From positions 280,855-344,854 of the forward strand of contig CAZDPY010000001.1 in assembly GCA_964507455.1 (NCBI GenBank): a DNA stretch of 64,000 bases, given 5' to 3'. The position numbers were made by a program, and so were the translations under genes. Source of the DNA: an uncultured Ignavibacteriaceae bacterium. GTDB taxonomy: Bacteria; Zixibacteria; MSB-5A5; GN15; PGXB01. Positions 1 to 64,000 of this stretch are shown one piece after another (the stretch's first letter is position 1; the number at the start of each line of letters is the position of its first letter). The notes under the pieces are model-generated. The model made no database searches, was not told the DNA's origin, and was given only the letters and a program-made list of their open reading frames with translations.

Positions 1-551
1 TCCAGGCTGTCAGAGCCTGCTACAGCATATTGAAAAAGAAGGATATCCAGCATGGAAAAAAGAAGCGATGCGGCCAGTTTTGAATCTATCGATTTAAATA
101 TACCCGCTTTTATGCCTTCATCAATAACCTGTGATATCTGTTCGATAACTTTATTGAACATGCCGAAACTTTCCATGACCGCCTTACGTCGCGGTCGATT
201 CTGATATATGACCGTCCAGTAGTCGAACGCTAAGAAAAGACGGTTGGGCTGGTCGACAAAGAAATCAATTGTCGTTCCTGTAAATTCACGGATTTTATCT
301 GCAGGATTTTTATATTTTTTCATTCGGTTGTGAATATGGTCGTCAAAGTCACTGATAAAAAGATTCATACAGCCCTGGATAAGAGCCTTTTTGCTGGGGA
401 AATATTCATAAAGAGTTCCCTTGCCGACCCCGGCTGCTTCTGCGATATCAATCATCTTAAAGTCGTAAACACCGCGGTCGGCGAAAACGTTCATAGCGGC
501 TCTTAGAATCCTTTCGCTCTTTTTTTCTTTATCAACAATTTTCGGGCTCAT
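1..551 (-). CDS. TetR/AcrR-family transcriptional regulator (C-terminal end runs off window start)
   Basis: Absent from the ORF track because no stop lies in the window. My translation from the ATG at 551..549 reads MSPKIVDKEKKSERILRAAMNVFADRGVYDFKMIDIAEAAGVGKGTLYEYFPSKKALI..., a canonical TetR N-terminal HTH. Confidence 0.85.
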   Translation of the reverse strand, partial: MSPKIVDKEKKSERILRAAMNVFADRGVYDFKMIDIAEAAGVGKGTLYEYFPSKKALIQGCMNLFISDFDDHIHNRMKKYKNPADKIREFTGTTIDFFVDQPNRLFLAFDYWTVIYQNRPRRKAVMESFGMFNKVIEQISQVIDEGIKAGIFKSIDSKLAASLLFSMLDILLFQYAVAGSDSL

Positions 552-647
552 CTATACTCCATCCGGACTTTAACAATACCGACCAGTCGGTCATATTAAA
601 TAAACGATTATATTGATGTCAAGTTTCACTTTTATCTAATTTTTTTG

Positions 648-1028
648 CTATTCAGTTTCATAAAGAGCGCAGACAGAACCAGAAGGGTCGGCAATAACAG
701 CGTAGCGACTGTTTTTATCCATCTGTTTGGGTTTGGTAATTACTTTGCCACCTTCTTTTTTACAGCTTTCGAGTGATTTATCCAGGTCGTCGACCATGAT
801 ATAAATCAACCACTGCGCCGGGATATCGGCATTGACTCCACGATTATGGCAAATACCGGCCGCGGGGGTATCACCGCCTTCCGGAACCATAATGTAGTCG
901 TTATAATCACCCATACTTACCGGGGAAGATTTCCATCCGGTCACATTTTCGTAGAATTGACGTGTTTTGTCGGCATCCGGAACGGTTAGGTCAATCCAGG
1001 CAATCTGGCCTGATTTTTTATTTTGCAT
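648..1028 (-). CDS. VOC (glyoxalase/bleomycin-resistance fold) family protein
   Basis: 126 aa. The size and pattern (IAWIDLTVPD..FYENVTGW..YAVIADPSG) are typical of single-domain VOC proteins. Confidence 0.7.
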   Translation of the reverse strand: MQNKKSGQIAWIDLTVPDADKTRQFYENVTGWKSSPVSMGDYNDYIMVPEGGDTPAAGICHNRGVNADIPAQWLIYIMVDDLDKSLESCKKEGGKVITKPKQMDKNSRYAVIADPSGSVCALYETE

Positions 1029-1140
1029 TGGTTCTCCATGGTGAGATTGAATTGCTCAATATATACGTAATCGGAACAATAATAAATACAGCTCATTATT
1101 AAAACTAAATAGATATAATAATAACAATCCGGAGGCAATT

Positions 1141-1437
1141 ATGGCACTTTCTTTGGTTGAGCTTATAAAAGCGGTAAAAAGCAAACAACTTCCCGAAAAC
1201 CTTAAGCCGGAACTCAGAGCACTGGCGGTCGAAAAAGAAGGTGATTGGGATAAAGCTCACAGCATAGTTCAGGAACTTAATACATCGGAAGCGGCCTGGG
1301 TTCATGCCTATCTGCATCGAAAGGAAGGCGATATCTCAAACGCTTCATACTGGTACAGCCGGGCCGGGCGGCGCAAATCGGATCTCCCGCTGGACAAAGA
1401 ATGGGAGTCGATCGCCGCGGCACTTCTGGGCGAATAA
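1141..1437 (+). CDS. small hypothetical protein
   Basis: 98-aa ORF. GGAGG at 1131-1135 sits 5 nt before the ATG. No domain recognised. Confidence 0.55.
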   Translation: MALSLVELIKAVKSKQLPENLKPELRALAVEKEGDWDKAHSIVQELNTSEAAWVHAYLHRKEGDISNASYWYSRAGRRKSDLPLDKEWESIAAALLGE

Positions 1438-1448
1438 TTACCGGCACC

Positions 1449-1913
1449 CTACCTTTTTACTACCGGAATATAAAGATATAGCTTAGAGTTTTCGTCATTC
1501 GGATTGAAGTTATTATCATAAAATTCGAATTCGGGGCCGGGCGAACGCTCATACTCCGATTTGGTAAGCCATTCATCATATATCTTACCCATTGTATCCA
1601 TTAGAGTCGGAAGAGTACATTCGAATACGGCATAGTCTTGTTCCGGGATTTCGAATGAAATCATTTCGGGTGGAACAGGATTGTCATCGTCGACACCCAC
1701 GGCGGCGATATAATCGAATTTTTTCGTTTCCACATCAAAATTGTGGCAGATTCCATAACCGGCCAGCGGTTCCGATTTATTTTCGACCTGTTCGACTCTT
1801 TCACAGAATTTCCCCCATAGCCGGGGGATGGGATTTACTTTATTCTCGCAATTATGACTAATCTGCATTCCTATGACCTTGAACGGGGATTTTCTTTCGA
1901 TCCTAAATTCCAT
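1449..1913 (-). CDS. GyrI-like / AraC-effector-binding-domain small-molecule-binding protein
   Basis: 154 aa. The pattern FKVIGM..IPRLWGKF..GYGIC...YIAAV..FEIPEQDYAVFE..IYDEWL..EFEFY is the typical GyrI-like fold signature. Confidence 0.75.
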   Translation of the reverse strand: MEFRIERKSPFKVIGMQISHNCENKVNPIPRLWGKFCERVEQVENKSEPLAGYGICHNFDVETKKFDYIAAVGVDDDNPVPPEMISFEIPEQDYAVFECTLPTLMDTMGKIYDEWLTKSEYERSPGPEFEFYDNNFNPNDENSKLYLYIPVVKR

Positions 1914-2013
1914 GATAGTCTCCTTTATTCAATAAGATCGCAATTGCCGACAATTCAATATAGCATAAGTTAATATGAAGACAATCACATTGCGGTTACG
2001 CCCGGTCACATAT

Positions 2014-2439
2014 TTATACTTCCTTTTCGCGCCAGGCCAGTATGGAAGAAGGAAGTGTATGAGCCAGATATAATAAAGAAGCAAAAATCATTATCAGATT
2101 TATTCGCCAGGCCGGCATAACCGAAATAAGCAATAGTATGGACAGGCTTAAAATTGTGAATATGGCGTATGCATACCTGAGCGCTTCGTGACTAATCTGC
2201 ACTTGACGTTCATCGAGTTTGTCGACACCGCTGTGAACCAATTTCCAGAGTCCTGTCCCTGCATGGAGTCGCATAAAGGTATATAGTGCCGAAGCTAAAA
2301 AAGCAATTCCCGGAACAATGATATTGGCGGTCCACCCATAACTGTCTCCCATATAGAATAATAGCAGCAATAATATTACAGAGAGATAATTGCCGACAAC
2401 AAAAATTTGCCGCCCTGACCTTGAATATTTCAGGTTCAT
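2014..2439 (-). CDS. integral membrane protein (4 predicted TM), partner of upstream HTH
   Basis: 141 aa with hydrophobic segments. Its start abuts the stop of the 2440-2700 ORF (adjacent codons), the usual small-HTH plus membrane-protein pair. Confidence 0.6.
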   Translation of the reverse strand: MNLKYSRSGRQIFVVGNYLSVILLLLLFYMGDSYGWTANIIVPGIAFLASALYTFMRLHAGTGLWKLVHSGVDKLDERQVQISHEALRYAYAIFTILSLSILLLISVMPAWRINLIMIFASLLYLAHTLPSSILAWREKEV

Positions 2440-2700
2440 TTATTCCTCCAGTTTTTTTCGGTATTCCATCAATTCCTGACTGAGAGGTTTCATTGGCTGA
2501 GTGGAGAAGATTATTTCCACCGGCAATTGAAACACTTCGCTTATTCGGAAAGCAAGGTCAAGGCTGGGATTGTATTCTTCTCTTTCAAGATAACCGACAG
2601 TCTGGAAATTGACGCCTATTTTATCGGCCAGTTCTTTTCGTGAAATGCCGCGTTCCTGTCGCAATTGTGCGATTCTGTTATATATCTTTCTTGCCTTCAT
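2440..2700 (-). CDS. XRE-family helix-turn-helix transcriptional regulator
   Basis: 86 aa. IAQLRQERGISRKELADKIGVNFQTVGYLEREEYNPSLDLAFRISEVF is a Cro/C1-type HTH. Confidence 0.85.
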   Translation of the reverse strand: MKARKIYNRIAQLRQERGISRKELADKIGVNFQTVGYLEREEYNPSLDLAFRISEVFQLPVEIIFSTQPMKPLSQELMEYRKKLEE

Positions 2701-2903
2701 ATTGTGAATATAATAAAATGTTGTATATATACTACATTATAATATAAAAAGTTTCATATTTTTTTGATAAATATGCGAACTTGGCAAATTTATTTAATTT
2801 ATTCCTTTAAATGGTGTTGACGGATCGGCCGTATAATATTTCTTTATAGTTCCGATAAAGGGAAAAAGAAAATGTTCGTTTTCGAAAATGAAAGGATGAG
2901 ATT

Positions 2904-4109
2904 TTGGCGAATATTCAAAGCAAAAAAGGTGTTATAGGAATCCTGACCGGCGGCGGCGATGTACCTGGGCTTAACCCTGCAATTCGTGCGGTTACCATTC
3001 GAGCTCTTCGCGAAGGCTATAAGGTGATTGGACTCCGGCGTGGATGGGCCGGCGCTATCGATATTGTTCCTGACAAAGATGCTGATAACAGCGACAACTA
3101 TCTGGAGCTGACCGAGGAGATCGTAAATAAGGCCGGAAGGACCGGTGGAACCTTTCTCCACAGCTCGAGAACTCATCCGGGCAAAGTGAAAAAGCACGAT
3201 GTACCAGAACATCTTCAGGATAAATATACCGATGAAATAAATGACCTGACCGAAGAGGTCAAAAAGAACCTCGACTTTCTCGGAATTGAATATTTGATCC
3301 CGATTGGCGGCGATGATACGCTTAGCTATGGAGTGAGGCTCTACCAGGAAGGTATCAAGGTCGTTGCCATTCCGAAGACAATGGATAATGATGTCCCGGG
3401 GACAGATTATTGTATCGGCTTTTCTACCTGCGTTACCAGAACGATAGAGATGACCCACCTGTTGCGAACCTCGGCAGGCTCGCACGAACGGTTTCTGGTG
3501 CTCGAGGTATTTGGACGGTACGCCGGTTTCACGGCGATGCTTCCGACCATGGCCGGTGCGGCCAACCGCTGCGTTATACCCGAATACAAATATAATATCG
3601 AACTCTTGACCGAGCTTCTTACTCATGATCGGAATACCAATCCCAGCCGGTATTCGGTTGTGCTGGTTTCGGAGGGCTCGATGTTCGAAGGGGGCGAGGT
3701 GGTTTTTCAAGACCAATCAACCGATGCCTATGGCCATAAGAAATTGGGTGGAATTGGTGACCTTGTCTCGGCAAAATTAAAAGATCTTTCGCCAAAATTC
3801 AACAACGGCAAACCGATTAATATAATTAACCAGAAATTGGGATATCTGGTACGCGGTGGTGATCCGGATGCCATCGATTCTATTGTCCCGATGGCCTATG
3901 GAAATCTGGCGCTAGATCTTTTAATGTCCAATATCCACGGAAGATTGGTTGTCTTGAAAAATGGACGGTATGATAATATGCCGATCGACGTTGTTACAAG
4001 CACCAAGAAATTCGTCAACGTCAACCGTCACTACAATGCCGAAAGACTGAGACCGCAGTATCATAGTTTTGAGATGCTTCCGCTGTTTATTATGACATCG
4101 GAAAAATAA
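2904..4109 (+). CDS. pfp: 6-phosphofructokinase, predicted pyrophosphate-dependent
   Basis: 401 aa with GILTGGGDVPGLN, IGGDDTLS and IPKTMDNDV. Asp in GGDD and Lys in PKT(I/M)DND are the established PPi-versus-ATP discriminators in PFK family A. TTG start. Confidence 0.9.
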   Translation: MANIQSKKGVIGILTGGGDVPGLNPAIRAVTIRALREGYKVIGLRRGWAGAIDIVPDKDADNSDNYLELTEEIVNKAGRTGGTFLHSSRTHPGKVKKHDVPEHLQDKYTDEINDLTEEVKKNLDFLGIEYLIPIGGDDTLSYGVRLYQEGIKVVAIPKTMDNDVPGTDYCIGFSTCVTRTIEMTHLLRTSAGSHERFLVLEVFGRYAGFTAMLPTMAGAANRCVIPEYKYNIELLTELLTHDRNTNPSRYSVVLVSEGSMFEGGEVVFQDQSTDAYGHKKLGGIGDLVSAKLKDLSPKFNNGKPINIINQKLGYLVRGGDPDAIDSIVPMAYGNLALDLLMSNIHGRLVVLKNGRYDNMPIDVVTSTKKFVNVNRHYNAERLRPQYHSFEMLPLFIMTSEK

Positions 4110-4136
4110 ATCAATTATAGAATTTTCCAGTACATG

Positions 4137-4170
4137 CCGCAGGAGTGTAAACAACTCCTGCGGTTTTTTT
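4137..4170 (+). terminator. rho-independent terminator of pfp
   Basis: CCGCAGGAG-TGTAAACAA-CTCCTGCGG, a 9-bp perfect stem, followed by TTTTTTT. Confidence 0.85.
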
Positions 4171-4389
4171 ATTTTGATATAGATTTATTTGACAATATTT
4201 TCTTCGCTGTTGAGCGGTAATCATCGCTTTTTTGCCATTCATAAAGCCTGGCTTTCAATTGATGTATCGATAATACATATTGCCATCGAAAAATATAAAT
4301 GATGACAGGTTGACACAATCTATTATAATATTCAGCCTCAAATAATCTGCTTAATTGTCATTTATTATAATATTTAGTATAATTTCCAA

Positions 4390-6396
4390 ATGACTGATAA
4401 GAGCAAAACATATATCATCAATTTGCTCATTCTCCTGACATATTCAATTTTCGGTATATCTATATTGGTCACGTCCGAAGGCATGTGGGGTATCAATCAT
4501 TTAAATTTCCTTCCTGCTATATACTCTTATCTCTATGGAATCATTTTTTGTTTGATATTATATCTTATTACTTTTCGGAGACCCGAATATTTTTTGGACA
4601 ATGTTATCGAAAAAGTAAATCAATGCCTCTGGATGAATGGCAGTTTATGGCGGTTTATTATTTCCGGTATTGCTACGGTATTCTTTATAGCTTTTCCTGT
4701 CAGAGTGCATCTGCTGGGCGACGGTTATACATGGCTCGCGAATCTGGGCAGCGGTGAGTTATATATACATAAGTGGACAGAACCGGGATCGCTCTATCTG
4801 ATCAGAAAACTGCAATCAATTTTCGGAAGTTACAGCCGGGAAACGGCTCTTATGTCATTCCGTATATTATCCTATATTTCTGGATTTACATATATTTATA
4901 ATATTATTGGAATAGCCGGGAAAATTGCCGGCCAGAGTCAAACTCGACTGATAAGCTTATCGACGTTTCTTTTTTCCGGCTCTATTCTGCTTTTTTTCGG
5001 ATATGTTGAGTTTTATCCGCTTTTGTGGGCTTTGCTCGCAATTACTGTCAATTTGTCGCTAATGTACCTAGAAAAACGTCGTTATCTTTTATGGGTCTGG
5101 GTAGCTTATCTCGCATCGGTTCTGGCTCATTTACAGGCATTATACTTTTTGCCGGGGATATTATATTTGACAATTCAAAATATTAAACATATTTCGATCA
5201 AAAAGTTGTCATACGCTGTTATTCTTATAGGATCATTAGCCGCTATAATTATTTTTTCTCAACTTCAGGGTACGCGTGTCGATCTGGAGGTTCTCATGTT
5301 GCCGCTTTTCGAGGGCCGACCTCCGGCACCTGACTATGCCGTCTTCAGTCTGCCGCACCTGTTAAATATTTTAAATTTATTGATGGCAGTCCTTCCCGGT
5401 ATTTTAATCTTAATTGGTTTGTGGCTTTTGTACGGGAGGAAAAAAATCAATGATACTGTATCAGTGTATTTTCTGATCTTGTCAGCAGGATCATTAATAT
5501 TCCTGTTATTTTTTGGAGCAGGCATTACAATGGGCCGTGACTGGGACATTATGGCACTCAGCTTTTTTGCACCTGCCTTATTGATATTATATAAACTGGA
5601 TAAAGGTGAAATGAAAATATCAAATAAGGCCGTTACAGCATATATGTTGGTTATTACTTTTGCGACCATTGCATATTTAGCTGCCTGTACAGGTGTATCT
5701 TCCGCCGAAGATCGATTTTATACATTATTGAATGACCGCCATGAAAACAGCTGGGCAATATACGCCAATTACTTTCACAGAATAAATGATATTGAACGTT
5801 TTAATGAAATTATGACTGAGAAAAATCGTCGTTTTCCTGAAACTAAGTTGGTCGAACAGGCTTATAAGCAAATTGAGTCGGGAAATTATAGACGGGCAAT
5901 GAGTCTGGCCAGACGTATGGTTGAAAAAAATCCATATAATGCCGGTTATTTGCAGGTACTGGGTAATGTATTTGGCAAAATCGAGAATTATGATAGTGCG
6001 GAATACTATTATCGTCGCGGCGCAACCCTGGAACCATACAACGCGGGCCTTCTCAATGAACTGGGTCAGCTTTATATGAAACAGGGTAAATATGATAGTG
6101 CCACAGCTATTTTCAAGAAAGCCCGGACCTTTTCCGGAAAATCTTTTTTAATGGAGGGATTGGGGCTGGCTTATATTCATAAACGGGAATATGATTCCGC
6201 AGGAGCCGTTGCCGATCAACTCTTCGAAGAATATGAAAATTCTCCCGGCGGACATCTGCTTATGCTGACGATCCATCTAAATAAAGGTAATCTGGATTCG
6301 GCTGCGAAGCATTATCGGGAATATCTGGAACATGGCAGGGAAAGATCCGATTATCAAAGCCTGAAAGAACATTTCCGATATCTGAAAGACTATTGA
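4390..6396 (+). CDS. polytopic membrane protein with C-terminal TPR repeats
   Basis: 668 aa. About 450 aa of repeated hydrophobic helices are followed by TPR-like repeats (YNAGYLQVLGNVFGKIENYDSAEYYYRRG, YNAGLLNELGQLYMKQGKYDSA). The architecture resembles GT39/DUF2723-type glycosyltransferase-like proteins (inference). Confidence 0.7.
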   Translation: MTDKSKTYIINLLILLTYSIFGISILVTSEGMWGINHLNFLPAIYSYLYGIIFCLILYLITFRRPEYFLDNVIEKVNQCLWMNGSLWRFIISGIATVFFIAFPVRVHLLGDGYTWLANLGSGELYIHKWTEPGSLYLIRKLQSIFGSYSRETALMSFRILSYISGFTYIYNIIGIAGKIAGQSQTRLISLSTFLFSGSILLFFGYVEFYPLLWALLAITVNLSLMYLEKRRYLLWVWVAYLASVLAHLQALYFLPGILYLTIQNIKHISIKKLSYAVILIGSLAAIIIFSQLQGTRVDLEVLMLPLFEGRPPAPDYAVFSLPHLLNILNLLMAVLPGILILIGLWLLYGRKKINDTVSVYFLILSAGSLIFLLFFGAGITMGRDWDIMALSFFAPALLILYKLDKGEMKISNKAVTAYMLVITFATIAYLAACTGVSSAEDRFYTLLNDRHENSWAIYANYFHRINDIERFNEIMTEKNRRFPETKLVEQAYKQIESGNYRRAMSLARRMVEKNPYNAGYLQVLGNVFGKIENYDSAEYYYRRGATLEPYNAGLLNELGQLYMKQGKYDSATAIFKKARTFSGKSFLMEGLGLAYIHKREYDSAGAVADQLFEEYENSPGGHLLMLTIHLNKGNLDSAAKHYREYLEHGRERSDYQSLKEHFRYLKDY

Positions 6397-6513
6397 TATA
6401 AATAAGGCGGAGAGGAATGATTCCCCCCCGCCTTGTCCCATGCGAGTTACTGCAAAGTTATCTATCTAAAAAATGAAGATTTTGCTAATACAAATAAATC
6501 CAAATAATTGTCC

Positions 6514-8817
6514 TTAGGTATGGAAAAGATACTGTATTTTCATGAAAAACTGCCTTGAATCGAGTTTCCAGTTACGGTCGGTATTGGGATTGTTGAATAG
6601 ATAATCATAATCTCTGTTACTATAGTCGATATAATCCGAAGTCATCCCAACATAGAATATCGAAAATGAATTCAACCGCACGGTAACCAGAGGGTCAATA
6701 TCCCATTGGTGATTAAAATCATCATATTGGGCCACTAATCTTAACGACAATTCCTTCGTTGCCTGATATTGGATTCTTGTCCGGGCAATAAATCCTTCGT
6801 AGAAATTCGAGCCTGTTTCATGGTCATCCATCTTAAAATAGTTGAAGCTGGGATCAACCATAAGCCGGTCTAACGGCTTTATATGTGCCGCCAAACCAAA
6901 GGTCTGTTCATCTGCGGTAGCAGGGAGAAACCGGGCGACCGATTTGCCGAATGTATAGGCCATTGAGAAACCTATCATATTCACCGGACGAGTACCCAAT
7001 TCGATATTCCAGAGATACAAATCATCGAAATCATGACCGTTCCATCTTTCAAAGCCGCTGATATGGTAGAGATTTAGTCTCGTCTGAGCGAAATTGAAAT
7101 GGGTTTCAAGACCAATATTATGATGTGACCATTTATGAACTCCCTCAAGATTCCATCTGTTATCCAGATGAATCCAGGGGTTGAAACGTTCAACCAGCCC
7201 TTTGTTTACATATATATTGTATGTCGACCAGATAATAAAATTGCGGTTGTTAATCCACGGGTCATAACCGGTCTGGGTCATATACGATTGATCTACCTGA
7301 CTGTAACCTATATTAAAATTCCAATGCCGGGCATTTCGCATGAATCGGCTGATAAAACCGAATCCCCTGAAATACTCGCCGTTGAATGCCGCATCATGAT
7401 CCGCACCATCGACTCTGATTCCCTCAAAACCTTCGGTGAGAGCATGAGCATCGGGTTCCCGTGAGAATGTCGCAATATATTGGCCGTCGATAAAATAATT
7501 CTTTGAAAGTCGTATATTTTTATCAAGCGCAAAGACAGTATTAAATCCGCCTTCTTCAAAGCGTCTGTCGTTAAAAATAAAACCAATATGGCTCGAACCT
7601 CCGAATGATTTCGCAGCTCTGACAATATTAACATAACTCTTGCCGACATTGATTGGAGGGAGCGACCGTTCTTCGAGCGGAATTAAATAGGGTGAATTTT
7701 CATCTACTGCTGACAATACCCCAAACCTGTAACTATCGGAACGTCCAGTCAGCTTTACCGCCAGCTGTGGATCATTTATAGTTCTGCTATAGAACGAATT
7801 AAATAAGGTTCTAAATATATCCCGCCCCTCGGCAAAAAACGGTCGTCTTTCAGGGTAGAAAAGTGAAATGGTGCTGTTAACATCGATCTGCCCGGCATCG
7901 GCTTCAACCTGGCTGAAATCAGGATTGATCGTGGCTTCGAGCGTAATATCAGAGTTGAAAGAATATTTGCCGCCCAGAGATAATTCGCCGGTGATATTTT
8001 CGTTGTTGAGCGCCAGGTCGGCATCATTATAATTATTTATATATCCGGCCTGATTGGCAATTAAAGCTGGGAGAATCTCTATTCCTTTGCCCGGTTTTAC
8101 ATCCGCGATACCCTCAACCGTCCCCCACTGGCAGGGCGCGCATTGTTCATTGCGGTCATAGGCCGCCCAGGAATAGGTTCGGTAGAGATCGCGCGGGTGG
8201 TTGCGCTGGAAATTTATCTTCCATGTCTGGATTGGACGATTAGGGAAACGAATTGATGCAAAGGGTACGGCAATTTCGACCTGGTAACCGGTCTCGGTTA
8301 TTTTTGCGGCCGCGTTCCAGATCATATCGAAACCGTCGTCCTCGCCCATAATGTTCGTCCAGAGGAGATCCTTCTGGACCCCGTGAGGATTAACCAGAAG
8401 GACATAAGCCCAGGATGCATCCCCGTAAGTATCGATTGATATCGAAACAGCGTCGTCGCCATTGAACCCGTCGCGTTGACACAGAGTAGCCCGAACATTC
8501 ATCGGGTCATCATAGCACCTGAAAGCAACATAGAGATATTCATCGTCATATGTTATAAAAGCCTCGGTTTTTGCGAGCGGCTCGGTATTATCACCGGGGC
8601 TCCGTTCGACAAAATCGGTAATTTTTCTGGCGGTTTTCCAGGTTGGGTCGTCGAGTTGGCCGTCAATCCTGGCCGGGGTAATTGATTTGGTGATTTTCAG
8701 TGATGGTTTATATACCGGCTGGAATGAGGCGACAGCCTGCATCGAAAATAGCATCAGGGAGAGGACAAGAAAGGCACCCGTCAGTATGGTTTTTTGGGGT
8801 CCTATAGAGAATTTCAT
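6514..8817 (-). CDS. CBM9-like / DUF5916-type outer-membrane protein
   Basis: The ORF track gives 6514..8868. I prefer Met-18 (8817) because MKFSIGPQKTILTGAFLVLSLMLFSMQAVA is a signal peptide. ARIDGQLDDPTWKTA...YDDEYLYVAFRCYD is a CBM9-like module, and the long beta-rich C-terminus ends in an aromatic-rich tail. Confidence 0.75.
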   Translation of the reverse strand: MKFSIGPQKTILTGAFLVLSLMLFSMQAVASFQPVYKPSLKITKSITPARIDGQLDDPTWKTARKITDFVERSPGDNTEPLAKTEAFITYDDEYLYVAFRCYDDPMNVRATLCQRDGFNGDDAVSISIDTYGDASWAYVLLVNPHGVQKDLLWTNIMGEDDGFDMIWNAAAKITETGYQVEIAVPFASIRFPNRPIQTWKINFQRNHPRDLYRTYSWAAYDRNEQCAPCQWGTVEGIADVKPGKGIEILPALIANQAGYINNYNDADLALNNENITGELSLGGKYSFNSDITLEATINPDFSQVEADAGQIDVNSTISLFYPERRPFFAEGRDIFRTLFNSFYSRTINDPQLAVKLTGRSDSYRFGVLSAVDENSPYLIPLEERSLPPINVGKSYVNIVRAAKSFGGSSHIGFIFNDRRFEEGGFNTVFALDKNIRLSKNYFIDGQYIATFSREPDAHALTEGFEGIRVDGADHDAAFNGEYFRGFGFISRFMRNARHWNFNIGYSQVDQSYMTQTGYDPWINNRNFIIWSTYNIYVNKGLVERFNPWIHLDNRWNLEGVHKWSHHNIGLETHFNFAQTRLNLYHISGFERWNGHDFDDLYLWNIELGTRPVNMIGFSMAYTFGKSVARFLPATADEQTFGLAAHIKPLDRLMVDPSFNYFKMDDHETGSNFYEGFIARTRIQYQATKELSLRLVAQYDDFNHQWDIDPLVTVRLNSFSIFYVGMTSDYIDYSNRDYDYLFNNPNTDRNWKLDSRQFFMKIQYLFHT

Positions 8818-9045
8818 GGCTTTCTGCTCCTGTAAAAAACTGTTTCTGCCGTAAAAACATTCTCCCAATCCTCATGTGCCCCGACAACTTAAAGCCCATT
8901 TACACAGTCTCCCGCAGTATGGCGGTAGGATTAAATCCTTTAGTCCTCGGGTTCTATTACGGAGGTTTTAAATAAAAGTTTTAAAAATAATTGGCCGGGG
9001 GGGAAATCACGAAATTTTCCGTGGAAATATGATTACTTTAATATA

Positions 9046-9105
9046 TGCTAATATTTTAGCATAAATAACTTGACAAATGTCGATATAAATGCTAAAATAT
9101 TAGCA
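9046..9105 (+). promoter_or_regulatory. promoter with two dyad operators upstream of the BlaI-family repressor
   Basis: -35 TTGACA (9070-9075), 17-nt spacer, -10 TAAAAT (9093-9098). It is flanked and overlapped by the 16-bp palindromes TGCTAATATTTTAGCA (9046-9061) and TGCTAAAATATTAGCA (9090-9105). Confidence 0.7.
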
Positions 9106-9159
9106 GAAATAATTGGATAAAATATTCTTCGATTCGTCTTTTGAGCGGAGGAATAAAAA

Positions 9160-9555
9160 GTGACAAATAAATCGATAAACCAGCTTAGCCGCCGCGAACG
9201 GCAAATAATGGATATATTGTTTCGGGCCGGCGAGGGGTCGGTCGCATCGGTCAGAAGGCAGATGACCGACCCGCCCTCATATTCAGCGGTCAGGGCACTT
9301 CTGGGGGTTCTGGAGGATAAGGGATATTTGAAACATAAAAAATCCGGGAAAGCATATATTTATTATCCCATTGGAAACCGGAAAAAGACCGCCAGAAAAA
9401 TGTTGAAACATGTCGTGGATACTTTTTACGAAGGCTCGGTTGGCCATGCAGCGGTTGAACTAATAGGCCGGTCCGGGACCGATTTAAGCGACGCAGAAAT
9501 AGCCCGACTGGAAGAGCTGATTAAAGATAAGAAGCAAAAAGAGGGGGGCAAATGA
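9160..9555 (+). CDS. BlaI/MecI/CopY-family transcriptional repressor
   Basis: 131 aa, GTG start. LSRRERQIMDILFRAGEGSVASVRRQM...SYSAVRALLGVLEDKGYL is a penicillinase-repressor winged helix. It overlaps the M56 partner by 4 nt. Confidence 0.9.
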   Translation: MTNKSINQLSRRERQIMDILFRAGEGSVASVRRQMTDPPSYSAVRALLGVLEDKGYLKHKKSGKAYIYYPIGNRKKTARKMLKHVVDTFYEGSVGHAAVELIGRSGTDLSDAEIARLEELIKDKKQKEGGK

Positions 9556-10940
9556 GCGGGACGGAATACTATATAATAGAGGTTGCACTCAAAACAACCA
9601 TAATTCTCGCGCTTGGCGGTTTGGTCGGTTCTTTTTTGCCCCGGTTTGTTACTCCGGTAAAAAATATGGTCTATAAGACTGCCCTGATATTTGTGATTTT
9701 AATTCCGCTATTGGTAGTAATCATCCCTTCCTGGTCGATTGGTAATTATGATGCCTTTTCTAATGTCTGGGAGACTGTAATATCGCCCGTTTATTTGCTT
9801 AATGATAGCGAAGATGCACTATCGAGGGAAGGTGTATTGAGCGGATGGATCATTTGGGCTGCAGCAATATGGTTTATTGGATTTATTGTCGTACTTTCAC
9901 GAATAGGGCAGGGGATTTATAGATGCAGAAACATCGTAAATAAGAGCACAGCGGCGGCTGATTCCAATTTGGATAAATTAATCATACGATTACGGAATAG
10001 ACTGAATATCAACAAAGTACCAAAAGTCGTATACTCAGAAGAAAAAATCGGACCGTTCGTGACCGGAATATTCAGCCCGGTTGTTGTACTTCCTCGATCT
10101 ATGGGAAATAGTCCAGCGCATGAAATAGAAATGGTACTCATTCATGAACTGGCACATATTAAAAGAAACGATGTTGTCTGGAACTATATCGGGTCGCTGG
10201 CGGCGGCTTTGCACTGGTACAATCCGCTGGTATGGCTGATCAGGCGAAAGACAACAGTCGAGAGCGACAAAGTGTGCGACAGCTACGTACTCGAAAGCGG
10301 TATCGGCGCGGTCGATTACGCCGAGCAGTTGATACATTTTGCTCGAAATGTAAAAAATATCCGGCCGGTTTTTCCGATCGAGGTGAGATTGGCCAGAAAA
10401 AAGCAGTTGGAGGTAAGAATTATGTCAATATTGAAAGACAGAAACAGGCTTATGCCGTTGGGAAGAAAGGGGATATTTACAGCGGCAGTTTTCGGGATTG
10501 TCATCATGATAATTCTATCCGGGATGCAACTGGGGGCGGCTGAGCCGCAGGCAAAGTCGGAAAAGTCAAAGGAACTTCCATCGGTTAATGGCGATAAACT
10601 TCCGGCCATCGACGAATTCGTGCCGGTCGATGTTATGCCTGAGATGATCAAAATGGTCGAGCCGGAATTTCCTGTAAAATCGATAAAAGACGAAGTCGAA
10701 GGAATTGTCTGGATAAAAGCCCTGGTGGACAAAGAGGGCAAGGTGCGCGATGCCCGGGTGCTAAAATCATCGGGCGTGAAGGCAATGGAAGATGCCGCTC
10801 TTGAGTCGGCGAAGAAATGCGAGTTTAAACCAGCTATGCAGGATGGCAAACCGGTCGCAACCTGGGTTGCCTATTCGGTGACTTTTGATCTTAAAGATAA
10901 ACCGGAGAAGAAAAATTCTAAGACGAAAAAGGAAAAGTAA
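9552..10940 (+). CDS. BlaR1-like M56 peptidase sensor fused to a C-terminal TonB domain
   Basis: 462 aa. N-terminal TM helices, the HExxH motif HELAHIKRND, and a C-terminal VEPEFPVKS...EGIVWIKALVDKEGKVRDARVLKSSG..FKPAMQDGKPVATWVAYSVTF, which is a TonB_C fold. Confidence 0.85.
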   Translation: MSGTEYYIIEVALKTTIILALGGLVGSFLPRFVTPVKNMVYKTALIFVILIPLLVVIIPSWSIGNYDAFSNVWETVISPVYLLNDSEDALSREGVLSGWIIWAAAIWFIGFIVVLSRIGQGIYRCRNIVNKSTAAADSNLDKLIIRLRNRLNINKVPKVVYSEEKIGPFVTGIFSPVVVLPRSMGNSPAHEIEMVLIHELAHIKRNDVVWNYIGSLAAALHWYNPLVWLIRRKTTVESDKVCDSYVLESGIGAVDYAEQLIHFARNVKNIRPVFPIEVRLARKKQLEVRIMSILKDRNRLMPLGRKGIFTAAVFGIVIMIILSGMQLGAAEPQAKSEKSKELPSVNGDKLPAIDEFVPVDVMPEMIKMVEPEFPVKSIKDEVEGIVWIKALVDKEGKVRDARVLKSSGVKAMEDAALESAKKCEFKPAMQDGKPVATWVAYSVTFDLKDKPEKKNSKTKKEK

Positions 10941-10989
10941 TCAATAGGGATAAATTTAATCAGGATAGATGAAGAAAAAAAGTTAGAAT

Positions 10990-11018
10990 AACCGCCGGAA
11001 TAAGGCATTCCGGCGGTT
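10990..11018. terminator. bidirectional hairpin between convergent genes
   Basis: AACCGCCGGAAT-AAGGC-ATTCCGGCGGTT, a 12-bp perfect stem. The T-runs are weak or offset on both strands. Confidence 0.55.
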
Positions 11019-11087
11019 ATTGCGCGCAAGAAAAACATAGGGTCGGATTCATCCTGCGGATTTATGGAAGACCGCAATATCCTGACA

Positions 11088-13010
11088 CTATTTTAAAAGA
11101 GTCATCTTTCTTGTTTCGGTAAATTCACCGGCCCTCAGACGGTAGAAATAAACACCGCTGGCATACGATGAGCCATCCCATTCAATTGAATATTCACCGG
11201 CCTCGCGGAGATCATTAATTAATGTTTCAACTTTTTGTCCCATAATGTTATAAATTTCCAAAGATACATTGCAGGCGTCGGATAGACTAAAGTTGATATT
11301 AGTCACCGGATTGAACGGGTTGGGGTGGTTCTGGCTGAGGGTGAACTGCTCCGGTAGGAGATTACTTTCGCCTCCATTCATTGCTTCAAGATAAACCGCA
11401 TTAGCAGTTTCATCTGAAGCCAGAGCATGAGATATTGTAACTTCGCCATCAATTTCGAGAATTACCCTTTCACCTGAAGGTATCAGAGCCTTCCCGGTCG
11501 GATCAACAATACCGGCCTTGATCGATTTTTCATTCTGGCTGAAAAATAATCCCGGTCCATCGCACTTATTGGTTATTTCAACAGTCTTGCCATAACTGGA
11601 GAGTAGCTCGAGTTCAATGCCCATAAGATCTACAGGTGAAGAAATAGAAATGAATGTTTTTGTGTCAGTGTATTTAGTATAAACATAACCATGCAACTTC
11701 GCCGGTGATATTTTCGGTAATCCACCCACAACACAACCAGATACAGGATTGGGACCACCTCTATATAGGTAGTTTATTAGATATGTAATATCCAAAAGTT
11801 GAATATAGCAATCACCATTGGGATCTGCTGCGTCCAAACAGGGAATATCTTCCTCAGTACAGTCCTGATAAAGAATGCATATTAAAGTCGTTATATCGAT
11901 AATATTTACTGAACCGCTTCCATTGACATCACCGGGAATGAAGTTATCCGCAGATAAAGTGTCGAATTGAATTTGCGGTTCAAATTCGAAAGGAGGAGAA
12001 GTATTGGCAGAAAAAGCCAGGTGGTAAGAAGGATCTGCTGATAGTGTTGTGTCGATAATCAAATCGAAATCACAGCTTGCATCCGATGGATTTTTTAATT
12101 CAAAAATGAGATCTATAATTGCATTATCATATCCTGATGTTATCGGATTCATACCAGTCGGATCTATAAATCCTAAGACGACTTGATTTTGGCTGAATAT
12201 TGTATCATTTCCAGTCCAACCATCACAAGCGGTCTCTGATAATGCATAGTCTTTATATGTCAATTTGGCATTATCAAAAAGTATGGGAAGGTTGAAACCA
12301 TTAACCGGCATATTACAGTTTAATTTTATGGGGACCATTATCTCATTAGAGTTCGCAATATGTTCATCGATATACAATGAATTTATATCCTCAGATAGGC
12401 ATACCCTTTCATATTTAACAGTGCCATAAACCTGTAAACCCAGATTGGTTTGTCCTCCGAAAAATTCGTCCTGAAAAGACGTTATATAATGCTCATTTAT
12501 AAATAAATGGTAATCATCAGCTATTTTCATCAGTCTTGCGTGATTTACGGAGCCCACTTCCGCGTTAAATATTCCTGACGGATCTTCATCTCTGTAAATA
12601 TCATGAGGTATGAGATCTACATATGCAATTATATGGATTTCGTTCAGTTCTGGATTAAAGCCCGCGTAATATTTATTGCCAAAGGAATTATATAGGATAA
12701 TATGAAATCCGTTTGCGACCTGTCCGAAAGTTTGGACGATACCCACAGTTTCAATAGTGAAATCACAGTCTGGTTGAAGGGTGTCATTTATGATAATATT
12801 CCCGACATTACCATTTGCCTGTGATGCCGGCCATTCGCCTACCAGAGTCCCATTATCAATATACCAATCTCCTGTCTCGATTGTCCAGTTATCCATACCA
12901 TCGTCGAATTCATCGCAAAAATCGCAGAAAGCGGTGTTTGCCGTAACGTTAAAAATAAATATTGCCGATATCAAGGCAATCGTTAGTGAATATCTTAATG
13001 CTCTACTCAT
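11088..13010 (-). CDS. secreted protein with dockerin-like repeats and T9SS (Por) C-terminal sorting domain
   Basis: 640 aa with a signal peptide. Dockerin-type Ca-binding repeats GDVNGSGSVNIIDITTLICILY and ADPNGDCYIQLLDITYLINYLY. The C-terminus LSQNHPNPFNP...YFYRLRAGEFTETRKMTLLK is a Por_Secre_tail-type CTD. Confidence 0.8.
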   Translation of the reverse strand: MSRALRYSLTIALISAIFIFNVTANTAFCDFCDEFDDGMDNWTIETGDWYIDNGTLVGEWPASQANGNVGNIIINDTLQPDCDFTIETVGIVQTFGQVANGFHIILYNSFGNKYYAGFNPELNEIHIIAYVDLIPHDIYRDEDPSGIFNAEVGSVNHARLMKIADDYHLFINEHYITSFQDEFFGGQTNLGLQVYGTVKYERVCLSEDINSLYIDEHIANSNEIMVPIKLNCNMPVNGFNLPILFDNAKLTYKDYALSETACDGWTGNDTIFSQNQVVLGFIDPTGMNPITSGYDNAIIDLIFELKNPSDASCDFDLIIDTTLSADPSYHLAFSANTSPPFEFEPQIQFDTLSADNFIPGDVNGSGSVNIIDITTLICILYQDCTEEDIPCLDAADPNGDCYIQLLDITYLINYLYRGGPNPVSGCVVGGLPKISPAKLHGYVYTKYTDTKTFISISSPVDLMGIELELLSSYGKTVEITNKCDGPGLFFSQNEKSIKAGIVDPTGKALIPSGERVILEIDGEVTISHALASDETANAVYLEAMNGGESNLLPEQFTLSQNHPNPFNPVTNINFSLSDACNVSLEIYNIMGQKVETLINDLREAGEYSIEWDGSSYASGVYFYRLRAGEFTETRKMTLLK

Positions 13011-13297
13011 TTTTCACTCCTGTTTTTTTACTCTTTACCGTTTAATTCATGTAGAAAGAAATTAGTCAGCCCCGATTGACGAGAAATTGATTTAAGGTGC
13101 CTTCATAGTCTCTCCTATAATAAAAATGTTTAGGGGTAAGAAAGTGTCCCTTTGGTCCCATTTTGATTTTTAAAGTGGGCCTGCGGATGAGCACAGAATC
13201 CGCAGACCCCTGGTTCCTGATTGTGCAATCAGGCTTATATTCAGGTTAATGGTCGAGAAGTTCCCCCCTCGATCAGTAAATAGTCACTATCTGTATA

Positions 13298-13313
13298 TGC
13301 AATGAGTATGCCG
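13298..13313 (-). promoter_or_regulatory. sigma-54 (-24/-12) promoter
   Basis: The minus strand reads CGGCATACTCATTGCAT. GGCA-N7-TTGCA has the exact consensus spacing of TGGCAC-N5-TTGCW. It lies upstream of the 11088-13010 gene and next to a sigma-54-dependent activator gene. Confidence 0.65.
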
Positions 13314-13391
13314 CTTTTGAATGAAGCTGCGGAGGTTTTGTAAATGATTGAATATCATGCCGATAGAAGGACGCCGATGAACTCGACCAAA

Positions 13392-13426
13392 GGTTGATAT
13401 TCGACAATTGTCAACTTCGGTTGATA
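13392..13426. promoter_or_regulatory. candidate enhancer (UAS) for the NtrC-type activator
   Basis: GGTTGATA (13392-13399), palindrome GACAATTGTC (13403-13412), GGTTGATA (13419-13426). It lies about 90-110 bp upstream of the -24 element, the usual bEBP distance. Confidence 0.4.
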
Positions 13427-13498
13427 ATGCGGCGTGAAAAAAGTCGACAAGTTTACAGCTTAGTAGAGGGCACTATTGTACCCAAACTATATTAGGTA

Positions 13499-14839
13499 CT
13501 AGTCTATCTTTATGCCCAATTGCTTGATTTTCTTATAGAGGGTGGTGCGTTCAAGGTCAAGAATCTCTGCAGCTGCCGCGACATTATTATCAGTTTCCCT
13601 GAGCGCTTCCAATATCAAAGCCCGCTGGTACGATGCGATCCGCTGTTTATAACCGGATTCAAATGATTCACTACTGCTGTTTATTACGCAATTAACATCG
13701 TCATCGATTACAAGCGAACTTTCACAATTTCGGACCAGTTCTTCGACGACATTTTTTAGCTGACGAACATTGCCAGGCCAGCTGCACGAACGAAGCACAT
13801 CCACCGCTGAAGAATCGAATTTTTTATATGGAAGGTTTTCATCCTTTATTACGCGGTCGGCGAACTTCGCAGCCAGTTTTTCTATATCTTCGATTTTTTC
13901 ACGGAGGGCCGGCAGCCTGATAATATTTGAATTTATCCGGTAATAAAGATCTTCTCGGAAACGATCAACTTCTATTAATTTATCCAGGTCCTTATTGGTG
14001 GCGCAGATCACCCTGAAATCGGAGCTCCGCTCGGCCGGATCACCGATTTTATTGTATTTGCCGTACTCTATCACACGGAGGAGCTTCGCCTGCGTGGTAA
14101 TATCCAGATCACCGATTTCATCGAGAAAAAGGGTCCCACCGTCGCAATATTCCACTACACCCATTCGATCCCCGGCGCTCGAAAAAGCCTCTTTATTATG
14201 ACCGAACAGCTCCGATTCAATATGCCCGGGATCCTTATGGTTGCAGTTTAGAATTCCCATTACTTTTCTTTTGCTCAGCTTGTGAATAGCCCTTGCAACA
14301 AGCTCTTTGCCGGTCCCGGTTTCACCCAGAATAAGAACCGGACTTCTGTTTTGAGCGGCTTTCTTGATTTTGCGGAAAACATCCAGCATGGCCGGTGAAC
14401 TGCCGATTATCTCGAACGAAATCTCGGCCTCGCGGACCAGATCAGTTTGATTGTTACGCGCCAGCCAGCTGTTAACTGCATTTCTGACCGAACGTTCGAG
14501 CCTGAATAAGCTGCCGCCCTTTTCGATATAATCGAATGGATTTTCCGAGGCATCGATTTCTTCCTCCTCGTACTCCCCGGGGTAGGCGGTATGAAAAATC
14601 AAAGGGATATCGGGGGCGATTTTACGAATCTCCCGCCCGGCTGAGATACCATCCTTTTCCGGCATCTTAATATCCATAACAATCGCCGAGATATTTGAAT
14701 CGGCATTGATCGCTTCAATGGCGGAGTCAGCCGATAGAGCTTTGATCACCTCGTAGTCATCAAAGAATATATCCTCGAGCGTGTCGAGAATCTGCGGTTC
14801 ATCGTCGACAATTAAAATTTTCGGTTTTTCTGAAGCCAC
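13499..14839 (-). CDS. sigma-54-dependent response regulator (NtrC family)
   Basis: 446 aa. REC domain (ILIVDDEP..DIKMPEKDG), AAA+ domain (GETGTGKE, ESELFGH) and a C-terminal Fis-type HTH (AAEILDLERTTLYKKIKQLGI). Confidence 0.92.
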   Translation of the reverse strand: MASEKPKILIVDDEPQILDTLEDIFFDDYEVIKALSADSAIEAINADSNISAIVMDIKMPEKDGISAGREIRKIAPDIPLIFHTAYPGEYEEEEIDASENPFDYIEKGGSLFRLERSVRNAVNSWLARNNQTDLVREAEISFEIIGSSPAMLDVFRKIKKAAQNRSPVLILGETGTGKELVARAIHKLSKRKVMGILNCNHKDPGHIESELFGHNKEAFSSAGDRMGVVEYCDGGTLFLDEIGDLDITTQAKLLRVIEYGKYNKIGDPAERSSDFRVICATNKDLDKLIEVDRFREDLYYRINSNIIRLPALREKIEDIEKLAAKFADRVIKDENLPYKKFDSSAVDVLRSCSWPGNVRQLKNVVEELVRNCESSLVIDDDVNCVINSSSESFESGYKQRIASYQRALILEALRETDNNVAAAAEILDLERTTLYKKIKQLGIKID

Positions 14840-14862
14840 AATTCAAATTCAAAAGAAGTCAC

Positions 14863-15621
14863 TCAACGGCAGTTCTCTAGATTAATCTCAAAAGTTGTAC
14901 CCTTACCCATTTTACTTTCTACCGCGATAGTTCCATCGTATAATTCAATAATCCTTTTCGTCATCGACAAACCCAGACCTATTCCGGTGTCCGGTTTCGT
15001 CGAATAAAATGCGTCGAAAATGCGATTAAGATTTTCCTCCGGAATTCCCGAACCATTATCAGAAAAGACGATTGTGGAGAATTCCGTACCTGATTTACAG
15101 GAAATCAATATACACCCGGAAACATTACCAGTCAAGGCATTCAGGCTGTTTAACAAAAGATTGGCAAAGACCATTTCGAGCTGGTTGCGGTTGGCCCGGA
15201 CACATGTTTGATCATCAATTTGAATATCAATTTTGACATTTTGTTCATCGATTTTGTTTTTGTATGCTTCCAGTACAGCTTCGACCGTTTCCCGAAGAAT
15301 TACGTCTTCGGTCTTTTTTATACTATCCAGTTTTGTAAATTCGGATATGAGCTTGGTTATCTCAATAGCCTTTTTAACCGATTGTGAGGCATTTTCGCCG
15401 AACCGGGAAAGTTTCTGCGAGTCGATTTCATCCCGGTTTTTCATCCGCCGAATCATGGTCAAAGAGCCTTCGGCAGGAAGGAGAGCATTTTTTATTTCAT
15501 GAGCAAAACCGCCGGCAATATCTTTGGCCTGTTTATATTTTTCGGCGGCAATGAGCTGCTCCTGGGTATCCCGGAGTTTTTTTAGAGTTTTGTCTAGTTT
15601 GTCTCTTTGAGTTGAAATCAC
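14863..15621 (-). CDS. histidine kinase catalytic core (HisKA + HATPase_c) without its own sensor or TM
   Basis: 252 aa, GTG start. H-box GGFAHEIKNAL, N-box NLLLNSLNAL, G-boxes DNGSGI and GIGLGLS. Confidence 0.88.
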   Translation of the reverse strand: MISTQRDKLDKTLKKLRDTQEQLIAAEKYKQAKDIAGGFAHEIKNALLPAEGSLTMIRRMKNRDEIDSQKLSRFGENASQSVKKAIEITKLISEFTKLDSIKKTEDVILRETVEAVLEAYKNKIDEQNVKIDIQIDDQTCVRANRNQLEMVFANLLLNSLNALTGNVSGCILISCKSGTEFSTIVFSDNGSGIPEENLNRIFDAFYSTKPDTGIGLGLSMTKRIIELYDGTIAVESKMGKGTTFEINLENCR

Positions 15622-16055
15622 CCGATTTTTTTTCTCATGCGGAGGAAAAAGAAAAATATAAGAAGAGCAATTATAAGCATCGGGACAAACGCGGTCAGGG
15701 CGGCCAGGATCGGATACCGGAAGAAAATGGTATACCAGGGGGTTTTCTCGATGGCCAGGTTGTAAGAATAATCGGGAGTATTAAATATTATATTCTGTTT
15801 TCCATCAATTTCCTTTGAATTGTATAGCTGTACCGGGCCTCTCTCCGGAAACAATGCAAGCGGATTGAAATTATAATCGACCAGAATTATTTTGGAATTA
15901 CTCGTCTCGAGAAGCATCTGTTTTTCATCGGTACCGATTAAGTTGCCGATTTGTGTTGGAAAAACTCTGCTCTCAGTCTTTATTTTCCTCAATATGTTTA
16001 GATTATCATCATAAACTTCAATAGTATTGTCGCTTAGAGATATATAATGCTCCAT
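15618..16055 (-). CDS. hypothetical protein with C-terminal TM helix (possible sensor segment of the kinase)
   Basis: 145 aa ending in YPILAALTAFVPMLIIALLIFFFFLRMRKKIG. There is a GTGA overlap with the kinase start and a TAATG overlap with the upstream ORF. Confidence 0.55.
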   Translation of the reverse strand: MEHYISLSDNTIEVYDDNLNILRKIKTESRVFPTQIGNLIGTDEKQMLLETSNSKIILVDYNFNPLALFPERGPVQLYNSKEIDGKQNIIFNTPDYSYNLAIEKTPWYTIFFRYPILAALTAFVPMLIIALLIFFFFLRMRKKIG

Positions 16056-17161
16056 TAGGCCGTCATCGTGGAATCGAATGATATCGCCCTTTTTGCGGTT
16101 CTTTCAGGACCGAGGTCAATTGAATCAAGCGTCGCTCCAGACAAATCATACAGTATCAGGGCACCCGCAATGATTTCCTGGCCCTGATCGAACACCGAAT
16201 ATACTTTACTGGCCAATAATGCCGGTATATCTTTTTCGCCATAATATAGTTTGGCTATATAGCTTCCCTGGAATGCTCCACCCATTTCTCTGTACCATTT
16301 CATTTCACCCCGGGCGTTAAGACAGATTATATAGGCATGTTTGTCGTCCATGGTGGCCGTGAAAGCTTCATTTGCCTTAGAATGTATTGGATAAATAATG
16401 AATATCGAATCAGGATTTTCTTCCGATAGTTCAAAAATTAGCGGTGCCCCGGCGTTGCCGGCGATTTTGTACTGCCAGAGTATCGTATCATTGGTGTGGT
16501 CTATGCAGAATAATTCCCGGGGATATAAATCGTATCCCGCTTCGGCATGCATCATTATTTCAGGATTGCCGTCACGATTGAAATCGTACAGAGTATCTAA
16601 AATTCCGAAACCATCCCATTTACCATCATTATCCCTGTCTTTTCCGACAGTTATTAATCTCCTGTATCTAAAATCGCTTTGAGGACAAAACGCCTCCAAC
16701 CAGAGAGTATCTCCGATTGTATATGTGACAACAAAGTCCGTCAGCTCATCATTAGTTATATCCCCGATAAAATGATTGAAAATGTAATCACATTTGATAT
16801 TTTTATGAGATATTACTTCGTCCATTCGATAGACTTTGCTAAAGAGAATTGATGTAATATTATCATATCTTACCAAGTTATTTTGTATCTCATAAAACTC
16901 GGTGGTGCCATCACCCTCCAAATCAATTGCGCCCGATCTCTCAGGTTTTTTATGATCGCGCTTGTCTTTCTCGATGAATCTATACGGAAGTATGGCAGGA
17001 TCGGGGTTGTTTTCGAGAATAATATACCCTTCGGAGTCAGTACGGGAACGGCACGATGAAATCGTCATTCCCGTGACAATCAGAAGCAGGGCTGTAAATA
17101 TTAACTGTCTGTACATTCCCCAGAAACACAATAGATGAATATCGATATTCCAAATATACAT
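16055..17161 (-). CDS. extracytoplasmic protein with FG-GAP/Ca-binding-like motifs (possible periplasmic sensor)
   Basis: 368 aa. N-terminal hydrophobic segment LIFTALLLIVTGMTISSC (Met-16 at 17116 is an alternative start). Motifs DLEGDGTTEF, DRDNDGKWD and NRDGNPE. Confidence 0.55.
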   Translation of the reverse strand: MYIWNIDIHLLCFWGMYRQLIFTALLLIVTGMTISSCRSRTDSEGYIILENNPDPAILPYRFIEKDKRDHKKPERSGAIDLEGDGTTEFYEIQNNLVRYDNITSILFSKVYRMDEVISHKNIKCDYIFNHFIGDITNDELTDFVVTYTIGDTLWLEAFCPQSDFRYRRLITVGKDRDNDGKWDGFGILDTLYDFNRDGNPEIMMHAEAGYDLYPRELFCIDHTNDTILWQYKIAGNAGAPLIFELSEENPDSIFIIYPIHSKANEAFTATMDDKHAYIICLNARGEMKWYREMGGAFQGSYIAKLYYGEKDIPALLASKVYSVFDQGQEIIAGALILYDLSGATLDSIDLGPERTAKRAISFDSTMTA

Positions 17162-17233
17162 AATTATTCGAAAAAAACCAGATGGAACATCACGGCAAAT
17201 ATCGCCGTTTTACAATAAAAGGAGGATTTTTAG

Positions 17234-17734
17234 ATGATAAATAAAAACAGAAAAATTAAACCGGGACCGGGGCAGGAATCAGTCTGGGATTATCCCCGCC
17301 CACCCAAACTGGAAAAATCAGACAGTCAGATAAAGGTCATATTCAATGGCGAGACGATAGCCGAAACCAGAGGAGCTTATCGTGTGCTCGAAACCAGCCA
17401 TCCGCCGGTATATTATATTCCACAGGAAGATATTAAAGAGGGTGTTCTCGAGCCGACTTCGAAAACGACTTTCTGTGAGTGGAAAGGAATCGCCAAATAT
17501 TTCACCGTTCAAGTGGGAGAAAAATCATCCGGGAATGCCGCCTGGACCTACCGCGATCCGACCGAGGACTTCAGAAGAATAAAGGATTATATTGCATTTT
17601 ATCCTGACAAAATGGATGCCTGCTATGTTGACGGCGAAGAGGTAAAAGCGCAGGAAGGTTCTTTTTATGGTGGGTGGATAACAAATGATATTGTCGGGCC
17701 TTTTAAGGGCGAACGTGGAACAGAAAACTGGTAA
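17234..17734 (+). CDS. DUF427-domain protein
   Basis: 166 aa. WDYPRPP...VIFNGETIAET..VLETSHPPVYYIP..CEWKGIAKYF..AWTYRDP...IAFYP matches the DUF427 pattern as I recall it. Confidence 0.7.
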   Translation: MINKNRKIKPGPGQESVWDYPRPPKLEKSDSQIKVIFNGETIAETRGAYRVLETSHPPVYYIPQEDIKEGVLEPTSKTTFCEWKGIAKYFTVQVGEKSSGNAAWTYRDPTEDFRRIKDYIAFYPDKMDACYVDGEEVKAQEGSFYGGWITNDIVGPFKGERGTENW

Positions 17735-17756
17735 GTTTTTGATATTTAATCTTTTC

Positions 17757-17798
17757 AATAAAAAAAGGCGGCCCTAAATCGGCCGCCTTTTGTTTTTT
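17757..17798. terminator. bidirectional rho-independent terminator
   Basis: AAAGGCGGCC-CTAAATC-GGCCGCCTTT, a 10-bp stem, flanked by an A-run upstream and a T-run downstream. It sits between convergent genes. Confidence 0.85.
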
Positions 17799-17819
17799 AG
17801 TAATTCTATCTGAAAATTA

Positions 17820-18713
17820 TTATTCTTCAGGAATCCACTCATTAATTACCTCAGGATGATTATTCATCCACTCGGTGGCAACTTCACGAGGCGATTTCTT
17901 GTCGGCGTCGGCAATTTGGCCCATCAAATCACCGAGCGTCTGGTCAGTCATATGGAAGTTGGTCAGGAAATCGGCCACCATTGGCATATCTTCGTGGATA
18001 CCTTTACGGGCAACGCAGTGGGTATTTTCGACCGCGCCGTATTCCTTTTCGGGATCGGCCAGGAATTTAAGATCCCAGCGGGCGAATTTCCAATGAGGTT
18101 TCCAGCCGGTAACAACTATCCATTCGTTTTTGTTAATGGCATTTTTCAGCTGTGCTGTCATAGCCGGGCCGCTTGATGAAACGAGTTCGAAATCGAGGTC
18201 ATATGTTTCGATAGCCCTGTTGGTTGCCTTCATGATACCGGCACCGGCATCGATACCGATAATTTTGCCGTCGAACTGTTCTTTTTGTTCGTTCATCTGC
18301 GTAATCGAGTCAATTGTCACATAGGCAGGTACAACCAGTCCGATCCGTGCACCCTCATAGGTATGTCCCAAGTCTATCATCTGATGCCCGTATTCCTCCA
18401 TGTATGAAGCATGGGTAACGGGAAGCCAGGCGTCGAGAAAAGCGTCATTATCGCCTTTTGCAATCGAAGTATAAACGGGACCAACATCGGCGACCTGAGT
18501 CTCGACCGTGTAGCCCATTTTGTTTTCGAGGATTGCTGCGGCCAGATTGGTCATGGCGATTCCTTCAGCCCAGTTAACGTAAACCAGCTTAACTGTCGGT
18601 TTTTCTTCGGCCTGTTGACCACATCCAATCATAAAAAGTATGGATGCTGTTAAGACCAGAATTAATCCGCTCTTAAGAAGTTTCGGGATTGAGATATTCA
18701 TTCTCCCCTCCAT
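17820..18713 (-). CDS. proX: glycine betaine/proline betaine ABC transporter substrate-binding lipoprotein
   Basis: 297 aa with lipobox LFMIGC. Domain pattern VYVNWAEGIAMTNL...GWKPHWKF of OpuAC-type binding proteins. Confidence 0.85.
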   Translation of the reverse strand: MEGRMNISIPKLLKSGLILVLTASILFMIGCGQQAEEKPTVKLVYVNWAEGIAMTNLAAAILENKMGYTVETQVADVGPVYTSIAKGDNDAFLDAWLPVTHASYMEEYGHQMIDLGHTYEGARIGLVVPAYVTIDSITQMNEQKEQFDGKIIGIDAGAGIMKATNRAIETYDLDFELVSSSGPAMTAQLKNAINKNEWIVVTGWKPHWKFARWDLKFLADPEKEYGAVENTHCVARKGIHEDMPMVADFLTNFHMTDQTLGDLMGQIADADKKSPREVATEWMNNHPEVINEWIPEE

Positions 18714-18749
18714 AAAAAAGTTACCATAATAAATTAGTTTATTAATATT

Positions 18750-19583
18750 CTATTTATTGGGCTTTTTGCCTGCGCCCAGTGCCTGCGTAATGCGATCCAG
18801 AATAATTGCCAGAATCACAATCGCAAACCCGGCTTCAAAGCCCAAGCCCACTTTCAACTGCGTAATTCCTTTTAAAACCTCCTGGCCTAGACCACCAGCT
18901 CCAATCATAGCCGCGATAACGACCATAGAGAGAGCCAGCATAATAGTCTGGTTGACACCGGCCAAAATTGTCGGCAGGGCCAGTGGAAGCTGAACCTTGT
19001 AAAGAACCTGTTTCGGAGTTGCTCCAAAGGCCTGAGCCGCTTCGACCACATCCTTCTGAACCTGCCTGATACCCAAATTGGTCAGGCGAACCACTGGAGG
19101 CATGGCGAAAACGACTGTAGCAACAACGCCGGGAACAGTGCCAAGGCTGAAAAACAGGACAGCCGGTATCAAATAAACAAAGGCCGGCATAGTCTGCATC
19201 GTATCCAGAATTGGCCTGGCAATGTTCTCTACCGTTTTGTTCCTCGCGGCAATGATACCCATTGGGATACCAAACACAAGTGCAACAATGGCAGAGGTCA
19301 AAACCAGAGCCAGAGTGACCATGGTTTCTTGCCAGAACCCCATACTGTAGATCAGCAGAAGCCCCACCAAAGTGAAAGCCGCAACACCCCGACTAACCAG
19401 CCACCAGGCCAGAATTGTAAATATTATTATAATTACAAACCACGGGATAAACATCAGCGATGTCTCAAAGGCATCGATAAACGCAGTCAAAACAAGGCTG
19501 ATAAAATCGAATAATCCGCTCAGATTATCGGTCAGCCAGTCGATAATGATCTCGACTACACCGCCTATATCAAGTCTGATCAT
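18750..19583 (-). CDS. proW: glycine betaine ABC transporter permease
   Basis: 277 aa, polytopic. EAA-like loop LTNLGIRQVQKDVVEAAQAFGATPKQVL. Overlaps proV by 14 nt. Confidence 0.88.
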   Translation of the reverse strand: MIRLDIGGVVEIIIDWLTDNLSGLFDFISLVLTAFIDAFETSLMFIPWFVIIIIFTILAWWLVSRGVAAFTLVGLLLIYSMGFWQETMVTLALVLTSAIVALVFGIPMGIIAARNKTVENIARPILDTMQTMPAFVYLIPAVLFFSLGTVPGVVATVVFAMPPVVRLTNLGIRQVQKDVVEAAQAFGATPKQVLYKVQLPLALPTILAGVNQTIMLALSMVVIAAMIGAGGLGQEVLKGITQLKVGLGFEAGFAIVILAIILDRITQALGAGKKPNK

Positions 19584-20829
19584 GGCTTTCCTCCTTTACA
19601 TCCTGCTCCTCCTGCTGGGCGACAGCCTCTTCTTCGGTCGGAGTTTCCTCACCCATAATTTCTGCGATTACCGAGGCGCGCATAACCAACCCATGAAGGC
19701 GATTATCTTCGTCGACAACGGCCACCGGGACATGCGTTTCCATTACCGACGGAAGCAGATCAACTACCGGGGTGTCAGGCGAGGTAGTCGGCATATCCTT
19801 TTTCAGAATTGATTCCAGTGTTTTGCCGTCTTTTTTCTTATGCAGCTTGACGGCATCGTCGATTGTCACATAGCCGCGAAAATCACGATTTTTGCCGGTG
19901 ACAACAAGTGACGAAATACCCATCTGCCGCATACGACGAATGGCAACTTCCGGGCCCTCTCTTGGCGATATCAATCGCTTCGGATAGTCAAACATCAAAG
20001 CCGAGGCGGTTATTACCTTGCTTCGATCGACATTCTGGACAAAGGAAGAAACATAATCATCGGCAGGGTCGGTCAGAATTTCTTCCGGCGTTCCTACCTG
20101 GACAACCAGGCCGTCCTTCATAATAGCAATTCTATCACCCAGTTTGAGTGCCTCGTCAAGATCATGTGTAATAAACACAATAGTCTTCTGCATTTTATGC
20201 TGAAGATCTATCAGTTCATCCTGCATCTGTGTCCGAATAAGCGGATCGAGAGCACTAAAAGCCTCATCCATCAACAAAATATCCGGGTCGGTAGCCAGTG
20301 CTCTAGCCAGTCCGACACGCTGCTGCATGCCGCCGGAAAGTTCACCGGTCATCATTTCTTCGTAGCCTTCAAGTCCCACCAGTTTAATCGTCTCGTAGGC
20401 TTTTTCTTTCCTTACCGATGGATCAACTTTCTGTATTTCAAGCCCGAAAGCAACATTGTCGCTTACCCTGCGGTGAGGCAGGAGCCCGAAATGCTGGAAG
20501 ACCATGTTCATTTTAGTCCGCCTGAGCTCGCGGAGCTTCAATTCATCAACTTCCATGATGTTGGTATCATCGAGAAAGATAGCGCCTGAGGTCGGTTCCC
20601 ACAATCGATTGATGCACCTTAGTACAGTCGATTTACCGGAGCCGGAAAGACCCATTACGACAAATGTCTCACCTTTCTCTATCTCGAAGGTGGCATTGTT
20701 GATTGCTACGGTGCATCCCGTTTCTTCGAGTACCTCCGCTTTGGACTTGCCCTGTTTGGACAATTTCAAAGCTGTTTTGGGATGCGGGCCGAATATTTTA
20801 TAAAGGCCCTCAATCCTGAGCTGTGCCAT
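19570..20829 (-). CDS. proV: glycine betaine ABC transporter ATPase with tandem CBS domains
   Basis: 419 aa. Walker A GLSGSGKST, signature LSGGMQQRVGLARAL, Walker B ILLMDEAFSALD, and a C-terminal CBS pair. Confidence 0.92.
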   Translation of the reverse strand: MAQLRIEGLYKIFGPHPKTALKLSKQGKSKAEVLEETGCTVAINNATFEIEKGETFVVMGLSGSGKSTVLRCINRLWEPTSGAIFLDDTNIMEVDELKLRELRRTKMNMVFQHFGLLPHRRVSDNVAFGLEIQKVDPSVRKEKAYETIKLVGLEGYEEMMTGELSGGMQQRVGLARALATDPDILLMDEAFSALDPLIRTQMQDELIDLQHKMQKTIVFITHDLDEALKLGDRIAIMKDGLVVQVGTPEEILTDPADDYVSSFVQNVDRSKVITASALMFDYPKRLISPREGPEVAIRRMRQMGISSLVVTGKNRDFRGYVTIDDAVKLHKKKDGKTLESILKKDMPTTSPDTPVVDLLPSVMETHVPVAVVDEDNRLHGLVMRASVIAEIMGEETPTEEEAVAQQEEQDVKEESHDQT

Positions 20830-20863
20830 GATAAATAAATCCCGCGTTTAAATTCTGTATTTC

Positions 20864-22036
20864 TTAGAAGTAATATCCAAAGTTGATGTTAAATCGCATG
20901 TGCCAGTCTTCGGCACCTTCGGCCAAAGCAGAGCCGTAATCGGGACCTAACCACGGATGGCTTTCGCCCATGGCGACGTCCACATAAGTATAAACACTGC
21001 CGGCAGTTACCATCACACCGAGAATGTTATTCTGCGAATCGATGAAATCATCTTCGGTCTTGTCCATAAGGGTATAATCATTATAAAAGGTCAGATTCGT
21101 GATCGGACCCCAACTGACCGGAACCGAATAACTTAATCCGGCCACGTAGAAAATACCTTCACGGGCAACATAATACGGAAAATCATAAGCACCCATTTCG
21201 ACGACTTTTTTCATGTATTCCTTCTCGGAATCGGAAATTTCCATATTATCGATTTCAGTATCATCGGGATCGAAATTGTAAGCAATGACTTCGGCCTTGA
21301 GATTAAAGCCCTCGAGATTGGCATTAATATGACCGGCAAAGGCATAGCGGCTGCCGGTTTCGGCCGTGGCACTGTTATAAAGCTGGCCGTACATACCGGA
21401 GACACCGAAAGTATGTCCTTTGAACTTATAAACCAGACGTGCATTGAACTGATTAGTTTCCATATTGCTGGTCATGGTGGTTGGGACTACATCATAAGAA
21501 TACCTGGCGCTGGCAACGCTGCTGCCGGTATAGTGACCTTCGTCATTCTTGTAAAAGGCAACTCCAAGACCGATCGGGTCGCCGTTGTATACTACCTTAA
21601 GTCCCAGGTCGTAATCATCTTCGAAACCAACGTAGTACGGAAGCTGGAAAAACCAGTTATGTGAGGCGTACTTCAGAATACCAAACGGTACCTGGCTGAC
21701 ACCAAACTGCATCTGGGTTTCATCATTGAAATTGTAACCGATCCAACCATGGTGAATCATATGATAGCCGGCATAGAAGCGGTATTCGGCGGAAATGATC
21801 ATTTGTTTGTATGTTCCGTCGACATTGAAACGGAAAGTGTCGAATCCGAGATCACCGCCGCGATCCTGGTTACCTTCCTGGCCGTCCCAGTCTTTGTAGA
21901 AATAGTTCCAGCGTAAAGCACCACCGATATTAATGCCGTCATCCTGGGCAAAAGCAAAAATCGGCAGCATGCAGATTACCAACGTGAATATTAATGCTTT
22001 GTTTGAAATCTTTAGCAAAGTCTTTGAATAATTCAT
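20864..22036 (-). CDS. outer-membrane beta-barrel porin, first gene of the proVWX cluster
   Basis: 390 aa. Signal peptide (..LPIFAFAQDD), amphipathic beta pattern, C-terminal NINFGYYF. Confidence 0.7.
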   Translation of the reverse strand: MNYSKTLLKISNKALIFTLVICMLPIFAFAQDDGINIGGALRWNYFYKDWDGQEGNQDRGGDLGFDTFRFNVDGTYKQMIISAEYRFYAGYHMIHHGWIGYNFNDETQMQFGVSQVPFGILKYASHNWFFQLPYYVGFEDDYDLGLKVVYNGDPIGLGVAFYKNDEGHYTGSSVASARYSYDVVPTTMTSNMETNQFNARLVYKFKGHTFGVSGMYGQLYNSATAETGSRYAFAGHINANLEGFNLKAEVIAYNFDPDDTEIDNMEISDSEKEYMKKVVEMGAYDFPYYVAREGIFYVAGLSYSVPVSWGPITNLTFYNDYTLMDKTEDDFIDSQNNILGVMVTAGSVYTYVDVAMGESHPWLGPDYGSALAEGAEDWHMRFNINFGYYF

Positions 22037-22068
22037 TACTCTCCTTGCCTTTTTACGTTAAAATAAAA

Positions 22069-22093
22069 TTGTATAATTTGCATCATTATACAA
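22069..22093 (-). promoter_or_regulatory. palindrome overlapping a TATAAT box upstream of the porin/proVWX cluster
   Basis: TTGTATAAT-TTGCATC-ATTATACAA, a 9-bp arm dyad. On the minus strand the TATAAT lies about 50 nt upstream of the ATG. Candidate promoter plus operator. Confidence 0.4.
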
Positions 22094-22460
22094 GTTACAT
22101 ACCTAGTAATGAAGCATAATGACCACAGACTTTAATGCGGGACAAGTTGTTAGCCCCTGATGGTTTTCATGAAGAAATGAATAGCCTGAACTCGATTATA
22201 ACCTCGTTGCTTGTGTAACCTCCTTTCTCGAAAAAAGTTCCGCAGTTATGCTAATATTATTGTCAATAAGCGTATAACTTATGGTAAAATTAGCAGTTTT
22301 GCAACATTTATCTCAAAATATCGGATAAATACGTGCAATCCGTTTATACAGTTGTACTTATGGGGGTTGTAATATCGATCGCGAATACTGTTTTACATCG
22401 ATTAAATCATCATGATGCATAATAATGCAATATTGGACAACTATATAGATGATATAGTGC

Positions 22461-24611
22461 TTAGCGCATGTATATTATCAACCTGGTATATTCATCGCAT
22501 GAATAATCGCCAAAAACATAATCACATGCAATATCTTGATCAATTCGCCTGTAGGCCATATCCATATTGCCGCATACTTGCGTGCCCTCTCGCATAAACT
22601 GTAGATTGAATCCATAATCCGGAGTTGTGACCGGAATATCGGAGGCACTGACCCAGAGAGTATCGACAAAATGGCTGGCAGAATCATTGCGCACCCGAAG
22701 CATCTCCACGGAGGCCATAGTCTTTTCAGGGTTTAGAGTTACGGTTACCTCGTCATGGTAATCAACGCCGTATGAAGTATATTCTCTCGTCCCGGTAAAC
22801 GTATTATTTGTCGTACTGCCGTAAATTGAGGCAAAAGACCAAAAATTAGAGCTTCCCCCCGGGTAACCGGAACAGGTATCGGGTATAAAAGCCAGATCTA
22901 CCCAGATGGAACCGAGCGTTACAGTTACATCATTGAGCTCACTGGCCTCGTCGCAGCGCTGCATTGTAACTGTAATTGTCGATGAATCAGTGTATGGTTC
23001 CGCGTCGTTACAGTTAACAGCAGCAATTAGTAACTGTTTACCCGCTTCCCTGTAGCCCTGCAGGTTGTATAGCGTAATGGATGAGGTTCCGCCGCGAATA
23101 TAGCGCGCTTGCGATTCATCAACATGGAAGGCAAGGAGCAGTGCATCATCAGTAGAAAGTTCCGGACTTGAAATCTCAACTACCAGGCTGTCATGCTCGC
23201 TCATATCATATCCGAGATTTACGGCGTACAGCCCGGCAGAAAGGTCAGGGTACTTGCCTGTAAATGTCGCCATCGTATCGGTACTGTCATTAATCCAGAA
23301 GATATCTTTTACATGATTAATAAATGTATCGGGCGGAACATCGTAAATATTACTTTGGATATAATCCTTCAAAAACTCCCGGTACCAGATATCAGCAGGG
23401 TACTGCATTGAAAGAAGCAGTGCCGTCGTCGGATCGATTCCGTTTATCATGCGTTCATACGTCAATCCGAGGTTATCTGCCTCGTCCCGATCGTCCCAGG
23501 AATCGGTAATGTATTTAATAACCGCAGCCATACCAAATCCATGATCGCGTGATTCAGCCGGAGTAGAGCCGCATCCGGCTTCAAGGCCATTAAAGGGCGC
23601 CATTTCATGGCCCTTGAAATCAGAAGGAATATACGCCGATGCTGAAGAAAAGAGCTCTTCGATCCATACGCCAAAGGCCTTATGCAACCAGTGTTCCGAG
23701 GGATCATCATACGGTCTCTCGTAACTGTATGGAATATGATCAAAAAGCACGCGTCCCGCGATCGGCTCGTATTCCGGAAGTTCCGGGGCGGTACCGGGAT
23801 TCATGTAGTACGCATTAAAATCAAGCGCCGAAACATATCTGCCTGCGAAAAGTTGCACCCGTGCGTATCCTAAGCATTCCGGGGGCTCCATGTTTTCTTC
23901 AATGACAGCATCTATTTTTGTGTACAATTCAATTTCACCAGGGGTTAGATTGCATCCTCTTGCAGTCAATGTATCATGAGCTTCCTCGAGATAATCCGTG
24001 ACCGGTATTCCCCACATGAATTCCGGTGCTACGTAGTAAAAATTCTCGCTTATTATTGTACGGTATTTGGTTGTGCCCTTTATAAAGCGCTCAAAGGCTG
24101 TACCTGCAATTTTATGCGCTCCGGATGAGAGATTATTTGAAGGCATATTACAGGTCAGCCAGCCCGAGGAATCCTGCGCCGTCAATAAGCGATATCCCAT
24201 AGCGGTATCACCCGTTGAAGGTACATATGTTTTCCAGCCGAGAACTACGAAACTTTCTTCGACCAGTGAGCCGGAATATTTTAGCCCTATTTTAAGTGAG
24301 CTGTCCATGGTTTCGGGGAGACCATCTATTCGGTAAGATGGAGTTATATCCTGGCTGTCGAATATTTCTTCATCGGCCGATTGATAGACAGAAATTGGGG
24401 TATTTGATGTCAGAGCACCGGCCGGAATGGTAAGTTCAAAATTGTCGGTGGTTATAGCTCCCCCGGATGTCCCAATAGTATCAACTGCAATTTGTTGAAA
24501 TCCGGTGGGATCACCATTGGAACCGGTTGAATTGTCTTTATCGGAACATCCCCAAAACAGGAAAAGCCCCGCAATTATTAATATTGCCGAAAGGGAAATT
24601 AATCTAAGCAT
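22461..24611 (-). CDS. large lipoprotein of unknown function
   Basis: 716 aa with lipobox LFLFWGC followed by SDKDNS. No recognisable catalytic motif. Confidence 0.7.
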   Translation of the reverse strand: MLRLISLSAILIIAGLFLFWGCSDKDNSTGSNGDPTGFQQIAVDTIGTSGGAITTDNFELTIPAGALTSNTPISVYQSADEEIFDSQDITPSYRIDGLPETMDSSLKIGLKYSGSLVEESFVVLGWKTYVPSTGDTAMGYRLLTAQDSSGWLTCNMPSNNLSSGAHKIAGTAFERFIKGTTKYRTIISENFYYVAPEFMWGIPVTDYLEEAHDTLTARGCNLTPGEIELYTKIDAVIEENMEPPECLGYARVQLFAGRYVSALDFNAYYMNPGTAPELPEYEPIAGRVLFDHIPYSYERPYDDPSEHWLHKAFGVWIEELFSSASAYIPSDFKGHEMAPFNGLEAGCGSTPAESRDHGFGMAAVIKYITDSWDDRDEADNLGLTYERMINGIDPTTALLLSMQYPADIWYREFLKDYIQSNIYDVPPDTFINHVKDIFWINDSTDTMATFTGKYPDLSAGLYAVNLGYDMSEHDSLVVEISSPELSTDDALLLAFHVDESQARYIRGGTSSITLYNLQGYREAGKQLLIAAVNCNDAEPYTDSSTITVTMQRCDEASELNDVTVTLGSIWVDLAFIPDTCSGYPGGSSNFWSFASIYGSTTNNTFTGTREYTSYGVDYHDEVTVTLNPEKTMASVEMLRVRNDSASHFVDTLWVSASDIPVTTPDYGFNLQFMREGTQVCGNMDMAYRRIDQDIACDYVFGDYSCDEYTRLIIYMR

Positions 24612-24787
24612 GACACCTGGTGAGTTAAAGCCGCAATTTTGCAGGAAAATGCATCAAAATATAGTATTTGTCAATATGAATCCGATTTTATAAGTCTAAC
24701 TTAAGGGTTGAGTTATATAAAAGGAATATGTTACCCCTGATTCGTTTCAATGAACCGAATTGGACAAAATTATCCACATCTTTAGTA

Positions 24788-26809
24788 CTACACCAGTTCC
24801 CTTGGAATTACCTCGTGCCAGCTTTTACAGAAAAAGCGGCGTTCTCCCTGATATGCATCAAGATCGGCGTGTAGATAAAAATTTGTTGCAGATGACGTGA
24901 GCACCGTGCGTGTAACAGTTCGGGCTCGCCAGTCACCGCGCTTGAAAATCGATTCCCAATGTATCTCACCCCGGGCCGATTGGGGATCATCGTTGTTGAT
25001 TGTGTACTTTTCAGTCGACCGTTTGGTAAGTTCAAGATCAATATCTTTGATGTGTATCGTACCACGATTATTGGCCACCAATAATGTTGATGTATCAACA
25101 GCAAGGTCACGAACAACCTTCCATCCGTAATCCGGTGGTTCAACCATTATTTCTTTGCCGGATGGGGCCACCTCGGGTTCGGGGTATTTTCGCAGTGATT
25201 CATCATCTGTTGAAGGCGGACGTATCGGGAGGTATAATTTCGATGCACCGGTAAAGACAGTCAAACGCGTCAATTCGGGTGGGGTCCAGGCCAGCGGCCA
25301 GTACGAGGTCGAGAGAGCAAGTCGTATTCGATGTCCCGATGGAAACGAATGGGCGACGCCGTTCATTCTAATCTTCACCCTGTATTTTTTGCCCGGTTCG
25401 AGCGGTTCGGGGTATTCATGGCTATCGCGATGAGTCAGGTTTAAGATACCATATGTCACACGGGTCGCGCGGTGATCAGAGGCAATATCGGTTAATCTCG
25501 CCGCCACCATAGCGACCGGCTTCTCGGAAGAAAATTCCAGTTCAACTTCGGGCGCCCCCATAATTTCAACCGGATCTTTCAATGGTCCGCTGTCGAAAAC
25601 CAGAGCCCCACCATCCTCTTCGCGTTGGTCGCTGGGCAAATCCGGCGGTGCGGCATAAGAGCACCATTTACCGGCGAACAGCCCCAACCGCAAGGGAGAT
25701 TGAACCGTAATCGGGACCTCGTTGACATCCTCGTCGCGGCCGGCAATTCGAGCAATGGCTAGAGGAAACTGACCTATCTCGATTCTTGGCGACGGCCATT
25801 TGTTTTCTGCGACCCATCTTCCGGGACGATTTTCATAGCTTGTCGTCGGCGGAACACTGTCCTGCATCCAGACACGAAGCATCGGGTCGGTATCTATTCC
25901 GGTATCTTTTCCTTTAAGCCATTTATCCCACCACCTGAGAGATTCCTGAAGAAAACCTATTGCCGGGCCCGGGATACCAAGATGCGGGTACTTATGGCTC
26001 CACGGCCCGATAAGGCCGCGGCGCGGAACCTTAAGACCTTTTAGAAGACGAAAGACGGCATTGGAATATCCGTCGGCCCATCCGCTTACCGCCATTACCG
26101 GACATTGTACGGCATCAAAATCTTCGCATATCGATCCATGTTTCCAGTAGCTGTCGCGGTGTTGGTGTCTCAACCATGTATTCAGCCAAAGACCGCTTTT
26201 TTCAAGGCGTTCCCGCCACATATCCTTCCATCGGTCGCCGACAATTTCCGGATCCGGCGGATTGGAATTTCGGTCAAACATGATCGACGCCCATGAGAGA
26301 TTGTCACCCAGAAGACAGCCGCCCATGTAGTGGACATCATCGGCATAACGATCGTCGGTGGCACATATGGAAATAACAGCTTTCAGCTCCGGCGGTCGAC
26401 GAGCCGCTATCTGGAGCCCATTAAAGCCTCCCCAGGATATCCCAATCATGCCAACCTCGCCGCTGCACCACGGTTGGGCGGCAATCCAGCGGAGAATCTC
26501 TACACCGTCATCGAGCTCTTTTTGAAGATATTCATCCTTTAGAATGCCTTCGGATTCGCCGCTTCCGCGAATATCGACTCTAAGGCAGGCATAACCATGC
26601 CCCGCAAAATAACCATGGATTTGTGAGTCGCGCGATCTCTTGCTGTCACGTTTGCGGTAAGGGATATATTCCAAAATAGCCGGAACCGGCTTTTCTTCGG
26701 CGCCTTCTGGAATCCAGACTCGTGCCGCCAGACGGACGTCGTCAGGCATTGGAATCCACATATTTTCAATTTCTTTGTACTTGAAAGGGAGATCTTTAAC
26801 AACTTTCAA
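24788..26809 (-). CDS. CocE/NonD-family (peptidase S15, X-Pro dipeptidyl-peptidase-like) hydrolase
   Basis: The ORF track extends to 26965, but that N-terminus overlaps the upstream gene. I place the start at TTG 26809, preceded by AGGAG (26820-26816). Motifs ILEYIPYRKRD, GISWGG (nucleophile elbow), and a C-terminal beta-sandwich region. Confidence 0.85.
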   Translation of the reverse strand: MKVVKDLPFKYKEIENMWIPMPDDVRLAARVWIPEGAEEKPVPAILEYIPYRKRDSKRSRDSQIHGYFAGHGYACLRVDIRGSGESEGILKDEYLQKELDDGVEILRWIAAQPWCSGEVGMIGISWGGFNGLQIAARRPPELKAVISICATDDRYADDVHYMGGCLLGDNLSWASIMFDRNSNPPDPEIVGDRWKDMWRERLEKSGLWLNTWLRHQHRDSYWKHGSICEDFDAVQCPVMAVSGWADGYSNAVFRLLKGLKVPRRGLIGPWSHKYPHLGIPGPAIGFLQESLRWWDKWLKGKDTGIDTDPMLRVWMQDSVPPTTSYENRPGRWVAENKWPSPRIEIGQFPLAIARIAGRDEDVNEVPITVQSPLRLGLFAGKWCSYAAPPDLPSDQREEDGGALVFDSGPLKDPVEIMGAPEVELEFSSEKPVAMVAARLTDIASDHRATRVTYGILNLTHRDSHEYPEPLEPGKKYRVKIRMNGVAHSFPSGHRIRLALSTSYWPLAWTPPELTRLTVFTGASKLYLPIRPPSTDDESLRKYPEPEVAPSGKEIMVEPPDYGWKVVRDLAVDTSTLLVANNRGTIHIKDIDLELTKRSTEKYTINNDDPQSARGEIHWESIFKRGDWRARTVTRTVLTSSATNFYLHADLDAYQGERRFFCKSWHEVIPRELV

Positions 26810-26819
26810 AAGCGACTCC

Positions 26820-28112
26820 TCAGATTCGAATTTTATTGCAATCGACACGATAATCCAGGATTTCCAGACACCGTTTATACTTATCAATGAGTCTATCTTC
26901 ATTTTCTGCCGCCAGATAAATGACGGCGAGGCGGTAACTATAACTATCCTGATCGGGGACATCATCGAGCGGCATGTCCTGTTTGCCTTCAGGGAGTATC
27001 GCGGCTTCGGGGATTTCTTCGGCTACCCGGTCAAGTTCTTCCCGGCCCGGAGCATTGGTGATTGTCTTGCCTTCGAAAGTCCTCAAATGAAATTTCGCGG
27101 CGCATTTAAAATCGCCTTCGTTTCGCGGGAATTCCGGACGGTGACCGAGAGAGAGTTCGACAAGAACCTGGTGATTGGAAGAGCCGTCAACCTTTTCAAA
27201 AAGGTATGAATGAGACTGCGATATTCGAGTATTAATTTCCAGCAGCCAGATTTTGTCGGTTTCTTCGTGATAGAAGAATTCAATATTGAAAGGCGAATTA
27301 TCGAATCCAATATAGGCCATAACTCTTTCGGCTATATCACTCATCCGCTCATAAACCTTTTCCGGCAGTACCGAAGGATATTGATATCGATAAAAAGACG
27401 GGCTGTCCGGATAGTTTATAGAACTGATCAGCCCGTAAGTTTGCACTCTTCCACCGTAGACGTATCCTGCAAGAGTGCATTGATGTCCATTTATTGTTTT
27501 TTCTGCAATACAGTAGTAACCATCGATTTCCCCCAGTTCTTCCGGCAAATCAATAAGTGAGAGAACGTAGTTAAACGGCTCGCCAAACTTTTCGATTTCT
27601 TTGCCGATTTTTTGAATAGCTTCACTGAATTGCCTGTCGTTTTCAACCTTGAAGCCCAGTTTTGAGGCGTATGCCTTGATAGGTTTAAGCCAGATTGGAT
27701 AGTCGATATTTTTTTCCGAAAGAGATTTATCTTTAAACGGGTCTATGGCTGCAAAATCGGGCACATGCTCGCCGATTACTTTTCTCTGCTCCAGGCGGCT
27801 CCAGTACTTATGCTCGCACTTTACTACACTTCGCAGATTCGGTCCGCTGGCTTCAAACCGATTGGCTAAAATTGGAACCATGATACTAACTGGAAAATCC
27901 CAGAAACCTATTACAGCATCAATTGATCCTTCGAATTCAAGAAGCTGGTTGCCCGCTTTTTCAAGGCCCTCTCGTATGGGATAAAAACCTTCCGCTTTTA
28001 CTTCCGCCAATCGAAGCAGTCGATGGAAATTGTACTGTTCCGCATTGCGGATATTATTCAGACGTTCCAGATTAAAATCATCGAGCCCGACAATAAATAT
28101 ATTTTTTGCCAT
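26820..28112 (-). CDS. ATP-grasp domain enzyme (ligase of unknown substrate)
   Basis: 430 aa. WLKPIKAYASKLGF..., YCIAEKTINGHQCTLAGYV..., and FNIEFFYHEETDKIWLLEINTRISQSHS, an ATP-grasp C-terminal motif. Confidence 0.8.
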   Translation of the reverse strand: MAKNIFIVGLDDFNLERLNNIRNAEQYNFHRLLRLAEVKAEGFYPIREGLEKAGNQLLEFEGSIDAVIGFWDFPVSIMVPILANRFEASGPNLRSVVKCEHKYWSRLEQRKVIGEHVPDFAAIDPFKDKSLSEKNIDYPIWLKPIKAYASKLGFKVENDRQFSEAIQKIGKEIEKFGEPFNYVLSLIDLPEELGEIDGYYCIAEKTINGHQCTLAGYVYGGRVQTYGLISSINYPDSPSFYRYQYPSVLPEKVYERMSDIAERVMAYIGFDNSPFNIEFFYHEETDKIWLLEINTRISQSHSYLFEKVDGSSNHQVLVELSLGHRPEFPRNEGDFKCAAKFHLRTFEGKTITNAPGREELDRVAEEIPEAAILPEGKQDMPLDDVPDQDSYSYRLAVIYLAAENEDRLIDKYKRCLEILDYRVDCNKIRI

Positions 28113-28438
28113 TTATATGCCCTACCTTCCATTTACCATGCCGGCTTATTCATAGACGATTAATAATTTGATGAAAGTGCTATATCGAACCTGATGATCG
28201 CCCTGCCATGTTTGTACATAGAACGATTTCAATATGTAAAGGTTCGCAATTTTTTTTAAGATAATGATTTATAAATCAATGGATTAATTAAAAATCTCTG
28301 GATGATTTCGGGAACAACACTTGACCGCCGGTTGTTTTTATTTCGATTGAAATATGACCCGGATAACCAGCCACCAAAGGCGAGTTGTATCCGACGGTCT
28401 CGATAGGCAAATTATAATCAAATATAAAGGACATATCG

Positions 28439-29308
28439 ATGAACCAAAATATTCTTATCACCGGTGCCGGCAAGGGATTCGGAAGATTGACCGCAGAAAC
28501 ATTATTGAAAGCCAAATACAATGTTTTTGCTTCGATGCGCGAAGCTAACGGCCGCAATGCCGAAAACGCCGCTGCTCTTAAAAAGCTGGGAGCCGAAATT
28601 GTCGAAATAGATGTAACCGACGATAATAGTGTCGAAACGGGCGTGGCCGATGTACTAAAGCAGGCAAAACATATCGATGTCCTCATAAACAACGCCGGGG
28701 TGGGTGCTATTGGGTGGCAGGAGGCATTTACCATTGAAGACTGGCAAAGAATCTTCGACCTCAATGTCTTTGGAGTTCAGCGCATGAATCGTGCCGTTTT
28801 GCCGCATATGAGAGAAAGATTCGACGGATTGATAATACATGTATCCAGTTTGCTGGGTCGTTTCTGCCTGCCCTTTTTCGGACCGTACAACGCCTCCAAA
28901 CATGCCCTGGAAGCACTGGCCGATAATTATCGGGTGGAGCTTTCCGGAGCCGGTATCGAATCGATTATTGTTGAGCCGGGTGCCTACGGAACCAGCTTTC
29001 AGACCAGTTTGGTACATTCGAGCGATAAGCAGCGCGCTGAATCGTACGGTGAGTTTGCCGAAGCACCTCAAAAACAGATGATGGAATTTGAGAAAAATTT
29101 CGAGGAAGGCAATGCCCCCGACCCGCAGATGGTTGCCGATACAGTACTGAATTTGATTGAACTGCCCCGCGGACGGAGACCTTTTAGAACCATAGTCGAG
29201 GGCATGGGCATGGGTGAGCCGATCGAGAAATACAACCAGGCCGCATCCCAGATGACAACCAGTATCTACAGCGCCATAGGTATCGATAAGATGCTTAAAG
29301 TCATGTAG
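28439..29308 (+). CDS. SDR-family oxidoreductase
   Basis: 289 aa with TGAGKGFG, NNAG and YNASK. Confidence 0.9.
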   Translation: MNQNILITGAGKGFGRLTAETLLKAKYNVFASMREANGRNAENAAALKKLGAEIVEIDVTDDNSVETGVADVLKQAKHIDVLINNAGVGAIGWQEAFTIEDWQRIFDLNVFGVQRMNRAVLPHMRERFDGLIIHVSSLLGRFCLPFFGPYNASKHALEALADNYRVELSGAGIESIIVEPGAYGTSFQTSLVHSSDKQRAESYGEFAEAPQKQMMEFEKNFEEGNAPDPQMVADTVLNLIELPRGRRPFRTIVEGMGMGEPIEKYNQAASQMTTSIYSAIGIDKMLKVM

Positions 29309-29340
29309 GGAATATTGAAAAAAAAATTATTGTATACGTT

Positions 29341-30297
29341 TTATACCGATAATTTATCGGTAAGCCATGCTGTCGCAGAATCGGCCAAACCATTATAAAA
29401 GTCATGTTCCAAATCCGGCTTTTGTCCGTGCGTAAGTACACTGACGGCCTCTCTCGCTGTTAAAGATCTGCCGGCGGCCCTGAGTTCATCATGCATATGA
29501 AAAGGATACCAGTATTCCGGAGGAAGAAAAAGAATTTTCTCTCGTCTTATATCTTTAATTACCCCGGCTGTAAATACTGCCTGATGAAGGAAAATCCGAT
29601 GCTGTTCATCCGGGCACAGCCGTTTCTGAAAATCATTATCATCAACTAAATCCGCGAAATTATCCCACCATTTTTCAAGAATTCCGAGGGACGGCTTAAT
29701 GGAATAAGCCTGACAATTTAGGTAAGGTCGAATCTTTTTCATATCGACATATGTTTCCATTGTCCATTTTGGAAATTCCTTAACGCCGACTCTATTGAAC
29801 ACTTCCTGCCAGAAATCATCATAAGGCTCATCTGAGGAACACCCAATATTTTGAATATGTACCGTACGCAGTGAAATATCATGCCCGGGATCCAATGCCA
29901 TTAATTCAAGAGGCCTTAAACAAAGTGCGGAATAGTCAAGCCAAATAACAAGATCGTTATCTGCCTTCGCCATTTTCTCGGCCGCGGCCGCGGAATAAAC
30001 CTTATGAGAATAAACCTTATGAGAATAAAGGTATGAAATAAATGGTTCATCGAGGGAGAAGGGGATAAATTTTACATTTCCTAAATAACTGGCGGGGACA
30101 TTTAACGAATCCGGGTAAAAAATCCAAAAAGGACTGTCTTTAAGCTGACCGCCGAATCGGCCAATGCTTTCTGCCAGCATCAGCGCTATTCCGATTTGTG
30201 TTGTACTGTTGATAGTAGTTGCGAATATCGATCTAATGTTTTGCATATGTAAAACCCTTATTTGTCCCCAAATATAATTTGCATTACTAGAATGCAA
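29341..30297 (-). CDS. hypothetical protein (contains an in-frame 15-bp tandem duplication)
   Basis: 318 aa (Met-18 at 30246 is a possible start). No domain recognised. YSHKVYSHKVYS is encoded by a tandem repeat at 29994-30029. Confidence 0.55.
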   Translation of the reverse strand: MHSSNANYIWGQIRVLHMQNIRSIFATTINSTTQIGIALMLAESIGRFGGQLKDSPFWIFYPDSLNVPASYLGNVKFIPFSLDEPFISYLYSHKVYSHKVYSAAAAEKMAKADNDLVIWLDYSALCLRPLELMALDPGHDISLRTVHIQNIGCSSDEPYDDFWQEVFNRVGVKEFPKWTMETYVDMKKIRPYLNCQAYSIKPSLGILEKWWDNFADLVDDNDFQKRLCPDEQHRIFLHQAVFTAGVIKDIRREKILFLPPEYWYPFHMHDELRAAGRSLTAREAVSVLTHGQKPDLEHDFYNGLADSATAWLTDKLSV

Positions 30298-30315
30298 TAT
30301 ATAAAACTAAAATTA

Positions 30316-30831
30316 TTATGGTACTATTTCTATCGGTGTACCATTGGGGCAGGCGTCCCAAATTTCCTCGATTTCCTCATTCGTTACTGCAATACAGCCC
30401 AGTGTCCAATTGAAAAGATAATGATACTTGCCGAAATCAGGTGAATTATTCGGAAAGCCGTGGACAAATATCTCACCGCCCGGATTTCTGCCGCGACGTT
30501 TTGCTTCCGCTTTGTCGGCGCTGTCCGGATAAGAGATATGCAGGGATAGGTGAAAAGCACTCTCCGGGTTTCGGTAGTCAATAATATATTTCCCCTCGGG
30601 AGTTTTACCGTCGCCCTCTTCCAACTTGTCACCCTCGGGATTAAAACCCAGCGCGATCCGGTATTCCCTTACCACCGTTGTGTCATCATAAAGCCGCAAT
30701 TTCCGCTCACTTTTGATGACTACGATTTTATCCGCCTGAAAATCATCGGGCAAGGCCTTTTCTTCTCCAGTGATCATAACCGGTAAAACCGAGAAAAGTA
30801 ATATTATGGTTATTGAATTGATTCTCCGCAT
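30316..30831 (-). CDS. L,D-transpeptidase (YkuD) family protein
   Basis: 171 aa with a signal peptide. ...LRLYDD..YRIALG..GDGKTPEGKY...FVHG...LGCIAVTNEEIEEIW carries the catalytic His/Cys motif. Confidence 0.85.
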   Translation of the reverse strand: MRRINSITIILLFSVLPVMITGEEKALPDDFQADKIVVIKSERKLRLYDDTTVVREYRIALGFNPEGDKLEEGDGKTPEGKYIIDYRNPESAFHLSLHISYPDSADKAEAKRRGRNPGGEIFVHGFPNNSPDFGKYHYLFNWTLGCIAVTNEEIEEIWDACPNGTPIEIVP

Positions 30832-31096
30832 GATATAAAGACGAATTCTGTCACAACTTTATTCAACTAAAGGACGGTTTTTGGTCCGAAAACTAACTTT
30901 TGGCAGTTATCATACATAATCATAAGGCCTTCAACTGATTTCCATTAGTGATTTGCCGCCACGTTCTGTGCAACCCTATGTTAATAAATTGCTTGCATTG
31001 CCGAGTGATTTCCCTATATTTAATTTACAGTTATAATCCCGGTCATTTCAACTATTTAGCTTTGGACATCAAAAAACCTTTTCTGCGGAGTAAGCT

Positions 31097-33430
31097 ATGT
31101 TGTATTCCAGAACAACAAAGAGCACGCCGTGGTTGCTCTTTGCAGCCGCTGTTATTGCATTTTTATCTTTATCGTCAACAGTGTCCGCTCAGGATACACT
31201 GCTCATCAACTACCAGGGTCGATTGACCGATAATTCCGGCAGTCCGCTTACCGGTAATTATGATCTGACATTCGGCATCTACGCCATGCCGGTCGGGCCA
31301 TCCCAGTTATGGAGCGAAACTCATAGTGATGTTCCGGTGACGGACGGTCTCTTTACGGTCATTTTGGGGTCATCGAACACCCTCCCCGATACCGTATTTG
31401 GAGGCACCGACCGTTATCTCGGCATAGCAGTCGGTACCGATCCCGAAATTTCCCCACGCAGTCTGATGACCTCGGTCCCCAGCGCCGCCTATGCAAAAAA
31501 GGTCACCGGGGATATAGCCACCAGCGATGGTATGCTCGTTATGAAAGATATTTCCGGCGATTCTACTATCGTTATGAATTCGGGTCTGGCTGATAATGTC
31601 GCACGAATATACCTAATAGAACCTGGCGATGATAATGCCAAAAAGCTCGAATTCCTTGCAGATAATCAAGGGGCATTAGTGACCCTATTCGGCACTCCCA
31701 ATGATTCAGCGATTGTATTGCGTTCAGATATTATATCTGACCTTGCAAGTATGTATCTGATTGAGCCGGGTAATGATAATGTCCATAAATTAGAGCTCAA
31801 TACTGGTAGTGATGGCTCATCCATTAATATGTATAGCTCCGAAGTATCCAATTATGGTGATAAGATCTTTGAATTAAGCAATACGCCATCAGGTATATCA
31901 AACATCAAAATGTTCAATCCCCAGCCCGAACCTCCGGCAGTGCAATTTGAAATTAATGCATCATCCACAGATGGTGCAGGAATCAATATATACGATGATA
32001 TCGGGCAGGTAATGGGATTTGGGCCATCGCCATTTAATGAGGCATATAGTATTTATCTAGTGGATCCCGATGATAATGAAAAGCAGATTGAAATGATAGC
32101 TAATCATATTACAGATGTAGCAAGTATAAAACTTATAGAACCGGGTGATGATGGCGTGACACCGGCCATCGAAATGACATCTGGTCCACTGGGAAGCTAT
32201 TTTAATATAAATGGATATGATCAAACCTATTCAATGTCCCATAATGCATTTTCTGTCGATGTTGACAACATTGATCTGGTTACCAATGTCAAGATGATAG
32301 AACCGGGCAATGATGTTACTCCTGGATTCCATTTTACTGCTGATGGTATGTCCAATTTAGCATCATTGAGGTTATTAGATCCGGCCAATAATGATAATTC
32401 GCTTATTGAGGTAAATGGTGGGACTTTAGCCGGCAGCATCAAAATGTTCAATCCCCAACCCGAACCTCCGGCGGTGCAATTTGAAATTAATGCATCATCC
32501 ACAGAGGGTGCCGGCATCAATATATATGATGATTTCGGCCAGGTAATGGGGGTTGAACCCAGTCCATTTAACGGCGGTTACGCCATTAAACTTATTGATC
32601 CGGGAGATGATGGCGAATTAGTTGGTCTGTCAAGCTCTTATTCAGGTAAAGGGGGGAGCGGAAAAGTATCGGTATACGATAATGTCTCTATGCTCGAATC
32701 CCATCTTGAGCCGGCCGCTCTCACACTACAGTACAATCCTGTCGGAGCAAGTGGCCCGCCGATAAAACTGACCGCCACGGATGCGAATGCATATGCGGGC
32801 ATAGGCGTAAGCAATCCCAGCGAACCGCTAGTGGTTGGCAAAGATCTCGGGGCGTGGGCAGGGAATAGAATAGTTGTCGGTGATGATACTCCGGGGTCTT
32901 ACACCGGGCTGGTTATAGGCGAGGATCATACCACTCGCGCCCATTTTACATGGAATATAAATGACAATTTCATGGGTATAGGTATTGAAGAAGGAGGAAC
33001 TCATTATAGTAATATGATATGCTTGCGCGGCGGGAATGTCGGTATCAATACGAATACACCTTCAACCGATCTGTATGTTTCGGGTAATATCTGCTATACC
33101 GGTTCGATAGGTGCCTGTTCAGATATTCGTTACAAGCGTAATATCCATACTCTTGGGAAGGCGCTTGAAAAAGTGTCTAAACTCCGCGGCATCTCATTTG
33201 AATGGCGGCAGGATGAATATCCCGAACAAAAATTTTCATCCGCAGAGCAGATCGGGTTGATTGCCCAGGAGGTCAGGGATGTTGTTCCGGAGATTGTTTC
33301 CGAGACCGATGACGGCTATTACAATGTCGATTATACTAAACTGACACCACTTCTGATAGAGGCCATAAAAGAACTCAAAGCCGAAAATGAAGAGCTTCGT
33401 TCAAGACTGGACAGGCTTGAAAGTAGATAA
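31097..33430 (+). CDS. secreted repeat protein with C-terminal peptidase-S74 intramolecular chaperone (tail-fibre-like) domain
   Basis: 777 aa with a signal peptide. The C-terminal 103 aa, SDIRYKRNIHTL...GISFEWR...IGLIAQEV..VVPE..VDYTKLTPLLIEAIKELKAENEEL, form the endosialidase-chaperone domain. The predicted autocleavage Ser codon is at 33119-33121. Confidence 0.85.
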   Translation: MLYSRTTKSTPWLLFAAAVIAFLSLSSTVSAQDTLLINYQGRLTDNSGSPLTGNYDLTFGIYAMPVGPSQLWSETHSDVPVTDGLFTVILGSSNTLPDTVFGGTDRYLGIAVGTDPEISPRSLMTSVPSAAYAKKVTGDIATSDGMLVMKDISGDSTIVMNSGLADNVARIYLIEPGDDNAKKLEFLADNQGALVTLFGTPNDSAIVLRSDIISDLASMYLIEPGNDNVHKLELNTGSDGSSINMYSSEVSNYGDKIFELSNTPSGISNIKMFNPQPEPPAVQFEINASSTDGAGINIYDDIGQVMGFGPSPFNEAYSIYLVDPDDNEKQIEMIANHITDVASIKLIEPGDDGVTPAIEMTSGPLGSYFNINGYDQTYSMSHNAFSVDVDNIDLVTNVKMIEPGNDVTPGFHFTADGMSNLASLRLLDPANNDNSLIEVNGGTLAGSIKMFNPQPEPPAVQFEINASSTEGAGINIYDDFGQVMGVEPSPFNGGYAIKLIDPGDDGELVGLSSSYSGKGGSGKVSVYDNVSMLESHLEPAALTLQYNPVGASGPPIKLTATDANAYAGIGVSNPSEPLVVGKDLGAWAGNRIVVGDDTPGSYTGLVIGEDHTTRAHFTWNINDNFMGIGIEEGGTHYSNMICLRGGNVGINTNTPSTDLYVSGNICYTGSIGACSDIRYKRNIHTLGKALEKVSKLRGISFEWRQDEYPEQKFSSAEQIGLIAQEVRDVVPEIVSETDDGYYNVDYTKLTPLLIEAIKELKAENEELRSRLDRLESR
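31904..32016 (+). repeat. intragenic ~113-bp repeat, copy A (copy B at 32438-32550)
   Basis: Both copies encode IKMFNPQPEPPAVQFEINASST(D/E)GAGINIYDD(I/F)GQVMG. They are near-identical at the DNA level and 534 bp apart. Confidence 0.9.
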
Positions 33431-33439
33431 ATAACTTAC

Positions 33440-33477
33440 GCCTGTCCGCACGTAGCAGCGGGCAGGCTTCTTTATTT
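33440..33477 (+). terminator. rho-independent terminator of the S74-domain gene
   Basis: GCCTGTCCGC-ACGTAGCA-GCGGGCAGGC, 10 bp with one G-U on the plus-strand RNA, followed by TTCTTTATTT. Confidence 0.75.
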
Positions 33478-33888
33478 CAGCCACTGCTTATACAGACTAA
33501 AATCAACCCGGGTCGCTTCTTTGGAGGCCCTTTCCTGCAGGGAAGAGTTTGATGACGATTGTATTTCATATCTCGGCAGAATACTGACTTGCTCTGTACT
33601 TATTTGAGCGGCCAGCCCGAATCCGGTAACGGCACCGAATATAACAAGTGCCGCGGCCTTAAGCAGGGCCGGAACGATTGATTTGCGCTTATTTGACGAT
33701 TGTACCGGAAAGGGTGTTACATCCGGTCTGATAGATCCGATAATTGCCAACTCATCCCTGATTTTTTCAAGGGCGTCTCTGCACTGCTGACATTCCGCCA
33801 GATGAGCTTCAATCGTCTTTCGATCTTCATCATCCGGCCTGGTTTCCAGGGCATATTCCAGAAGTCTATCTTCTTCAATATGTTTCAT
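33472..33888 (-). CDS. anti-sigma factor (zf-HC2, single TM)
   Basis: 138 aa. HLAECQQCRDAL and one TM helix. 1-nt overlap with the ECF sigma gene. Confidence 0.8.
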   Translation of the reverse strand: MKHIEEDRLLEYALETRPDDEDRKTIEAHLAECQQCRDALEKIRDELAIIGSIRPDVTPFPVQSSNKRKSIVPALLKAAALVIFGAVTGFGLAAQISTEQVSILPRYEIQSSSNSSLQERASKEATRVDFSLYKQWLK

Positions 33889-34421
33889 TATATAAGTCCT
33901 TTCTCACGCATATTTTCACGGCACGATTTTACGGCATAAAATACGCGAGACCGTGCCGTACCGATCGGTATTTTTAACATGTCGGCGATTGCCTCATAGG
34001 GCAATTCCGCATAAAATTTCAGCACCAAAACTTCACGATGTTCATCGCTCAGACCTCTTATACTCTCGGCCAGAATTTTTTCCCGTTCGTTTTTTATTAT
34101 GCTTTCAAGAGGCATATTACCGTTATCATGCGGTTCAAATTCGCCTGCCGCTTCATTGCGTTCCCTGCGTTTATTTTCTTTTAAAGCCAGACGATAAGCA
34201 ATCGTACCCAAAAAACCCTTGACTGTACCGTTGGAGTTTCTGATTCCGGCGTTCATTGCCCTGAAAAGTGTCTCTTCGGCAATATCTTCCGCTTCGGCTG
34301 TTGAGCCCGTTATCAGATATGCAAGTGCTTTCATACGGGGTTGGTATAGGCGCCATAACTTTTCCCAGGAATTTCTATCGCCGTCTCTGGCCCTGTATAA
34401 TGTCTCCCAGTCAGTTTTCAC
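33888..34421 (-). CDS. ECF (sigma-70 family) RNA polymerase sigma factor
   Basis: 177 aa. Region 2 (..AEDIAEETLFRA) and region 4 (LSDEHREVLVLKFYAELPYEAIADMLKIPIGTARSRVFYA). Confidence 0.9.
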   Translation of the reverse strand: MKTDWETLYRARDGDRNSWEKLWRLYQPRMKALAYLITGSTAEAEDIAEETLFRAMNAGIRNSNGTVKGFLGTIAYRLALKENKRRERNEAAGEFEPHDNGNMPLESIIKNEREKILAESIRGLSDEHREVLVLKFYAELPYEAIADMLKIPIGTARSRVFYAVKSCRENMREKGLI

Positions 34422-35695
34422 TCACCAATACCCTGCCTTTTGCACCAATCTTTTATTTTCTTACTATCTGTCATCTTGCACCATTCATGAGCAATCTGTC
34501 CTCGTAATCGATCGGAAATCACCGGTTCGACATTTTCAACATACCAGTCGAATAATCGTGGCAGAAGATTCGGCGAAGTCTCTTTGATTTTTGCCAGATT
34601 TCTTGCAATACCTTTCGCATAGTTGGTAGCCAGCATCCGCCCGGCATCGTGCTCACCTGAGTGTCTAAGTCTCCAGCTTTGAAGTCCGGCGACACGGAAA
34701 TTGTCAAGCCAGATATTATATGACTTATCTATAAGCTCTGGATATGCTTTTTTATTCGGCGTTACAACTGTTACCAGCCCGAGATTTTTTCCGGATGTCC
34801 TTAGTCTTTCGATTATATCACTCGGCCCGACAGTGGCCGCAATATATACCGGCCTTTCGGCCCTCTCGCTCGACTCGACAATCAAATTAATCAATGTATC
34901 TGCAAAGATACCCGGCCCGGGAGTTACTTTGCCTTTGCCCACCTGCGTCAGGATATGATCCCGCAAGCTGTCAAGCTGGCCCTTTTCAATAAATCTGGGC
35001 AGTCCCTGTTCGATGACATACAATGGATACCATTCACTGTTTAAGAGACTTCGATTTACGACAGAAACATCGGGCCTGTATTTTAAGATACGGGTAAGTA
35101 CCCAGCCTGGAAAGGTATCGTTGTCTCCATTCGTAATAAGAATCGCATTCGGTTCAAGGAGACTGATCATATTGTAGTTATAATCGAGGACTTCATCGTT
35201 TATGCTGCCGCTTTCCAGAATTTTCCGAAGCGCCATGTCAAGCCGTTCAGGATCGCGGGCATCCATATAATGGACAACCAGCATAAACCACGGGTCCATA
35301 TAGTCAGGATCAATCGCCACCGATCTCTCCAGTCTTGCACGAGATTCAAGATCATTATGCGCTCCGGCTTTTGTAGCGGCCTTAAGGTAGAGCAGGACCG
35401 GATTGGCCTCATACTTTTCGAGACCTTTATCCAGTAACTCCACGAAATTAGTATCACCGGCGTAATCAGCCGCCCGCATCCAGTTGGCGTAGGCATACTC
35501 GGACGGATAATAATTGTAATATTCCTGCCATTGTTCGGCCAGTTTCGCGTAAGTTTCCTGGTCGTAGGCGACTATCCGACGGCTTTTAATCTCCTCCGGC
35601 CTGATGATATCCTTCGATGATGACCCGGAGCAGGCGATACTGAGTATTACAAGAATCGCCATTGCGAATAACAGAAAGTGAGAGGCTTTTTTCAT
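34418..35695 (-). CDS. lipoprotein of unknown function, co-transcribed with ECF/anti-sigma
   Basis: 425 aa with lipobox LSIACSGSS. 4-nt overlap with the sigma factor start. Confidence 0.65.
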   Translation of the reverse strand: MKKASHFLLFAMAILVILSIACSGSSSKDIIRPEEIKSRRIVAYDQETYAKLAEQWQEYYNYYPSEYAYANWMRAADYAGDTNFVELLDKGLEKYEANPVLLYLKAATKAGAHNDLESRARLERSVAIDPDYMDPWFMLVVHYMDARDPERLDMALRKILESGSINDEVLDYNYNMISLLEPNAILITNGDNDTFPGWVLTRILKYRPDVSVVNRSLLNSEWYPLYVIEQGLPRFIEKGQLDSLRDHILTQVGKGKVTPGPGIFADTLINLIVESSERAERPVYIAATVGPSDIIERLRTSGKNLGLVTVVTPNKKAYPELIDKSYNIWLDNFRVAGLQSWRLRHSGEHDAGRMLATNYAKGIARNLAKIKETSPNLLPRLFDWYVENVEPVISDRLRGQIAHEWCKMTDSKKIKDWCKRQGIGE

Positions 35696-35867
35696 TGGAA
35701 AATCTCCTTTTAAAGGATAATCCCGAATGGCCCGAAACGTTCAAAATTTTTTGTGAAATTTTTAATTTGAGAAATGTTCTTATTTCAACAGATAAACATG
35801 CACAGGAGATTGATACAAATCTTCCGATAATCTCTTACTTAATGAAACACTCGCTTTTTGACTATAG

Positions 35868-37265
35868 TTATTTTCCGGGATTGTACCTCACGGAAATTCG
35901 ACTCGGCTTACCCGCAATACCGGCTGAGTTCACCGCCCTGGCATCTATAATATTTGTGCCATTTTTTAGCACCCATTGCAGTGTATCCGAGGTCTCTTCC
36001 CATTCTTTCTCATCGATTCTTACAAGAAAGCGGTCGAAATAAGGCATCGTATGAGAAAGAATGACAGTGAAAGTATCCAGAGATTCCGGGCGTTCGTTCC
36101 GTAAAGTTATCTTGGTCCGGTTAAGACGGGGGTAGGCTCTGTCATATTGATCTGTCACCGTAAGATTATGAATTCTGCCTTGATACATTAATCGAGGAGT
36201 AATTGTATCTGAAATGAGGAACAAGTTTTGGCCCATCCAGTAGTTATTTACACGATAAAAATAAGCACTCCATACAGGCTTTGTCTGCGCATAATCGGCT
36301 TGTTTATGCTGCCCGACGAAATTCAATTCATCTTCGCGGCCGTCTATAAATAGGCGGTGACATTCATGCGCACTCAATGGCATGCCATCATGTTCCCACC
36401 AGGCATTGTTCTGCACATCGAAAAATATCCACTTTTGAAATTGATTGCTCCAGACTTCGACACATCCGTGCCCGCCGCCCATATTGTAAGCCGCATCTTC
36501 TGTCCTGAGGCCGACAAAACGTATCGGATATCCAAGTGCACGCATGCAGTCGATAAGAACATCGGCATAATTGGCGCAGCAGAACCTTTTGCCTTTTTCT
36601 ACTTCTCTCAAGATCGCAAGAGCCGATCGTTCCGGTGCCATTTTGCTCCCGTCATGTACCCACCTGGTAGCCACCCAGTTGAGAAGTTTCTTCATTTTTT
36701 CGAATTCTGTTCCGTCACTTCCGACAACATCATGTAAATGATACCGTTCGCGCAGAGTATCCATCTCCGGACTGTTTATATCCTCCCATCCATAATCTGA
36801 TATTACCAGCGGCCCGTCATAATTATCGTACTCTATAATGGCGAGAGGTGTTTTTCTTAATATTTCCTCCGATTTTGCGCTTTTTGCCCGTCGCAGAATC
36901 TTTTCAAATTCTTTGCCATAATTTTCTTTCAGGAAATTGAAATCGGAATCCTCTTTCATCCACTGATAATCGGTGTATCCGGCTTCAATTGTACTGTCGA
37001 GATACTCAAATGCTTTCCTGGGCTCGCCGAGCAGGGAATAGCAACAACTGACATTATAGTATATGCTGCCTTTATATTCACCTGCTTCGGGGTGCGATGC
37101 AGTTTGTAAGTAGGCGTCTATTGCCTCTCGGTATTCTTGATTCTTATAGGCCTGATTGCCTTCATTGTAGAGACTGTCGATTTTTCTGGCAGTAGTATCT
37201 CCCTGGGCGAATGCGATGCCGTAGATGAAAAATAGACCTACCATACAGAGAATATATTTTTTCAT
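35868..37265 (-). CDS. TPR plus transglutaminase-like cysteine protease domain protein
   Basis: I prefer the Met at 37265 (MKKYILCMVGLFFIYGIAFAQ is a signal peptide). The track start is 37298. CCANYADVL..GHGCVEVW..FDVQN gives the Cys-His-Asp order of the transglutaminase core. Confidence 0.75.
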   Translation of the reverse strand: MKKYILCMVGLFFIYGIAFAQGDTTARKIDSLYNEGNQAYKNQEYREAIDAYLQTASHPEAGEYKGSIYYNVSCCYSLLGEPRKAFEYLDSTIEAGYTDYQWMKEDSDFNFLKENYGKEFEKILRRAKSAKSEEILRKTPLAIIEYDNYDGPLVISDYGWEDINSPEMDTLRERYHLHDVVGSDGTEFEKMKKLLNWVATRWVHDGSKMAPERSALAILREVEKGKRFCCANYADVLIDCMRALGYPIRFVGLRTEDAAYNMGGGHGCVEVWSNQFQKWIFFDVQNNAWWEHDGMPLSAHECHRLFIDGREDELNFVGQHKQADYAQTKPVWSAYFYRVNNYWMGQNLFLISDTITPRLMYQGRIHNLTVTDQYDRAYPRLNRTKITLRNERPESLDTFTVILSHTMPYFDRFLVRIDEKEWEETSDTLQWVLKNGTNIIDARAVNSAGIAGKPSRISVRYNPGK

Positions 37266-37685
37266 GATATAAATCCTTTGATTCACTTGCCGATTCATTA
37301 TGGCGAGGCAATTTATAGCAGCTTTGCCATTTTGTCCCGCTGTGCTGGTGCAGGGTCCATCTTTTTAAATCATTATTCGAATTTATATTTTTGACGGGGA
37401 ACCGCGTTCAAGTCGGGCCAGCCGCTCTTTCGCGTCTTCCACCGACTGCAATTCTTCATCGGAATTTCCCCAATAATCGAGGAATTTCCTTTTATCGAGT
37501 TGAAACAGATTGGTCGATCAGATTCTAAATTTAAAGAAAACAATTTTTTCCATTTATGCAACAAAAATTAGACAGGCAGCAATATGTAAGTTTTATCGAG
37601 TATTTTGAATTTTTTGCTTTAGATTATTATATAGTATTCGGTATGATTGGCGCGAAGATCTTCTTAGTTTATGAGAGGTTAGTTT

Positions 37686-38492
37686 TTGAAGGAAAATATT
37701 AGACACAGATTTTTTGATAAGTCAGAGAAGGAGCAGAGGAAGATTCAAATTGCGATCGGGGCCGCAGCTTTGGCGGTTATAATTCTATTTACTATTCTAT
37801 CGCTCATTTTGAAACTTTACTCTCTGCCTTTTGTATTTATGGTCATCATTATTTCAATTGTCGCTCCGTTTTTTGACGTCCCTTCTTTGATGAAACCCGG
37901 ACGGGACTTTCTTGTCAATCTGACAGCCAATGTCGGAGATAGAAGAAATTCTGAGAATTACTCGGTAGTTGGATACGATGCCGAACACAGCGACAAAACC
38001 AGAGCACTTCTAAAAGACTCTCCTGACCTTTCCACAAACGTTTATGTTAGTGGCATGTTCGCATATATTACATCGATTGGCGTGTTTGGTGTATCGTTCG
38101 GTTATCACCCCACAACTATTGAATATAATCAGGGTGGACTGGATAATGAGGTCGGGCACGGATTCATATACTCGATGCTCTATGTTATCCAACTACCAGT
38201 TACAGATCGCATCTCAATCCTCGGTATGTCCAATCTTGAGTTTATGACCGGTGAATATGCTGATACATGGTATTCAGTTGAAACGGAAACTGATGCGCTT
38301 CAAATATTCGACGCAGATCCGGGCTTAAGAGATATACAGATTGCCTTTCAATTGGGCTACCGTCTTTCAAATCGTATGAGCATTTCTCTGGATTACATGG
38401 GGACAATTCTCTTAGGCGACGCAAAGGAGAGCCCATATACCGTTGATCAGCTCCATCAGACGATAGGTATTCAGACATCCTATGGCTTTTAG
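37686..38492 (+). CDS. hypothetical membrane / beta-barrel-like protein
   Basis: 268 aa, TTG start. Two N-terminal hydrophobic helices and a beta-rich C-terminal half ending ..GIQTSYGF. Confidence 0.45.
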   Translation: MKENIRHRFFDKSEKEQRKIQIAIGAAALAVIILFTILSLILKLYSLPFVFMVIIISIVAPFFDVPSLMKPGRDFLVNLTANVGDRRNSENYSVVGYDAEHSDKTRALLKDSPDLSTNVYVSGMFAYITSIGVFGVSFGYHPTTIEYNQGGLDNEVGHGFIYSMLYVIQLPVTDRISILGMSNLEFMTGEYADTWYSVETETDALQIFDADPGLRDIQIAFQLGYRLSNRMSISLDYMGTILLGDAKESPYTVDQLHQTIGIQTSYGF

Positions 38493-38523
38493 AATTGTAC
38501 AGTTTGGAAATAAATGAGTAAGG

Positions 38524-39741
38524 ATGATTGAGATGAAGTCCTGTTGCCAAACCAAATTGCTGTCGCTCAGCACACTCAGCTTCATATTTCTAATGGTTTT
38601 CTACAATTCCGTCTTTTCAAACGGTCTAGACTTAAATACGAAATTTCAGGCTGAGCTCGAAGCCCTTCATGCTCAATATCGTTTTCCGGGAGCAACGGCC
38701 GCCTTCATTTTGCCTGACGGTACCGTCGATGTGTTTGCAGTCGGACTGGCCGATGTCGAATTAGGAATTCCAATGGTTCCGGAATCACGTATGCTGGCTG
38801 CCAGTATTGGTAAGACGTTTGTGGGGGCAACCGTGGCTGCACTAGCTGAAGAGGGACTACTGTCGCTCGACGATCCCGTGTCGAAGTGGCTCGGTGACCG
38901 AGCATGGTTTGGGCGTCTTCCCAATCATGAATTCATAACGCTTCGGCAACTCTTGAACCATACCTCCGGCATTCCCAATCACGTGGAAGGCGAGCAATTC
39001 GCACTCGCATTCAGCAAAAGGTGGCAACTCATTGACAATCCGTTTTCGGAGGAAGAGCTGATTGGCTTTGTACTGGATCAGCCGCCCCTCTTTGCGGCTG
39101 GCGAAGACTGGTATTATAGCGATACAGGATATCTCCTGCTGGGACTGGTTATCGAAAAAGTCACCGGGCACCGCTGGTATGGTGAAGTAGTTCGACGCTT
39201 TCTCGAACCTTTGAATCTCTCTCGGACAAAGCCCTCCGACCGGGTGGACCTGCCTGGCCTTGCCGCAGGATACATGGCGGAAGAAAACCCTTTTGGCCTA
39301 CCGCCGAAAACAACCTCAGCGCCCGGCCGCATGGTTTGGAACCCCAGAATTGAGTGGTCCGGCGGCGGGTTTGTCAGCAATTCGAAAGACCTGGCAGTAT
39401 GGGGCAAGATACTTTATGAAGGACGGGCAATGGAGGGTGACTATCTTGACGATCTCCTTACCTCCGTGTCCGTCGCTGATACCGATCCCAGCACGAGCTA
39501 CGGACTAGCGGTGGCTGTTCACACCGGCGGACCTTTCGGACCGACATACGGTCACGGAGGATGGATTCCGGGATACACTTCGAGCCTGCGCTACTATCCC
39601 GAGTATCATATCTGCATAGCTTTTCAGATCAACACTGATATCGGAATAGTCGATCATTCCGAGCCAGTAGTTGAGGACATGGAGAGGCGTCTTGCAGAGA
39701 TAGTTGTCGCTGCGGCCAGGCAAGACAAGTCTGGTGACTAG
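38524..39741 (+). CDS. serine hydrolase, beta-lactamase (class C/PBP4*-like) fold
   Basis: 405 aa with a signal peptide. SxxK motif SIGKTF, YSD (Tyr motif), HGGWIPG (KTG-equivalent). Confidence 0.85.
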   Translation: MIEMKSCCQTKLLSLSTLSFIFLMVFYNSVFSNGLDLNTKFQAELEALHAQYRFPGATAAFILPDGTVDVFAVGLADVELGIPMVPESRMLAASIGKTFVGATVAALAEEGLLSLDDPVSKWLGDRAWFGRLPNHEFITLRQLLNHTSGIPNHVEGEQFALAFSKRWQLIDNPFSEEELIGFVLDQPPLFAAGEDWYYSDTGYLLLGLVIEKVTGHRWYGEVVRRFLEPLNLSRTKPSDRVDLPGLAAGYMAEENPFGLPPKTTSAPGRMVWNPRIEWSGGGFVSNSKDLAVWGKILYEGRAMEGDYLDDLLTSVSVADTDPSTSYGLAVAVHTGGPFGPTYGHGGWIPGYTSSLRYYPEYHICIAFQINTDIGIVDHSEPVVEDMERRLAEIVVAAARQDKSGD

Positions 39742-39771
39742 ACTTAGAACAATCTGTAGGAGGATACCTTA

Positions 39772-40626
39772 GTGAATACCATAGATTCAGCCACAGTAAG
39801 AAGACAGATTACGGTGAAATCCCTTGTGCCTTTCTTGATTATGACTTTCGCACTTACTTGGGGAATACTCGCCCTGTACATCTTCCTAACGGATCAGATG
39901 ACGGCATTATTCGGGCAGTTAACCGGTGATCACCCGTTGTTTTTCCTCGCAGTGTATGCACCGGCTATAGCAGCCTTCATCATAATCTTGCATAAGACTC
40001 GTGTCAGCGGTCTGCGACGGTTTCTTACCAGAATGTTGCTGTGGCGCTGCTCCAAATACTGGTACGCCTTCTTGCTCATTGGCCTTCCTCTGGTCTTTTA
40101 TCTGGGCTCGGCTTGGAAGGGGACTCTTTTTTCGGAACCTTTTCCGTTTTCTTCGGCTGGTGCTCTTGCCACAGCCCTGTTACTTGGTGTCATAAAGGGA
40201 CCGGTTGAGGAGTTCGGTTGGAGGGGGTTTGCACAACCCTTGCTTCAACGTAAGTTTGCTCCGGTGTGGGCTGCCTTTATCATTGGCATCGTGTGGGGAT
40301 TCTGGCATCTGCCCGCCTTCCTGCTCAGCGGAACACAACAAAGCGCTTGGTCATTTGGGCCATTTTTCGCCGGCACCATAGCCATCAGTCTTATTGTGAC
40401 TCAGTTGTTCAATGCGTCGCGCGGCAGCATCCTGCTCTCCGCATTCATGCATTTCCAGCTCATGAATCCGATATGGCCCGATGCCCAACCCTATGATACA
40501 TATATTCTGATCGTCGTTGCCGTGATTGTCGTGGGGCTTAACCGGAAGGAAATGTTCAGTCGCGTCGGCTCCGTTACTCAGGTCATTCCTGGTGTGGAGA
40601 GTGACGTGGCAACTGATAATCATTGA
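39772..40626 (+). CDS. CPBP-family intramembrane glutamic endopeptidase (Abi/CAAX protease-like)
   Basis: 284 aa, GTG start, polytopic. Motifs EEFGWRGF, FWH and FMH. Confidence 0.85.
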   Translation: MNTIDSATVRRQITVKSLVPFLIMTFALTWGILALYIFLTDQMTALFGQLTGDHPLFFLAVYAPAIAAFIIILHKTRVSGLRRFLTRMLLWRCSKYWYAFLLIGLPLVFYLGSAWKGTLFSEPFPFSSAGALATALLLGVIKGPVEEFGWRGFAQPLLQRKFAPVWAAFIIGIVWGFWHLPAFLLSGTQQSAWSFGPFFAGTIAISLIVTQLFNASRGSILLSAFMHFQLMNPIWPDAQPYDTYILIVVAVIVVGLNRKEMFSRVGSVTQVIPGVESDVATDNH

Positions 40627-40866
40627 CTTGTGTCGGGCAGCATTAGTCGATAACCAGGAAAGAGCTGCACCAGTGGTGCCTCGGTCCAATCCTTTGGTTT
40701 TGGATGTCCGCTTATCTGACAGAGAATTCGTTGTGACCAAACCGTGACCACGATCGTCGTAAGTTATTGTATGATATTCAGCGATATAGCCAGCCGGTGG
40801 GGGGTTCAAGCAAATGATCCGGCTCGCATGTCGCCGTAACATGTTGCCTTGCAATGGCTTATAACA

Positions 40867-41032
40867 AATGGAGGTGGGGGGGAATCGAAATTGGCGATTT
40901 TTATAACTTTTTGCGCTTCTTCAAATTGCGTTACAACTCATTGTATTCCAAGAAATTCCAGTTTTTATTTGGTTTTATTTGTTTCTGGAAAATCAGGGTG
41001 TTTTTACCTCAATATGGCACAAATCTGGCACA
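40867..41032. repeat. ~166-bp direct repeat R1 (att-like / conserved 3'-flank element)
   Basis: Aligns with 44326-44490. The right ~80 bp (AATTCCAGTTTTTATTTGGTTTTAT.T.TTTCTGGAAAATCAGGGTGTTTTTACCTCA..TGGCACAAATCTGGCACA) are nearly identical and the left half is about 70 percent identical. Confidence 0.9.
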
Positions 41033-41053
41033 AGCGCTGCGAGTTCTGTGAGG

Positions 41054-41707
41054 TCATTCGCACAGCGCAATATTCCACTCCGGTTTGAATTCTTTGATCA
41101 TGCATTGCTCCCATTTTCTGATCTTCGTGTCATCATCAATTTCATGTGCGAAGAGCTGAACGCAACTCTTATTCTGCAGGATCAGATTATTCAAGTGGCA
41201 GTTAGTTTTTTGACCGTCCTTGTAACAGTTCTTCGGAGAAATGTGGCCATACCCGTTGTTGATACGTTTCTTGAATGAATCCCGGCACCGGCCTATGTAC
41301 ATGATTTTCCCTTTAATCACATACATGTAGAGCCCTTTTTTCTGTAACCACTCTTTCGCCGTTATGCAGAATCTACAATACTCGAGGTCACCGCAATTGT
41401 TCAAGAATTCCTTGTAAAAAGGATCACCACTATTCTTTAACTGCAACAAAAACGTTCCTATCGGCAAGAATAGGTCCCTATGTGTATAATTCTCCGCGTA
41501 GGCAGCAAGGTTCTTATACCGCTTATGCTGAATTGTCTGGGCGAGCGTCTTATTCGTCTTACAGGCGAAGACGTTGCTGTACACTGCTGTTTCGAAGTGA
41601 AGCTCAACTCGTTGAAATTCCAGGCTGACGCCCACTCCTGCGCATTTGAACGAAATAGTCATGCGTCGCTTTACCTCTGCATTATCACTTGTCGCCGGGT
41701 GGGTCAT
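41054..41707 (-). CDS. GIY-YIG nuclease-domain protein
   Basis: 217 aa (Met-16 at 41662 is an alternative start). GLYMYVIKGKIMYIGRCRDSFKKRINNGYG ... EQCMIKEFKPEWN gives the GIY..YIG..R..E..N order. Confidence 0.7.
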   Translation of the reverse strand: MTHPATSDNAEVKRRMTISFKCAGVGVSLEFQRVELHFETAVYSNVFACKTNKTLAQTIQHKRYKNLAAYAENYTHRDLFLPIGTFLLQLKNSGDPFYKEFLNNCGDLEYCRFCITAKEWLQKKGLYMYVIKGKIMYIGRCRDSFKKRINNGYGHISPKNCYKDGQKTNCHLNNLILQNKSCVQLFAHEIDDDTKIRKWEQCMIKEFKPEWNIALCE

Positions 41708-42935
41708 AGCGCGACCAGAAACTGCGCTTCAGCTTGTTTTCGAGCCGCAAGTCTACTTTGTAGTCGTCATGACTTGGTAGCCCACCCCAGTCGATTATTT
41801 TTGGCGCAAGCTCGTCGAGTTTACGAAGGTACCGAACGCCATAGGTGTAGTACTTCGACTTGGCGCTTCTGAGGATCGATTCCAGGAGGGCACGGTAGAT
41901 AACGCTGGCCGCGAGAAATCTCCCTTCTTTCTCAAATGTCTTTGCCCACGGCAATAACTGATAATAATAATCGCCGTTTAACCGACCTGGACGCTTGATT
42001 ATGTACCGCTCAATATCATCAAGCCGCTCCATTTCCATCATGAATTCCGCGGCGACGTAATCGAGTTCAGAGGACTGAAATATCTCCGCGATCTCATCTC
42101 CTATTACGCGTTCACGCACACTCTCTCCGATTACATCCAACAGCAGTGATAGAGTCTCTTCGCTGCGGTACCGTCTGAAGATTATCCACGCAACTTCTTC
42201 GGCTCTCGCTTTATCACCGAGCGCCACCAACACCTTGAACAGCAGCCTTTCCCGTTCATCGAGTTTGAACGTCTCATAAGGTGGAACCCTATCCAGCCAC
42301 TGAAGAGCGACGAGAGGATAACCGCATTCAAAATACACTTCCGCGATGTGAAAGTGTCCGGCTACCGGCAATTCCGGCCATTTGGCTTTACAGGCACGCT
42401 CGAAAAGCTCAGGATCTTTTAACTGTTTTGCAATAGACTCGATAGCAAGATACCAGTGATACTTCCTGTACTCGTCGGGTTCTCGTTCTCCTAACGACCA
42501 GAATTCATCAACCATGCATCGAAGAAATGATTCCGGCAGCAAGTTGGCGGAGTTTGCAATAATAGAATCGCGAACGCCGTATTCATCCTTTGCATACAGG
42601 TTGAGAACGATGTTGTATAACCACTCTTTGTCCTCACATTGAGATGCGTGGTGAACGAAGCTTTTGCAGGCAAATATCCGATACACATCACCGATTGATC
42701 CGTTGGAGTCGTCGGCCCTTCCGAACACGGCGTTATCGGTCTGCATAAATACAGCAACGAGTTCGACACCTTGACGCGGACTTTCCGCTACCCTGTCAAT
42801 CTCGTCCAACAAGCTTTCGAGTTCACGGGCATACGTCCCTGACTCATGATAATCTATAAACCGCCGTCCGCGCTTCAGCCCAGCTAGTCTCGATTTGATC
42901 GACTTAACAGCGTCTGAGTTAGTCATGGCAGCCAA
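41685..42935 (-). CDS. 416-aa all-helical protein of unknown function
   Basis: Long ORF overlapping the GIY-YIG gene by 23 nt. Helical-repeat-like composition and no catalytic motif recognised. Confidence 0.65.
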   Translation of the reverse strand: MAAMTNSDAVKSIKSRLAGLKRGRRFIDYHESGTYARELESLLDEIDRVAESPRQGVELVAVFMQTDNAVFGRADDSNGSIGDVYRIFACKSFVHHASQCEDKEWLYNIVLNLYAKDEYGVRDSIIANSANLLPESFLRCMVDEFWSLGEREPDEYRKYHWYLAIESIAKQLKDPELFERACKAKWPELPVAGHFHIAEVYFECGYPLVALQWLDRVPPYETFKLDERERLLFKVLVALGDKARAEEVAWIIFRRYRSEETLSLLLDVIGESVRERVIGDEIAEIFQSSELDYVAAEFMMEMERLDDIERYIIKRPGRLNGDYYYQLLPWAKTFEKEGRFLAASVIYRALLESILRSAKSKYYTYGVRYLRKLDELAPKIIDWGGLPSHDDYKVDLRLENKLKRSFWSRYDPPGDK

Positions 42936-43388
42936 TCAGTCTTGCAGTAGTTCCGGATGCTCGACCCTTAGCCAATCAAGCAATGCTTCTCGCAATTCTC
43001 TCGCCAGAGTTTTTGCTTCCTCGACCTCCGCCTCGGTGATCGTACCCGCCGCATCATAACTGACAATAGCTCTCTTTTTGCTTATTGCTTCCAAAGAAAT
43101 GATAATATCAGCATTGGGATCAATCGTAAATCGTAACGATTGAATAGTCCGATAATGCTGACCGGCACCCCCAGGAATACGATAACCGCTCACCCGTAAT
43201 GCAATGGTGGCACAACCGAGACAAGCATTGTATGCGATAGCCAGTCTCCAGTCGAGGGTAATCTCTTCTTTGGCGGCCTCTGCTATATCGCGGTCAACCT
43301 TGTCAAGCAGGTCTTTTATTTCTTGACGATTGGTGGTATGTCTTTTAAGCCACTTGCTATTTAGCCAGTCCTGTAAGGTCATCTTCAT
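42936..43388 (-). CDS. putative HEPN-like toxin partner of the MNT protein
   Basis: 150 aa, helical, immediately downstream of and overlapping the nucleotidyltransferase gene (the MNT-then-HEPN gene order). A canonical Rx4-6H motif is not evident, so the call rests on context. Confidence 0.5.
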   Translation of the reverse strand: MKMTLQDWLNSKWLKRHTTNRQEIKDLLDKVDRDIAEAAKEEITLDWRLAIAYNACLGCATIALRVSGYRIPGGAGQHYRTIQSLRFTIDPNADIIISLEAISKKRAIVSYDAAGTITEAEVEEAKTLARELREALLDWLRVEHPELLQD

Positions 43389-43995
43389 TTCCTAATATGA
43401 ACAGTTTCTCTGATTCCATGACATTTAGGACAAAGTTATTCTTCTCATGCAGTTTTTTCCTGAACTCATCTGAAGAATAGAGTGTCGGATTTACGCTTCG
43501 TTGCATGTTCTCTTCGACAGGTTTCAGAATTGATACCAACTCACGGAACGACAAAGATCCAATAACCATAAGGTCTATATCACTAGAGCTGGTGTCACTG
43601 CTATTGGCAACAGAGCCATATATCCAGGCAACATCAATTTGGCTGCCAGCTTGACTGCGAAGAACATCATGAAACACATCGACGATTCCAAAAGTTTTCT
43701 CGGCAATTTGTTTCAGCTCTGCGAATACAGGGCATTCTGTATTCGCTTGGTAGAATTTCTGGATGCCTATAGGTTCCATTTTTAGGATTCCCGCTTTTGT
43801 CAGCGATATGAGCTCACGCTGAAGTGAACCGGGCGCATCGCCTAATAACCTCACTGTTTCCCTGAAGTAAAACCTTTTGTTCGGATTCAGCAGAAAAAGA
43901 GTAAGGACCTTTCGTCGAATCTTAGAAAATAACGCTTCGCCGATACCTGAACCGACGCCGAACAGTGATTCTCTATTTGATTCTTTTGCACACAT
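43357..43995 (-). CDS. winged-HTH fused to minimal nucleotidyltransferase (MNT-type antitoxin)
   Basis: 212 aa. N-terminal wHTH (RRKVLTLFLLNPNKRFYFRETVRLLGDAPGSLQRELISLTKAGIL) plus NTase motif IYGSVANSSDTSSSDIDLMVIG (GS-x9-DxD). Confidence 0.8.
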   Translation of the reverse strand: MCAKESNRESLFGVGSGIGEALFSKIRRKVLTLFLLNPNKRFYFRETVRLLGDAPGSLQRELISLTKAGILKMEPIGIQKFYQANTECPVFAELKQIAEKTFGIVDVFHDVLRSQAGSQIDVAWIYGSVANSSDTSSSDIDLMVIGSLSFRELVSILKPVEENMQRSVNPTLYSSDEFRKKLHEKNNFVLNVMESEKLFILGNEDDLTGLAK

Positions 43996-44325
43996 TTCTG
44001 GAACAATCGATTCTATTAATGGAACACCTATGTCTTTTGTCGGAACAAATGAACTCTATTTGAGTACAAAAGTCAAGAAAAAACAGGCACTTTTTGAATC
44101 AGACAAATGGTCACCATTTATAGAATTCTGGCAACGAGATATCCGAATATGTCGGCAGATATCTATAACTGCCGGCATTTTGTATAGAAAAAAATAATTG
44201 GCACAGGCTAAAACAGCCACCTTGTAACTTACTACAAATAATTGACTTACACAGAATTCCGTGGAGGTTGTTACACCGAACCCAAAAATTCTGTAAGTTA
44301 TTGATATGTATGTAATTATGATTTA

Positions 44326-44490
44326 ATTGGAGGTGGGGGGAAACGAAATCTTGTATTTTTGTAACTTTTTGAGCTGCTTATAATTACGTTATAACTCGTT
44401 GTTTCTCATATAATTCCAGTTTTTATTTGGTTTTATGTATTTCTGGAAAATCAGGGTGTTTTTACCTCAGGTTGGCACAAATCTGGCACA
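44326..44490. repeat. ~165-bp direct repeat R2 (copy of R1)
   Basis: See R1. It ends 31 nt from the stop codon of the DUF3800 gene, just as R1 ends 21 nt from the stop of the GIY-YIG gene. Confidence 0.9.
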
Positions 44491-44521
44491 GAATAAGTGG
44501 AGGGGTCGTACAACGATTTTA

Positions 44522-45607
44522 TTAATTACACCCATCTTCTTCTTTTCTTTTATGCAAGTATGAAGCTATTGCATCAGCAGGATTGACCACCTCAACATCA
44601 ACTTCATAACGTTCAATTTTATCGGAAGGCCATACTGAGCACACGATCATATCTTCAATGTTTAACTTATTGAGTTTCTTAGCAAAGTCATCCTCGGAAA
44701 TAAGTCCGACTTTTGCTCGAATTAAATGGGAAATTGCACCAGCTATAATGTCGGCAATTTGAATTGCTTCATGATCTTTGGAATCAACTAGAATTAAATC
44801 ATTTGCCTTTAAGGGAAAGGTTCTCATTTTAAAACCGATTTTTATTACCAAATGTGGTTTTTCTTTATCCATTAGCGGTAATAAGTGCTCACGGTATTTC
44901 GCAAGTATTTTTGATTTGTCATGTAAAGTTATGAATTCCTGATTGAGCTGGTCGCCCCATTCGGATACCAGGTCAACATATGCGGGTATTGCTGGGTCCA
45001 AAGTGGCTAAATCACAATCCTCCAATACATCTCTTACGGTTTTTTTTGTCTCATGAAGTATCATTAGCTGATGACTATATTCTTCATGTTCTGTCTCAAT
45101 GGATTTGGCCATATCACTTATGTGCCTATAAAATTCCTCAATGGCCTCATCGGTTTTTACTCTAACCATATTGACGAGATTTTCATAGAACTCCAAAGCA
45201 ATTTGTTCTCCACAAAAACCTTGCATACATATAAAATGCATGTTACTCATGGCGCGACATGTGCCGTCGCTATAAAGATCAACCCCCATGTTCGCGGCTA
45301 CCGGTTCTATTAAAAGATCAATAGCCTTTGCTATAACCATATAGCGTTTATAATAGATTCCGGCTTTTATATTATTCTTAGATATGAGAGGATCGTTAAG
45401 TAAAGATAGAATATTTCGTCGCCCTTGCGCAGATCTTTTAAGTTTTACAAAATGCGCCTCTTGATGACTTGTTCCGAATATTTTAGAGAGAAGGTTTTTG
45501 GCGTCATTATCACTTATGTTAATGCTCACTAGAGTAAAAATTGGTTGGTCAGAATTAGTCAAATGTTGCCCTGTATTTCCAGCTTCATCAAATGATATAT
45601 TGATCAT
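44522..45607 (-). CDS. DUF3800-domain protein
   Basis: 361 aa. N-terminal INISFDEAGNTG and C-terminal IQIADIIAGAI are the two hallmark motifs of DUF3800. Confidence 0.75.
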   Translation of the reverse strand: MINISFDEAGNTGQHLTNSDQPIFTLVSINISDNDAKNLLSKIFGTSHQEAHFVKLKRSAQGRRNILSLLNDPLISKNNIKAGIYYKRYMVIAKAIDLLIEPVAANMGVDLYSDGTCRAMSNMHFICMQGFCGEQIALEFYENLVNMVRVKTDEAIEEFYRHISDMAKSIETEHEEYSHQLMILHETKKTVRDVLEDCDLATLDPAIPAYVDLVSEWGDQLNQEFITLHDKSKILAKYREHLLPLMDKEKPHLVIKIGFKMRTFPLKANDLILVDSKDHEAIQIADIIAGAISHLIRAKVGLISEDDFAKKLNKLNIEDMIVCSVWPSDKIERYEVDVEVVNPADAIASYLHKRKEEDGCN

Positions 45608-45630
45608 CTATTCCTTAACTCCATCAAGAT

Positions 45631-45765
45631 TGGGCGGGAGGGGGAGGAATCGAACCTCCCCGCACTCAACCCTATATTTATAAAAGAATATCTTCAAGCC
45701 TAATTAAAGTCCTCCCTTGTTATTGGAAACATTCCACCAGGCCTCCCGCGAGTGCAGCTCCCGCC
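45631..45765 (-). ncRNA. tRNA-like element / pseudo-tRNA (canonical T-arm and acceptor 3' strand, non-canonical body)
   Basis: The minus strand ends ...GGAGG-TTCGATT-CCTCC-CC-CTCCCGCC-CA (T-arm 45643-45659). Two possible 5' acceptor partners exist: GGGAGGA (45716-45710, giving an ~85-nt molecule with an 8-nt anticodon-type loop ATATT-CTTTTATA-AATAT) or GGCGGGAG (45765-45758, ~135 nt). Confidence 0.35.
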
Positions 45766-45903
45766 AACAAGTACATCAAATTGTTGATCGAAAAGATCAT
45801 GTTAACCTCCAAATGAATTAAAATATTCACTGAGAGAACGATTCCTTTCAAGGCTTCTCTAACTAGTTTGAATATATCCTCGAAACATAGGCATTGACCC
45901 AGA

Positions 45904-46587
45904 TTATTCTATTGCTATCTTCCTGCACATTTCTTTGTCATCAATCAGAGTTTGAAATTTGAGTGGATTAGATTCTAAATTTAATAATGGTCTGTGCATT
46001 TCAATAAGGTATTTTTCTATAATGAAAAGATCATCGAATTCAATCCAGCTCGCTTCCAAGTTTATATTCATCCAATCGATAATTTTTGACTCATCAGATT
46101 TCGAAAACTTATAGTTGTTCTTGTTCCTTTTGTCCTTAAGTGATCCGGGCGGTGGAGTAAATCCAAGCATGGCCCCGACACTTCGAAAAAAGGTCCCGTG
46201 ACCTTTCGCTCGTAGTTCTTGCCTAAGGAATCGAACCCTTAACGATTTCTTTTCCGCTTTACCGATATAGATTATTTTGCTATTTCTACTATCAAGCTCT
46301 AACTGATATTTTTCCGGAAGACTTGAACCATCGGCTAGTCGGATACAATATAGCCCTTTTTCATCTGGGACTAGGTTATCTATTCCCCCGATTTTGTGAA
46401 AAACACCTTCCTCAATCAGTTTCTTTGAAGTGTCTTTCGCAGTACTGATAGCCATTTCGTGTAATGTCTCAAAATAATTGGTTATATTTGTTATAATCTC
46501 AATAGCTTTTTCAGATATTTCGTAGCCATATTTTGGTGACCATACTTCAATTGTATTCTGTATGAGTTCTTTACTATACTCCGTCAT
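45904..46587 (-). CDS. GIY-YIG nuclease-family protein (second copy, unrelated N-terminus)
   Basis: 227 aa. KGLYCIRL...KIIYIGKAEKKSLRVRFLRQE...EKYLIEMHRPLLNLESN. Confidence 0.7.
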   Translation of the reverse strand: MTEYSKELIQNTIEVWSPKYGYEISEKAIEIITNITNYFETLHEMAISTAKDTSKKLIEEGVFHKIGGIDNLVPDEKGLYCIRLADGSSLPEKYQLELDSRNSKIIYIGKAEKKSLRVRFLRQELRAKGHGTFFRSVGAMLGFTPPPGSLKDKRNKNNYKFSKSDESKIIDWMNINLEASWIEFDDLFIIEKYLIEMHRPLLNLESNPLKFQTLIDDKEMCRKIAIE

Positions 46588-46629
46588 GATATTTCACCTA
46601 AAATGGAAACAATATTCAATATACTGATT

Positions 46630-46833
46630 TCAAAACTTGATTTCAATCGCTTTTGAGTTTCTACCATTTCTTTTATTCGATTCAAGCCACTGCAATACGT
46701 CACGTTCCTTAAAACGAACAAACCGCCCCAGTTTGAAATGCGGAATATACCCAATATGCGTCCACTGATAAATAGTAGAAAGCTTCACACCGAGCAATTC
46801 CGACATTTCTTCTGGGGTGTAGAGTTTATTCAT
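46630..46833 (-). CDS. excisionase/AlpA-type (MerR-superfamily) HTH DNA-binding protein
   Basis: 67 aa. YTPEEMSELLGVKLSTIYQWTHIGYIPHFKLGRFVRFKERDVLQWL. Confidence 0.85.
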   Translation of the reverse strand: MNKLYTPEEMSELLGVKLSTIYQWTHIGYIPHFKLGRFVRFKERDVLQWLESNKRNGRNSKAIEIKF

Positions 46834-46859
46834 CTTACTTTACCTAAGAACTGATGTTT

Positions 46860-47078
46860 TCAGTCCTTACCATATATCTCTAGGTAATCCTCAATCTCCG
46901 GTATCGAAAACCAAATATGCTCACCGATTCTATAATACCGCAGTTTTCCAGGACCGGAATTTCCGGCCCTCGCGTTTATCCAGGCCTTTGAAACACCTAA
47001 TCTCTTTGCCAGCTCTTCCGGTGATATCAGGTAGGCAAGGAGACTTGAATCAAAGGTTGTACTATTGCCACCTTGCAT
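46860..47078 (-). CDS. second excisionase-type HTH protein
   Basis: The track ORF 46860..47282 overlaps the ATPase gene, so I prefer the internal Met at 47078 (MQGGNSTT...). ISPEELAKRLGVSKAWINARAG...YYRIGEHIWFSIPEIEDYL. Confidence 0.65.
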   Translation of the reverse strand: MQGGNSTTFDSSLLAYLISPEELAKRLGVSKAWINARAGNSGPGKLRYYRIGEHIWFSIPEIEDYLEIYGKD

Positions 47079-48963
47079 TTTCAATTTCCTCCTCAATTTC
47101 CTGGGCTTTGATTTTAGGCTGCTCAAGAAGTGCAATCCTGCGAGCTTCGATAAGCCTGTCAACCTCTTTTGCTGGTAGCGCATATTTTGCATTTGAGCGA
47201 TCAATGACTCTCTGCTTATCCTTTTCCCGAGCTCTGACATCTTCGACAAGTGTTGTGAGAATCGGAATCGGGTCGTCATCATTGATTTTTATATACGCGT
47301 GCCTCATTGGTTGACACATTACCCAGGCGATATATCGCTCCTTGATTTCCTCAATTGTGTAATAGGTTCGATTGGAGAGTTCCTCATCTCGGATGAACTC
47401 ATAAAACGGGACAACACTTCTTGATTGTCCTGTGCTTTTGGCGGTACTACGCGAATCGCTCCGGCCAGAAAAGGACGCAGATGAGTTCATATCAAAGTTA
47501 CTCGATGCAAGCGACAGCGACGATGAGTCTGTGTAGGACATATTACCATCTGATGACAAAACTCCAGAACTCGGAATCAAATGGTCAGCATGGCCAATTG
47601 CGGAACCGCTTGATGAACCAAAACCAGAACTACTTCCAACAGAATCGCCTTTCGAAATCGATTCTCCATGACTTTCAGATTGTGATTCCGTATTGACTAT
47701 GATCTCTCGGGTGGATTCTTCAGGTAAAATTATCCTGTGGTAAAGTTCATCCTTAATGAAATCGCCACTGATCTTCCCAGCGAACAACTCCTCAACTAGC
47801 TCCTCACTATCTTCTCGGTTCGATTTAAATGCGATTTTTATATCGCAGTTGGTCATAACATTTTCGTAATAACCAGGTATTTTTCTTATCTGAGCTAAGT
47901 TCTGGTAGCAAAGAAAAAGGTGGATACCAAACTTCCGAAGAGCTTGAAGTGAGTAGGGCAGGTCATCAGAAGTGAATTCAGCCGCTTCATCTACAATTAC
48001 AAAGAATGGTTTTTTCTTTGCCTGCTGTTTACTTCGTTGAAAGGCATAGTTAATCACTTGATCTACCAAAAGAATACCTAGAATTTGTTGGCATTCTCTC
48101 GATACTTTCAATGGGGCAAGGTTTACTAAGACTATTTTTCCATTCTCAATTGCTTCCCCGATATCAATGGTTGAGGTCTGTTGTCCAACAATTCTCCTTA
48201 TAGGATCAGAAAGGATCATTTTGGCAGCACGGTTAAGGGGTGCTTCAATCAAATTCACCTTATCTGAATAGGATTTTACTGCTTCAAATCCTTCCCACTC
48301 GCGCCGAACATAACTATTGTTGATATTCCCTAATGCGGCTTGTCTAAACAATGGATTTGCAATGCTCAGAAAATCCAATGCATCCCCCAAGGTTAAATGC
48401 GATTCAATAAGCGTCATTAAGAGATTGCGCTGCCAGCGTTCTAATCTTGGCTTTACTTCACTATCTGATTCGCCAAAGGTTTTCGCAATACCTCTCATGA
48501 CCTGAGAAGCATGTGCTGAAATATCCATCTGATTTCTAGCAAGAAAATTCAATCCAGGTGAGAATCTAGTGTCATTCGCATTGATTAGAGCTAACCAATT
48601 CTTATAACCATACCGCGTTGCATATGCAAGAATATCGTCATATAAAGTTCCGTGAGGATCCAAAAGCATAAGCCCTTGTTTGTTCTTTAAATGATAACGA
48701 ATTCGATTTTCAAGCATTTTGCTTTTACCGCGGCCAGTTCCGCCGACGGCCAAGGAATGGAGCCGTAAGCTCTTGGGGCTTAAACATATGTCTTTACCGT
48801 TGGTTATGTTTTGCCCTATTAAATAATGATTCCTGGACATTTCAAAATCTCCTTCATTGATAAAATGAGGGATTGAATATCCAATGGCGTTAGCATAGAG
48901 AGTTAAAGCCAGCAAAACCATTCCGCCGTAAAGGAGACATCTATTCGGCTTTTGGGTTTTCAT
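47062..48963 (-). CDS. membrane-anchored FtsK/TraD/TcpA-like coupling ATPase with Ser-rich C-terminal region
   Basis: 633 aa. N-terminal TM, Walker A VGGTGRGKSKM, LLDPHG, Walker B FFVIVDEAAEF, RKFGIHLFLCYQNLAQ. About 100 aa of low-complexity S/G-rich sequence precede a conserved tail. Confidence 0.75.
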   Translation of the reverse strand: MKTQKPNRCLLYGGMVLLALTLYANAIGYSIPHFINEGDFEMSRNHYLIGQNITNGKDICLSPKSLRLHSLAVGGTGRGKSKMLENRIRYHLKNKQGLMLLDPHGTLYDDILAYATRYGYKNWLALINANDTRFSPGLNFLARNQMDISAHASQVMRGIAKTFGESDSEVKPRLERWQRNLLMTLIESHLTLGDALDFLSIANPLFRQAALGNINNSYVRREWEGFEAVKSYSDKVNLIEAPLNRAAKMILSDPIRRIVGQQTSTIDIGEAIENGKIVLVNLAPLKVSRECQQILGILLVDQVINYAFQRSKQQAKKKPFFVIVDEAAEFTSDDLPYSLQALRKFGIHLFLCYQNLAQIRKIPGYYENVMTNCDIKIAFKSNREDSEELVEELFAGKISGDFIKDELYHRIILPEESTREIIVNTESQSESHGESISKGDSVGSSSGFGSSSGSAIGHADHLIPSSGVLSSDGNMSYTDSSSLSLASSNFDMNSSASFSGRSDSRSTAKSTGQSRSVVPFYEFIRDEELSNRTYYTIEEIKERYIAWVMCQPMRHAYIKINDDDPIPILTTLVEDVRAREKDKQRVIDRSNAKYALPAKEVDRLIEARRIALLEQPKIKAQEIEEEIENARWQ

Positions 48964-48995
48964 TTTTCAATCCCTCACTATTAAGGGTTCTTGTT

Positions 48996-49634
48996 TTACT
49001 TTTCAGATTGTTCAGAGTTATACATCTGGCGATCATACTCATCCATCAATTCCTCTTCCATGTCTGGGAATTGCTGCTTAACCTGTTTTTGAAATTGAGC
49101 CTTCCGTATAACTCGATCTCGTAGCTCTTTCTCAGCTTCATCCTGAAGTGTCCTGCGAAGTTTGCTCTGAAGCTTTATTCTGTTCAATTCTCCCTTAGCT
49201 TTTCGCAAATCCTTATCAATTGGAGCGTGCGAACCAATTTTATCCAATCTTTCAAGGACAGTCATTTTGCAGTTCGCAATCTCTTCATTGAGTTTTGCAA
49301 TCTTAAGGGCGGTTTCTTTTCTATTGAGTGCAGTTTCATGTTTTAATTCCTGGCGTGCTTTGTATACATTGACACGCCTAAGTCGTTGTTGTTCATATAT
49401 CCGGTTCTCATATTCTCTCTTCTCCTCCTTTATTAGATAGATCATCCTAAGCATTCGTCTGTATTTCTCGAATTGAAGGAGAAAGTCGAGTTCTTGAACC
49501 ATTGCATCTTTTTGATCTTCAGAGAACGATTCATTGACCTCGATTCTGGCCATGAAATCGTATCGCAACTTTTCGATTGATGCACTATTGAGAATATTTT
49601 TAACACTCATCTCGTGTTTTATTGGAAGTTTCAA
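48996..49634 (-). CDS. coiled-coil protein of unknown function
   Basis: 212 aa with a K/E/R/Q-rich heptad-like composition. Its start overlaps the upstream ORF by 4 nt. Confidence 0.6.
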   Translation of the reverse strand: MKLPIKHEMSVKNILNSASIEKLRYDFMARIEVNESFSEDQKDAMVQELDFLLQFEKYRRMLRMIYLIKEEKREYENRIYEQQRLRRVNVYKARQELKHETALNRKETALKIAKLNEEIANCKMTVLERLDKIGSHAPIDKDLRKAKGELNRIKLQSKLRRTLQDEAEKELRDRVIRKAQFQKQVKQQFPDMEEELMDEYDRQMYNSEQSEK

Positions 49635-49855
49635 ATCAAATCCTCCCTGAGTATTCTTCTGATTATTTCAGAGTTTTCCAAATCTTTGAGGGAAACCTTT
49701 TCCTCTGGTGAGTTGTCTTTGATAAGTCTATAAATCCCATAGGCCGCAAAACCAAAAAGAACAAAGCCAATCAAAGCTTCATTACTCATATCCTCATTTG
49801 CTTTTTTGGATTTGTCAGTGGTAGTGGTTTTCTCTTTATTCATAATAATCTCCAT
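49631..49855 (-). CDS. small single-TM protein
   Basis: 74 aa with one hydrophobic helix (ALIGFVLFGFAAYGIYRLI). Overlapping starts and stops indicate operon membership. Confidence 0.5.
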   Translation of the reverse strand: MEIIMNKEKTTTTDKSKKANEDMSNEALIGFVLFGFAAYGIYRLIKDNSPEEKVSLKDLENSEIIRRILREDLI

Positions 49856-50042
49856 CGTCTAGAATTTCATATTCACATTCCTCGACTTCTAAAAGGTCAT
49901 GATTATGTTGACGCCGTGGCTTTTTTAGGTTCTTTGAAGACATCAATAATGCTTGATTCTTCCTACGGTTTTCTTCTATTACATCTAAAATAGACTGGGT
50001 TATTACCCCCGCAGCGATTGCAACTACTATTGGTAGTGACAT
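49836..50042 (-). CDS. small single-TM protein
   Basis: 68 aa. N-terminal helix SLPIVVAIAAGVITQSIL. AAGGAG RBS upstream. Confidence 0.5.
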   Translation of the reverse strand: MSLPIVVAIAAGVITQSILDVIEENRRKNQALLMSSKNLKKPRRQHNHDLLEVEECEYEILDDGDYYE

Positions 50043-50243
50043 ACTAAATCTCCTTTTTACTTTGTTTGGAATTTGACATTCTGTAGGCGTATGTTATACT
50101 TGAAATAGAAATACGCCCTTTAAAGACATGAAAGCCCTGACACAGAAATTCCGATTACATAGTGGCCACTAGTATTTGGATGAATTTGTGACGGGGCTTC
50201 TTTTTTTCAGCAATAGGCATCACCTCCTTTCAAAATTGGCAAA

Positions 50244-50271
50244 CAAAAAAACCAGAAATATTAACTTCTGG
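50244..50271 (-). terminator. rho-independent terminator after the TPR-wHTH gene
   Basis: The minus strand reads CCAGAA-GTTAATAT-TTCTGG followed by TTTTTTTG. Confidence 0.7.
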
Positions 50272-50332
50272 CTTATTATAAAGGCGATGCTCACAAAAAA
50301 ATAATCAAGAGATTATCAAGATTATCAAGATT

Positions 50333-51853
50333 TTATTTATCCTCCGGTACAGTTAATTTATAGCCCCTTCCATATGATCCTTTGATTTCAAGATAAGGCC
50401 TGATTTTGTTATTCATGTTGTGAATGTGAACCTGAATGCTATGAGCCATATTTTTATGATATGTTTCATTCTTATATAATTCCGAAAAAAGAGCTTCATT
50501 GTCTAAGTGCAATGTCAGGTTCTGGACTAAAGCTTTAAATATAGCCAATTCCGTTGGCGTAAATTCCTTGCTTTCTTTTTCATCATCAAAATCTATGGTA
50601 TTTTCATCTAGTTTGATTGTAATTCCCGGCCTTTTAAATACGCGCGGCAAATTCTTCTTGAATCCATGAATCAAGCTTAAGATGTTGTCCATTATTAATA
50701 ATGCTTTAACCGTTACTGCTGATCCAATTGAATAATCTTCTTCAGCCAGTTGTCTAATATTATCCAATACCAATATCACCTTGTTTCTCTTTTCAATATC
50801 CCATGTGTGTCCTTGATTAGAAAGTAAACCATCCAAAGCCGTATATATGGTATTAGTACGATAAGGCATAGCAGCTATTGGAATCCTCTCAACACAATCA
50901 CGAAACCACTTACCTGCCTCATCAAAAATAAATACAGAAGCATAAATGCGGGCTATTCCCAACATAGTATCAGGTATATATGACAGAAGGTTATTTTTCG
51001 TGAAAGCATCATACATAGTAAAGAAATTTACATATGCATAATTATAGACTCTAAATCCAAGTGAGCAATTACTAGATAACAAATGTAGTTGAGGATCGAG
51101 TTGAAGGCCTTTAAGCACTTCGTACTTAGTGCCTTGTTCAAAGAAGTTTCTAGCATTTTGTGAATCACCTATCATTTGATAAATACGGCATTGAACAAAT
51201 GCATTATACTTTAACTCATGGTCAGATTTCTTCTCTAGACCAACAGATTGTCCAAGAGCTGCCTGGTTAAGCGCCTGGAGAAAATCACCCTTTTGTGCAT
51301 ATAGAAGTCCCAAATTCGATAATGCTCTTGATTGTGCGTAAGAAATATTTGACTGTTGGTAATATTCAATGCTCTTCTGTAGATAATAAATAGCGTTGTT
51401 CAATCTCATAGACATTTCATTTAGATTAGACATAAGATTCATCGAATCGGCCATGGTCGATTTGATATTTTCTGATAATGCAGTATCAAATGCTGTGCGA
51501 GCGTAACGAATCGCATTTTCGTAATCCATGATACTACTGGAGATATGAGCGGAGGTTAATTGTACAGTTGCTAGACCCTCCGGCTCAAAATTATCCTTAG
51601 CAATTGAGATAACTTCTTTTATCTGCTCTTTGCATTCAGATATCTGCTCATTAGTGCGATAATTGTTGCTACTCAGCAGTAAAGCATATGCTATAAAATC
51701 ATGATCTTTTTTTTTAAATCCTACATCTATTGCTTTTTTATATAAGTCTGTGGCTACCTTAAAATCTTTTGAGTTTGAAGCTTCATTTGCCTTATCAAGC
51801 AAAGACCTATATGTTTGGGCTTTGGTCATTTCATCCTTTCTATTCAATTGCAT
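50333..51853 (-). CDS. TPR-repeat protein with C-terminal OmpR/PhoB-type winged-helix DNA-binding domain
   Basis: 506 aa. N-terminal TPR-like repeats. The C-terminus FTPTELAIFKALVQN...HSIQVHIHNMNNKIRPYLEIKGSYGRGYKL resembles Trans_reg_C. Confidence 0.65.
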   Translation of the reverse strand: MQLNRKDEMTKAQTYRSLLDKANEASNSKDFKVATDLYKKAIDVGFKKKDHDFIAYALLLSSNNYRTNEQISECKEQIKEVISIAKDNFEPEGLATVQLTSAHISSSIMDYENAIRYARTAFDTALSENIKSTMADSMNLMSNLNEMSMRLNNAIYYLQKSIEYYQQSNISYAQSRALSNLGLLYAQKGDFLQALNQAALGQSVGLEKKSDHELKYNAFVQCRIYQMIGDSQNARNFFEQGTKYEVLKGLQLDPQLHLLSSNCSLGFRVYNYAYVNFFTMYDAFTKNNLLSYIPDTMLGIARIYASVFIFDEAGKWFRDCVERIPIAAMPYRTNTIYTALDGLLSNQGHTWDIEKRNKVILVLDNIRQLAEEDYSIGSAVTVKALLIMDNILSLIHGFKKNLPRVFKRPGITIKLDENTIDFDDEKESKEFTPTELAIFKALVQNLTLHLDNEALFSELYKNETYHKNMAHSIQVHIHNMNNKIRPYLEIKGSYGRGYKLTVPEDK

Positions 51854-51908
51854 GAAATATAAATAAAAGGGTGGGGATTTTCAACGAACAAAAAAAAGCA
51901 GAGAGGGG

Positions 51909-52310
51909 TTAACCCTCTCTGCTTTCAACTGCTTCCATGACCTCCTTTTCTACCTTTTCAACATTGTCTTCATGTTTCTTACTACCGCCCAACATGATCA
52001 GGTTTCGTATCACAATTTCCGTTCGAACCTGTTTACTACCGCTTTTATTGCTCCAGGCCCGGTTATGCAGGCGACCGTCAATATAAACACGGTCCCCTTT
52101 TTTGAGATACTTGGCCACTACGTCGGCAAGTCGACCCCATGCCAGAACATGGTGAAAATCCGTAGTTTCCTGACGTTCTTTGGATTTGGCATCGCGCCAG
52201 ACGTAGCTTGTGGCGATTTGGAATGACGCCACTTTTTGGCTTGAAGGCAATTCCCGGCTGGTCGGATCTGCTGTCAGATTACCGATCAGCTCTGCTTTGT
52301 TGAGATTCAT
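51909..52310 (-). CDS. ssb: single-stranded DNA-binding protein (no acidic C-terminal tip)
   Basis: I start at MNLNKAELIGNLTADP (52310); the track ORF extends to 52418. OB-fold pattern ..FQIATS...TDFHHVLAWGRLADVVAKYLKKGDRVYIDGRL. Confidence 0.85.
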   Translation of the reverse strand: MNLNKAELIGNLTADPTSRELPSSQKVASFQIATSYVWRDAKSKERQETTDFHHVLAWGRLADVVAKYLKKGDRVYIDGRLHNRAWSNKSGSKQVRTEIVIRNLIMLGGSKKHEDNVEKVEKEVMEAVESREG

Positions 52311-52665
52311 ATACATGAATCCTTTCACCAGCGATAAATTGATAATGTCGAGGCTTACGCTGGCTTGCTTCTCCGCTTTCCTCAATAGCATAGAGGGCTG
52401 GAGTAGCTGAAAATCCAATGGCGTATAATTTATCGAAGCCTGGATTTAAAGCCAAGCCGATGTTGCCTGTGGTCAGGTGAAAGCTGTCCACCAGGCTGTC
52501 GAGCGCAGTTCGTCAAGGTGGAGCCACGACCTACCTTGGACGGATACTGAGACTCTATGATATCCTGAATCACCTGCAGGCAAGCAGGGTACTTGAAAAT
52601 TCATTGTTGCTATTTGCGGCGAATTTTAACAATTTTAATCATTACAAAATCTATTAGGAGGAATC

Positions 52666-53292
52666 ATGAAAAAAGAAAAAGATGGTCAAAATCCTTTTAA
52701 TCAAGATTCGGATGAGGAAATAATAGAGCGTCTTATAAATATTAAAGACTATACACAAGAGACTCAGGGTTTAATCAAGGCAGAGGCAGAAAGCAGACCT
52801 GGTATTCAAGAAAAATATCTGAAAGTAAAAGAACAACTTCGTTCCATCGAAAACCAAATACTCGAACACTCAAAAAAGGAAGAACGAAATAGAAAGGATC
52901 GCTTCCCTGCATTTACAGTTGGATGTTTTCTGGGGGCGATTGCGTGGATTATCTTTTTGATTGCAGAAGGTGGAAAAAAGCCAATTGAACTCATATTTAT
53001 TTCAGTATTTTGGCTTCTAAGCGCTCCTCTATTCTTGATAATGTTGGATTCTAGCTTTAACCCATCGAAAAGCCCTTTAAGGTATTTTATTGGAATTGGG
53101 GGGCTGGCAATAATTAGTTTATTATTTGTTGGGAAATTAGCGCCTCATGAAATAGTTGTCTTGTTTATTTATTATTTTTTTATAGGATGGTTAGCTTCGA
53201 AGTTACTTAAGAATGTTGTCAAAAGAGATAGTGCCTATGGAAGATTGCTTTCAAAATTATGGCCAGATCTTCGAATAAAATCCAATAAATAA
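52666..53292 (+). CDS. membrane protein of unknown function
   Basis: 208 aa. GGAGG RBS, soluble charged N-terminus, then 4 hydrophobic helices. Confidence 0.6.
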   Translation: MKKEKDGQNPFNQDSDEEIIERLINIKDYTQETQGLIKAEAESRPGIQEKYLKVKEQLRSIENQILEHSKKEERNRKDRFPAFTVGCFLGAIAWIIFLIAEGGKKPIELIFISVFWLLSAPLFLIMLDSSFNPSKSPLRYFIGIGGLAIISLLFVGKLAPHEIVVLFIYYFFIGWLASKLLKNVVKRDSAYGRLLSKLWPDLRIKSNK

Positions 53293-53362
53293 CTTATTTT
53301 CAATTTTTTTTCATTTAAGCACCAAATACAAAGATCAAAAGCCCAGCCCCACAATTCCGCGC

Positions 53363-53395
53363 CGGACGGGCATCTAAGAGATGAAAGCCCGTCCG
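53363..53395. terminator. GC-rich hairpin between convergent genes
   Basis: CGGACGGGC-(15 nt)-GCCCGTCCG, a 9-bp stem. No clear U-tract on either strand. Confidence 0.45.
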
Positions 53396-53498
53396 ACCAG
53401 GGCAAAATACCATCTTATATTTCGCCCTGTTATCACAGGACAGCATGGCCCATTGAGGAGTAAGCGGAATTTATGAAGCCGGGTTTCGACTCAAATGA

Positions 53499-54608
53499 TT
53501 ATTCAATCAATGATTGAAGTCCTTTTTGAGGATTCGGAGTAATCCACGATTTTGAAAAAATGCTGTTTGGTTCTTCAATACTGAACATGTCAAGCGTTGA
53601 GAACCAAAAGAGGGCACTGCTTGAAACATCGCGTCCGAATTTAGGAAAGCTCGATAGAATATTTGCTATGCGACCCTTAGTATTTCCATCCTTTGATAAT
53701 TGACCGGGAACCACGAACAGAACAGTAAACCCTCGGATCGGTTCTAAATCGATATTCGAGACATTCGCAGACCTTTCATCTTTAACAAAGAGCCCCGATA
53801 CCTCGCCATTAGGATATTTGGTATAGAAATATCGATTCGCATGCCGTTTAGTCTTTCTATAAAACCAATACCCCAAAACCTTTTTACTGATATCAGAATT
53901 ATCATCAGTCCTGATAATCGGCATGCTACCCCGGTCAAATTCTGCGAAAAAACATGTGGTTCCTTTACCGCGAACATTAATGGCAAAAAACGCATCTGGA
54001 TAGACTGAGAGCCTTTGTTCCCTGCCCATCAAATTCATTCCGTAAACGAAGTCCCTGAGGATTTGGCCCTGTTCCCAAAATAGCAGATTGACATTACCAT
54101 TTGAATTATTACAGGCCAATTTTAATATAGCTTTGAACTCGGCGATTTTAATTGAGTGTTCGTAGAAGTGCGTTCTTGCTCTTCTATTTGACTCTACAAT
54201 TTTCCTAATATCCGATGAGCTAGCATCTACTATTTTGGGCAAAATACTACAGCTTTTTGGCCCTAAGGAATAGACCAATCTTGATAAGCCGTGTACGCCG
54301 CCTTCTGGTAAATCAGCTCTCCTCCTTCTATAAACATATTTCTCCTGATCCAGCTTTGTAAGGCGGCTCAGTAATGCTTTTGAGCCAAACCCGTATTTTG
54401 AAGGGCGTTTTTTGCCATCCGCCCCAATTTTGTATTCCGTTTCATGTGATTTTGGACTTTCAAGCAGGTGCCAGATTAATTTTGAATCAAGAAATCTGTG
54501 CTCATAAATGAGCTTCAGGATTTCTTGATCCCGCTCGGTAGGAACGAAATCAGGGGAATTTTTCCGTTTAGGGTGATTTCGTGATTTTTCTGGGCTGGGT
54601 TTCTTCAT
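53499..54608 (-). CDS. replication-relaxation (Replic_Relax) family protein
   Basis: I prefer the start MKKPSPEK at 54608 (GGAGA RBS 4 nt upstream); the track start at 54674 would run into the structured element. PTERDQEILKLIYEHRFLDSKLIWHLL.. is the family's N-terminal wHTH signature. Confidence 0.75.
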   Translation of the reverse strand: MKKPSPEKSRNHPKRKNSPDFVPTERDQEILKLIYEHRFLDSKLIWHLLESPKSHETEYKIGADGKKRPSKYGFGSKALLSRLTKLDQEKYVYRRRRADLPEGGVHGLSRLVYSLGPKSCSILPKIVDASSSDIRKIVESNRRARTHFYEHSIKIAEFKAILKLACNNSNGNVNLLFWEQGQILRDFVYGMNLMGREQRLSVYPDAFFAINVRGKGTTCFFAEFDRGSMPIIRTDDNSDISKKVLGYWFYRKTKRHANRYFYTKYPNGEVSGLFVKDERSANVSNIDLEPIRGFTVLFVVPGQLSKDGNTKGRIANILSSFPKFGRDVSSSALFWFSTLDMFSIEEPNSIFSKSWITPNPQKGLQSLIE

Positions 54609-54641
54609 ATAATCTCCAAGCATCCCGTAGGGATTCCTTTT

Positions 54642-55106
54642 TCGCGCGCCCCTCGTCGGCGGCCGAAAGTCCAATTATTTGGACGTCCGCCCCGCAAAAC
54701 CGAGCTGAAGGCGCAGGTTGAGCGGCTGGCGGTTCGAGCGCGCCCGACTTTGCTCGCTTCGATTTGCCCCACCGCTGAAGTCAGATATGCGGGGCAAATC
54801 CGAGTAAGGAAACAATTACTTGTTTCCGTCGAAGCCCAAGGCTCTCCGGGTTCCTGGTCTGCTTCGAATTTTATTAACCACCACAACCGTCACTGCCAGC
54901 ACAAGAAGCAGACGAGGTAGAGAGACGCGGGGAAGGGAGCAAAGTCGGGCGGTACGCACCGACATTATCCCCTTGCATATCAGCCACTTAATGGCTGATT
55001 AAAGTAGAAAAGCATAATTAGCTTTTCTACTTTCAAAATAGTCTTTTACAGACGAAAAACAAGGGGAAAATGTCAAGGTGCTATCCGACCGACGAGGGGC
55101 GCGCGA
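54642..55106. other. ~465-nt GC-rich nested inverted-repeat element (candidate large structured ncRNA, or ssDNA-active oriT/origin/ssDNA promoter)
   Basis: P1 pairs 54642-54659 with 55089-55106 (18/18). P2 pairs 54741-54755 with 54937-54951 (15/15). P3 pairs 54963-54975 with 55060-55072 (12/13). There are at least 7 local hairpins and no plausible ORF. Confidence 0.7.
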
Positions 55107-55273
55107 GCTGTCGAAGACAGCCAAAATAAAAATGCATTGCTACGAGATCTTTCGTCTGCGGCAATAGTAGCAAAGGTTGCCAAATTCAATCCGCTTCCGG
55201 CAGACTTTACATTTGGGCTGATCTCGATATCGAGTCACCTTTTTTCTAAAAGGACTCGGTCTCTCTCTATGGC

Positions 55274-55825
55274 TCATTTTCTCGTCGATATCAGATCCAA
55301 ATAAGTTCTGCCACAGGCAATCGCATCGGTCATATTTAGAAAGGCCTTCAGTGTCGAATTGGGCTTATTTATTATAAATATACGCAATTCCGGGTATCGG
55401 CTGACGATAGCCTTAGCAAGCTCAAGCTTGGTAGCATTTCCGTTTTTGCAAATCACTGCACGCACGGTGTTGGGTGCATATTCGATTACCCTGATGTCGT
55501 ATTTCAGTGCTTTTGCCTTAATCCTGGCAATAGTCATCATCAGGCGTAAATTATTTGTGATTTGCGAAAACCGATTCTTTTCAAGAATTATTTTATCAGG
55601 CCTTTTTTCAATTATAAGTCGTTCCACGGCTTTTTCGATTGCATTCAAATTTCTTTCTATGGGAAGCGGAGTATCAAATGACTTCAGGCCAAAATCCAGC
55701 AGATTTTCACCTTCAAAATCTGCATATCCAAATATCTTGGTGCCCGGATCAATGGCCAGGATTCGTTCTGTCTTCGGGATAGTATTTATATTCGAAGACA
55801 ATGTTGTTTTGAGCTTTTGCCTCAT
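55274..55825 (-). CDS. RuvC-like Holliday-junction resolvase (RNase H fold)
   Basis: 183 aa, alignable by eye to RuvC. ILAIDPGTKIFGY (Asp), IILEKN (Glu), YAPNTVRAVICKNGNATKLEL, NMTDAIACG (Asp). The start is uncertain (77-nt overlap with the XRE ORF). Confidence 0.75.
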   Translation of the reverse strand: MRQKLKTTLSSNINTIPKTERILAIDPGTKIFGYADFEGENLLDFGLKSFDTPLPIERNLNAIEKAVERLIIEKRPDKIILEKNRFSQITNNLRLMMTIARIKAKALKYDIRVIEYAPNTVRAVICKNGNATKLELAKAIVSRYPELRIFIINKPNSTLKAFLNMTDAIACGRTYLDLISTRK

Positions 55826-56069
55826 AAACCTCTTGTTTTAATTGATTAAATAAATCAAGGAAAAGAATCTCAACTGGACATTGAATCGCCAGGGCAAGGC
55901 GCAGGCTATTTTCCAAAGAAGGAAGTTTCCTGCCCTTTTCCCAATGTGAGATATGTGCTACACTGGATTGGCCGATCAATTTGGCAACATCCCGCAACCG
56001 GAGGCATCGTTCTTGACGACGATACCTCCGGATTTGATTTGGGAATGATTTCTGGCGGGATTTGGACAT
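55749..56069 (-). CDS. XRE/cI-type HTH repressor
   Basis: 106 aa. IRRYRRQERCLRLRDVAKLIGQSSVAHISHWEKGRKLPSLENSLRLALAIQCPVEILF. Confidence 0.85.
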   Translation of the reverse strand: MSKSRQKSFPNQIRRYRRQERCLRLRDVAKLIGQSSVAHISHWEKGRKLPSLENSLRLALAIQCPVEILFLDLFNQLKQEVYEAKAQNNIVFEYKYYPEDRTNPGH

Positions 56070-56092
56070 TTTTGTTTTTGCTATGTCTTAGA

Positions 56093-56110
56093 AGCCTACT
56101 CAAGTAGGCT
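56093..56110. promoter_or_regulatory. 18-bp dyad operator in the divergent XRE / Rep-like intergenic region
   Basis: AGCCTACT-CA-AGTAGGCT. Followed by the direct repeat GTGCAATT at 56116-56123 and 56132-56139. Confidence 0.55.
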
Positions 56111-56175
56111 AGATCGTGCAATTGCCTGAAAGTGCAATTTTGGCATTATCTGTAGACAAATCAGATAAAGCCAAT

Positions 56176-56227
56176 AACTCTATCATATCCACGAAACCTG
56201 TCAAGGTTCTAACGTGGTGATAGAGTT
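56176..56227. promoter_or_regulatory. long inverted repeat immediately upstream of the Rep-like gene
   Basis: AACTCTATCA-tat-CCACG-(19 nt)-CGTGG-TGATAGAGTT. Confidence 0.5.
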
Positions 56228-56244
56228 GACTGCTTCTTCAGAGT

Positions 56245-56985
56245 ATGGTATGCTATAACCATCTCATTCTTAATCATAAAAATATGCGGGATGAAAACGG
56301 GAAATTTCTTGGCTTTTATTCGCCAAGATATACACAGGTTCCCGATGAACTCTTTGACGAGCTCCTGGCGGAGCTATCCGGCTCGGAAACAAAGGTTCTG
56401 CTATATGTTGTCCGGCGGACTTTCGGTTTTAAGCGTGATTCTGACCATATAAGTTTATCTCAAATGGTGAATGGAATAACCAAAAAAGACGGCACCATTC
56501 TGGACAAAGGCACCGGTCTTCATAAAGATTCAGTTATAAAGGCTATAAAATCCCTTGTTGATAAGGGTATTTTACTTCGCAAAAGGAAGACCTCTGATCA
56601 GCATGGTTATACCGCGACCGAATATGCTCTGAATATCCGCAATAATACCTTGTCGGATAATCCGACAAGGGGGCATGTCCTAAAAAACCGACAAGCCTTA
56701 CCCGAAAAATCCGACCGACAAGAAGACAGTAGACAAAATACAGATATAACGTTTAGTAAAACTGTGGATAACTCAAAGGCTTTACAGAATAAGGAGCTTT
56801 TGAGTCAGATTATCATGACCTGTCGCGATCTAGATTCAATTAATTACTACAAAAAGGTCGTCAGGGAAGTTCCTAAATTCAAAATCCTCAGCGCCCTCAG
56901 CCAGGTAAAAGAAGCCCAAACCTTAGGCCGTGTGCGAAAAAATGCAGGAGCTATGTTTACGGATATTATTAGACGAGTTATTTAA
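56245..56985 (+). CDS. putative replication initiator / replisome-organiser-like wHTH protein
   Basis: 246 aa. YTQVPDELFDELLAELSGSETKVLLYVVRRTFGFKRDSDHISLSQMVNGI...TGLHKDSVIKAIKSLVDKGIL is the pattern of phage/plasmid Rep-organiser N-domains (recognised by eye). An alternative start lies at 56284. Confidence 0.6.
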   Translation: MVCYNHLILNHKNMRDENGKFLGFYSPRYTQVPDELFDELLAELSGSETKVLLYVVRRTFGFKRDSDHISLSQMVNGITKKDGTILDKGTGLHKDSVIKAIKSLVDKGILLRKRKTSDQHGYTATEYALNIRNNTLSDNPTRGHVLKNRQALPEKSDRQEDSRQNTDITFSKTVDNSKALQNKELLSQIIMTCRDLDSINYYKKVVREVPKFKILSALSQVKEAQTLGRVRKNAGAMFTDIIRRVI

Positions 56986-59105
56986 AGACAGGAAACAGAA
57001 TCTTTTATTATCTCTTTTTCAAAATCGGTCAAGTCCAGATTTTCAACCGCCAATACCTTAAGCTTAGCCAGTGTCTTATCTAGGTTGCCATCTTCAGATA
57101 TTACACTTTCGATTTTACGAGCGATTTCTAGCGGAATTCCATATTCGTCTATGGCAATGATTGCAGGGTCCAAAAATAGATTCTCAATTAAAACTCCAAA
57201 AGACTCATAGTTACCAGTCGGTAATTCGTATCGTTTGAAAATGTCCCTTTGTATAATGTCAACCACGCGCAATAGTCTAGGAAAATGAAAAGTAGCCCAG
57301 AGACGTAGGAAATCCAAGGTTTGTTGAACGGCTTCATCTGGGTCTTTTTCCCATTTAAGTTTATCAATAATTAGATCTTTTGCAGATGGTTTCCTAGACA
57401 ACTTACTAACAAGAAACGCCAACTGCTTTGCTGTTCTAACACTTCCACCACCGAGTCTATGTCCTCCAAAATGATTCCAAATTACGAAACACATGAATTC
57501 TAGTTGTTTATAGTTTGGAATATTCGTCCAGTAGAGATTCTTATGGTAATATTCTATCCGTTGATGTATTTCAGCTGCAAGTTCTAACTGTATATCAGGG
57601 TCAATTCCAGAGTTTTTGCGAAGAACTTCATAACTTAGAATGTCTTGCTCAGAGTATTTTTTAACTCGCTCCTTGGCCTGCGGCTCCAAATCTTCATCAT
57701 CTAGTTGAATTAACAAACTGGTTGGTGTGTCCGTACTTTGAGTATATGCAGGAACATCTACAAACGGCAATTCATATTGCGGAGGTGACTTAAAAATATA
57801 TACATGTCCAATAAAATGCTGCATCATTCTACCAGACCGTCCACGAATGTTATTAAAAGTGAAAAAGTCAATGGGATTTCGGTTGATCTCATTATCCAGA
57901 ATCACCATGTTTCTGGCTTTTGTATTAACACCTTCTATCAAAGTAGAAGTACAAACCATAAACTTTAACTCACCAGAGTTAAATTGTCTGACAGCAAATT
58001 GCGCTAGAGAGCGCGGTATGCGGCCATGATGAACACCAATTCCTTGTCTTATAGCATGGGCAAAATGCCAATCAGGGTGATAATTATAGCATATCCAATC
58101 TGCAGCTGGCTTAAGTCTCGCTGACTCTTTACCAATCCCTGCTTCGATAAGAGCTTTAGCTATATCGGATGCGCGTTTTGGTGATCGACAAAAAATACTA
58201 GTTGAATCATCGAAAGTTTTACATAAATCAATTAGAGTTTTTACATCTTCTTCACCGGCAGAAACATCGTGTACTTCTGATATTACTGTCTGGTAAGGAT
58301 CTAGTATAAACTTACAATCAACGCGCTCTTGGAATTCCTGGGGTAGCCCAAATATGCTTGGACCCAGCATATAAAATCTTTTTGAAAGTTTATGCAGCTT
58401 GTAGAATGCCTGATTTAATAGTGCTGCACGCTCATTATCATCCCTAGTAGGGTCTAGTTTATAGAATTCGTCAATCACGAAAAAATCAACTTGTGCTAAC
58501 GTATCAAATTCTATTACCCTCTCCTGTGTCAATACAAAGATATTCCTATTAGCAGGCCCCTGTGAAGTATGTGTTATAACCTTAAATCTATCACGAAATC
58601 TGCGTGACAAACGTCTTCTAGTCTCATCAATAAGCGCAATAGTCGGTACAACAATTACAACGTTATCAAATAATCCGGAGGCTATAATGGCGTCGATTAT
58701 CAGGCTCTTGCCATAACTTGTAGGTGCACTGAGAGCGATATTTTCTCCCTCTAAAATTCTTCTATATATTTCACCTTGTGCAGCATGAAATACAAACTCG
58801 TCTTCAAGGTTGATTGGTTTGTGATATTCAAAGGCCATTTGGTCACGCAATGAAAGCTCAGATTGTTCTAGATATGGATACAATCCCGCCCTTCTAGTAA
58901 TTGAATTCAAAAGATCTGCATATTGCTCAAAGCACGACTTGGCATCTAGGGCTCTTAGAACATACTCTTGGAAAACCTCCTGCAAATCCGGATCAGCTCC
59001 AAGCCTAGAGATGCTACTCAGGATAGAAAAACTATTCTCACTAAGTGTTGTTCTTTCTGAGAAAGAATTCTTTAAGTAAGTAATTAGTTCGCTATGATTT
59101 GACAT
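56982..59105 (-). CDS. hamB: Hachiman HamB, SF2 DEAD/DEAH-box helicase
   Basis: 707 aa. Motif I SAPTSYGKS, motif II FFVIDEFYKL, TSTLIEGVN, motif VI NIRGRSGR. Immediately downstream of and overlapping a DUF1837 gene. Confidence 0.85.
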   Translation of the reverse strand: MSNHSELITYLKNSFSERTTLSENSFSILSSISRLGADPDLQEVFQEYVLRALDAKSCFEQYADLLNSITRRAGLYPYLEQSELSLRDQMAFEYHKPINLEDEFVFHAAQGEIYRRILEGENIALSAPTSYGKSLIIDAIIASGLFDNVVIVVPTIALIDETRRRLSRRFRDRFKVITHTSQGPANRNIFVLTQERVIEFDTLAQVDFFVIDEFYKLDPTRDDNERAALLNQAFYKLHKLSKRFYMLGPSIFGLPQEFQERVDCKFILDPYQTVISEVHDVSAGEEDVKTLIDLCKTFDDSTSIFCRSPKRASDIAKALIEAGIGKESARLKPAADWICYNYHPDWHFAHAIRQGIGVHHGRIPRSLAQFAVRQFNSGELKFMVCTSTLIEGVNTKARNMVILDNEINRNPIDFFTFNNIRGRSGRMMQHFIGHVYIFKSPPQYELPFVDVPAYTQSTDTPTSLLIQLDDEDLEPQAKERVKKYSEQDILSYEVLRKNSGIDPDIQLELAAEIHQRIEYYHKNLYWTNIPNYKQLEFMCFVIWNHFGGHRLGGGSVRTAKQLAFLVSKLSRKPSAKDLIIDKLKWEKDPDEAVQQTLDFLRLWATFHFPRLLRVVDIIQRDIFKRYELPTGNYESFGVLIENLFLDPAIIAIDEYGIPLEIARKIESVISEDGNLDKTLAKLKVLAVENLDLTDFEKEIIKDSVSCL

Positions 59106-59950
59106 GCCTTCAATCTCTCATCAAAAGCTTCAACAAGTTTTTGTTTATCTTTAAGTGGAAGTAACAATAAGTGTATTACAATATCTGAGGGCAGATCCTT
59201 TTCGCAAAAAACAGAATGGTTATTTACCAATTCTCTTTTTATCTCATTCAAGAATTCCTCTGACACAGAATCATAGGACGAAATTGTCTCGCTTTCGTAG
59301 GTCAAAAATACAGGAAAACATAGAGAGTCAAAAATCTCATCCAAAGATCTGTTTCGGTCGATTAATTTCTTCAATTCAACTGAAAAAGGCCATGCAGGGT
59401 CTATCTTATTTTGAATCGCGGTAAATTCTGATCTAAGATAGTTATTGTCTGTATGCTCGACCAATTCGCCAACTACGGCATTTATGGCAGAATTGATATC
59501 TTTATAGAACTTTGATTCACCCAACCAGAGATTAAGTGTAGAATCGCTTTTAACTACATGGACTGCATCAAAACCTTTCACCGTATCATTTGCCGAGTCC
59601 TTAAAATATATTTTTGATATTGCAGGTAAGGAGCCATATTCTTGACGTATTATTGCATGTAGGAGTATTTCCCCTATTTCTCCTCGTTTTTTTAAATCTC
59701 TAGACGCATAAATTGCACGGGCCGCCTTTGCTGCCAATGCTATTAAGTTATCGGAACCAATCCCCACTCTCTCTCGCTCAGTCAATGCGTATTCTGGTAA
59801 CCATTCCATTAAATGACCGGCCAATTGCTCACAGCGCCATTCACATGATTCATAACCAGCACAAAGTCCAAGAAGGCTTGGTAATGGCTCTGCAATATTT
59901 ACTCGAACTTCAAGGAATTTTGCTGGCGTCCTAATAATAAATTGTGCCAT
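59084..59950 (-). CDS. hamA: Hachiman HamA (DUF1837, PD-(D/E)xK-like effector)
   Basis: 288 aa. KKRGEIGEILLHAIIRQ...KGFDAVHVV...LWLGESKFYKD is the hallmark DUF1837 core. Confidence 0.8.
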   Translation of the reverse strand: MAQFIIRTPAKFLEVRVNIAEPLPSLLGLCAGYESCEWRCEQLAGHLMEWLPEYALTERERVGIGSDNLIALAAKAARAIYASRDLKKRGEIGEILLHAIIRQEYGSLPAISKIYFKDSANDTVKGFDAVHVVKSDSTLNLWLGESKFYKDINSAINAVVGELVEHTDNNYLRSEFTAIQNKIDPAWPFSVELKKLIDRNRSLDEIFDSLCFPVFLTYESETISSYDSVSEEFLNEIKRELVNNHSVFCEKDLPSDIVIHLLLLPLKDKQKLVEAFDERLKACQIIAN

Positions 59951-59976
59951 TCTATTTGCCTATTTTCTTAATTCGT

Positions 59977-60306
59977 CTAGTCTTTTCCATTTACCCTTAT
60001 AGTCCATTTTTTAGACTCCTGACTTTGATTAAGTATCCCTTCACTCTCCAGCAACCCCAGAATTGTCCTTGATATATGACCCTCATGACCAACGTGCCCG
60101 GCATAAATGCCTAATTTTCTGCCGATTTCGGCATTGGTGTACCCCTCTTTTGGGCCATTTGATATCAAAAAATAAACCGCCGTCTTTAAGTCTACCATCG
60201 CTTTTTGAGCCAAGCGATAGGCTACAATTTCATCAGGCAGTTTGACTTCGATTGAATCGTTCCAACTGCTGGAAGCCTTTGAGTACTCTTGACGTTCGTT
60301 ATTCAA
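59977..60306 (-). CDS. small winged-helix-like protein
   Basis: 109 aa. ...GYTNAEIGRKLGIYAGHVGHEGHISRTILGLLESEGIL. Sits between the Vsr and hamA genes. Confidence 0.5.
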   Translation of the reverse strand: MNNERQEYSKASSSWNDSIEVKLPDEIVAYRLAQKAMVDLKTAVYFLISNGPKEGYTNAEIGRKLGIYAGHVGHEGHISRTILGLLESEGILNQSQESKKWTIRVNGKD

Positions 60307-60320
60307 CTTATTACCTCAGA

Positions 60321-60731
60321 TTAATGTTGTTTTAACTTTCTTAATATTTTCTGCTCTAATTTACTTACCGTTTCGAGTTCACATTCCCAAATAACAAATA
60401 CTGACCAGCCCAGATCACTCAACTTTTTTGCCACTACTTCATGCCGCCGGACATTGTCTCTGAATTTTTTATTCCAAAAAGCTTTATTTGATTTCGGAGT
60501 ATATGCGTACTTACATCCGGCGTGTCTGTGCCAATAGCAGCCGTGTACAAAAATCACAGTTTTATATTTTGGCAGGACAATGTCTGGTTTGCCTGGAAGA
60601 TCTGATACATGTAGTCTAAATCTATATCCAAGACTATGAAGTAATGAACGCACAACTTTTTCCGGTTTGGTATCCTTGGACTTTATTCGTGACATGTTCC
60701 AGCTGCGGCGTTCTTTTGAAATCTTGTCCAT
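60321..60731 (-). CDS. vsr: very-short-patch repair endonuclease
   Basis: 136 aa. MSRIKSKDTKPEKVVRSLLHSLGYRFRLH..LPGKPDIVLPKYKTVIFVHGCYWHRH. Confidence 0.92.
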   Translation of the reverse strand: MDKISKERRSWNMSRIKSKDTKPEKVVRSLLHSLGYRFRLHVSDLPGKPDIVLPKYKTVIFVHGCYWHRHAGCKYAYTPKSNKAFWNKKFRDNVRRHEVVAKKLSDLGWSVFVIWECELETVSKLEQKILRKLKQH

Positions 60732-60746
60732 AATCCAAATTTCAAC

Positions 60747-62309
60747 CTATGTCATTTCCGAGTCTTCAATTAGTTTTCTTACTATTCCTGCAATCTCTCT
60801 GGCCAGCAAAGGGGGAACGGCATTTCCCACCTGTTGGTATTGCGAAGTCTGTGGTCCTTCAAAGAAGTAATTATCCGGGAAAGTCTGGATCCTGGCTGCT
60901 TCACGCACGGTCAGGCTCCTGCATTGAACAGGATCGGGATGTATGTAATAATGGCCATCCTTTGCAATATGTGATGTTATCGTAGTTGCCGGACGAGTTT
61001 TTACCTGAACTCGGAACCTGTCCGAAAACAGCCCGCCATTATCTTTTAGAGCCTGCTCAACATTGGAGTGCCCCGGCAATAGTGAAGACGGAAAATCCCT
61101 CAAAGTAGGGGACTTGCGATAAACTGAGGCAAAACAGGCTGCGTAGAAATACCTGTGCAGATCAGCGGCCATATGGCTCTTTGCTCTGTGATTACAGACA
61201 CCTTGTATTCTTTTATCGGTGTACCAGCTTTGGGAATAGCCTGATTTAGTTTTTGATTTTACGAACTGTCCGCCCGTGTTCATTTTTGGCCTGATTTTCT
61301 GTCCGGCTGTTATTACTTTTTCAATTAGAGCATTTTCTGCATCAGGGGCATATTGATTAATATTATCAATAAAAATCTTCAAAGAATCTGCCCAGGAACT
61401 GTTTTCTCGATCTCTGTTTGAAAGCTGACTTCGTATTTTGGGTAAAGAATTGATGACTTTCCAGGAACCGAGTGTCTTGGTTCGATTCTTCAAAACTGTG
61501 GGTTTGATTTTTATGTCGCTTCGAACGCCTAATAGAATGACCCGATGTCTTGCTTGCGGAATCCCGTGTTTTTCAGATTTTACAACAAAGCAAGCAGGAT
61601 CGTCCTCCTCCATTTCCACGCCATAGTCAACAACGGGATAAACATTGTATCTTATTTTACCGGTAGCGCCCGATTTTGACAGTGCTATTGAAGGATTCTG
61701 CAGGTCATTCAGGATTTGTTTGAATATGTTGAAACCATTGACCTTACTGCTTAAAAGCCCGCGAACGTTTTCCATAACAAATACCGGTGGCTTATGCACG
61801 CAAAGGATTCTCAGATATTCCTTATATAGAAAATGGCGAGGGTCCTTTTCGAATGTCTCCGGGTCCTTGGAACGCATTCTTGATCTGCCTGCTAATGAAT
61901 ATGCCTGACAGGGGGGACCTCCTATGAGAACCCACACGCTATTACCATTTAATGCCTTAAATATTCGCTTGTCTACCAGACGATTCGGGAATTCGTTTCC
62001 GCCTAATTCTGCGTTCCAGGCGATTTCACTCGCTCTTTGCGATTGAGTTGGAAAAGATTCCCATAGTTTTTCACGTAATATTTCACCTCTTAAATATTGG
62101 AAATATTCTGTGGGGACCTCTTCATATTTGAATTGGTGAAAAAATGCACGCAATTCAAGAGTCTTATGTGCGTTGGCATCCTTTTCAATACTTAAAACAG
62201 TCCCGAATGATACTTTTCCTTTAGTTGCATAAAGCGAGTTGAATCCCTCACAAAGCCCACCGGGACCCGCAAAAACGTCGATAACTGGTATTTTGACAAT
62301 CTCTTTCAT
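60747..62309 (-). CDS. dcm: DNA (cytosine-5)-methyltransferase
   Basis: 520 aa. Motif I DVFAGPGGL, motif IV GGPPCQAYS, motif VI ENV, motif X QQVGNAVPPLLA. Unusually long variable/TRD region. Confidence 0.92.
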   Translation of the reverse strand: MKEIVKIPVIDVFAGPGGLCEGFNSLYATKGKVSFGTVLSIEKDANAHKTLELRAFFHQFKYEEVPTEYFQYLRGEILREKLWESFPTQSQRASEIAWNAELGGNEFPNRLVDKRIFKALNGNSVWVLIGGPPCQAYSLAGRSRMRSKDPETFEKDPRHFLYKEYLRILCVHKPPVFVMENVRGLLSSKVNGFNIFKQILNDLQNPSIALSKSGATGKIRYNVYPVVDYGVEMEEDDPACFVVKSEKHGIPQARHRVILLGVRSDIKIKPTVLKNRTKTLGSWKVINSLPKIRSQLSNRDRENSSWADSLKIFIDNINQYAPDAENALIEKVITAGQKIRPKMNTGGQFVKSKTKSGYSQSWYTDKRIQGVCNHRAKSHMAADLHRYFYAACFASVYRKSPTLRDFPSSLLPGHSNVEQALKDNGGLFSDRFRVQVKTRPATTITSHIAKDGHYYIHPDPVQCRSLTVREAARIQTFPDNYFFEGPQTSQYQQVGNAVPPLLAREIAGIVRKLIEDSEMT

Positions 62310-62318
62310 GTGTCCTTT

Positions 62319-64000
62319 TTAATCAAAATCCGGCTTTACCGGATTGGCCGGGTCAAAACCAAGTCTCTTTGCTTCTTTCATAATTTTCAGCGCCTGAATC
62401 GCCTGTTTCTTAGATGGATCTCGGTCCTTACCTACATATCGTTTACCGATATTGTATGCTAAACTTCTTTGCCAGGGCTGAAGATTTCGAGTCTGTTTTG
62501 CCCAAAGGGATAAGGATAACCACGACTCAGATGGAATGGACATAACTTCACGGATGTTCTTCATATCCTCTTCTGTAATCGTATTTTTATCCAAGTGAAG
62601 TTTCTCTCCTCCACCGGGCCGCATTTCAACGAATTCTTTTTCGAGTTCCGGGCTGATATTGATTTCAACTTCACAGAATTTATCCCAGCATTCCTGCTTT
62701 TTACACCATTCAGTTATATTCGCACCGCCTGGAGGCGATGTAATATGTTCAAAAACGTATTTAGAGACATTAATGATTTCGTTTTGTAATACTTCAGAAA
62801 GTCCCTGTTCCTGCCATATATTCTCCAAGTCAATTCTCATATCTGAGCGTCTTACTATATAGGATAAAGTGTAAGTGACAATATTCGCCCGATAACCTCC
62901 GTATTTTTGTCTTTGAACCAGAAGTTCGGCTCGCCGAAACATTATCGCTTTGGCTATTAGACGGCGGAAATATTCCTCATCCGGCAAATATGACCCATTA
63001 TCTGCAAGTCGGACCATAAATTCCTGGAAGTTCTTTTGAGCTCCTCGGCTTACCAAATGAGGTAACTGAAACCAAGTATTTTCAAACTTTGCAAGATCTG
63101 TTTTTGTGAATTTTTGCCGGCTTGGATGCATTGCCTCAAATGCCCTTTTTCTGGCAGGAGTGCGTTCCCTTGCCTTTTCATTTAAATACTGCCCTCTCGC
63201 TCTCTCATAAAACCATCTTGTCTGTCGCTGTTCACCCCTGACAGCGGGTGCCCATACGGTCCGGGAAAGCTCCTCAAGCCGTCTATGAAACGGATGATTT
63301 GAAGAAAAATCGGCTACGCTAATCTTGTTTTGACTATTTGAATACTGCGATATCTTTGGAACCATATCATCCATTTCCGAAGTACTCGAAACTGCCGTAA
63401 TCTTTCCCACAACTCGGATTTTTGACAGGTCAGCTTTATCTTTTACATGCGCTCCGTAAAGCGATGCTACCGTCTGAGCACCATTTACAATTTGAAAATC
63501 CTTCATACGAATTATGGAACTCCTGCCATTTGATCCGGGTTTCGTTACCGCTTCGTCGGCGACAATACAGATGCCATTGTTGAAAGCCAAAAACATCTCA
63601 GGTTCATTAAGAATTGTCTCTCTTATTCCTTTATTTACTTTCCCTCTAAATTGCAGGAACGTTCGAACGTTTTTCTCCAGTAACCTGGGACCAAATGTTT
63701 CGTATATTTTAACCAGTAAATCACCCGTGAATATGGACAGATAACTCTTGTAGGGCGAGTCCGGTAGCGTAACGTCCATACAATCAAGAGATTCTCCGAA
63801 CAATTCCGTAAAATCAATCTGTATTTCCTCTCGTTCTCGACCCGAAGTCCAAAGCCTATGCAATCTCACCAAGTCCCAAATTTCATATGAGGAGGCAACC
63901 CCATTAATTGCGGGATCGAGTTTTGGATTGTAATCTGTAATACAATCACTCAGAAGTATAAACCTGACTCCAGCAATTGTGTTTTTGAGATCATGAATTT
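62319..64000 (-). CDS. AIPR (abortive-infection phage-resistance) family protein, N-terminus beyond window
   Basis: The track starts at GTG 63872, but the frame stays open to position 64000 (..IHDLKNTIAGVRFILLSDCITDYNPKLDPAINGVASSYEIWDLVRLHRLW..). FLAFNNGICIVADE and IVNGAQTVASLY are AIPR motifs. Confidence 0.8.
   Translation of the reverse strand, partial: IHDLKNTIAGVRFILLSDCITDYNPKLDPAINGVASSYEIWDLVRLHRLWTSGREREEIQIDFTELFGESLDCMDVTLPDSPYKSYLSIFTGDLLVKIYETFGPRLLEKNVRTFLQFRGKVNKGIRETILNEPEMFLAFNNGICIVADEAVTKPGSNGRSSIIRMKDFQIVNGAQTVASLYGAHVKDKADLSKIRVVGKITAVSSTSEMDDMVPKISQYSNSQNKISVADFSSNHPFHRRLEELSRTVWAPAVRGEQRQTRWFYERARGQYLNEKARERTPARKRAFEAMHPSRQKFTKTDLAKFENTWFQLPHLVSRGAQKNFQEFMVRLADNGSYLPDEEYFRRLIAKAIMFRRAELLVQRQKYGGYRANIVTYTLSYIVRRSDMRIDLENIWQEQGLSEVLQNEIINVSKYVFEHITSPPGGANITEWCKKQECWDKFCEVEINISPELEKEFVEMRPGGGEKLHLDKNTITEEDMKNIREVMSIPSESWLSLSLWAKQTRNLQPWQRSLAYNIGKRYVGKDRDPSKKQAIQALKIMKEAKRLGFDPANPVKPDFD

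Follow-up and report, generated by a model that had tools for sequence, protein, structure and literature searches.

Direct repeats downstream of ssrA in a Zixibacteria genome as probable end junctions of serially inserted mobile elements

The window, that is, the whole stretch of 64,000 nucleotides analysed here, carries two direct repeats, R1 and R2, bracketing a small group of genes, and the question raised by this locus is what these repeats are and how they came to be there. A preliminary description had taken them for att duplications left by related elements which inserted one after the other at a tRNA or tmRNA gene beyond the window. This serial-insertion reading is supported and largely right, although two of its details, the naming of a GIY-YIG gene and the place of a shift in GC content, were off. 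It is highly probable that two mobile elements inserted serially into the end of ssrA, the tmRNA gene, and that R1 and R2 are the junctions at their far ends, of attR type and produced by site-specific integration into the ssrA 3' end. The target gene, the repeats and their parts are as follows.

78521-78882 in window-equivalent coordinates (C1:359375-359736), minus strand: ssrA, the intact tmRNA gene (ARAGORN, Rfam RF00023)
44328-44491 (refined), minus strand: R2, direct repeat with R1
44348-44491, minus strand: P arm of R2, belonging to island A, with a putative arm-type pair at 44473-44491
44328-44347, minus strand: core copy of R2, TTCGTTTCCCCCCACCTCCA; one A of the T-loop part is replaced by T
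40869-41033 (refined), minus strand: R1, direct repeat with R2
40890-41033, minus strand: P arm of R1, with the putative arm-type pair TTGTGCCAGATTTGTGCCA at 41015-41033
40869-40889, minus strand: core copy of R1, the ssrA 3' end plus one extra C, TTCGATTCCCCCCCACCTCCA

The repeats, of about 166 bp, are 84% identical over 156 nt and are the sole copies in the 3.47-Mb genome (within-genome match E=3e-45). As had been described, they start shortly after minus-strand stop codons, R1 20 nt past that of the ORF at 41054-41707 and R2 30 nt past that of the DUF3800 ORF at 44522-45607. The intact target expected past position 64000 was found 14.5 kb beyond the window end, on the same strand as the repeats; this ssrA scores 179.8 bits against Rfam RF00023 over model positions 1-374, with a tag peptide given by ARAGORN as GDYDYAMAA, and a tyrosine integrase gene (PF00589, 9e-32) lies directly downstream of it. 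The termini of the repeats on the minus strand, noted earlier as resembling a tRNA or tmRNA 3' end, match the 3' end of this gene in the same orientation, over 20/20 nt plus the extra C in R1 and over 19/20 nt in R2. Each junction is composed of the element's own P arm (about 144-146 nt) and a core of 20 or 21 nt copied from ssrA, which starts at the first base of the T-loop and runs as far as the discriminator base; the crossover point probably falls within GATTCCCCCC.

That the repeats could be of MITE or REP type, a structured small RNA or a local segmental duplication, the likeness to tmRNA being accidental, has nothing in its favour beyond the repeat itself, and its probability is close to negligible. 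In fact, there are only two genomic copies, both downstream of ssrA and on its strand, and not scattered over the genome; they show neither terminal inverted repeats nor a fold, and their termini agree over 20 nt (19 in R2) with the ssrA 3' end of their own genome. Moreover, for R1 as for R2 the nearer relatives lie in other genomes (88%), the identity between the two being lower (84%), which argues for two separate insertions and against a local duplication. A structured RNA or a tRNA-like gene was also sought: ARAGORN and Rfam were blank in the window, and RNAalifold predicted no structure for the repeat on either strand (energy 0), with MFE z-scores near 0 and no Rfam match, and an RNA function for the distal part, proposed earlier, is rejected.

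Read on the minus strand, the order of the locus is ssrA, P' arm, int, the rest of island A, R2, cassette B, R1 and a conserved module. The P' arm after ssrA carries TTGTGCCATGTTTGTGCCA and is followed by int; island A comprises 34,176 bp and cassette B 3,438 bp. According to the proposed mechanism, cassette B, or its parent element, would have inserted first at ssrA, and island A would later have entered the regenerated ssrA end, displacing cassette B from the gene. The GC content is 0.448 in cassette B, 0.454 in the left flank, 0.450 in the genome and 0.401 in island A, which places the compositional switch at R2 and not, as first thought, at R1. No further cores or arm pairs were found within 120 kb to the left of R1. 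The part of island A lying in the window contains the following features.

56982-64000, minus strand: defence cargo, Hachiman HamA/HamB and then the start of a Dcm/AIPR/Mza cluster, which runs on past the window end
46860-54674, minus strand: mobilisation backbone, with a second HTH_17 protein, a TraD/TraG-like coupling protein, TPR-wHTH, SSB and Replic_Relax
46630-46833, minus strand: xis, an excisionase-family HTH protein (Pfam HTH_17, 1.6e-16)
44522-46587, minus strand: distal cargo, a DUF3800 protein, a tRNA-3'-end-like fragment and a GIY_YIG_2 protein
45904-46587, minus strand: the GIY_YIG_2 protein (Pfam)
45631-45680, minus strand: the tRNA-3'-end-like fragment

With its int, xis, relaxase-like gene, coupling protein, SSB and the Hachiman and Mza defence systems, island A looks like an integrative mobilisable element, and it shows a regenerated target, a displaced 3' fragment in direct orientation and an internal tyrosine integrase. 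The xis product also lies above the cut-off of NCBIfam TIGR01764, and homologues of the gene adjoin R copies in the genomes G051 and G049. As regards the integrase, no variation in its catalytic RHRH-Y region was seen among 10 homologues. Residues 1-70 have no Pfam match; in the AlphaFold model (pLDDT about 80) strands are predicted at 3-7, 10-17 and 20-27 and a helix at 30-49, and the model could be aligned with full-length lambda Int over 373-376 columns.

Cassette B, in which four ORFs were found as previously described, is organised as follows.

43996-44327, minus strand: non-coding leader (P' side)
43357-43995, minus strand: PDC-M05A, a Pol-beta-type nucleotidyltransferase (PADLOC 8e-70; Pfam Polbeta 2.5e-07)
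42936-43388, minus strand: PDC-M05B, its nucleotidyltransferase partner (PADLOC 3.2e-51)
41685-42935, minus strand: DUF6880 protein of 416 aa, cargo (Pfam 2.5e-42)
41054-41707, minus strand: ORF of 217 aa, the last gene of the cassette, with only a GIY-YIG-like motif, GLYMYV...KIMYIGRC

The last of these is the ORF that had been called a GIY-YIG gene; no family match, GIY-YIG or other, was obtained for it with Pfam, NCBIfam or PADLOC, and the GIY_YIG_2 gene of the locus is the one in island A. None of the four ORFs encodes a recombinase, and neither int, xis nor any PF00589 match occurs between R1 and R2. Being flanked by att cores (R2 and R1) and devoid of encoded recombination or transfer functions, the cassette is a putative cis-mobilisable element (CIME). 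Its leader, of a type also present after R cores in at least eight other cassettes, includes at 44262-44283 a second, degenerate sequence resembling the ssrA end; it has no arm pair, only a single TGTGCCA at about 44200-44206, and this counts against the preferred explanation. The cassette has relatives elsewhere, since its DUF6880 gene is 85% identical in nucleotides to one in an R-bounded cassette of G049 and a homologue of the 217-aa ORF (55% aa) adjoins an R copy in L086. The homologous cassette of G049 keeps a 5'-truncated xis beside its R. We infer that cassette B is a stripped-down relative of the element family to which island A belongs, which either could now move only with the help of the int and xis of island A, through recombination between cores or excision together with the island, or is simply fixed.

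In the comparison with related genomes, a further feature of the locus has to be considered.

40690-40868, minus strand: conserved module past the last core copy (B' module), with TGGTCAC-N4-TGGTCAC at 40733-40750

Over 139 nt this module shares 81% identity with what comes directly after ssrA in the relative G013, and it also follows the terminal R copy in G008, G016, G037 and L072. Since ssrA of G013 runs straight into the module that here comes after R1, 37.7 kb have been inserted between the two in the present genome; the module itself may be chromosomal, or it may belong to an older element, perhaps as the P' arm of a second element family. Beyond these 139 nt, the synteny of the chromosomal flank across genera is too poor to define the ancestral locus. 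Altogether, 44 distinct R copies were found across Zixibacteria. Most of them stand in arrays that lie downstream of ssrA, and an integrase is often lacking; in at least nine genomes the copies are downstream of ssrA and on its strand. Nevertheless, some observations fit the serial account less well. G013 has one R copy 8 kb beyond its apparently uninterrupted ssrA junction, for which simple serial insertion at ssrA is inadequate. In G001, G013, G044 and G060 the contig bearing the R array has no integrase, and G060 has none of this family anywhere (E<=1e-20), which means that the arms persist without their presumed binding protein and counts against the best explanation. R copies and ssrA occupy separate contigs in G041 and in G008, and G049 gave no full-length tmRNA match.

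The preliminary description had also pointed out that the best-conserved part of the repeat is the distal one, for which arm sites, a promoter or an RNA were suggested. Over the 44 colinear R copies, conservation reaches 1.58 bits per column in the arm pair and 1.13-1.47 in the parts of the core; moreover, the R arm is 70-88% identical across the order, compared with 69-76% for ssrA itself. The best-conserved feature of the P arm is a tandem pair, TTGTGCCA-N3-TTGTGCCA, and the arrangement GTGCCA-N5-GTGCCA occurs exactly three times in 3.47 Mb, on one strand: in R1, in R2 and 78 nt past ssrA, directly ahead of int. The pairs stand 126 nt before the core and 78 nt after it, defining an attP of about 262 bp from pair to pair. 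Orthologous integrases (75-96% identity) beside ssrA in G015, G051 and G037 have the same pair in the same place, while most paralogous ones (57-60% identity), located beside tRNA-Ser, have TGTGACCA pairs there instead, so the arm motif covaries with the integrase clade. Furthermore, 29 metagenome and viral contigs carry two TGTGCC pairs 210-240 nt apart, and in most of those inspected a tRNA-3'-end-like core lies between the pairs, as in an attP; none of the 29 comes from the Zixibacteria R family with int. Of the three earlier suggestions, arm sites fit this pair, which flanks the core on the int side as well and follows the integrase clade. The tandem TTGTGCCA pair is a putative arm-type site for the N-terminal domain of the integrase, the conserved distal part would act as the docking platform of the recombination complex, and Xis and DNA-bending proteins probably bind the A-rich blocks.

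A regulatory role for the same motif, as a promoter of sigma-54 type (on the plus strand, TGGCAC-N5-TGGCA) or as another promoter or terminator, was also considered and is very improbable. The plus-strand reading of the pair is TGGCACAAATCTGGCAC, in which GG and GC have the spacing of sigma-54; such a promoter, however, would fire antisense into the upstream gene and, at the third copy, into ssrA, while the TGTGACCA pairs of the paralogues lose the -12 GC and keep the direct-repeat form. In addition, pairs in other phyla flank tRNA-like cores on both sides, and neither a sigma-70-like promoter nor a terminator was found in R1 or R2.

A different account of the arrays resembles gene capture by integrons. 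Here the small integrase-less cassettes (1.3-8 kb) would themselves be the real mobile units, each excised and inserted on its own at ssrA or other cores, with the 166-bp R as their sole requirement in cis, and ssrA of Zixibacteria would be a working platform, not a graveyard of islands, at which R-bearing cassettes are swapped singly between genomes by TGTGCCA-arm integrases acting in trans. Transient elements such as island A would supply these integrases, and selection for mobility would keep the arm. In its favour are arrays in which as many as 6-7 R copies stand 1.3-6 kb apart and whose contig has no integrase (G060, G001, G044), the occurrence of the PDC-M05A/B and DUF6880 cargo in G050 and L090 with different end modules, a matching-end cassette of nearly the same spacing (3,435 vs 3,458 bp) common to two families of the order, and the perfect arms beside degraded cores of G060. 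Nevertheless, the truncated xis of the G049 cassette points to a deletion derivative of a full element; the retention of R is partly survivorship, as cassettes without R drop out of the count; G060 has no integrase of this family anywhere in its genome (E<=1e-20); and no circular cassette of this family appeared in the metagenome and viral scans. On balance we regard such capture as unlikely, serial insertion at ssrA being the preferred reading.

Several known systems help to place the locus. Phage lambda attP has the arm-type sites P1, P2 and P'1-3, with Xis and IHF sites in its P arm. The present attP shares with it directly repeated putative arm sites unlike the core on both arms; the integrase may have a comparable extra N-terminal domain, and a cognate excisionase gene is present. 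Motif sequence, spacing and target differ. Integrons and CALINs have in common with these arrays small, promoter-poor cassettes and a recurring recombination site, often with no integrase nearby; however, R shows neither an attC-like imperfect palindrome nor a fold, the anchor is the tmRNA gene instead of attI, and the integrase is not IntI, scoring 84 bits against the integron-integrase models, far below their cut-off of 265.

The nearest precedents are the ssrA islands of Dehalococcoides and CIMEs. In the former, additional conserved sequence likewise lies immediately upstream of the repeats, the insertion point is in the T-loop region, and roughly half of the units have no integration module and were proposed as cis-mobilisable elements (2011, PMC3146451). 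Those islands use DsiB, a large CcrB-like serine recombinase, with a 15-bp conserved motif; here the enzyme is a tyrosine integrase, probably of lambda type, accompanied by an excisionase and by a 144-nt conserved arm with paired putative arm-type sites, in a host of the phylum Zixibacteria. Islander-type islands (Hudson et al. 2015, PMC4383910; Williams 2002, 2003) agree with island A in having the integrase beside the regenerated target gene and the displaced 3' fragment at the far end, and their attP, of about 250 bp, is close to the 262 bp found here; among their targets the tmRNA gene is the most enriched, and arrays in tandem have been described (PMC4383910). Islander counts a tandem member only when it has an integrase of its own, whereas cassette B has none, and an arm better conserved across the order than ssrA is unusual. 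Finally, CIMEs and the accretion of streptococcal ICEs and IMEs (PMC5704250) offer the same picture of an att-flanked segment without int beside an element with int and xis; host, target gene and integrase family are different, and the mobilisation of cassette B would be by analogy.

The locus is a new member of an already known kind, the tmRNA-targeting genomic island, its unusual trait being the well-conserved putative docking arm of the integrase; no published description of such islands in Zixibacteria was found in the literature. As the first example mapped in this uncultured phylum, it gives the precise layout of an integration hotspot at ssrA, together with the integrase and the complete attP of about 262 bp. 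The arm motif and its TGTGACCA variant can serve to locate the ends of islands and to match integrases to att sites in metagenomes, which is useful for integrase bioprospecting and for island callers, which at present require an integrase in each tandem unit. The locus also illustrates how the defence systems Hachiman, Mza and PDC-M05 arrive and are afterwards stranded as integrase-less cassettes.

Two direct repeats, R1 and R2, had been described on the minus strand of the window, and they were borne out as a single two-copy repeat family (40877-41032 and 44335-44490; 84% identity over 156 nt in a repeat search of the window), the only full-length copies in the whole 3.47-Mb assembly (E=2e-90 for self and 3e-45 for the other copy in a similarity search). 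The same search returned a short third match, of the terminal 24 nt only, at position 359375 of the contig C1, on which the window spans 280855-344854. The match falls on the 3' end of ssrA, an intact minus-strand tmRNA gene (C1:359375-359736, window-equivalent 78521-78882), which was called by ARAGORN with the tag GDYDYAMAA and covers the full Rfam model RF00023 at 179.8 bits. Its last 20 nt, TTCGATTCCCCCCACCTCCA, run from the T-loop through the 3' strands of T-stem and acceptor to the discriminator and form the terminus common to R1 and R2. Immediately downstream of ssrA, a tyrosine integrase of 366 aa is encoded (PF00589 at 9e-32, together with a SAM-like core-binding domain). Both the tRNA or tmRNA target with a matching 3' end, placed by the preliminary description beyond position 64000, and the tyrosine integrase expected beside it are thus present. 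The catalytic residues of the integrase are invariant among ten homologues, and in its AlphaFold model a three-strand sheet and a helix are added at the N terminus (residues 3-49, pLDDT about 80), full-length lambda integrase structures being aligned with the model over 373-376 columns. In minus-strand order, the ssrA core is followed by:

Island A, 34,176 bp: int, isochorismatase, ABC transporter, DUF932, an Mza cluster (MzaB, MzaC, DUF4420), Hachiman HamA/HamB, Replic_Relax, SSB, a TraD/TraG-like coupling protein, two HTH_17 proteins (one excisionase-family, above the TIGR01764 cut-off), GIY_YIG_2 and DUF3800 genes
R2, refined limits 44328-44491, minus strand: direct repeat, 3' terminus TTCGTTTCCCCCCACCTCCA
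Cassette B, 3,438 bp: PDC-M05A, PDC-M05B, DUF6880 and a 217-aa ORF
R1, refined limits 40869-41033, minus strand: direct repeat, 3' terminus TTCGATTCCCCCCCACCTCCA
Conserved module of 139 nt

In the relative G013, ssrA is joined directly, at 81% identity, to the module that follows R1 here, so that in the present genome an insertion of 37.7 kb separates the module from the ssrA core. R1 and R2 start 20 nt past the stop of the ORF 41054-41707 and 30 nt past that of the DUF3800 ORF, respectively. The former ORF had been taken for a GIY-YIG gene, a resemblance that stays at motif level, since no GIY-YIG match was obtained in Pfam, NCBIfam or PADLOC; likewise, the compositional switch which had been placed at R1 sits at R2 instead (GC of 0.454 in the flank, 0.448 in cassette B and 0.401 in island A). 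A local duplication as the origin of the two repeats was ruled out, since each is 88% identical to copies in other genomes, more than to the other, and two insertions are therefore recorded. The repeats themselves are confirmed and their interpretation as att duplications is supported; excision, binding by the integrase and the position of the crossover are what we infer from this arrangement. Within island A, the Mza-type cluster (MzaB HATPase, MzaC Z1 and DUF4420; L030:381-5639 and window 59977-64000) looks complete and adjoins Hachiman.

The part of R that does not derive from the tmRNA gene is the P arm of the element, which lies upstream of the displaced core in a junction of such polarity. 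The pair GTGCCA-N5-GTGCCA occurs at exactly three sites in the genome, all on the same strand: one at the distal end of each repeat and one 78 nt past ssrA, just before the int start. The assembled attP would read pair, 126 nt, 20-nt core, 78 nt, pair, about 262 bp in all, in agreement with the roughly 250 bp stated for the attP of such islands (PMC4383910). Orthologous integrases adjoining ssrA (75-96% identity; G015, G051 and G037) carry TGTGCC(A/G)-N3-TTGTGCCA at the same place. Paralogues of 57-60% identity stand directly after tRNA-Ser genes in G018, G013, G001, G008 and G044 (loci L104-L108), and in each of the five inspected the int start is closely preceded by a direct-repeat pair, which is of the TGTGACCA type, TGTGAC(C/G)A, in four of them and remains a TGTGCCA pair in G044. 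At these sites, the arm motif tracks the integrase clade. Moreover, when metagenome and viral contigs were scanned for TGTGCC pairs standing two by two at a distance of 210-240 nt, 29 were obtained (L112-L140), a family of near-identical members among them. In most of those read, TGTGCC-N3-TTTGTGCCA pairs flank cores which resemble tRNA 3' ends and are of many different sequences; an integrase-like tblastn match was found on the same contig in ten. Two pairs placed around a core are the layout that would be expected of arm-type integrase sites, and the motif seems to be common to a very broad group of integrases with swappable cores. One of these contigs, L114 (7,080 nt), has a 127-nt terminal overlap and is apparently a circular small element, encoding a MobA/MobL relaxase, an AAA_25 (RepA-like) protein and an HTH_17/AlpA protein. 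A tRNA-like core stands between its two pairs in an attP-like arrangement, and no match to the island A integrase was obtained on this contig by tblastn (E<=1e-5).

Of the 39 genera which belong to the same family and order, 20 have a full-length R, and its identity of 70-88% exceeds that of ssrA between the same genomes (69-76%). At least nine genomes (G000, G001, G013, G018, G037, G040, G044, G051 and G060) have R on the ssrA strand, downstream of the gene, and the layout of G051 matches the present one, with ssrA, a 75%-identical integrase and two R copies, the first 25 kb on and the other 3.7 kb beyond it. In an alignment of 44 distinct copies, conservation per column was highest in the arm pair (1.58 bits), followed by the CAAAACCAAATAAAAACTGGAA block and the left part of the core, TTCGATT (1.47 bits each), the C-run of the core (1.32 bits) and its right part, ACCTCCA (1.13 bits). 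The oddity pointed out earlier, that the distal part and not the tRNA-like core is the best conserved, holds family-wide. This pattern of blocks suggests a set of protein-binding sites on DNA. A structured RNA was also considered for R and rejected, since RNAalifold left both strands unstructured and the z-scores of single sequences were near zero.

Several features of these loci stand apart. The module (40690-40868) contains TGGTCAC-N4-TGGTCAC 120 nt past the core, an inverted form of the GTGACCA pair found with the tRNA-Ser integrases, and in G050 and contig L090 the same module opens a PDC-M05/DUF6880 cassette (L069:9999-12666; L090:2659-5329). Units with TGGTCAC ends may constitute a second family of ssrA-specific elements, and the module would then not be truly chromosomal. 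In G013 (L064, G013:C27; 4807-5004 and 12873-13372), a complete R with a TGGTCAC-type pair ahead of it is found 8 kb downstream of the 'empty-site' junction of ssrA and module, an order unlike the product of simple serial insertion at ssrA. About 45 nt past the R2 core, a degenerate second sequence resembling the ssrA end (GGGTTCGGTGTAACAACCTCCA) is found at 44262-44283, and the same leader of core, about 45 nt and pseudo-core follows R cores in at least eight cassettes of other genomes. Finally, the minus strand carries a perfect T-arm with an acceptor-like 3' strand (GGGAGGTTCGATTCCTCCCCCTCCCGCCCA) at 45631-45680, between the GIY_YIG_2 and DUF3800 genes; no good match to it was obtained among the 46 ARAGORN tRNA/tmRNA genes of this genome (the best, tRNA-SeC, 22/27), and it is possibly an att scar brought from another host.

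The closest described system is the ssrA-GI family of Dehalococcoides, whose islands stand in tandem between 20-bp ssrA repeats, each with a conserved motif beside it, and where 15 of 31 units are without an integration module and have been proposed as cis-mobilisable elements (PMC3146451). That family uses a serine recombinase, whereas the Zixibacteria element has a tyrosine integrase of the lambda type, an excisionase and a long arm; the remaining features are accounted for by Islander-type tRNA/tmRNA islands and streptococcal CIME accretion. No published account of ssrA islands of such type in Zixibacteria was found in a literature search.

Integrase-less units are also seen here. Profile searches gave no recombinase among the genes of cassette B, nor any PF00589 match on the array contigs of G001, G013, G044 and G060. 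In G060 (G060:C8, L061-L062, 2775-23402), six to seven R copies stand behind ssrA at a spacing of 1.3-6 kb, with cores decaying further with distance from ssrA and four arm pairs remaining perfect, and no integrase of the R-associated family was found genome-wide (E<=1e-20). The cargo of R-bounded units is varied, including an RND efflux pump, an ABC transporter with an ArsR regulator, an ECF sigma factor, a DJ-1/PfpI protein, and toxin-antitoxin-like and defence pairs. In G049, an integrase 93% identical to that of island A (L101, G049:C1:11188-12282) is abutted by coding sequence and not by a tmRNA gene, and no full-length tmRNA match was obtained in this 93%-complete genome. The same genome holds a cassette homologous to cassette B, which shares its leader type and, at 85% nucleotide identity, its DUF6880 gene, and in which a 5'-truncated xis lies directly beside R, 93% identical in nucleotides to the excisionase-family gene of island A, which argues that such cassettes are stripped-down derivatives of full elements. 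Furthermore, since the PDC-M05/DUF6880 trio is bounded in G050 and L090 by the other kind of end (TGGTCAC pair, 41 nt, core), cargo passes from one end type to another.

Follow-up and report, generated by a model that had tools for sequence, protein, structure and literature searches.

A large, co-varying fold beside a MOBC-type relaxase gene, possibly a transfer-origin structure of single-stranded DNA

Rolling-circle plasmids and ICEBs1 possess single-strand origins (sso), non-coding sites beside a relaxase or initiator gene whose several stem-loops are predicted to form only when the DNA is single-stranded. The sso1 of ICEBs1 spans ~200 bp, contains three stem-loops and lies next to the relaxase gene nicK (PMC4595007). 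Origins of transfer (oriT) of the MOBC type, as in pAD1 with TraX and in CloDF13 with MobC, hold inverted repeats and lie directly upstream of a PF13814/MOBC-type gene, in elements that also encode a coupling protein. PF13814 is the MOBC relaxase family, and has been assigned a PD-(D/E)XK fold (PMC3424549, PMC5357655; also PMC12857230 for the family). The binding sites of TraX in pAD1 are five direct repeats at a distance of 70-120 bp from nic (PMC12857230), and a 2025 review regards as open questions how MOBC-type relaxases mark, deliver and re-join the transferred strand (PMC12857230).

Frpo, a single long hairpin of 50-350 nt, mimics a -35/-10 promoter upstream of leading-region genes; Frpo and ssi are folded ssDNA that acts after transfer, on conjugative elements that carry ssb (PMC11541004). 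Among large structured nucleic acids, the 'ornate' RNAs GOLLD, ROOL, OLE and HEARO and the plasmid motifs ARRPOF, GEBRO and PAGEV occur in mobile elements, are multi-domain and strongly co-varying, and are enriched in G+C relative to their surroundings. The plasmid motifs may be ssDNA, the question of ssDNA or RNA having been left open, and covariation by itself cannot tell the two apart (PMC5737381). The structured RNAs conAn2 (of pLS20), put and EAR head conjugation genes on the same strand, and polymerase-loading RNA elements are known from conjugation operons (PMC8955417).

Here we describe a ~465-nt non-coding element, at positions 54642-55106 of a 64-kb window (i.e., the whole stretch of DNA analysed), which shows extensive intrastrand pairing and lies beside a Replic_Relax gene. 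It is supported by its fold z-scores, homologues, covariation and stability, and we infer its functional strand to be the + strand of the window, opposite to the relaxase gene; all helices below are given on that strand. A closing helix, P1, and three helical domains are arranged around a four-way junction, with ~130 predicted base pairs in total, 83 of which make up the consensus across homologues. Relative to shuffled sequences, the folding z-score is -14.8 on the + strand and -14.1 on the - strand with RNA parameters, and -15.0 and -13.3 for the two strands with DNA parameters; in none of these four runs did any shuffle fold equally well. The G+C content of the element is 0.54-0.58, compared with 0.32-0.44 in most neighbouring windows. 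A patch of 0.48-0.49 over the SSB gene is an exception to the low surrounding values. An earlier, sequence-only reading of this DNA had remarked on the GC-richness within an AT-rich island and had listed P1, P2, P3 and further helices and hairpins; the first is borne out by these values, and the helices are all present where they had been drawn. The same reading had described a non-coding stretch between the RuvC-like and Replic_Relax genes. The element is indeed non-coding, but an ORF of 45 aa (55140-55277) sits between the RuvC-like gene and the element, and the true non-coding gap is therefore 54609-55139.

P1 is formed by a 5' arm at 54642-54662 and a 3' arm at 55085-55106 (CCGACGAGGGGCGCGCGA). 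Its core, TCGCGCGCCCCTCGTCGG, pairs 18/18 (54642-54659 with 55089-55106), and the helix reaches ~21 bp in the fold. The arm sequence occurs only twice in the 64-kb window, where 0.01 occurrences are expected. In A2, an alignment of the homologous elements, double compensatory changes are found in 11 of 17 P1 pairs, and 95.6% of the cells are paired. Domain 3 (54664-54736) consists of the stems CGAA/TTCG (54664-54667 with 54733-54736), CCGCC/GGCGG (54687-54691 with 54728-54732) and CCG/CGG (54692-54694 with 54723-54725), together with an inner hairpin at 54698-54719 and a hairpin at 54669-54684 that is absent from some homologues; its stems (helices 9-11) are 97-100% paired in A2, with double changes present.

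Domain 2 (54741-54951) is closed by P2 (54741-54760 with 54932-54951), which pairs 15/15 over 54741-54755 with 54937-54951 and extends to 20 nt with one mismatch. The P2 core CGCCCGACT/AGTCGGGCG is invariant; in A2 the helix is 99.1% paired, with double changes in 8 pairs. Within this domain are inner hairpins at 54761-54800, 54806-54829 (core 54808-54827) and 54833-54843, as well as P2a (54853-54865 with 54905-54917), where 8 of 10 pairs show double changes in A2. P2a ends in a hypervariable loop (54866-54904), 39 nt long here and 17-43 nt across loci. A guide-RNA role of this loop was considered and rejected, as it shows no identity or complementarity to its own locus or to the window above shuffled controls. 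Domain 1 (54952-55084) is closed by P3 (54961-54975 with 55060-55074, 14/15), with an outer extension (54952-54960 with 55077-55084) and inner hairpins at 54979-54999, 55001-55033 and 55041-55053. The hairpin at 55001-55033 pairs 13/13, has the conserved stem AAGTAGAA/TTCTACTT and carries double changes in 7 of 11 pairs in A2. Covariation in P3 can be seen by eye in alignments A2 and A3; RNAalifold made no P3 call on A2. The only G-U-rich helix called by RNAalifold is its helix 7 (A2 columns 423-426 with 467-470), which appears doubtful from the alignment, since in two of the four pairs only one partner varies.

Smaller hairpins flank the element on both sides. A GC hairpin at 54622-54634, in the short gap before the relaxase start codon, co-varies among loci and is followed by a T-run on the + strand, in the manner of a terminator. 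On the other side, between P1 and the zinc-ribbon ORF, lies the hairpin GCTGTC-GAA-GACAGC (55107-55121); other loci have one or two hairpins at this site (CGACCAC..GTGGTCG, TTCCAATC..GATTGGAA). On the + strand, the element has terminator-like hairpins on either side, a hint that transcription matters here.

The Replic_Relax gene (PF13814; 53499-54608, - strand) begins 34 nt from the end of the element, with an ATG at 54608 and a GGAG Shine-Dalgarno sequence ahead of it. It encodes a MOBC-type, PD-(D/E)XK relaxase-like protein of 369 aa with an N-terminal winged helix, a feature shared with TraX of pAD1 (PMC12857230). The Pfam match scores 41.4 bits against a cut-off of 25.3, and the acidic and lysine residues fitting a PD-(D/E)XK site, D205, E223, D225 and K243, are invariant among 38 homologues; a structure search gave weak matches only, to Cas4, AddB and FokI. 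No relative was found in 72,556 plasmid records, nor any similarity to an ORF of CloDF13, which encodes the MOBC prototype MobC, by tblastn or profile search; no motif arrangement is shared with CloDF13 either. Upstream of the element, and co-directional with the relaxase gene on the - strand, are the zinc-ribbon-like ORF (55140-55277; CxxC-x9-CxxC), which is conserved and has no Pfam family, the conserved gene of a RuvC-like junction endonuclease (55274-55825), whose stop codon overlaps the start of the zinc-ribbon ORF, and an HTH_3 regulator gene (55749-56069), the first gene of the module. Downstream, also on the - strand, are the SSB gene of the island (51909-52418) and the gene of a TraG/TrwB-like type IV coupling protein (47062-48963), the latter conserved downstream of the relaxase at many loci. 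The order HTH - RuvC-like - zinc-ribbon ORF - element - Replic_Relax - ... - type IV coupling protein is kept at more than 20 loci.

Homologous elements of 410-505 nt were found by nhmmer 35-70 nt upstream of every close Replic_Relax homologue (at least ~33% identical) with sufficient upstream DNA. These ~35 loci, in Zixibacteria, Ignavibacteria and related MAGs, all hold the element in the same orientation relative to Replic_Relax. By contrast, nhmmer found no homologue at ~120 distant Replic_Relax loci. At ~95 distant loci the upstream DNA mostly folds into nothing exceptional, and the structure was accordingly rejected as a general property of Replic_Relax genes; since most other such genes have no strong structure upstream, MOBC relaxases in general need none. 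Three distant Replic_Relax genes of other lineages are preceded by a mini version of ~185 nt with the same nested core, CGTCGG..CCGACT..AGTCGG..CCGACG; the three sequences align poorly. This shared core suggests an old cognate protein-DNA site that may have gained its extra domains later.

The pairing drawn by the sequence-only reading from a single locus is conserved and co-varying among these homologues. In A2, 94.7% of cells are paired, and 52 of the 83 consensus pairs (286 cells) carry double compensatory changes, a level reached by 0 of 500 shuffles; slid controls gave ~45% pairing. Almost all conserved bases are located in stems, rather than in loops or junctions, and the conserved stem sequences include CCGCCCGACT/AGTCGGGCGG, CCTCGTCGG/CCGACGAGG and AGTAGAA/TTCTACT.

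Such a pattern leaves little room for a functionless sequence, i.e., a MITE, or what is left of a decayed gene or of nested insertions, which we consider scarcely credible. The 18-bp perfect terminal inverted repeats, the ~465-bp size and a G+C content unlike that of the island are what a MITE or an insertion remnant might show; against this stand the extensive internal covariation, the same syntenic position in ~35 diverged loci, the lack of a target-site duplication, and the failure to find a second copy in the 64-kb window. A MITE or remnant was therefore rejected on the grounds of single copy, fixed position and missing duplication. The sequence-only reading had also named a decayed coding sequence as a finding that would overturn it. 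That identity was rejected too, because the homologues show no consistent open frame and have frame-breaking indels of 1-2 nt in conserved parts.

The strong conservation of the stem sequences raises the question of whether the inverted repeats instead act in double-stranded DNA, as paired sites for the relaxase, HTH, RuvC-like or zinc-ribbon proteins, or by local cruciform extrusion, the apparent covariation then reflecting half-sites that change together with the protein. Symmetric constraint on both strands would account for the lack of wobble on either, and each of the two nucleases encoded next to it comes from a superfamily with junction-resolving members. We nevertheless hold this to be quite improbable. 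Separate recognition would be required for each of more than 10 nested repeat pairs that differ from one another, and extrusion of P1, whose arms are 430 nt apart, would require the whole region to be single-stranded. Moreover, many pairs vary freely yet stay complementary, with all four Watson-Crick types found at columns 304-306 with 533-535 of A2, which points to base pairing rather than protein contacts; the two strands also differ clearly in the composition of their loops and in stability.

Known families offer no identity for the element, in agreement with the sequence-only reading, which had recognised none. With Rfam 15, scanned on both strands, the sole match in the window is to sot2652, whose 19.3 bits (E = 0.36) stay below the gathering score of 61; at gathering scores the whole window has no match, and nine homologous loci have none on either strand at E <= 0.1. 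A known RNA family was rejected on the strength of these empty scans of the window and the nine loci. Blastn of the element against plasmid and phage records found nothing, and two scans of viral contigs found no relatives.

Whether the fold acts as DNA or as RNA is addressed by the wobble pairs. The sequence-only reading had argued that helices which are all Watson-Crick fit ssDNA at least as well as RNA, and this holds up in 24-29 homologues, where wobble is as rare as A-C mismatches on both strands. The 1893 cells of the reliable helices include 1767 Watson-Crick, 32 G-T (1.7%) and 30 A-C; for P1, P2 and domain 3 together, the counts are 1097, 5 and 10, respectively. Pairs that alternate between C-G and T-A do so almost without intermediates, the helices are long and regular, and GNRA/UNCG tetraloops are not enriched (GNRA, 3-6 of ~65). 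The strand preference derives from energy models and loop composition, and not from any wobble asymmetry: RNA parameters make the + strand the more stable of the two in 24 of 30 loci, and DNA parameters do so in 29 of 30 (p = 3e-6). The + strand also has A-rich loops and 12 GNA triloops, compared with 2 for the gene strand; its unpaired bases are 38% A, 22% G, 22% U and 18% C; those of the gene (-) strand are U/C-rich and G-poor. From the orientation of the genes, with the relaxase on the lagging side, the + strand is also the strand predicted to be transferred (rule in PMC11541004).

A structured RNA of one kind or another is nonetheless a serious rival, which we rate as possible though tentative. 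The large-ncRNA alternative raised by the sequence-only reading is weakened by the above. One form of RNA would be a sense-strand structure within an HTH-RuvC-zinc-ribbon-relaxase transcript, acting in cis as leader or intercistronic control of the relaxase, as an RNase III or processing site, or in processive antitermination like put, EAR and conAn2. The genes around the element all run in one direction and lie close together, only 33 nt separating the zinc-ribbon stop codon from P1, and the element is therefore almost certainly transcribed in gene orientation. Its constant position 35-70 nt upstream of the relaxase start, the small co-varying hairpin just ahead of the Shine-Dalgarno sequence, the precedent of polymerase-loading RNAs in conjugation operons (PMC8955417) and the inability of covariation to separate RNA from ssDNA (PMC5737381) all speak for such an RNA. 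However, G-U amounts to only 1.7% of cells, equal to A-C mismatches, and GNRA/UNCG loops show no enrichment; the gene strand, whose unpaired bases are rich in U and C but poor in G, folds less stably than the + strand in 24-29 of 30 loci. RNase III would accept perfect helices of 15-21 bp as substrates, the empty Rfam scans included the EAR and put families, and a gene on the opposite strand (52666-53292), downstream of the relaxase, breaks the supposed operon. A sense-strand RNA thus seems unlikely. conAn2, put and EAR are, besides, much smaller than the element, and no homology to them was found; the strand and wobble evidence sets the element apart from them.

The better fold of the + strand, with unpaired bases that are A-rich and C-poor as is typical of structured RNAs, would suit a stand-alone ncRNA, antisense to the relaxase and of a new 'ornate' class comparable to GOLLD, ROOL and HEARO. 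The element is like large bacterial RNAs in its size, its multi-domain shape and its high G+C amid AT-rich DNA, and at several loci a T-run comes after the second of the hairpins beyond P1, like a terminator. This RNA would, however, have no room for a promoter, with a terminator-like hairpin and T-run 8 nt before P1, and no promoter-like site was found. The excess of wobble pairs expected of an RNA is lacking (30 cells versus 32), as are GNRA/UNCG enrichment and any Rfam match, and conservation resides in the stems, not in junctions or loops. We therefore regard an antisense ncRNA as distinctly unlikely. The element is similar to GOLLD, ROOL, OLE, HEARO, ARRPOF, GEBRO and PAGEV in size class, domain structure, covariation, mobile-element location and G+C enrichment, but it has no covariance-model match to any of them, no G-U pairs to speak of, no enriched GNRA/UNCG loops and a stem-centred conservation.

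Among DNA structures, the sequence-only reading had proposed an oriT, a single-strand origin or an Frpo-type promoter. The last, for the relaxase and ssb genes, finds no support. There is no promoter-like -35/-10 site in 54300-55500, TTGACA and TATAAT occur in at most 5 of 30 homologues, and Bacteroidetes-type promoter motifs are not conserved among them. The fold is closed and multi-branched, unlike the single hairpin of Frpo, and the adjacent relaxase and ssb genes are on the predicted lagging side; because their side is the lagging one by the usual rule (PMC11541004), the element would not be an early promoter of these genes. What it would share with Frpo and ssi, were its predicted activity correct, is to be folded ssDNA that acts after transfer on an ssb-carrying element.

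The placement as an oriT or sso fared better. The context fits an oriT: a non-coding site adjoins the gene of its cognate, MOBC-type relaxase, and a coupling protein is encoded in the island, as in pAD1 and CloDF13. Such a place within the module is the usual one for a transfer origin. The element likewise holds inverted repeats. In contrast to the pAD1 oriT, it contains no direct-repeat array, only weak two-copy direct repeats, and an iteron-type replication origin was rejected for the same lack; the relaxase shows no detectable similarity to any ORF of CloDF13. No conserved unpaired motif of >=6 nt was found as a nic candidate. With the sso of ICEBs1 the element shares its non-coding nature, its site beside a relaxase gene, three stem-loop domains and a preferred strand. 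It differs in being two to three times larger, in its multi-branched domains and in the 18-21-bp helix that closes the whole, and it has no sequence similarity to known sso types. The ssoA hallmark CS-6 (TAGCGT/A), which would be expected in a terminal loop, is absent as a conserved motif: of 30 elements, 3 carry it on the gene strand and 1 on the opposite strand.

Our preferred reading, to which we give a probability of roughly 0.45, is that the element is an oriT-associated, sso-like structure of the transferred single strand in a mobilisable island. It would be a cis-acting origin-of-transfer DNA site, whose large structure forms once the transferred (+) strand becomes single-stranded. The relaxase, perhaps with the RuvC-like and zinc-ribbon proteins, may recognise the invariant duplex segments, i.e., the GTCGG/CCGAC cores of P1 and P2 and AGTAGAA/TTCTACT, and would nick the + strand in or beside the element. 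The unwound or transferred strand would then adopt the branched fold, which might work as a single-strand origin or termination platform, resisting SSB coating, marking the strand ends and recruiting priming and/or end-joining functions. Several observations count against this oriT/sso reading: the lack of a nic candidate and of the CS-6 and -35/-10 motifs, the weak upstream structure at most other Replic_Relax genes, the terminator-like hairpins on the + strand, a strand preference drawn from energy models and loop composition, and a relaxase with neither CloDF13 similarity nor plasmid relatives. The element also sits in a same-strand string of genes and is probably transcribed anyway, and its complexity is more typical of RNA. 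To our knowledge, 465 nt with three multi-helix domains far exceeds any documented oriT, sso or ssDNA promoter in elaboration, and we know of no described oriT with ~130 predicted base pairs in a nested, co-varying fold.

A bolder version of a DNA-acting fold, which we put forward as a long shot, is that the element is the most complex natural multi-domain ssDNA fold described, and a self-templating platform for a non-covalent relaxase. The PD-(D/E)XK relaxase would nick hydrolytically inside the element, such that each strand end keeps half of the nested helices. In the recipient, renewed pairing of these halves would keep the 5'-phosphate and 3'-hydroxyl together as a ligatable nick, and the co-encoded RuvC-like nuclease could handle the four-way junction.

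If the element acts as DNA, folded ssDNA would attain a complexity that has until now been the preserve of large RNAs, and there would be a concrete, testable handle on MOBC-type relaxases, which form no covalent DNA link. The self-templating version, if true, would explain the re-circularisation of MOBC-type elements in the absence of a covalent relaxase, so far an open question. An element acting as RNA would represent a new class of large, ornate ncRNA tied to conjugation in uncultured bacteria of the FCB group. In both cases, the element marks out a family of mobilisable islands in Zixibacteria and Ignavibacteria that carry defence genes and had not been described before, and its highly conserved sequence can be used as a marker for such islands.

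The element at 54642-55106 is organized around a closing helix, P1, in which 54642-54659 pairs with 55089-55106 at 18 of 18 positions. P1 encloses a four-way junction from which three arms emerge, each branched in turn; on the + strand, these are domain 3 (54664-54736), domain 2 (54741-54951) and domain 1 (54952-55084). Domain 2 is closed by P2 (54741-54755 with 54937-54951, 15/15 paired, growing to 20 nt with one mismatch) and domain 1 by P3 (54961-54975 with 55060-55074, 14/15 paired). Hairpins occupy 54669-54684, 54761-54800, 54808-54827, 54979-54999 and 55001-55033, and another stem in domain 2, P2a, is formed by 54853-54865 and 54905-54917. All helices named in the sequence-only reading were found at their coordinates, with fold z-scores of about -13 to -15. 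Relative to dinucleotide shuffles, these are -14.8 (+ strand) and -14.1 (- strand) with RNA parameters, and -15.0 and -13.3, respectively, with DNA parameters. The P1 arm sequence has only two sites in the 64-kb window, both of them P1, where 0.01 would be expected. The G+C content of the element is 0.54-0.58, versus 0.32-0.44 in most neighbouring intervals, the exception being a patch of 0.48-0.49 over the SSB gene. Both the sequence and the length (17-43 nt across homologues) of the P2a terminal loop (54866-54904) are hypervariable, whereas the stem that closes it, CTGCTTC/GAAGCAG, is strongly conserved. This loop showed no complementarity to anything nearby, and a guide function is therefore unsupported.

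The relevant genes all lie on the minus strand of the window, except for a phage-O-like replication initiator gene (56245-56985, +), located inside the module, and a 208-aa gene (52666-53292, +). On one side of the element are the Replic_Relax (PF13814) gene (53499-54608), whose ATG at 54608 is preceded by GGAG, and the genes for SSB (51909-52418), a TPR/Trans_reg_C protein (50333-51853) and a TraG/TrwB-like type IV coupling protein (47062-48963). On the other are a RuvC-like gene (55274-55825) and an HTH_3 gene (55749-56069). The element does occupy the gap between the RuvC-like and Replic_Relax genes, as previously described, but a conserved 45-aa CxxC-x9-CxxC zinc-ribbon-like ORF in that gap (MSHRERPSPFRKKVTRYRDQPKCKVCRKRIEFGNLCYYCRRRKIS; 55140-55277, -) had been overlooked. 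The ORF begins within an overlap with the stop codon of RuvC. With this ORF counted, only 33 nt separate coding sequence from P1 on this side, with 34 nt on the relaxase side. The motif ..C..C.KI.FG.LCYYCRKRR.. is kept between RuvC and the element in ~20 loci. The ORF belongs to no Pfam family and may encode a relaxosome accessory protein.

PF13814 has been placed in the PD-(D/E)XK fold (PMC3424549) and corresponds to the CONJscan relaxase family MOBC (PMC5357655, PMC12857230). Our structural model of the relaxase (pLDDT 87.6) comprises a winged-helix domain and a PD-(D/E)XK domain; its structural matches, to MarR/PadR-type domains, Cas4, AddB and FokI, are all weak. The combination of relaxase, coupling protein and SSB, together with the fact that no relatives were found in phage or viral collections, points to an integrative mobilisable or conjugative island with defence cargo. 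A Hachiman system (56982-59950, -; HamA 59084-59950, HamB helicase 56982-59105) adjoins the mobilisation module, and one homologous locus (L018) carries HamB and RepO homologues at the same place. Further defence-type cargo includes a Vsr endonuclease (60321-60731), a C5 cytosine methyltransferase (60747-62309) and an AIPR abortive-infection protein (62319-63872). Probable additional cargo of the same island lies past the gene for the coupling protein: DUF6880 (41685-42935), a Polbeta-type nucleotidyltransferase (43357-43995), DUF3800 (44522-45607) and a GIY-YIG_2 nuclease (45904-46587). The phage-O-like initiator has 64-65% identical counterparts in L007, L018 and L090, and the island may replicate autonomously once excised.

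Homologues sharing 40-50% identity with the Replic_Relax protein of the window (n=42) come from metagenomes and MAGs mostly labelled Zixibacteria or Ignavibacteria, with a few Bacteroidota and archaeal labels. Using blastn and an nhmmer profile, we found the element in every locus with a protein at least ~33% identical and enough upstream DNA (~35 loci), and in none of ~120 loci with more distant Replic_Relax genes; the same searches found no second copy elsewhere in the 64-kb window. The homologous elements are 410-505 nt long and always lie 35-70 nt upstream of Replic_Relax, in constant orientation. In >20 loci, synteny is kept across the module HTH - RuvC - zinc-ribbon ORF - element - Replic_Relax - ... 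- coupling protein. Several MAG and metagenome contigs (L002, L003 and L004, at contig starts, and L017, L082, L086 and L091) begin 37-67 nt upstream of Replic_Relax, at the element edge or inside it, and some MAGs contain two or more module copies (L006 and L010; L021 and L025; L003 and L023); such a highly conserved element probably acts as a repeat at which assemblies break.

Covariation, the check proposed for the pairings at the outset, was assessed on 24 upstream regions aligned with plain MAFFT, for which the RNAalifold consensus comprises 83 pairs. Counted per sequence, 94.7% of the consensus cells are paired, and both-sided changes occur at 52 of the 83 pairs (286 cells). None of 500 shuffles matched any of these measures; when the partners were slid by 1-3 columns, pairing fell to only 38-48%, and the covariation score dropped to ~0.09 from 0.40. 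Covariation in P3 can be seen by eye (GACA/TGTC, CATCA/TGATG and others), and 30 homologues folded independently adopt the same three-domain architecture. Thus, from the covariation, shared architecture, conserved position and synteny, we conclude that the element is real, old and selected for pairing in the single-stranded state.

Both strands of the window and of nine homologous loci were without a match to any Rfam family, in line with the earlier failure to place the element among known RNA families, and full-text searches of the literature did not find a description of it. The non-coding call also held: there is no consistent open frame, and frame-breaking indels fall within conserved parts. 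A MITE or remnant is very improbable, the element being single-copy in the window, without target-site duplication and fixed in position. An iteron origin is ruled out because direct-repeat arrays are absent.

The upstream regions of distant Replic_Relax loci are mostly unremarkable (z from -4 to +2), compared with z from -9 to -15 in the subfamily of the window protein. Three distant exceptions, an Actinomycetota MAG (L074:2612-2808) and two metagenome contigs (L112:2550-2732; L116:700-880), carry a nested ~185-nt structure 250-460 nt upstream of the gene. The core motifs of these mini structures, and the way they are nested, are those of the element (CGTCGG .. CCGACT .. AGTCGG .. CCGACG), with an outer purine-rich helix, GGGGAGGAA/TTCCTCCCC, around them; the CTGCTTC and GGCTCGAA motifs are also found in L112 and L116. 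Because the same nested core motifs recur, the 465-nt element appears to be an old core, linked to the relaxase, to which further domains were added. The Replic_Relax proteins of the three loci show about 26-28% identity, and a core kept across this distance fits a cognate protein-nucleic acid recognition site.

Wobble pairs are nearly missing from the element. The reliable helices contain 1767 Watson-Crick, 32 G-T and 30 A-C cells; restricted to P1, P2 and the stems of domain 3, the tally is 1097, 5 and 10. The same lack is seen in a 29-sequence alignment, and C-G and T-A pairs alternate without intermediates (e.g., 13:11 at columns 109/653 and 13:11 at 314/525). In natural structured RNAs, G-U accounts for between several per cent and roughly a tenth of helical pairs and is the usual intermediate of compensatory change; in DNA, G-T is a destabilising mismatch. 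The absence of wobble pairs on both strands, as read from these alignments, thus argues for DNA. Tetraloops of the GNRA and UNCG types show no enrichment (3-6 of ~65 tetraloops). The helices are long and regular, and conserved nucleotides lie almost entirely in stems, with only 12 scattered conserved unpaired positions; in ribozymes and riboswitches the reverse is seen. This stem-centred conservation suggests that duplex segments are recognised by proteins. A binding-site array in double-stranded DNA, or a cruciform, is an improbable alternative.

A strand asymmetry does exist, though not in wobble pairs. Folding stability favours the + strand, opposite the relaxase gene, in 24 of 30 loci under RNA parameters and in 29 of 30 under DNA parameters (mean 6.5 kcal/mol, p = 3e-6). 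The unpaired bases of this strand are rich in A (38%), and it forms 12 GNA triloops (7 closed by C-G) versus 2 on the gene strand; since the energy model contains loop bonuses, these measures of stability, loop composition and triloops are not fully independent. In conjugative elements the relaxase is usually on the lagging side, with genes templated by the transferred strand (PMC11541004). By this rule, applied to the gene orientation, the transferred strand here would be the + strand, i.e., the better-folding one.

Other observations, however, tell against DNA as the sole explanation. The genes on either side form a string on one strand, and the element within it probably undergoes transcription. 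A sense-strand RNA element is an unlikely reading. A GC hairpin and T-run precede P1 on the + strand (54622-54634), just upstream of the relaxase Shine-Dalgarno on the other strand; this hairpin co-varies between loci and, on the + strand, resembles an intrinsic terminator directed towards the element. A second hairpin and T-run lie beyond the element in several loci, which hints that transcription is managed around it. A stand-alone + strand RNA is somewhat less likely still than a sense-strand one. Sequence analysis cannot reliably separate ssDNA from RNA motifs (Weinberg et al., PMC5737381), and there is a real chance that the element is instead a new large RNA.

Our tentative main reading, to which we assign a probability of roughly 0.45, is that the element is an oriT-associated ssDNA structure. 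Of the functions initially proposed, an sso or oriT-associated single-strand structure remains the best fit, whereas an Frpo-type promoter fails because the defining -35/-10 mimic is missing. Also missing are CS-6, the defining motif of ssoA, and the direct-repeat bind site of the pAD1 oriT. The nearest documented case is sso1 of ICEBs1, an orientation-specific origin of ~200 bp that adjoins nicK and has three stem-loops (PMC4595007). The element would then be an unusually elaborate cis-acting site for the transfer or replication of a mobile element. That is, as the origin-of-transfer region of the island, it would be recognised by the relaxase through its invariant duplex cores, and a putative nick would be made in the + strand within or beside it. 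Once unwound or inside the recipient, the + strand would fold into the branched structure and could act as a single-strand origin or termination platform.

MOBC relaxases act without a covalent intermediate, and the recruitment and re-joining of their DNA is recognised as an open question (PMC12857230). The fold is centred on a four-way junction, and junction-resolving enzymes occur in the superfamilies of both conserved neighbouring nucleases. Together these points invite a bolder version, in which the putative nick would lie inside the element and the nested long-range helices would align both strand ends as a ligatable nick.

Whichever nucleic acid folds, a deeply conserved, heavily co-varying, three-domain element of ~465 nt without a match to any known family would surprise specialists. 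The relaxase class to which it is linked, in uncultured phyla, is poorly understood, and the element makes an open conjugation question directly testable.
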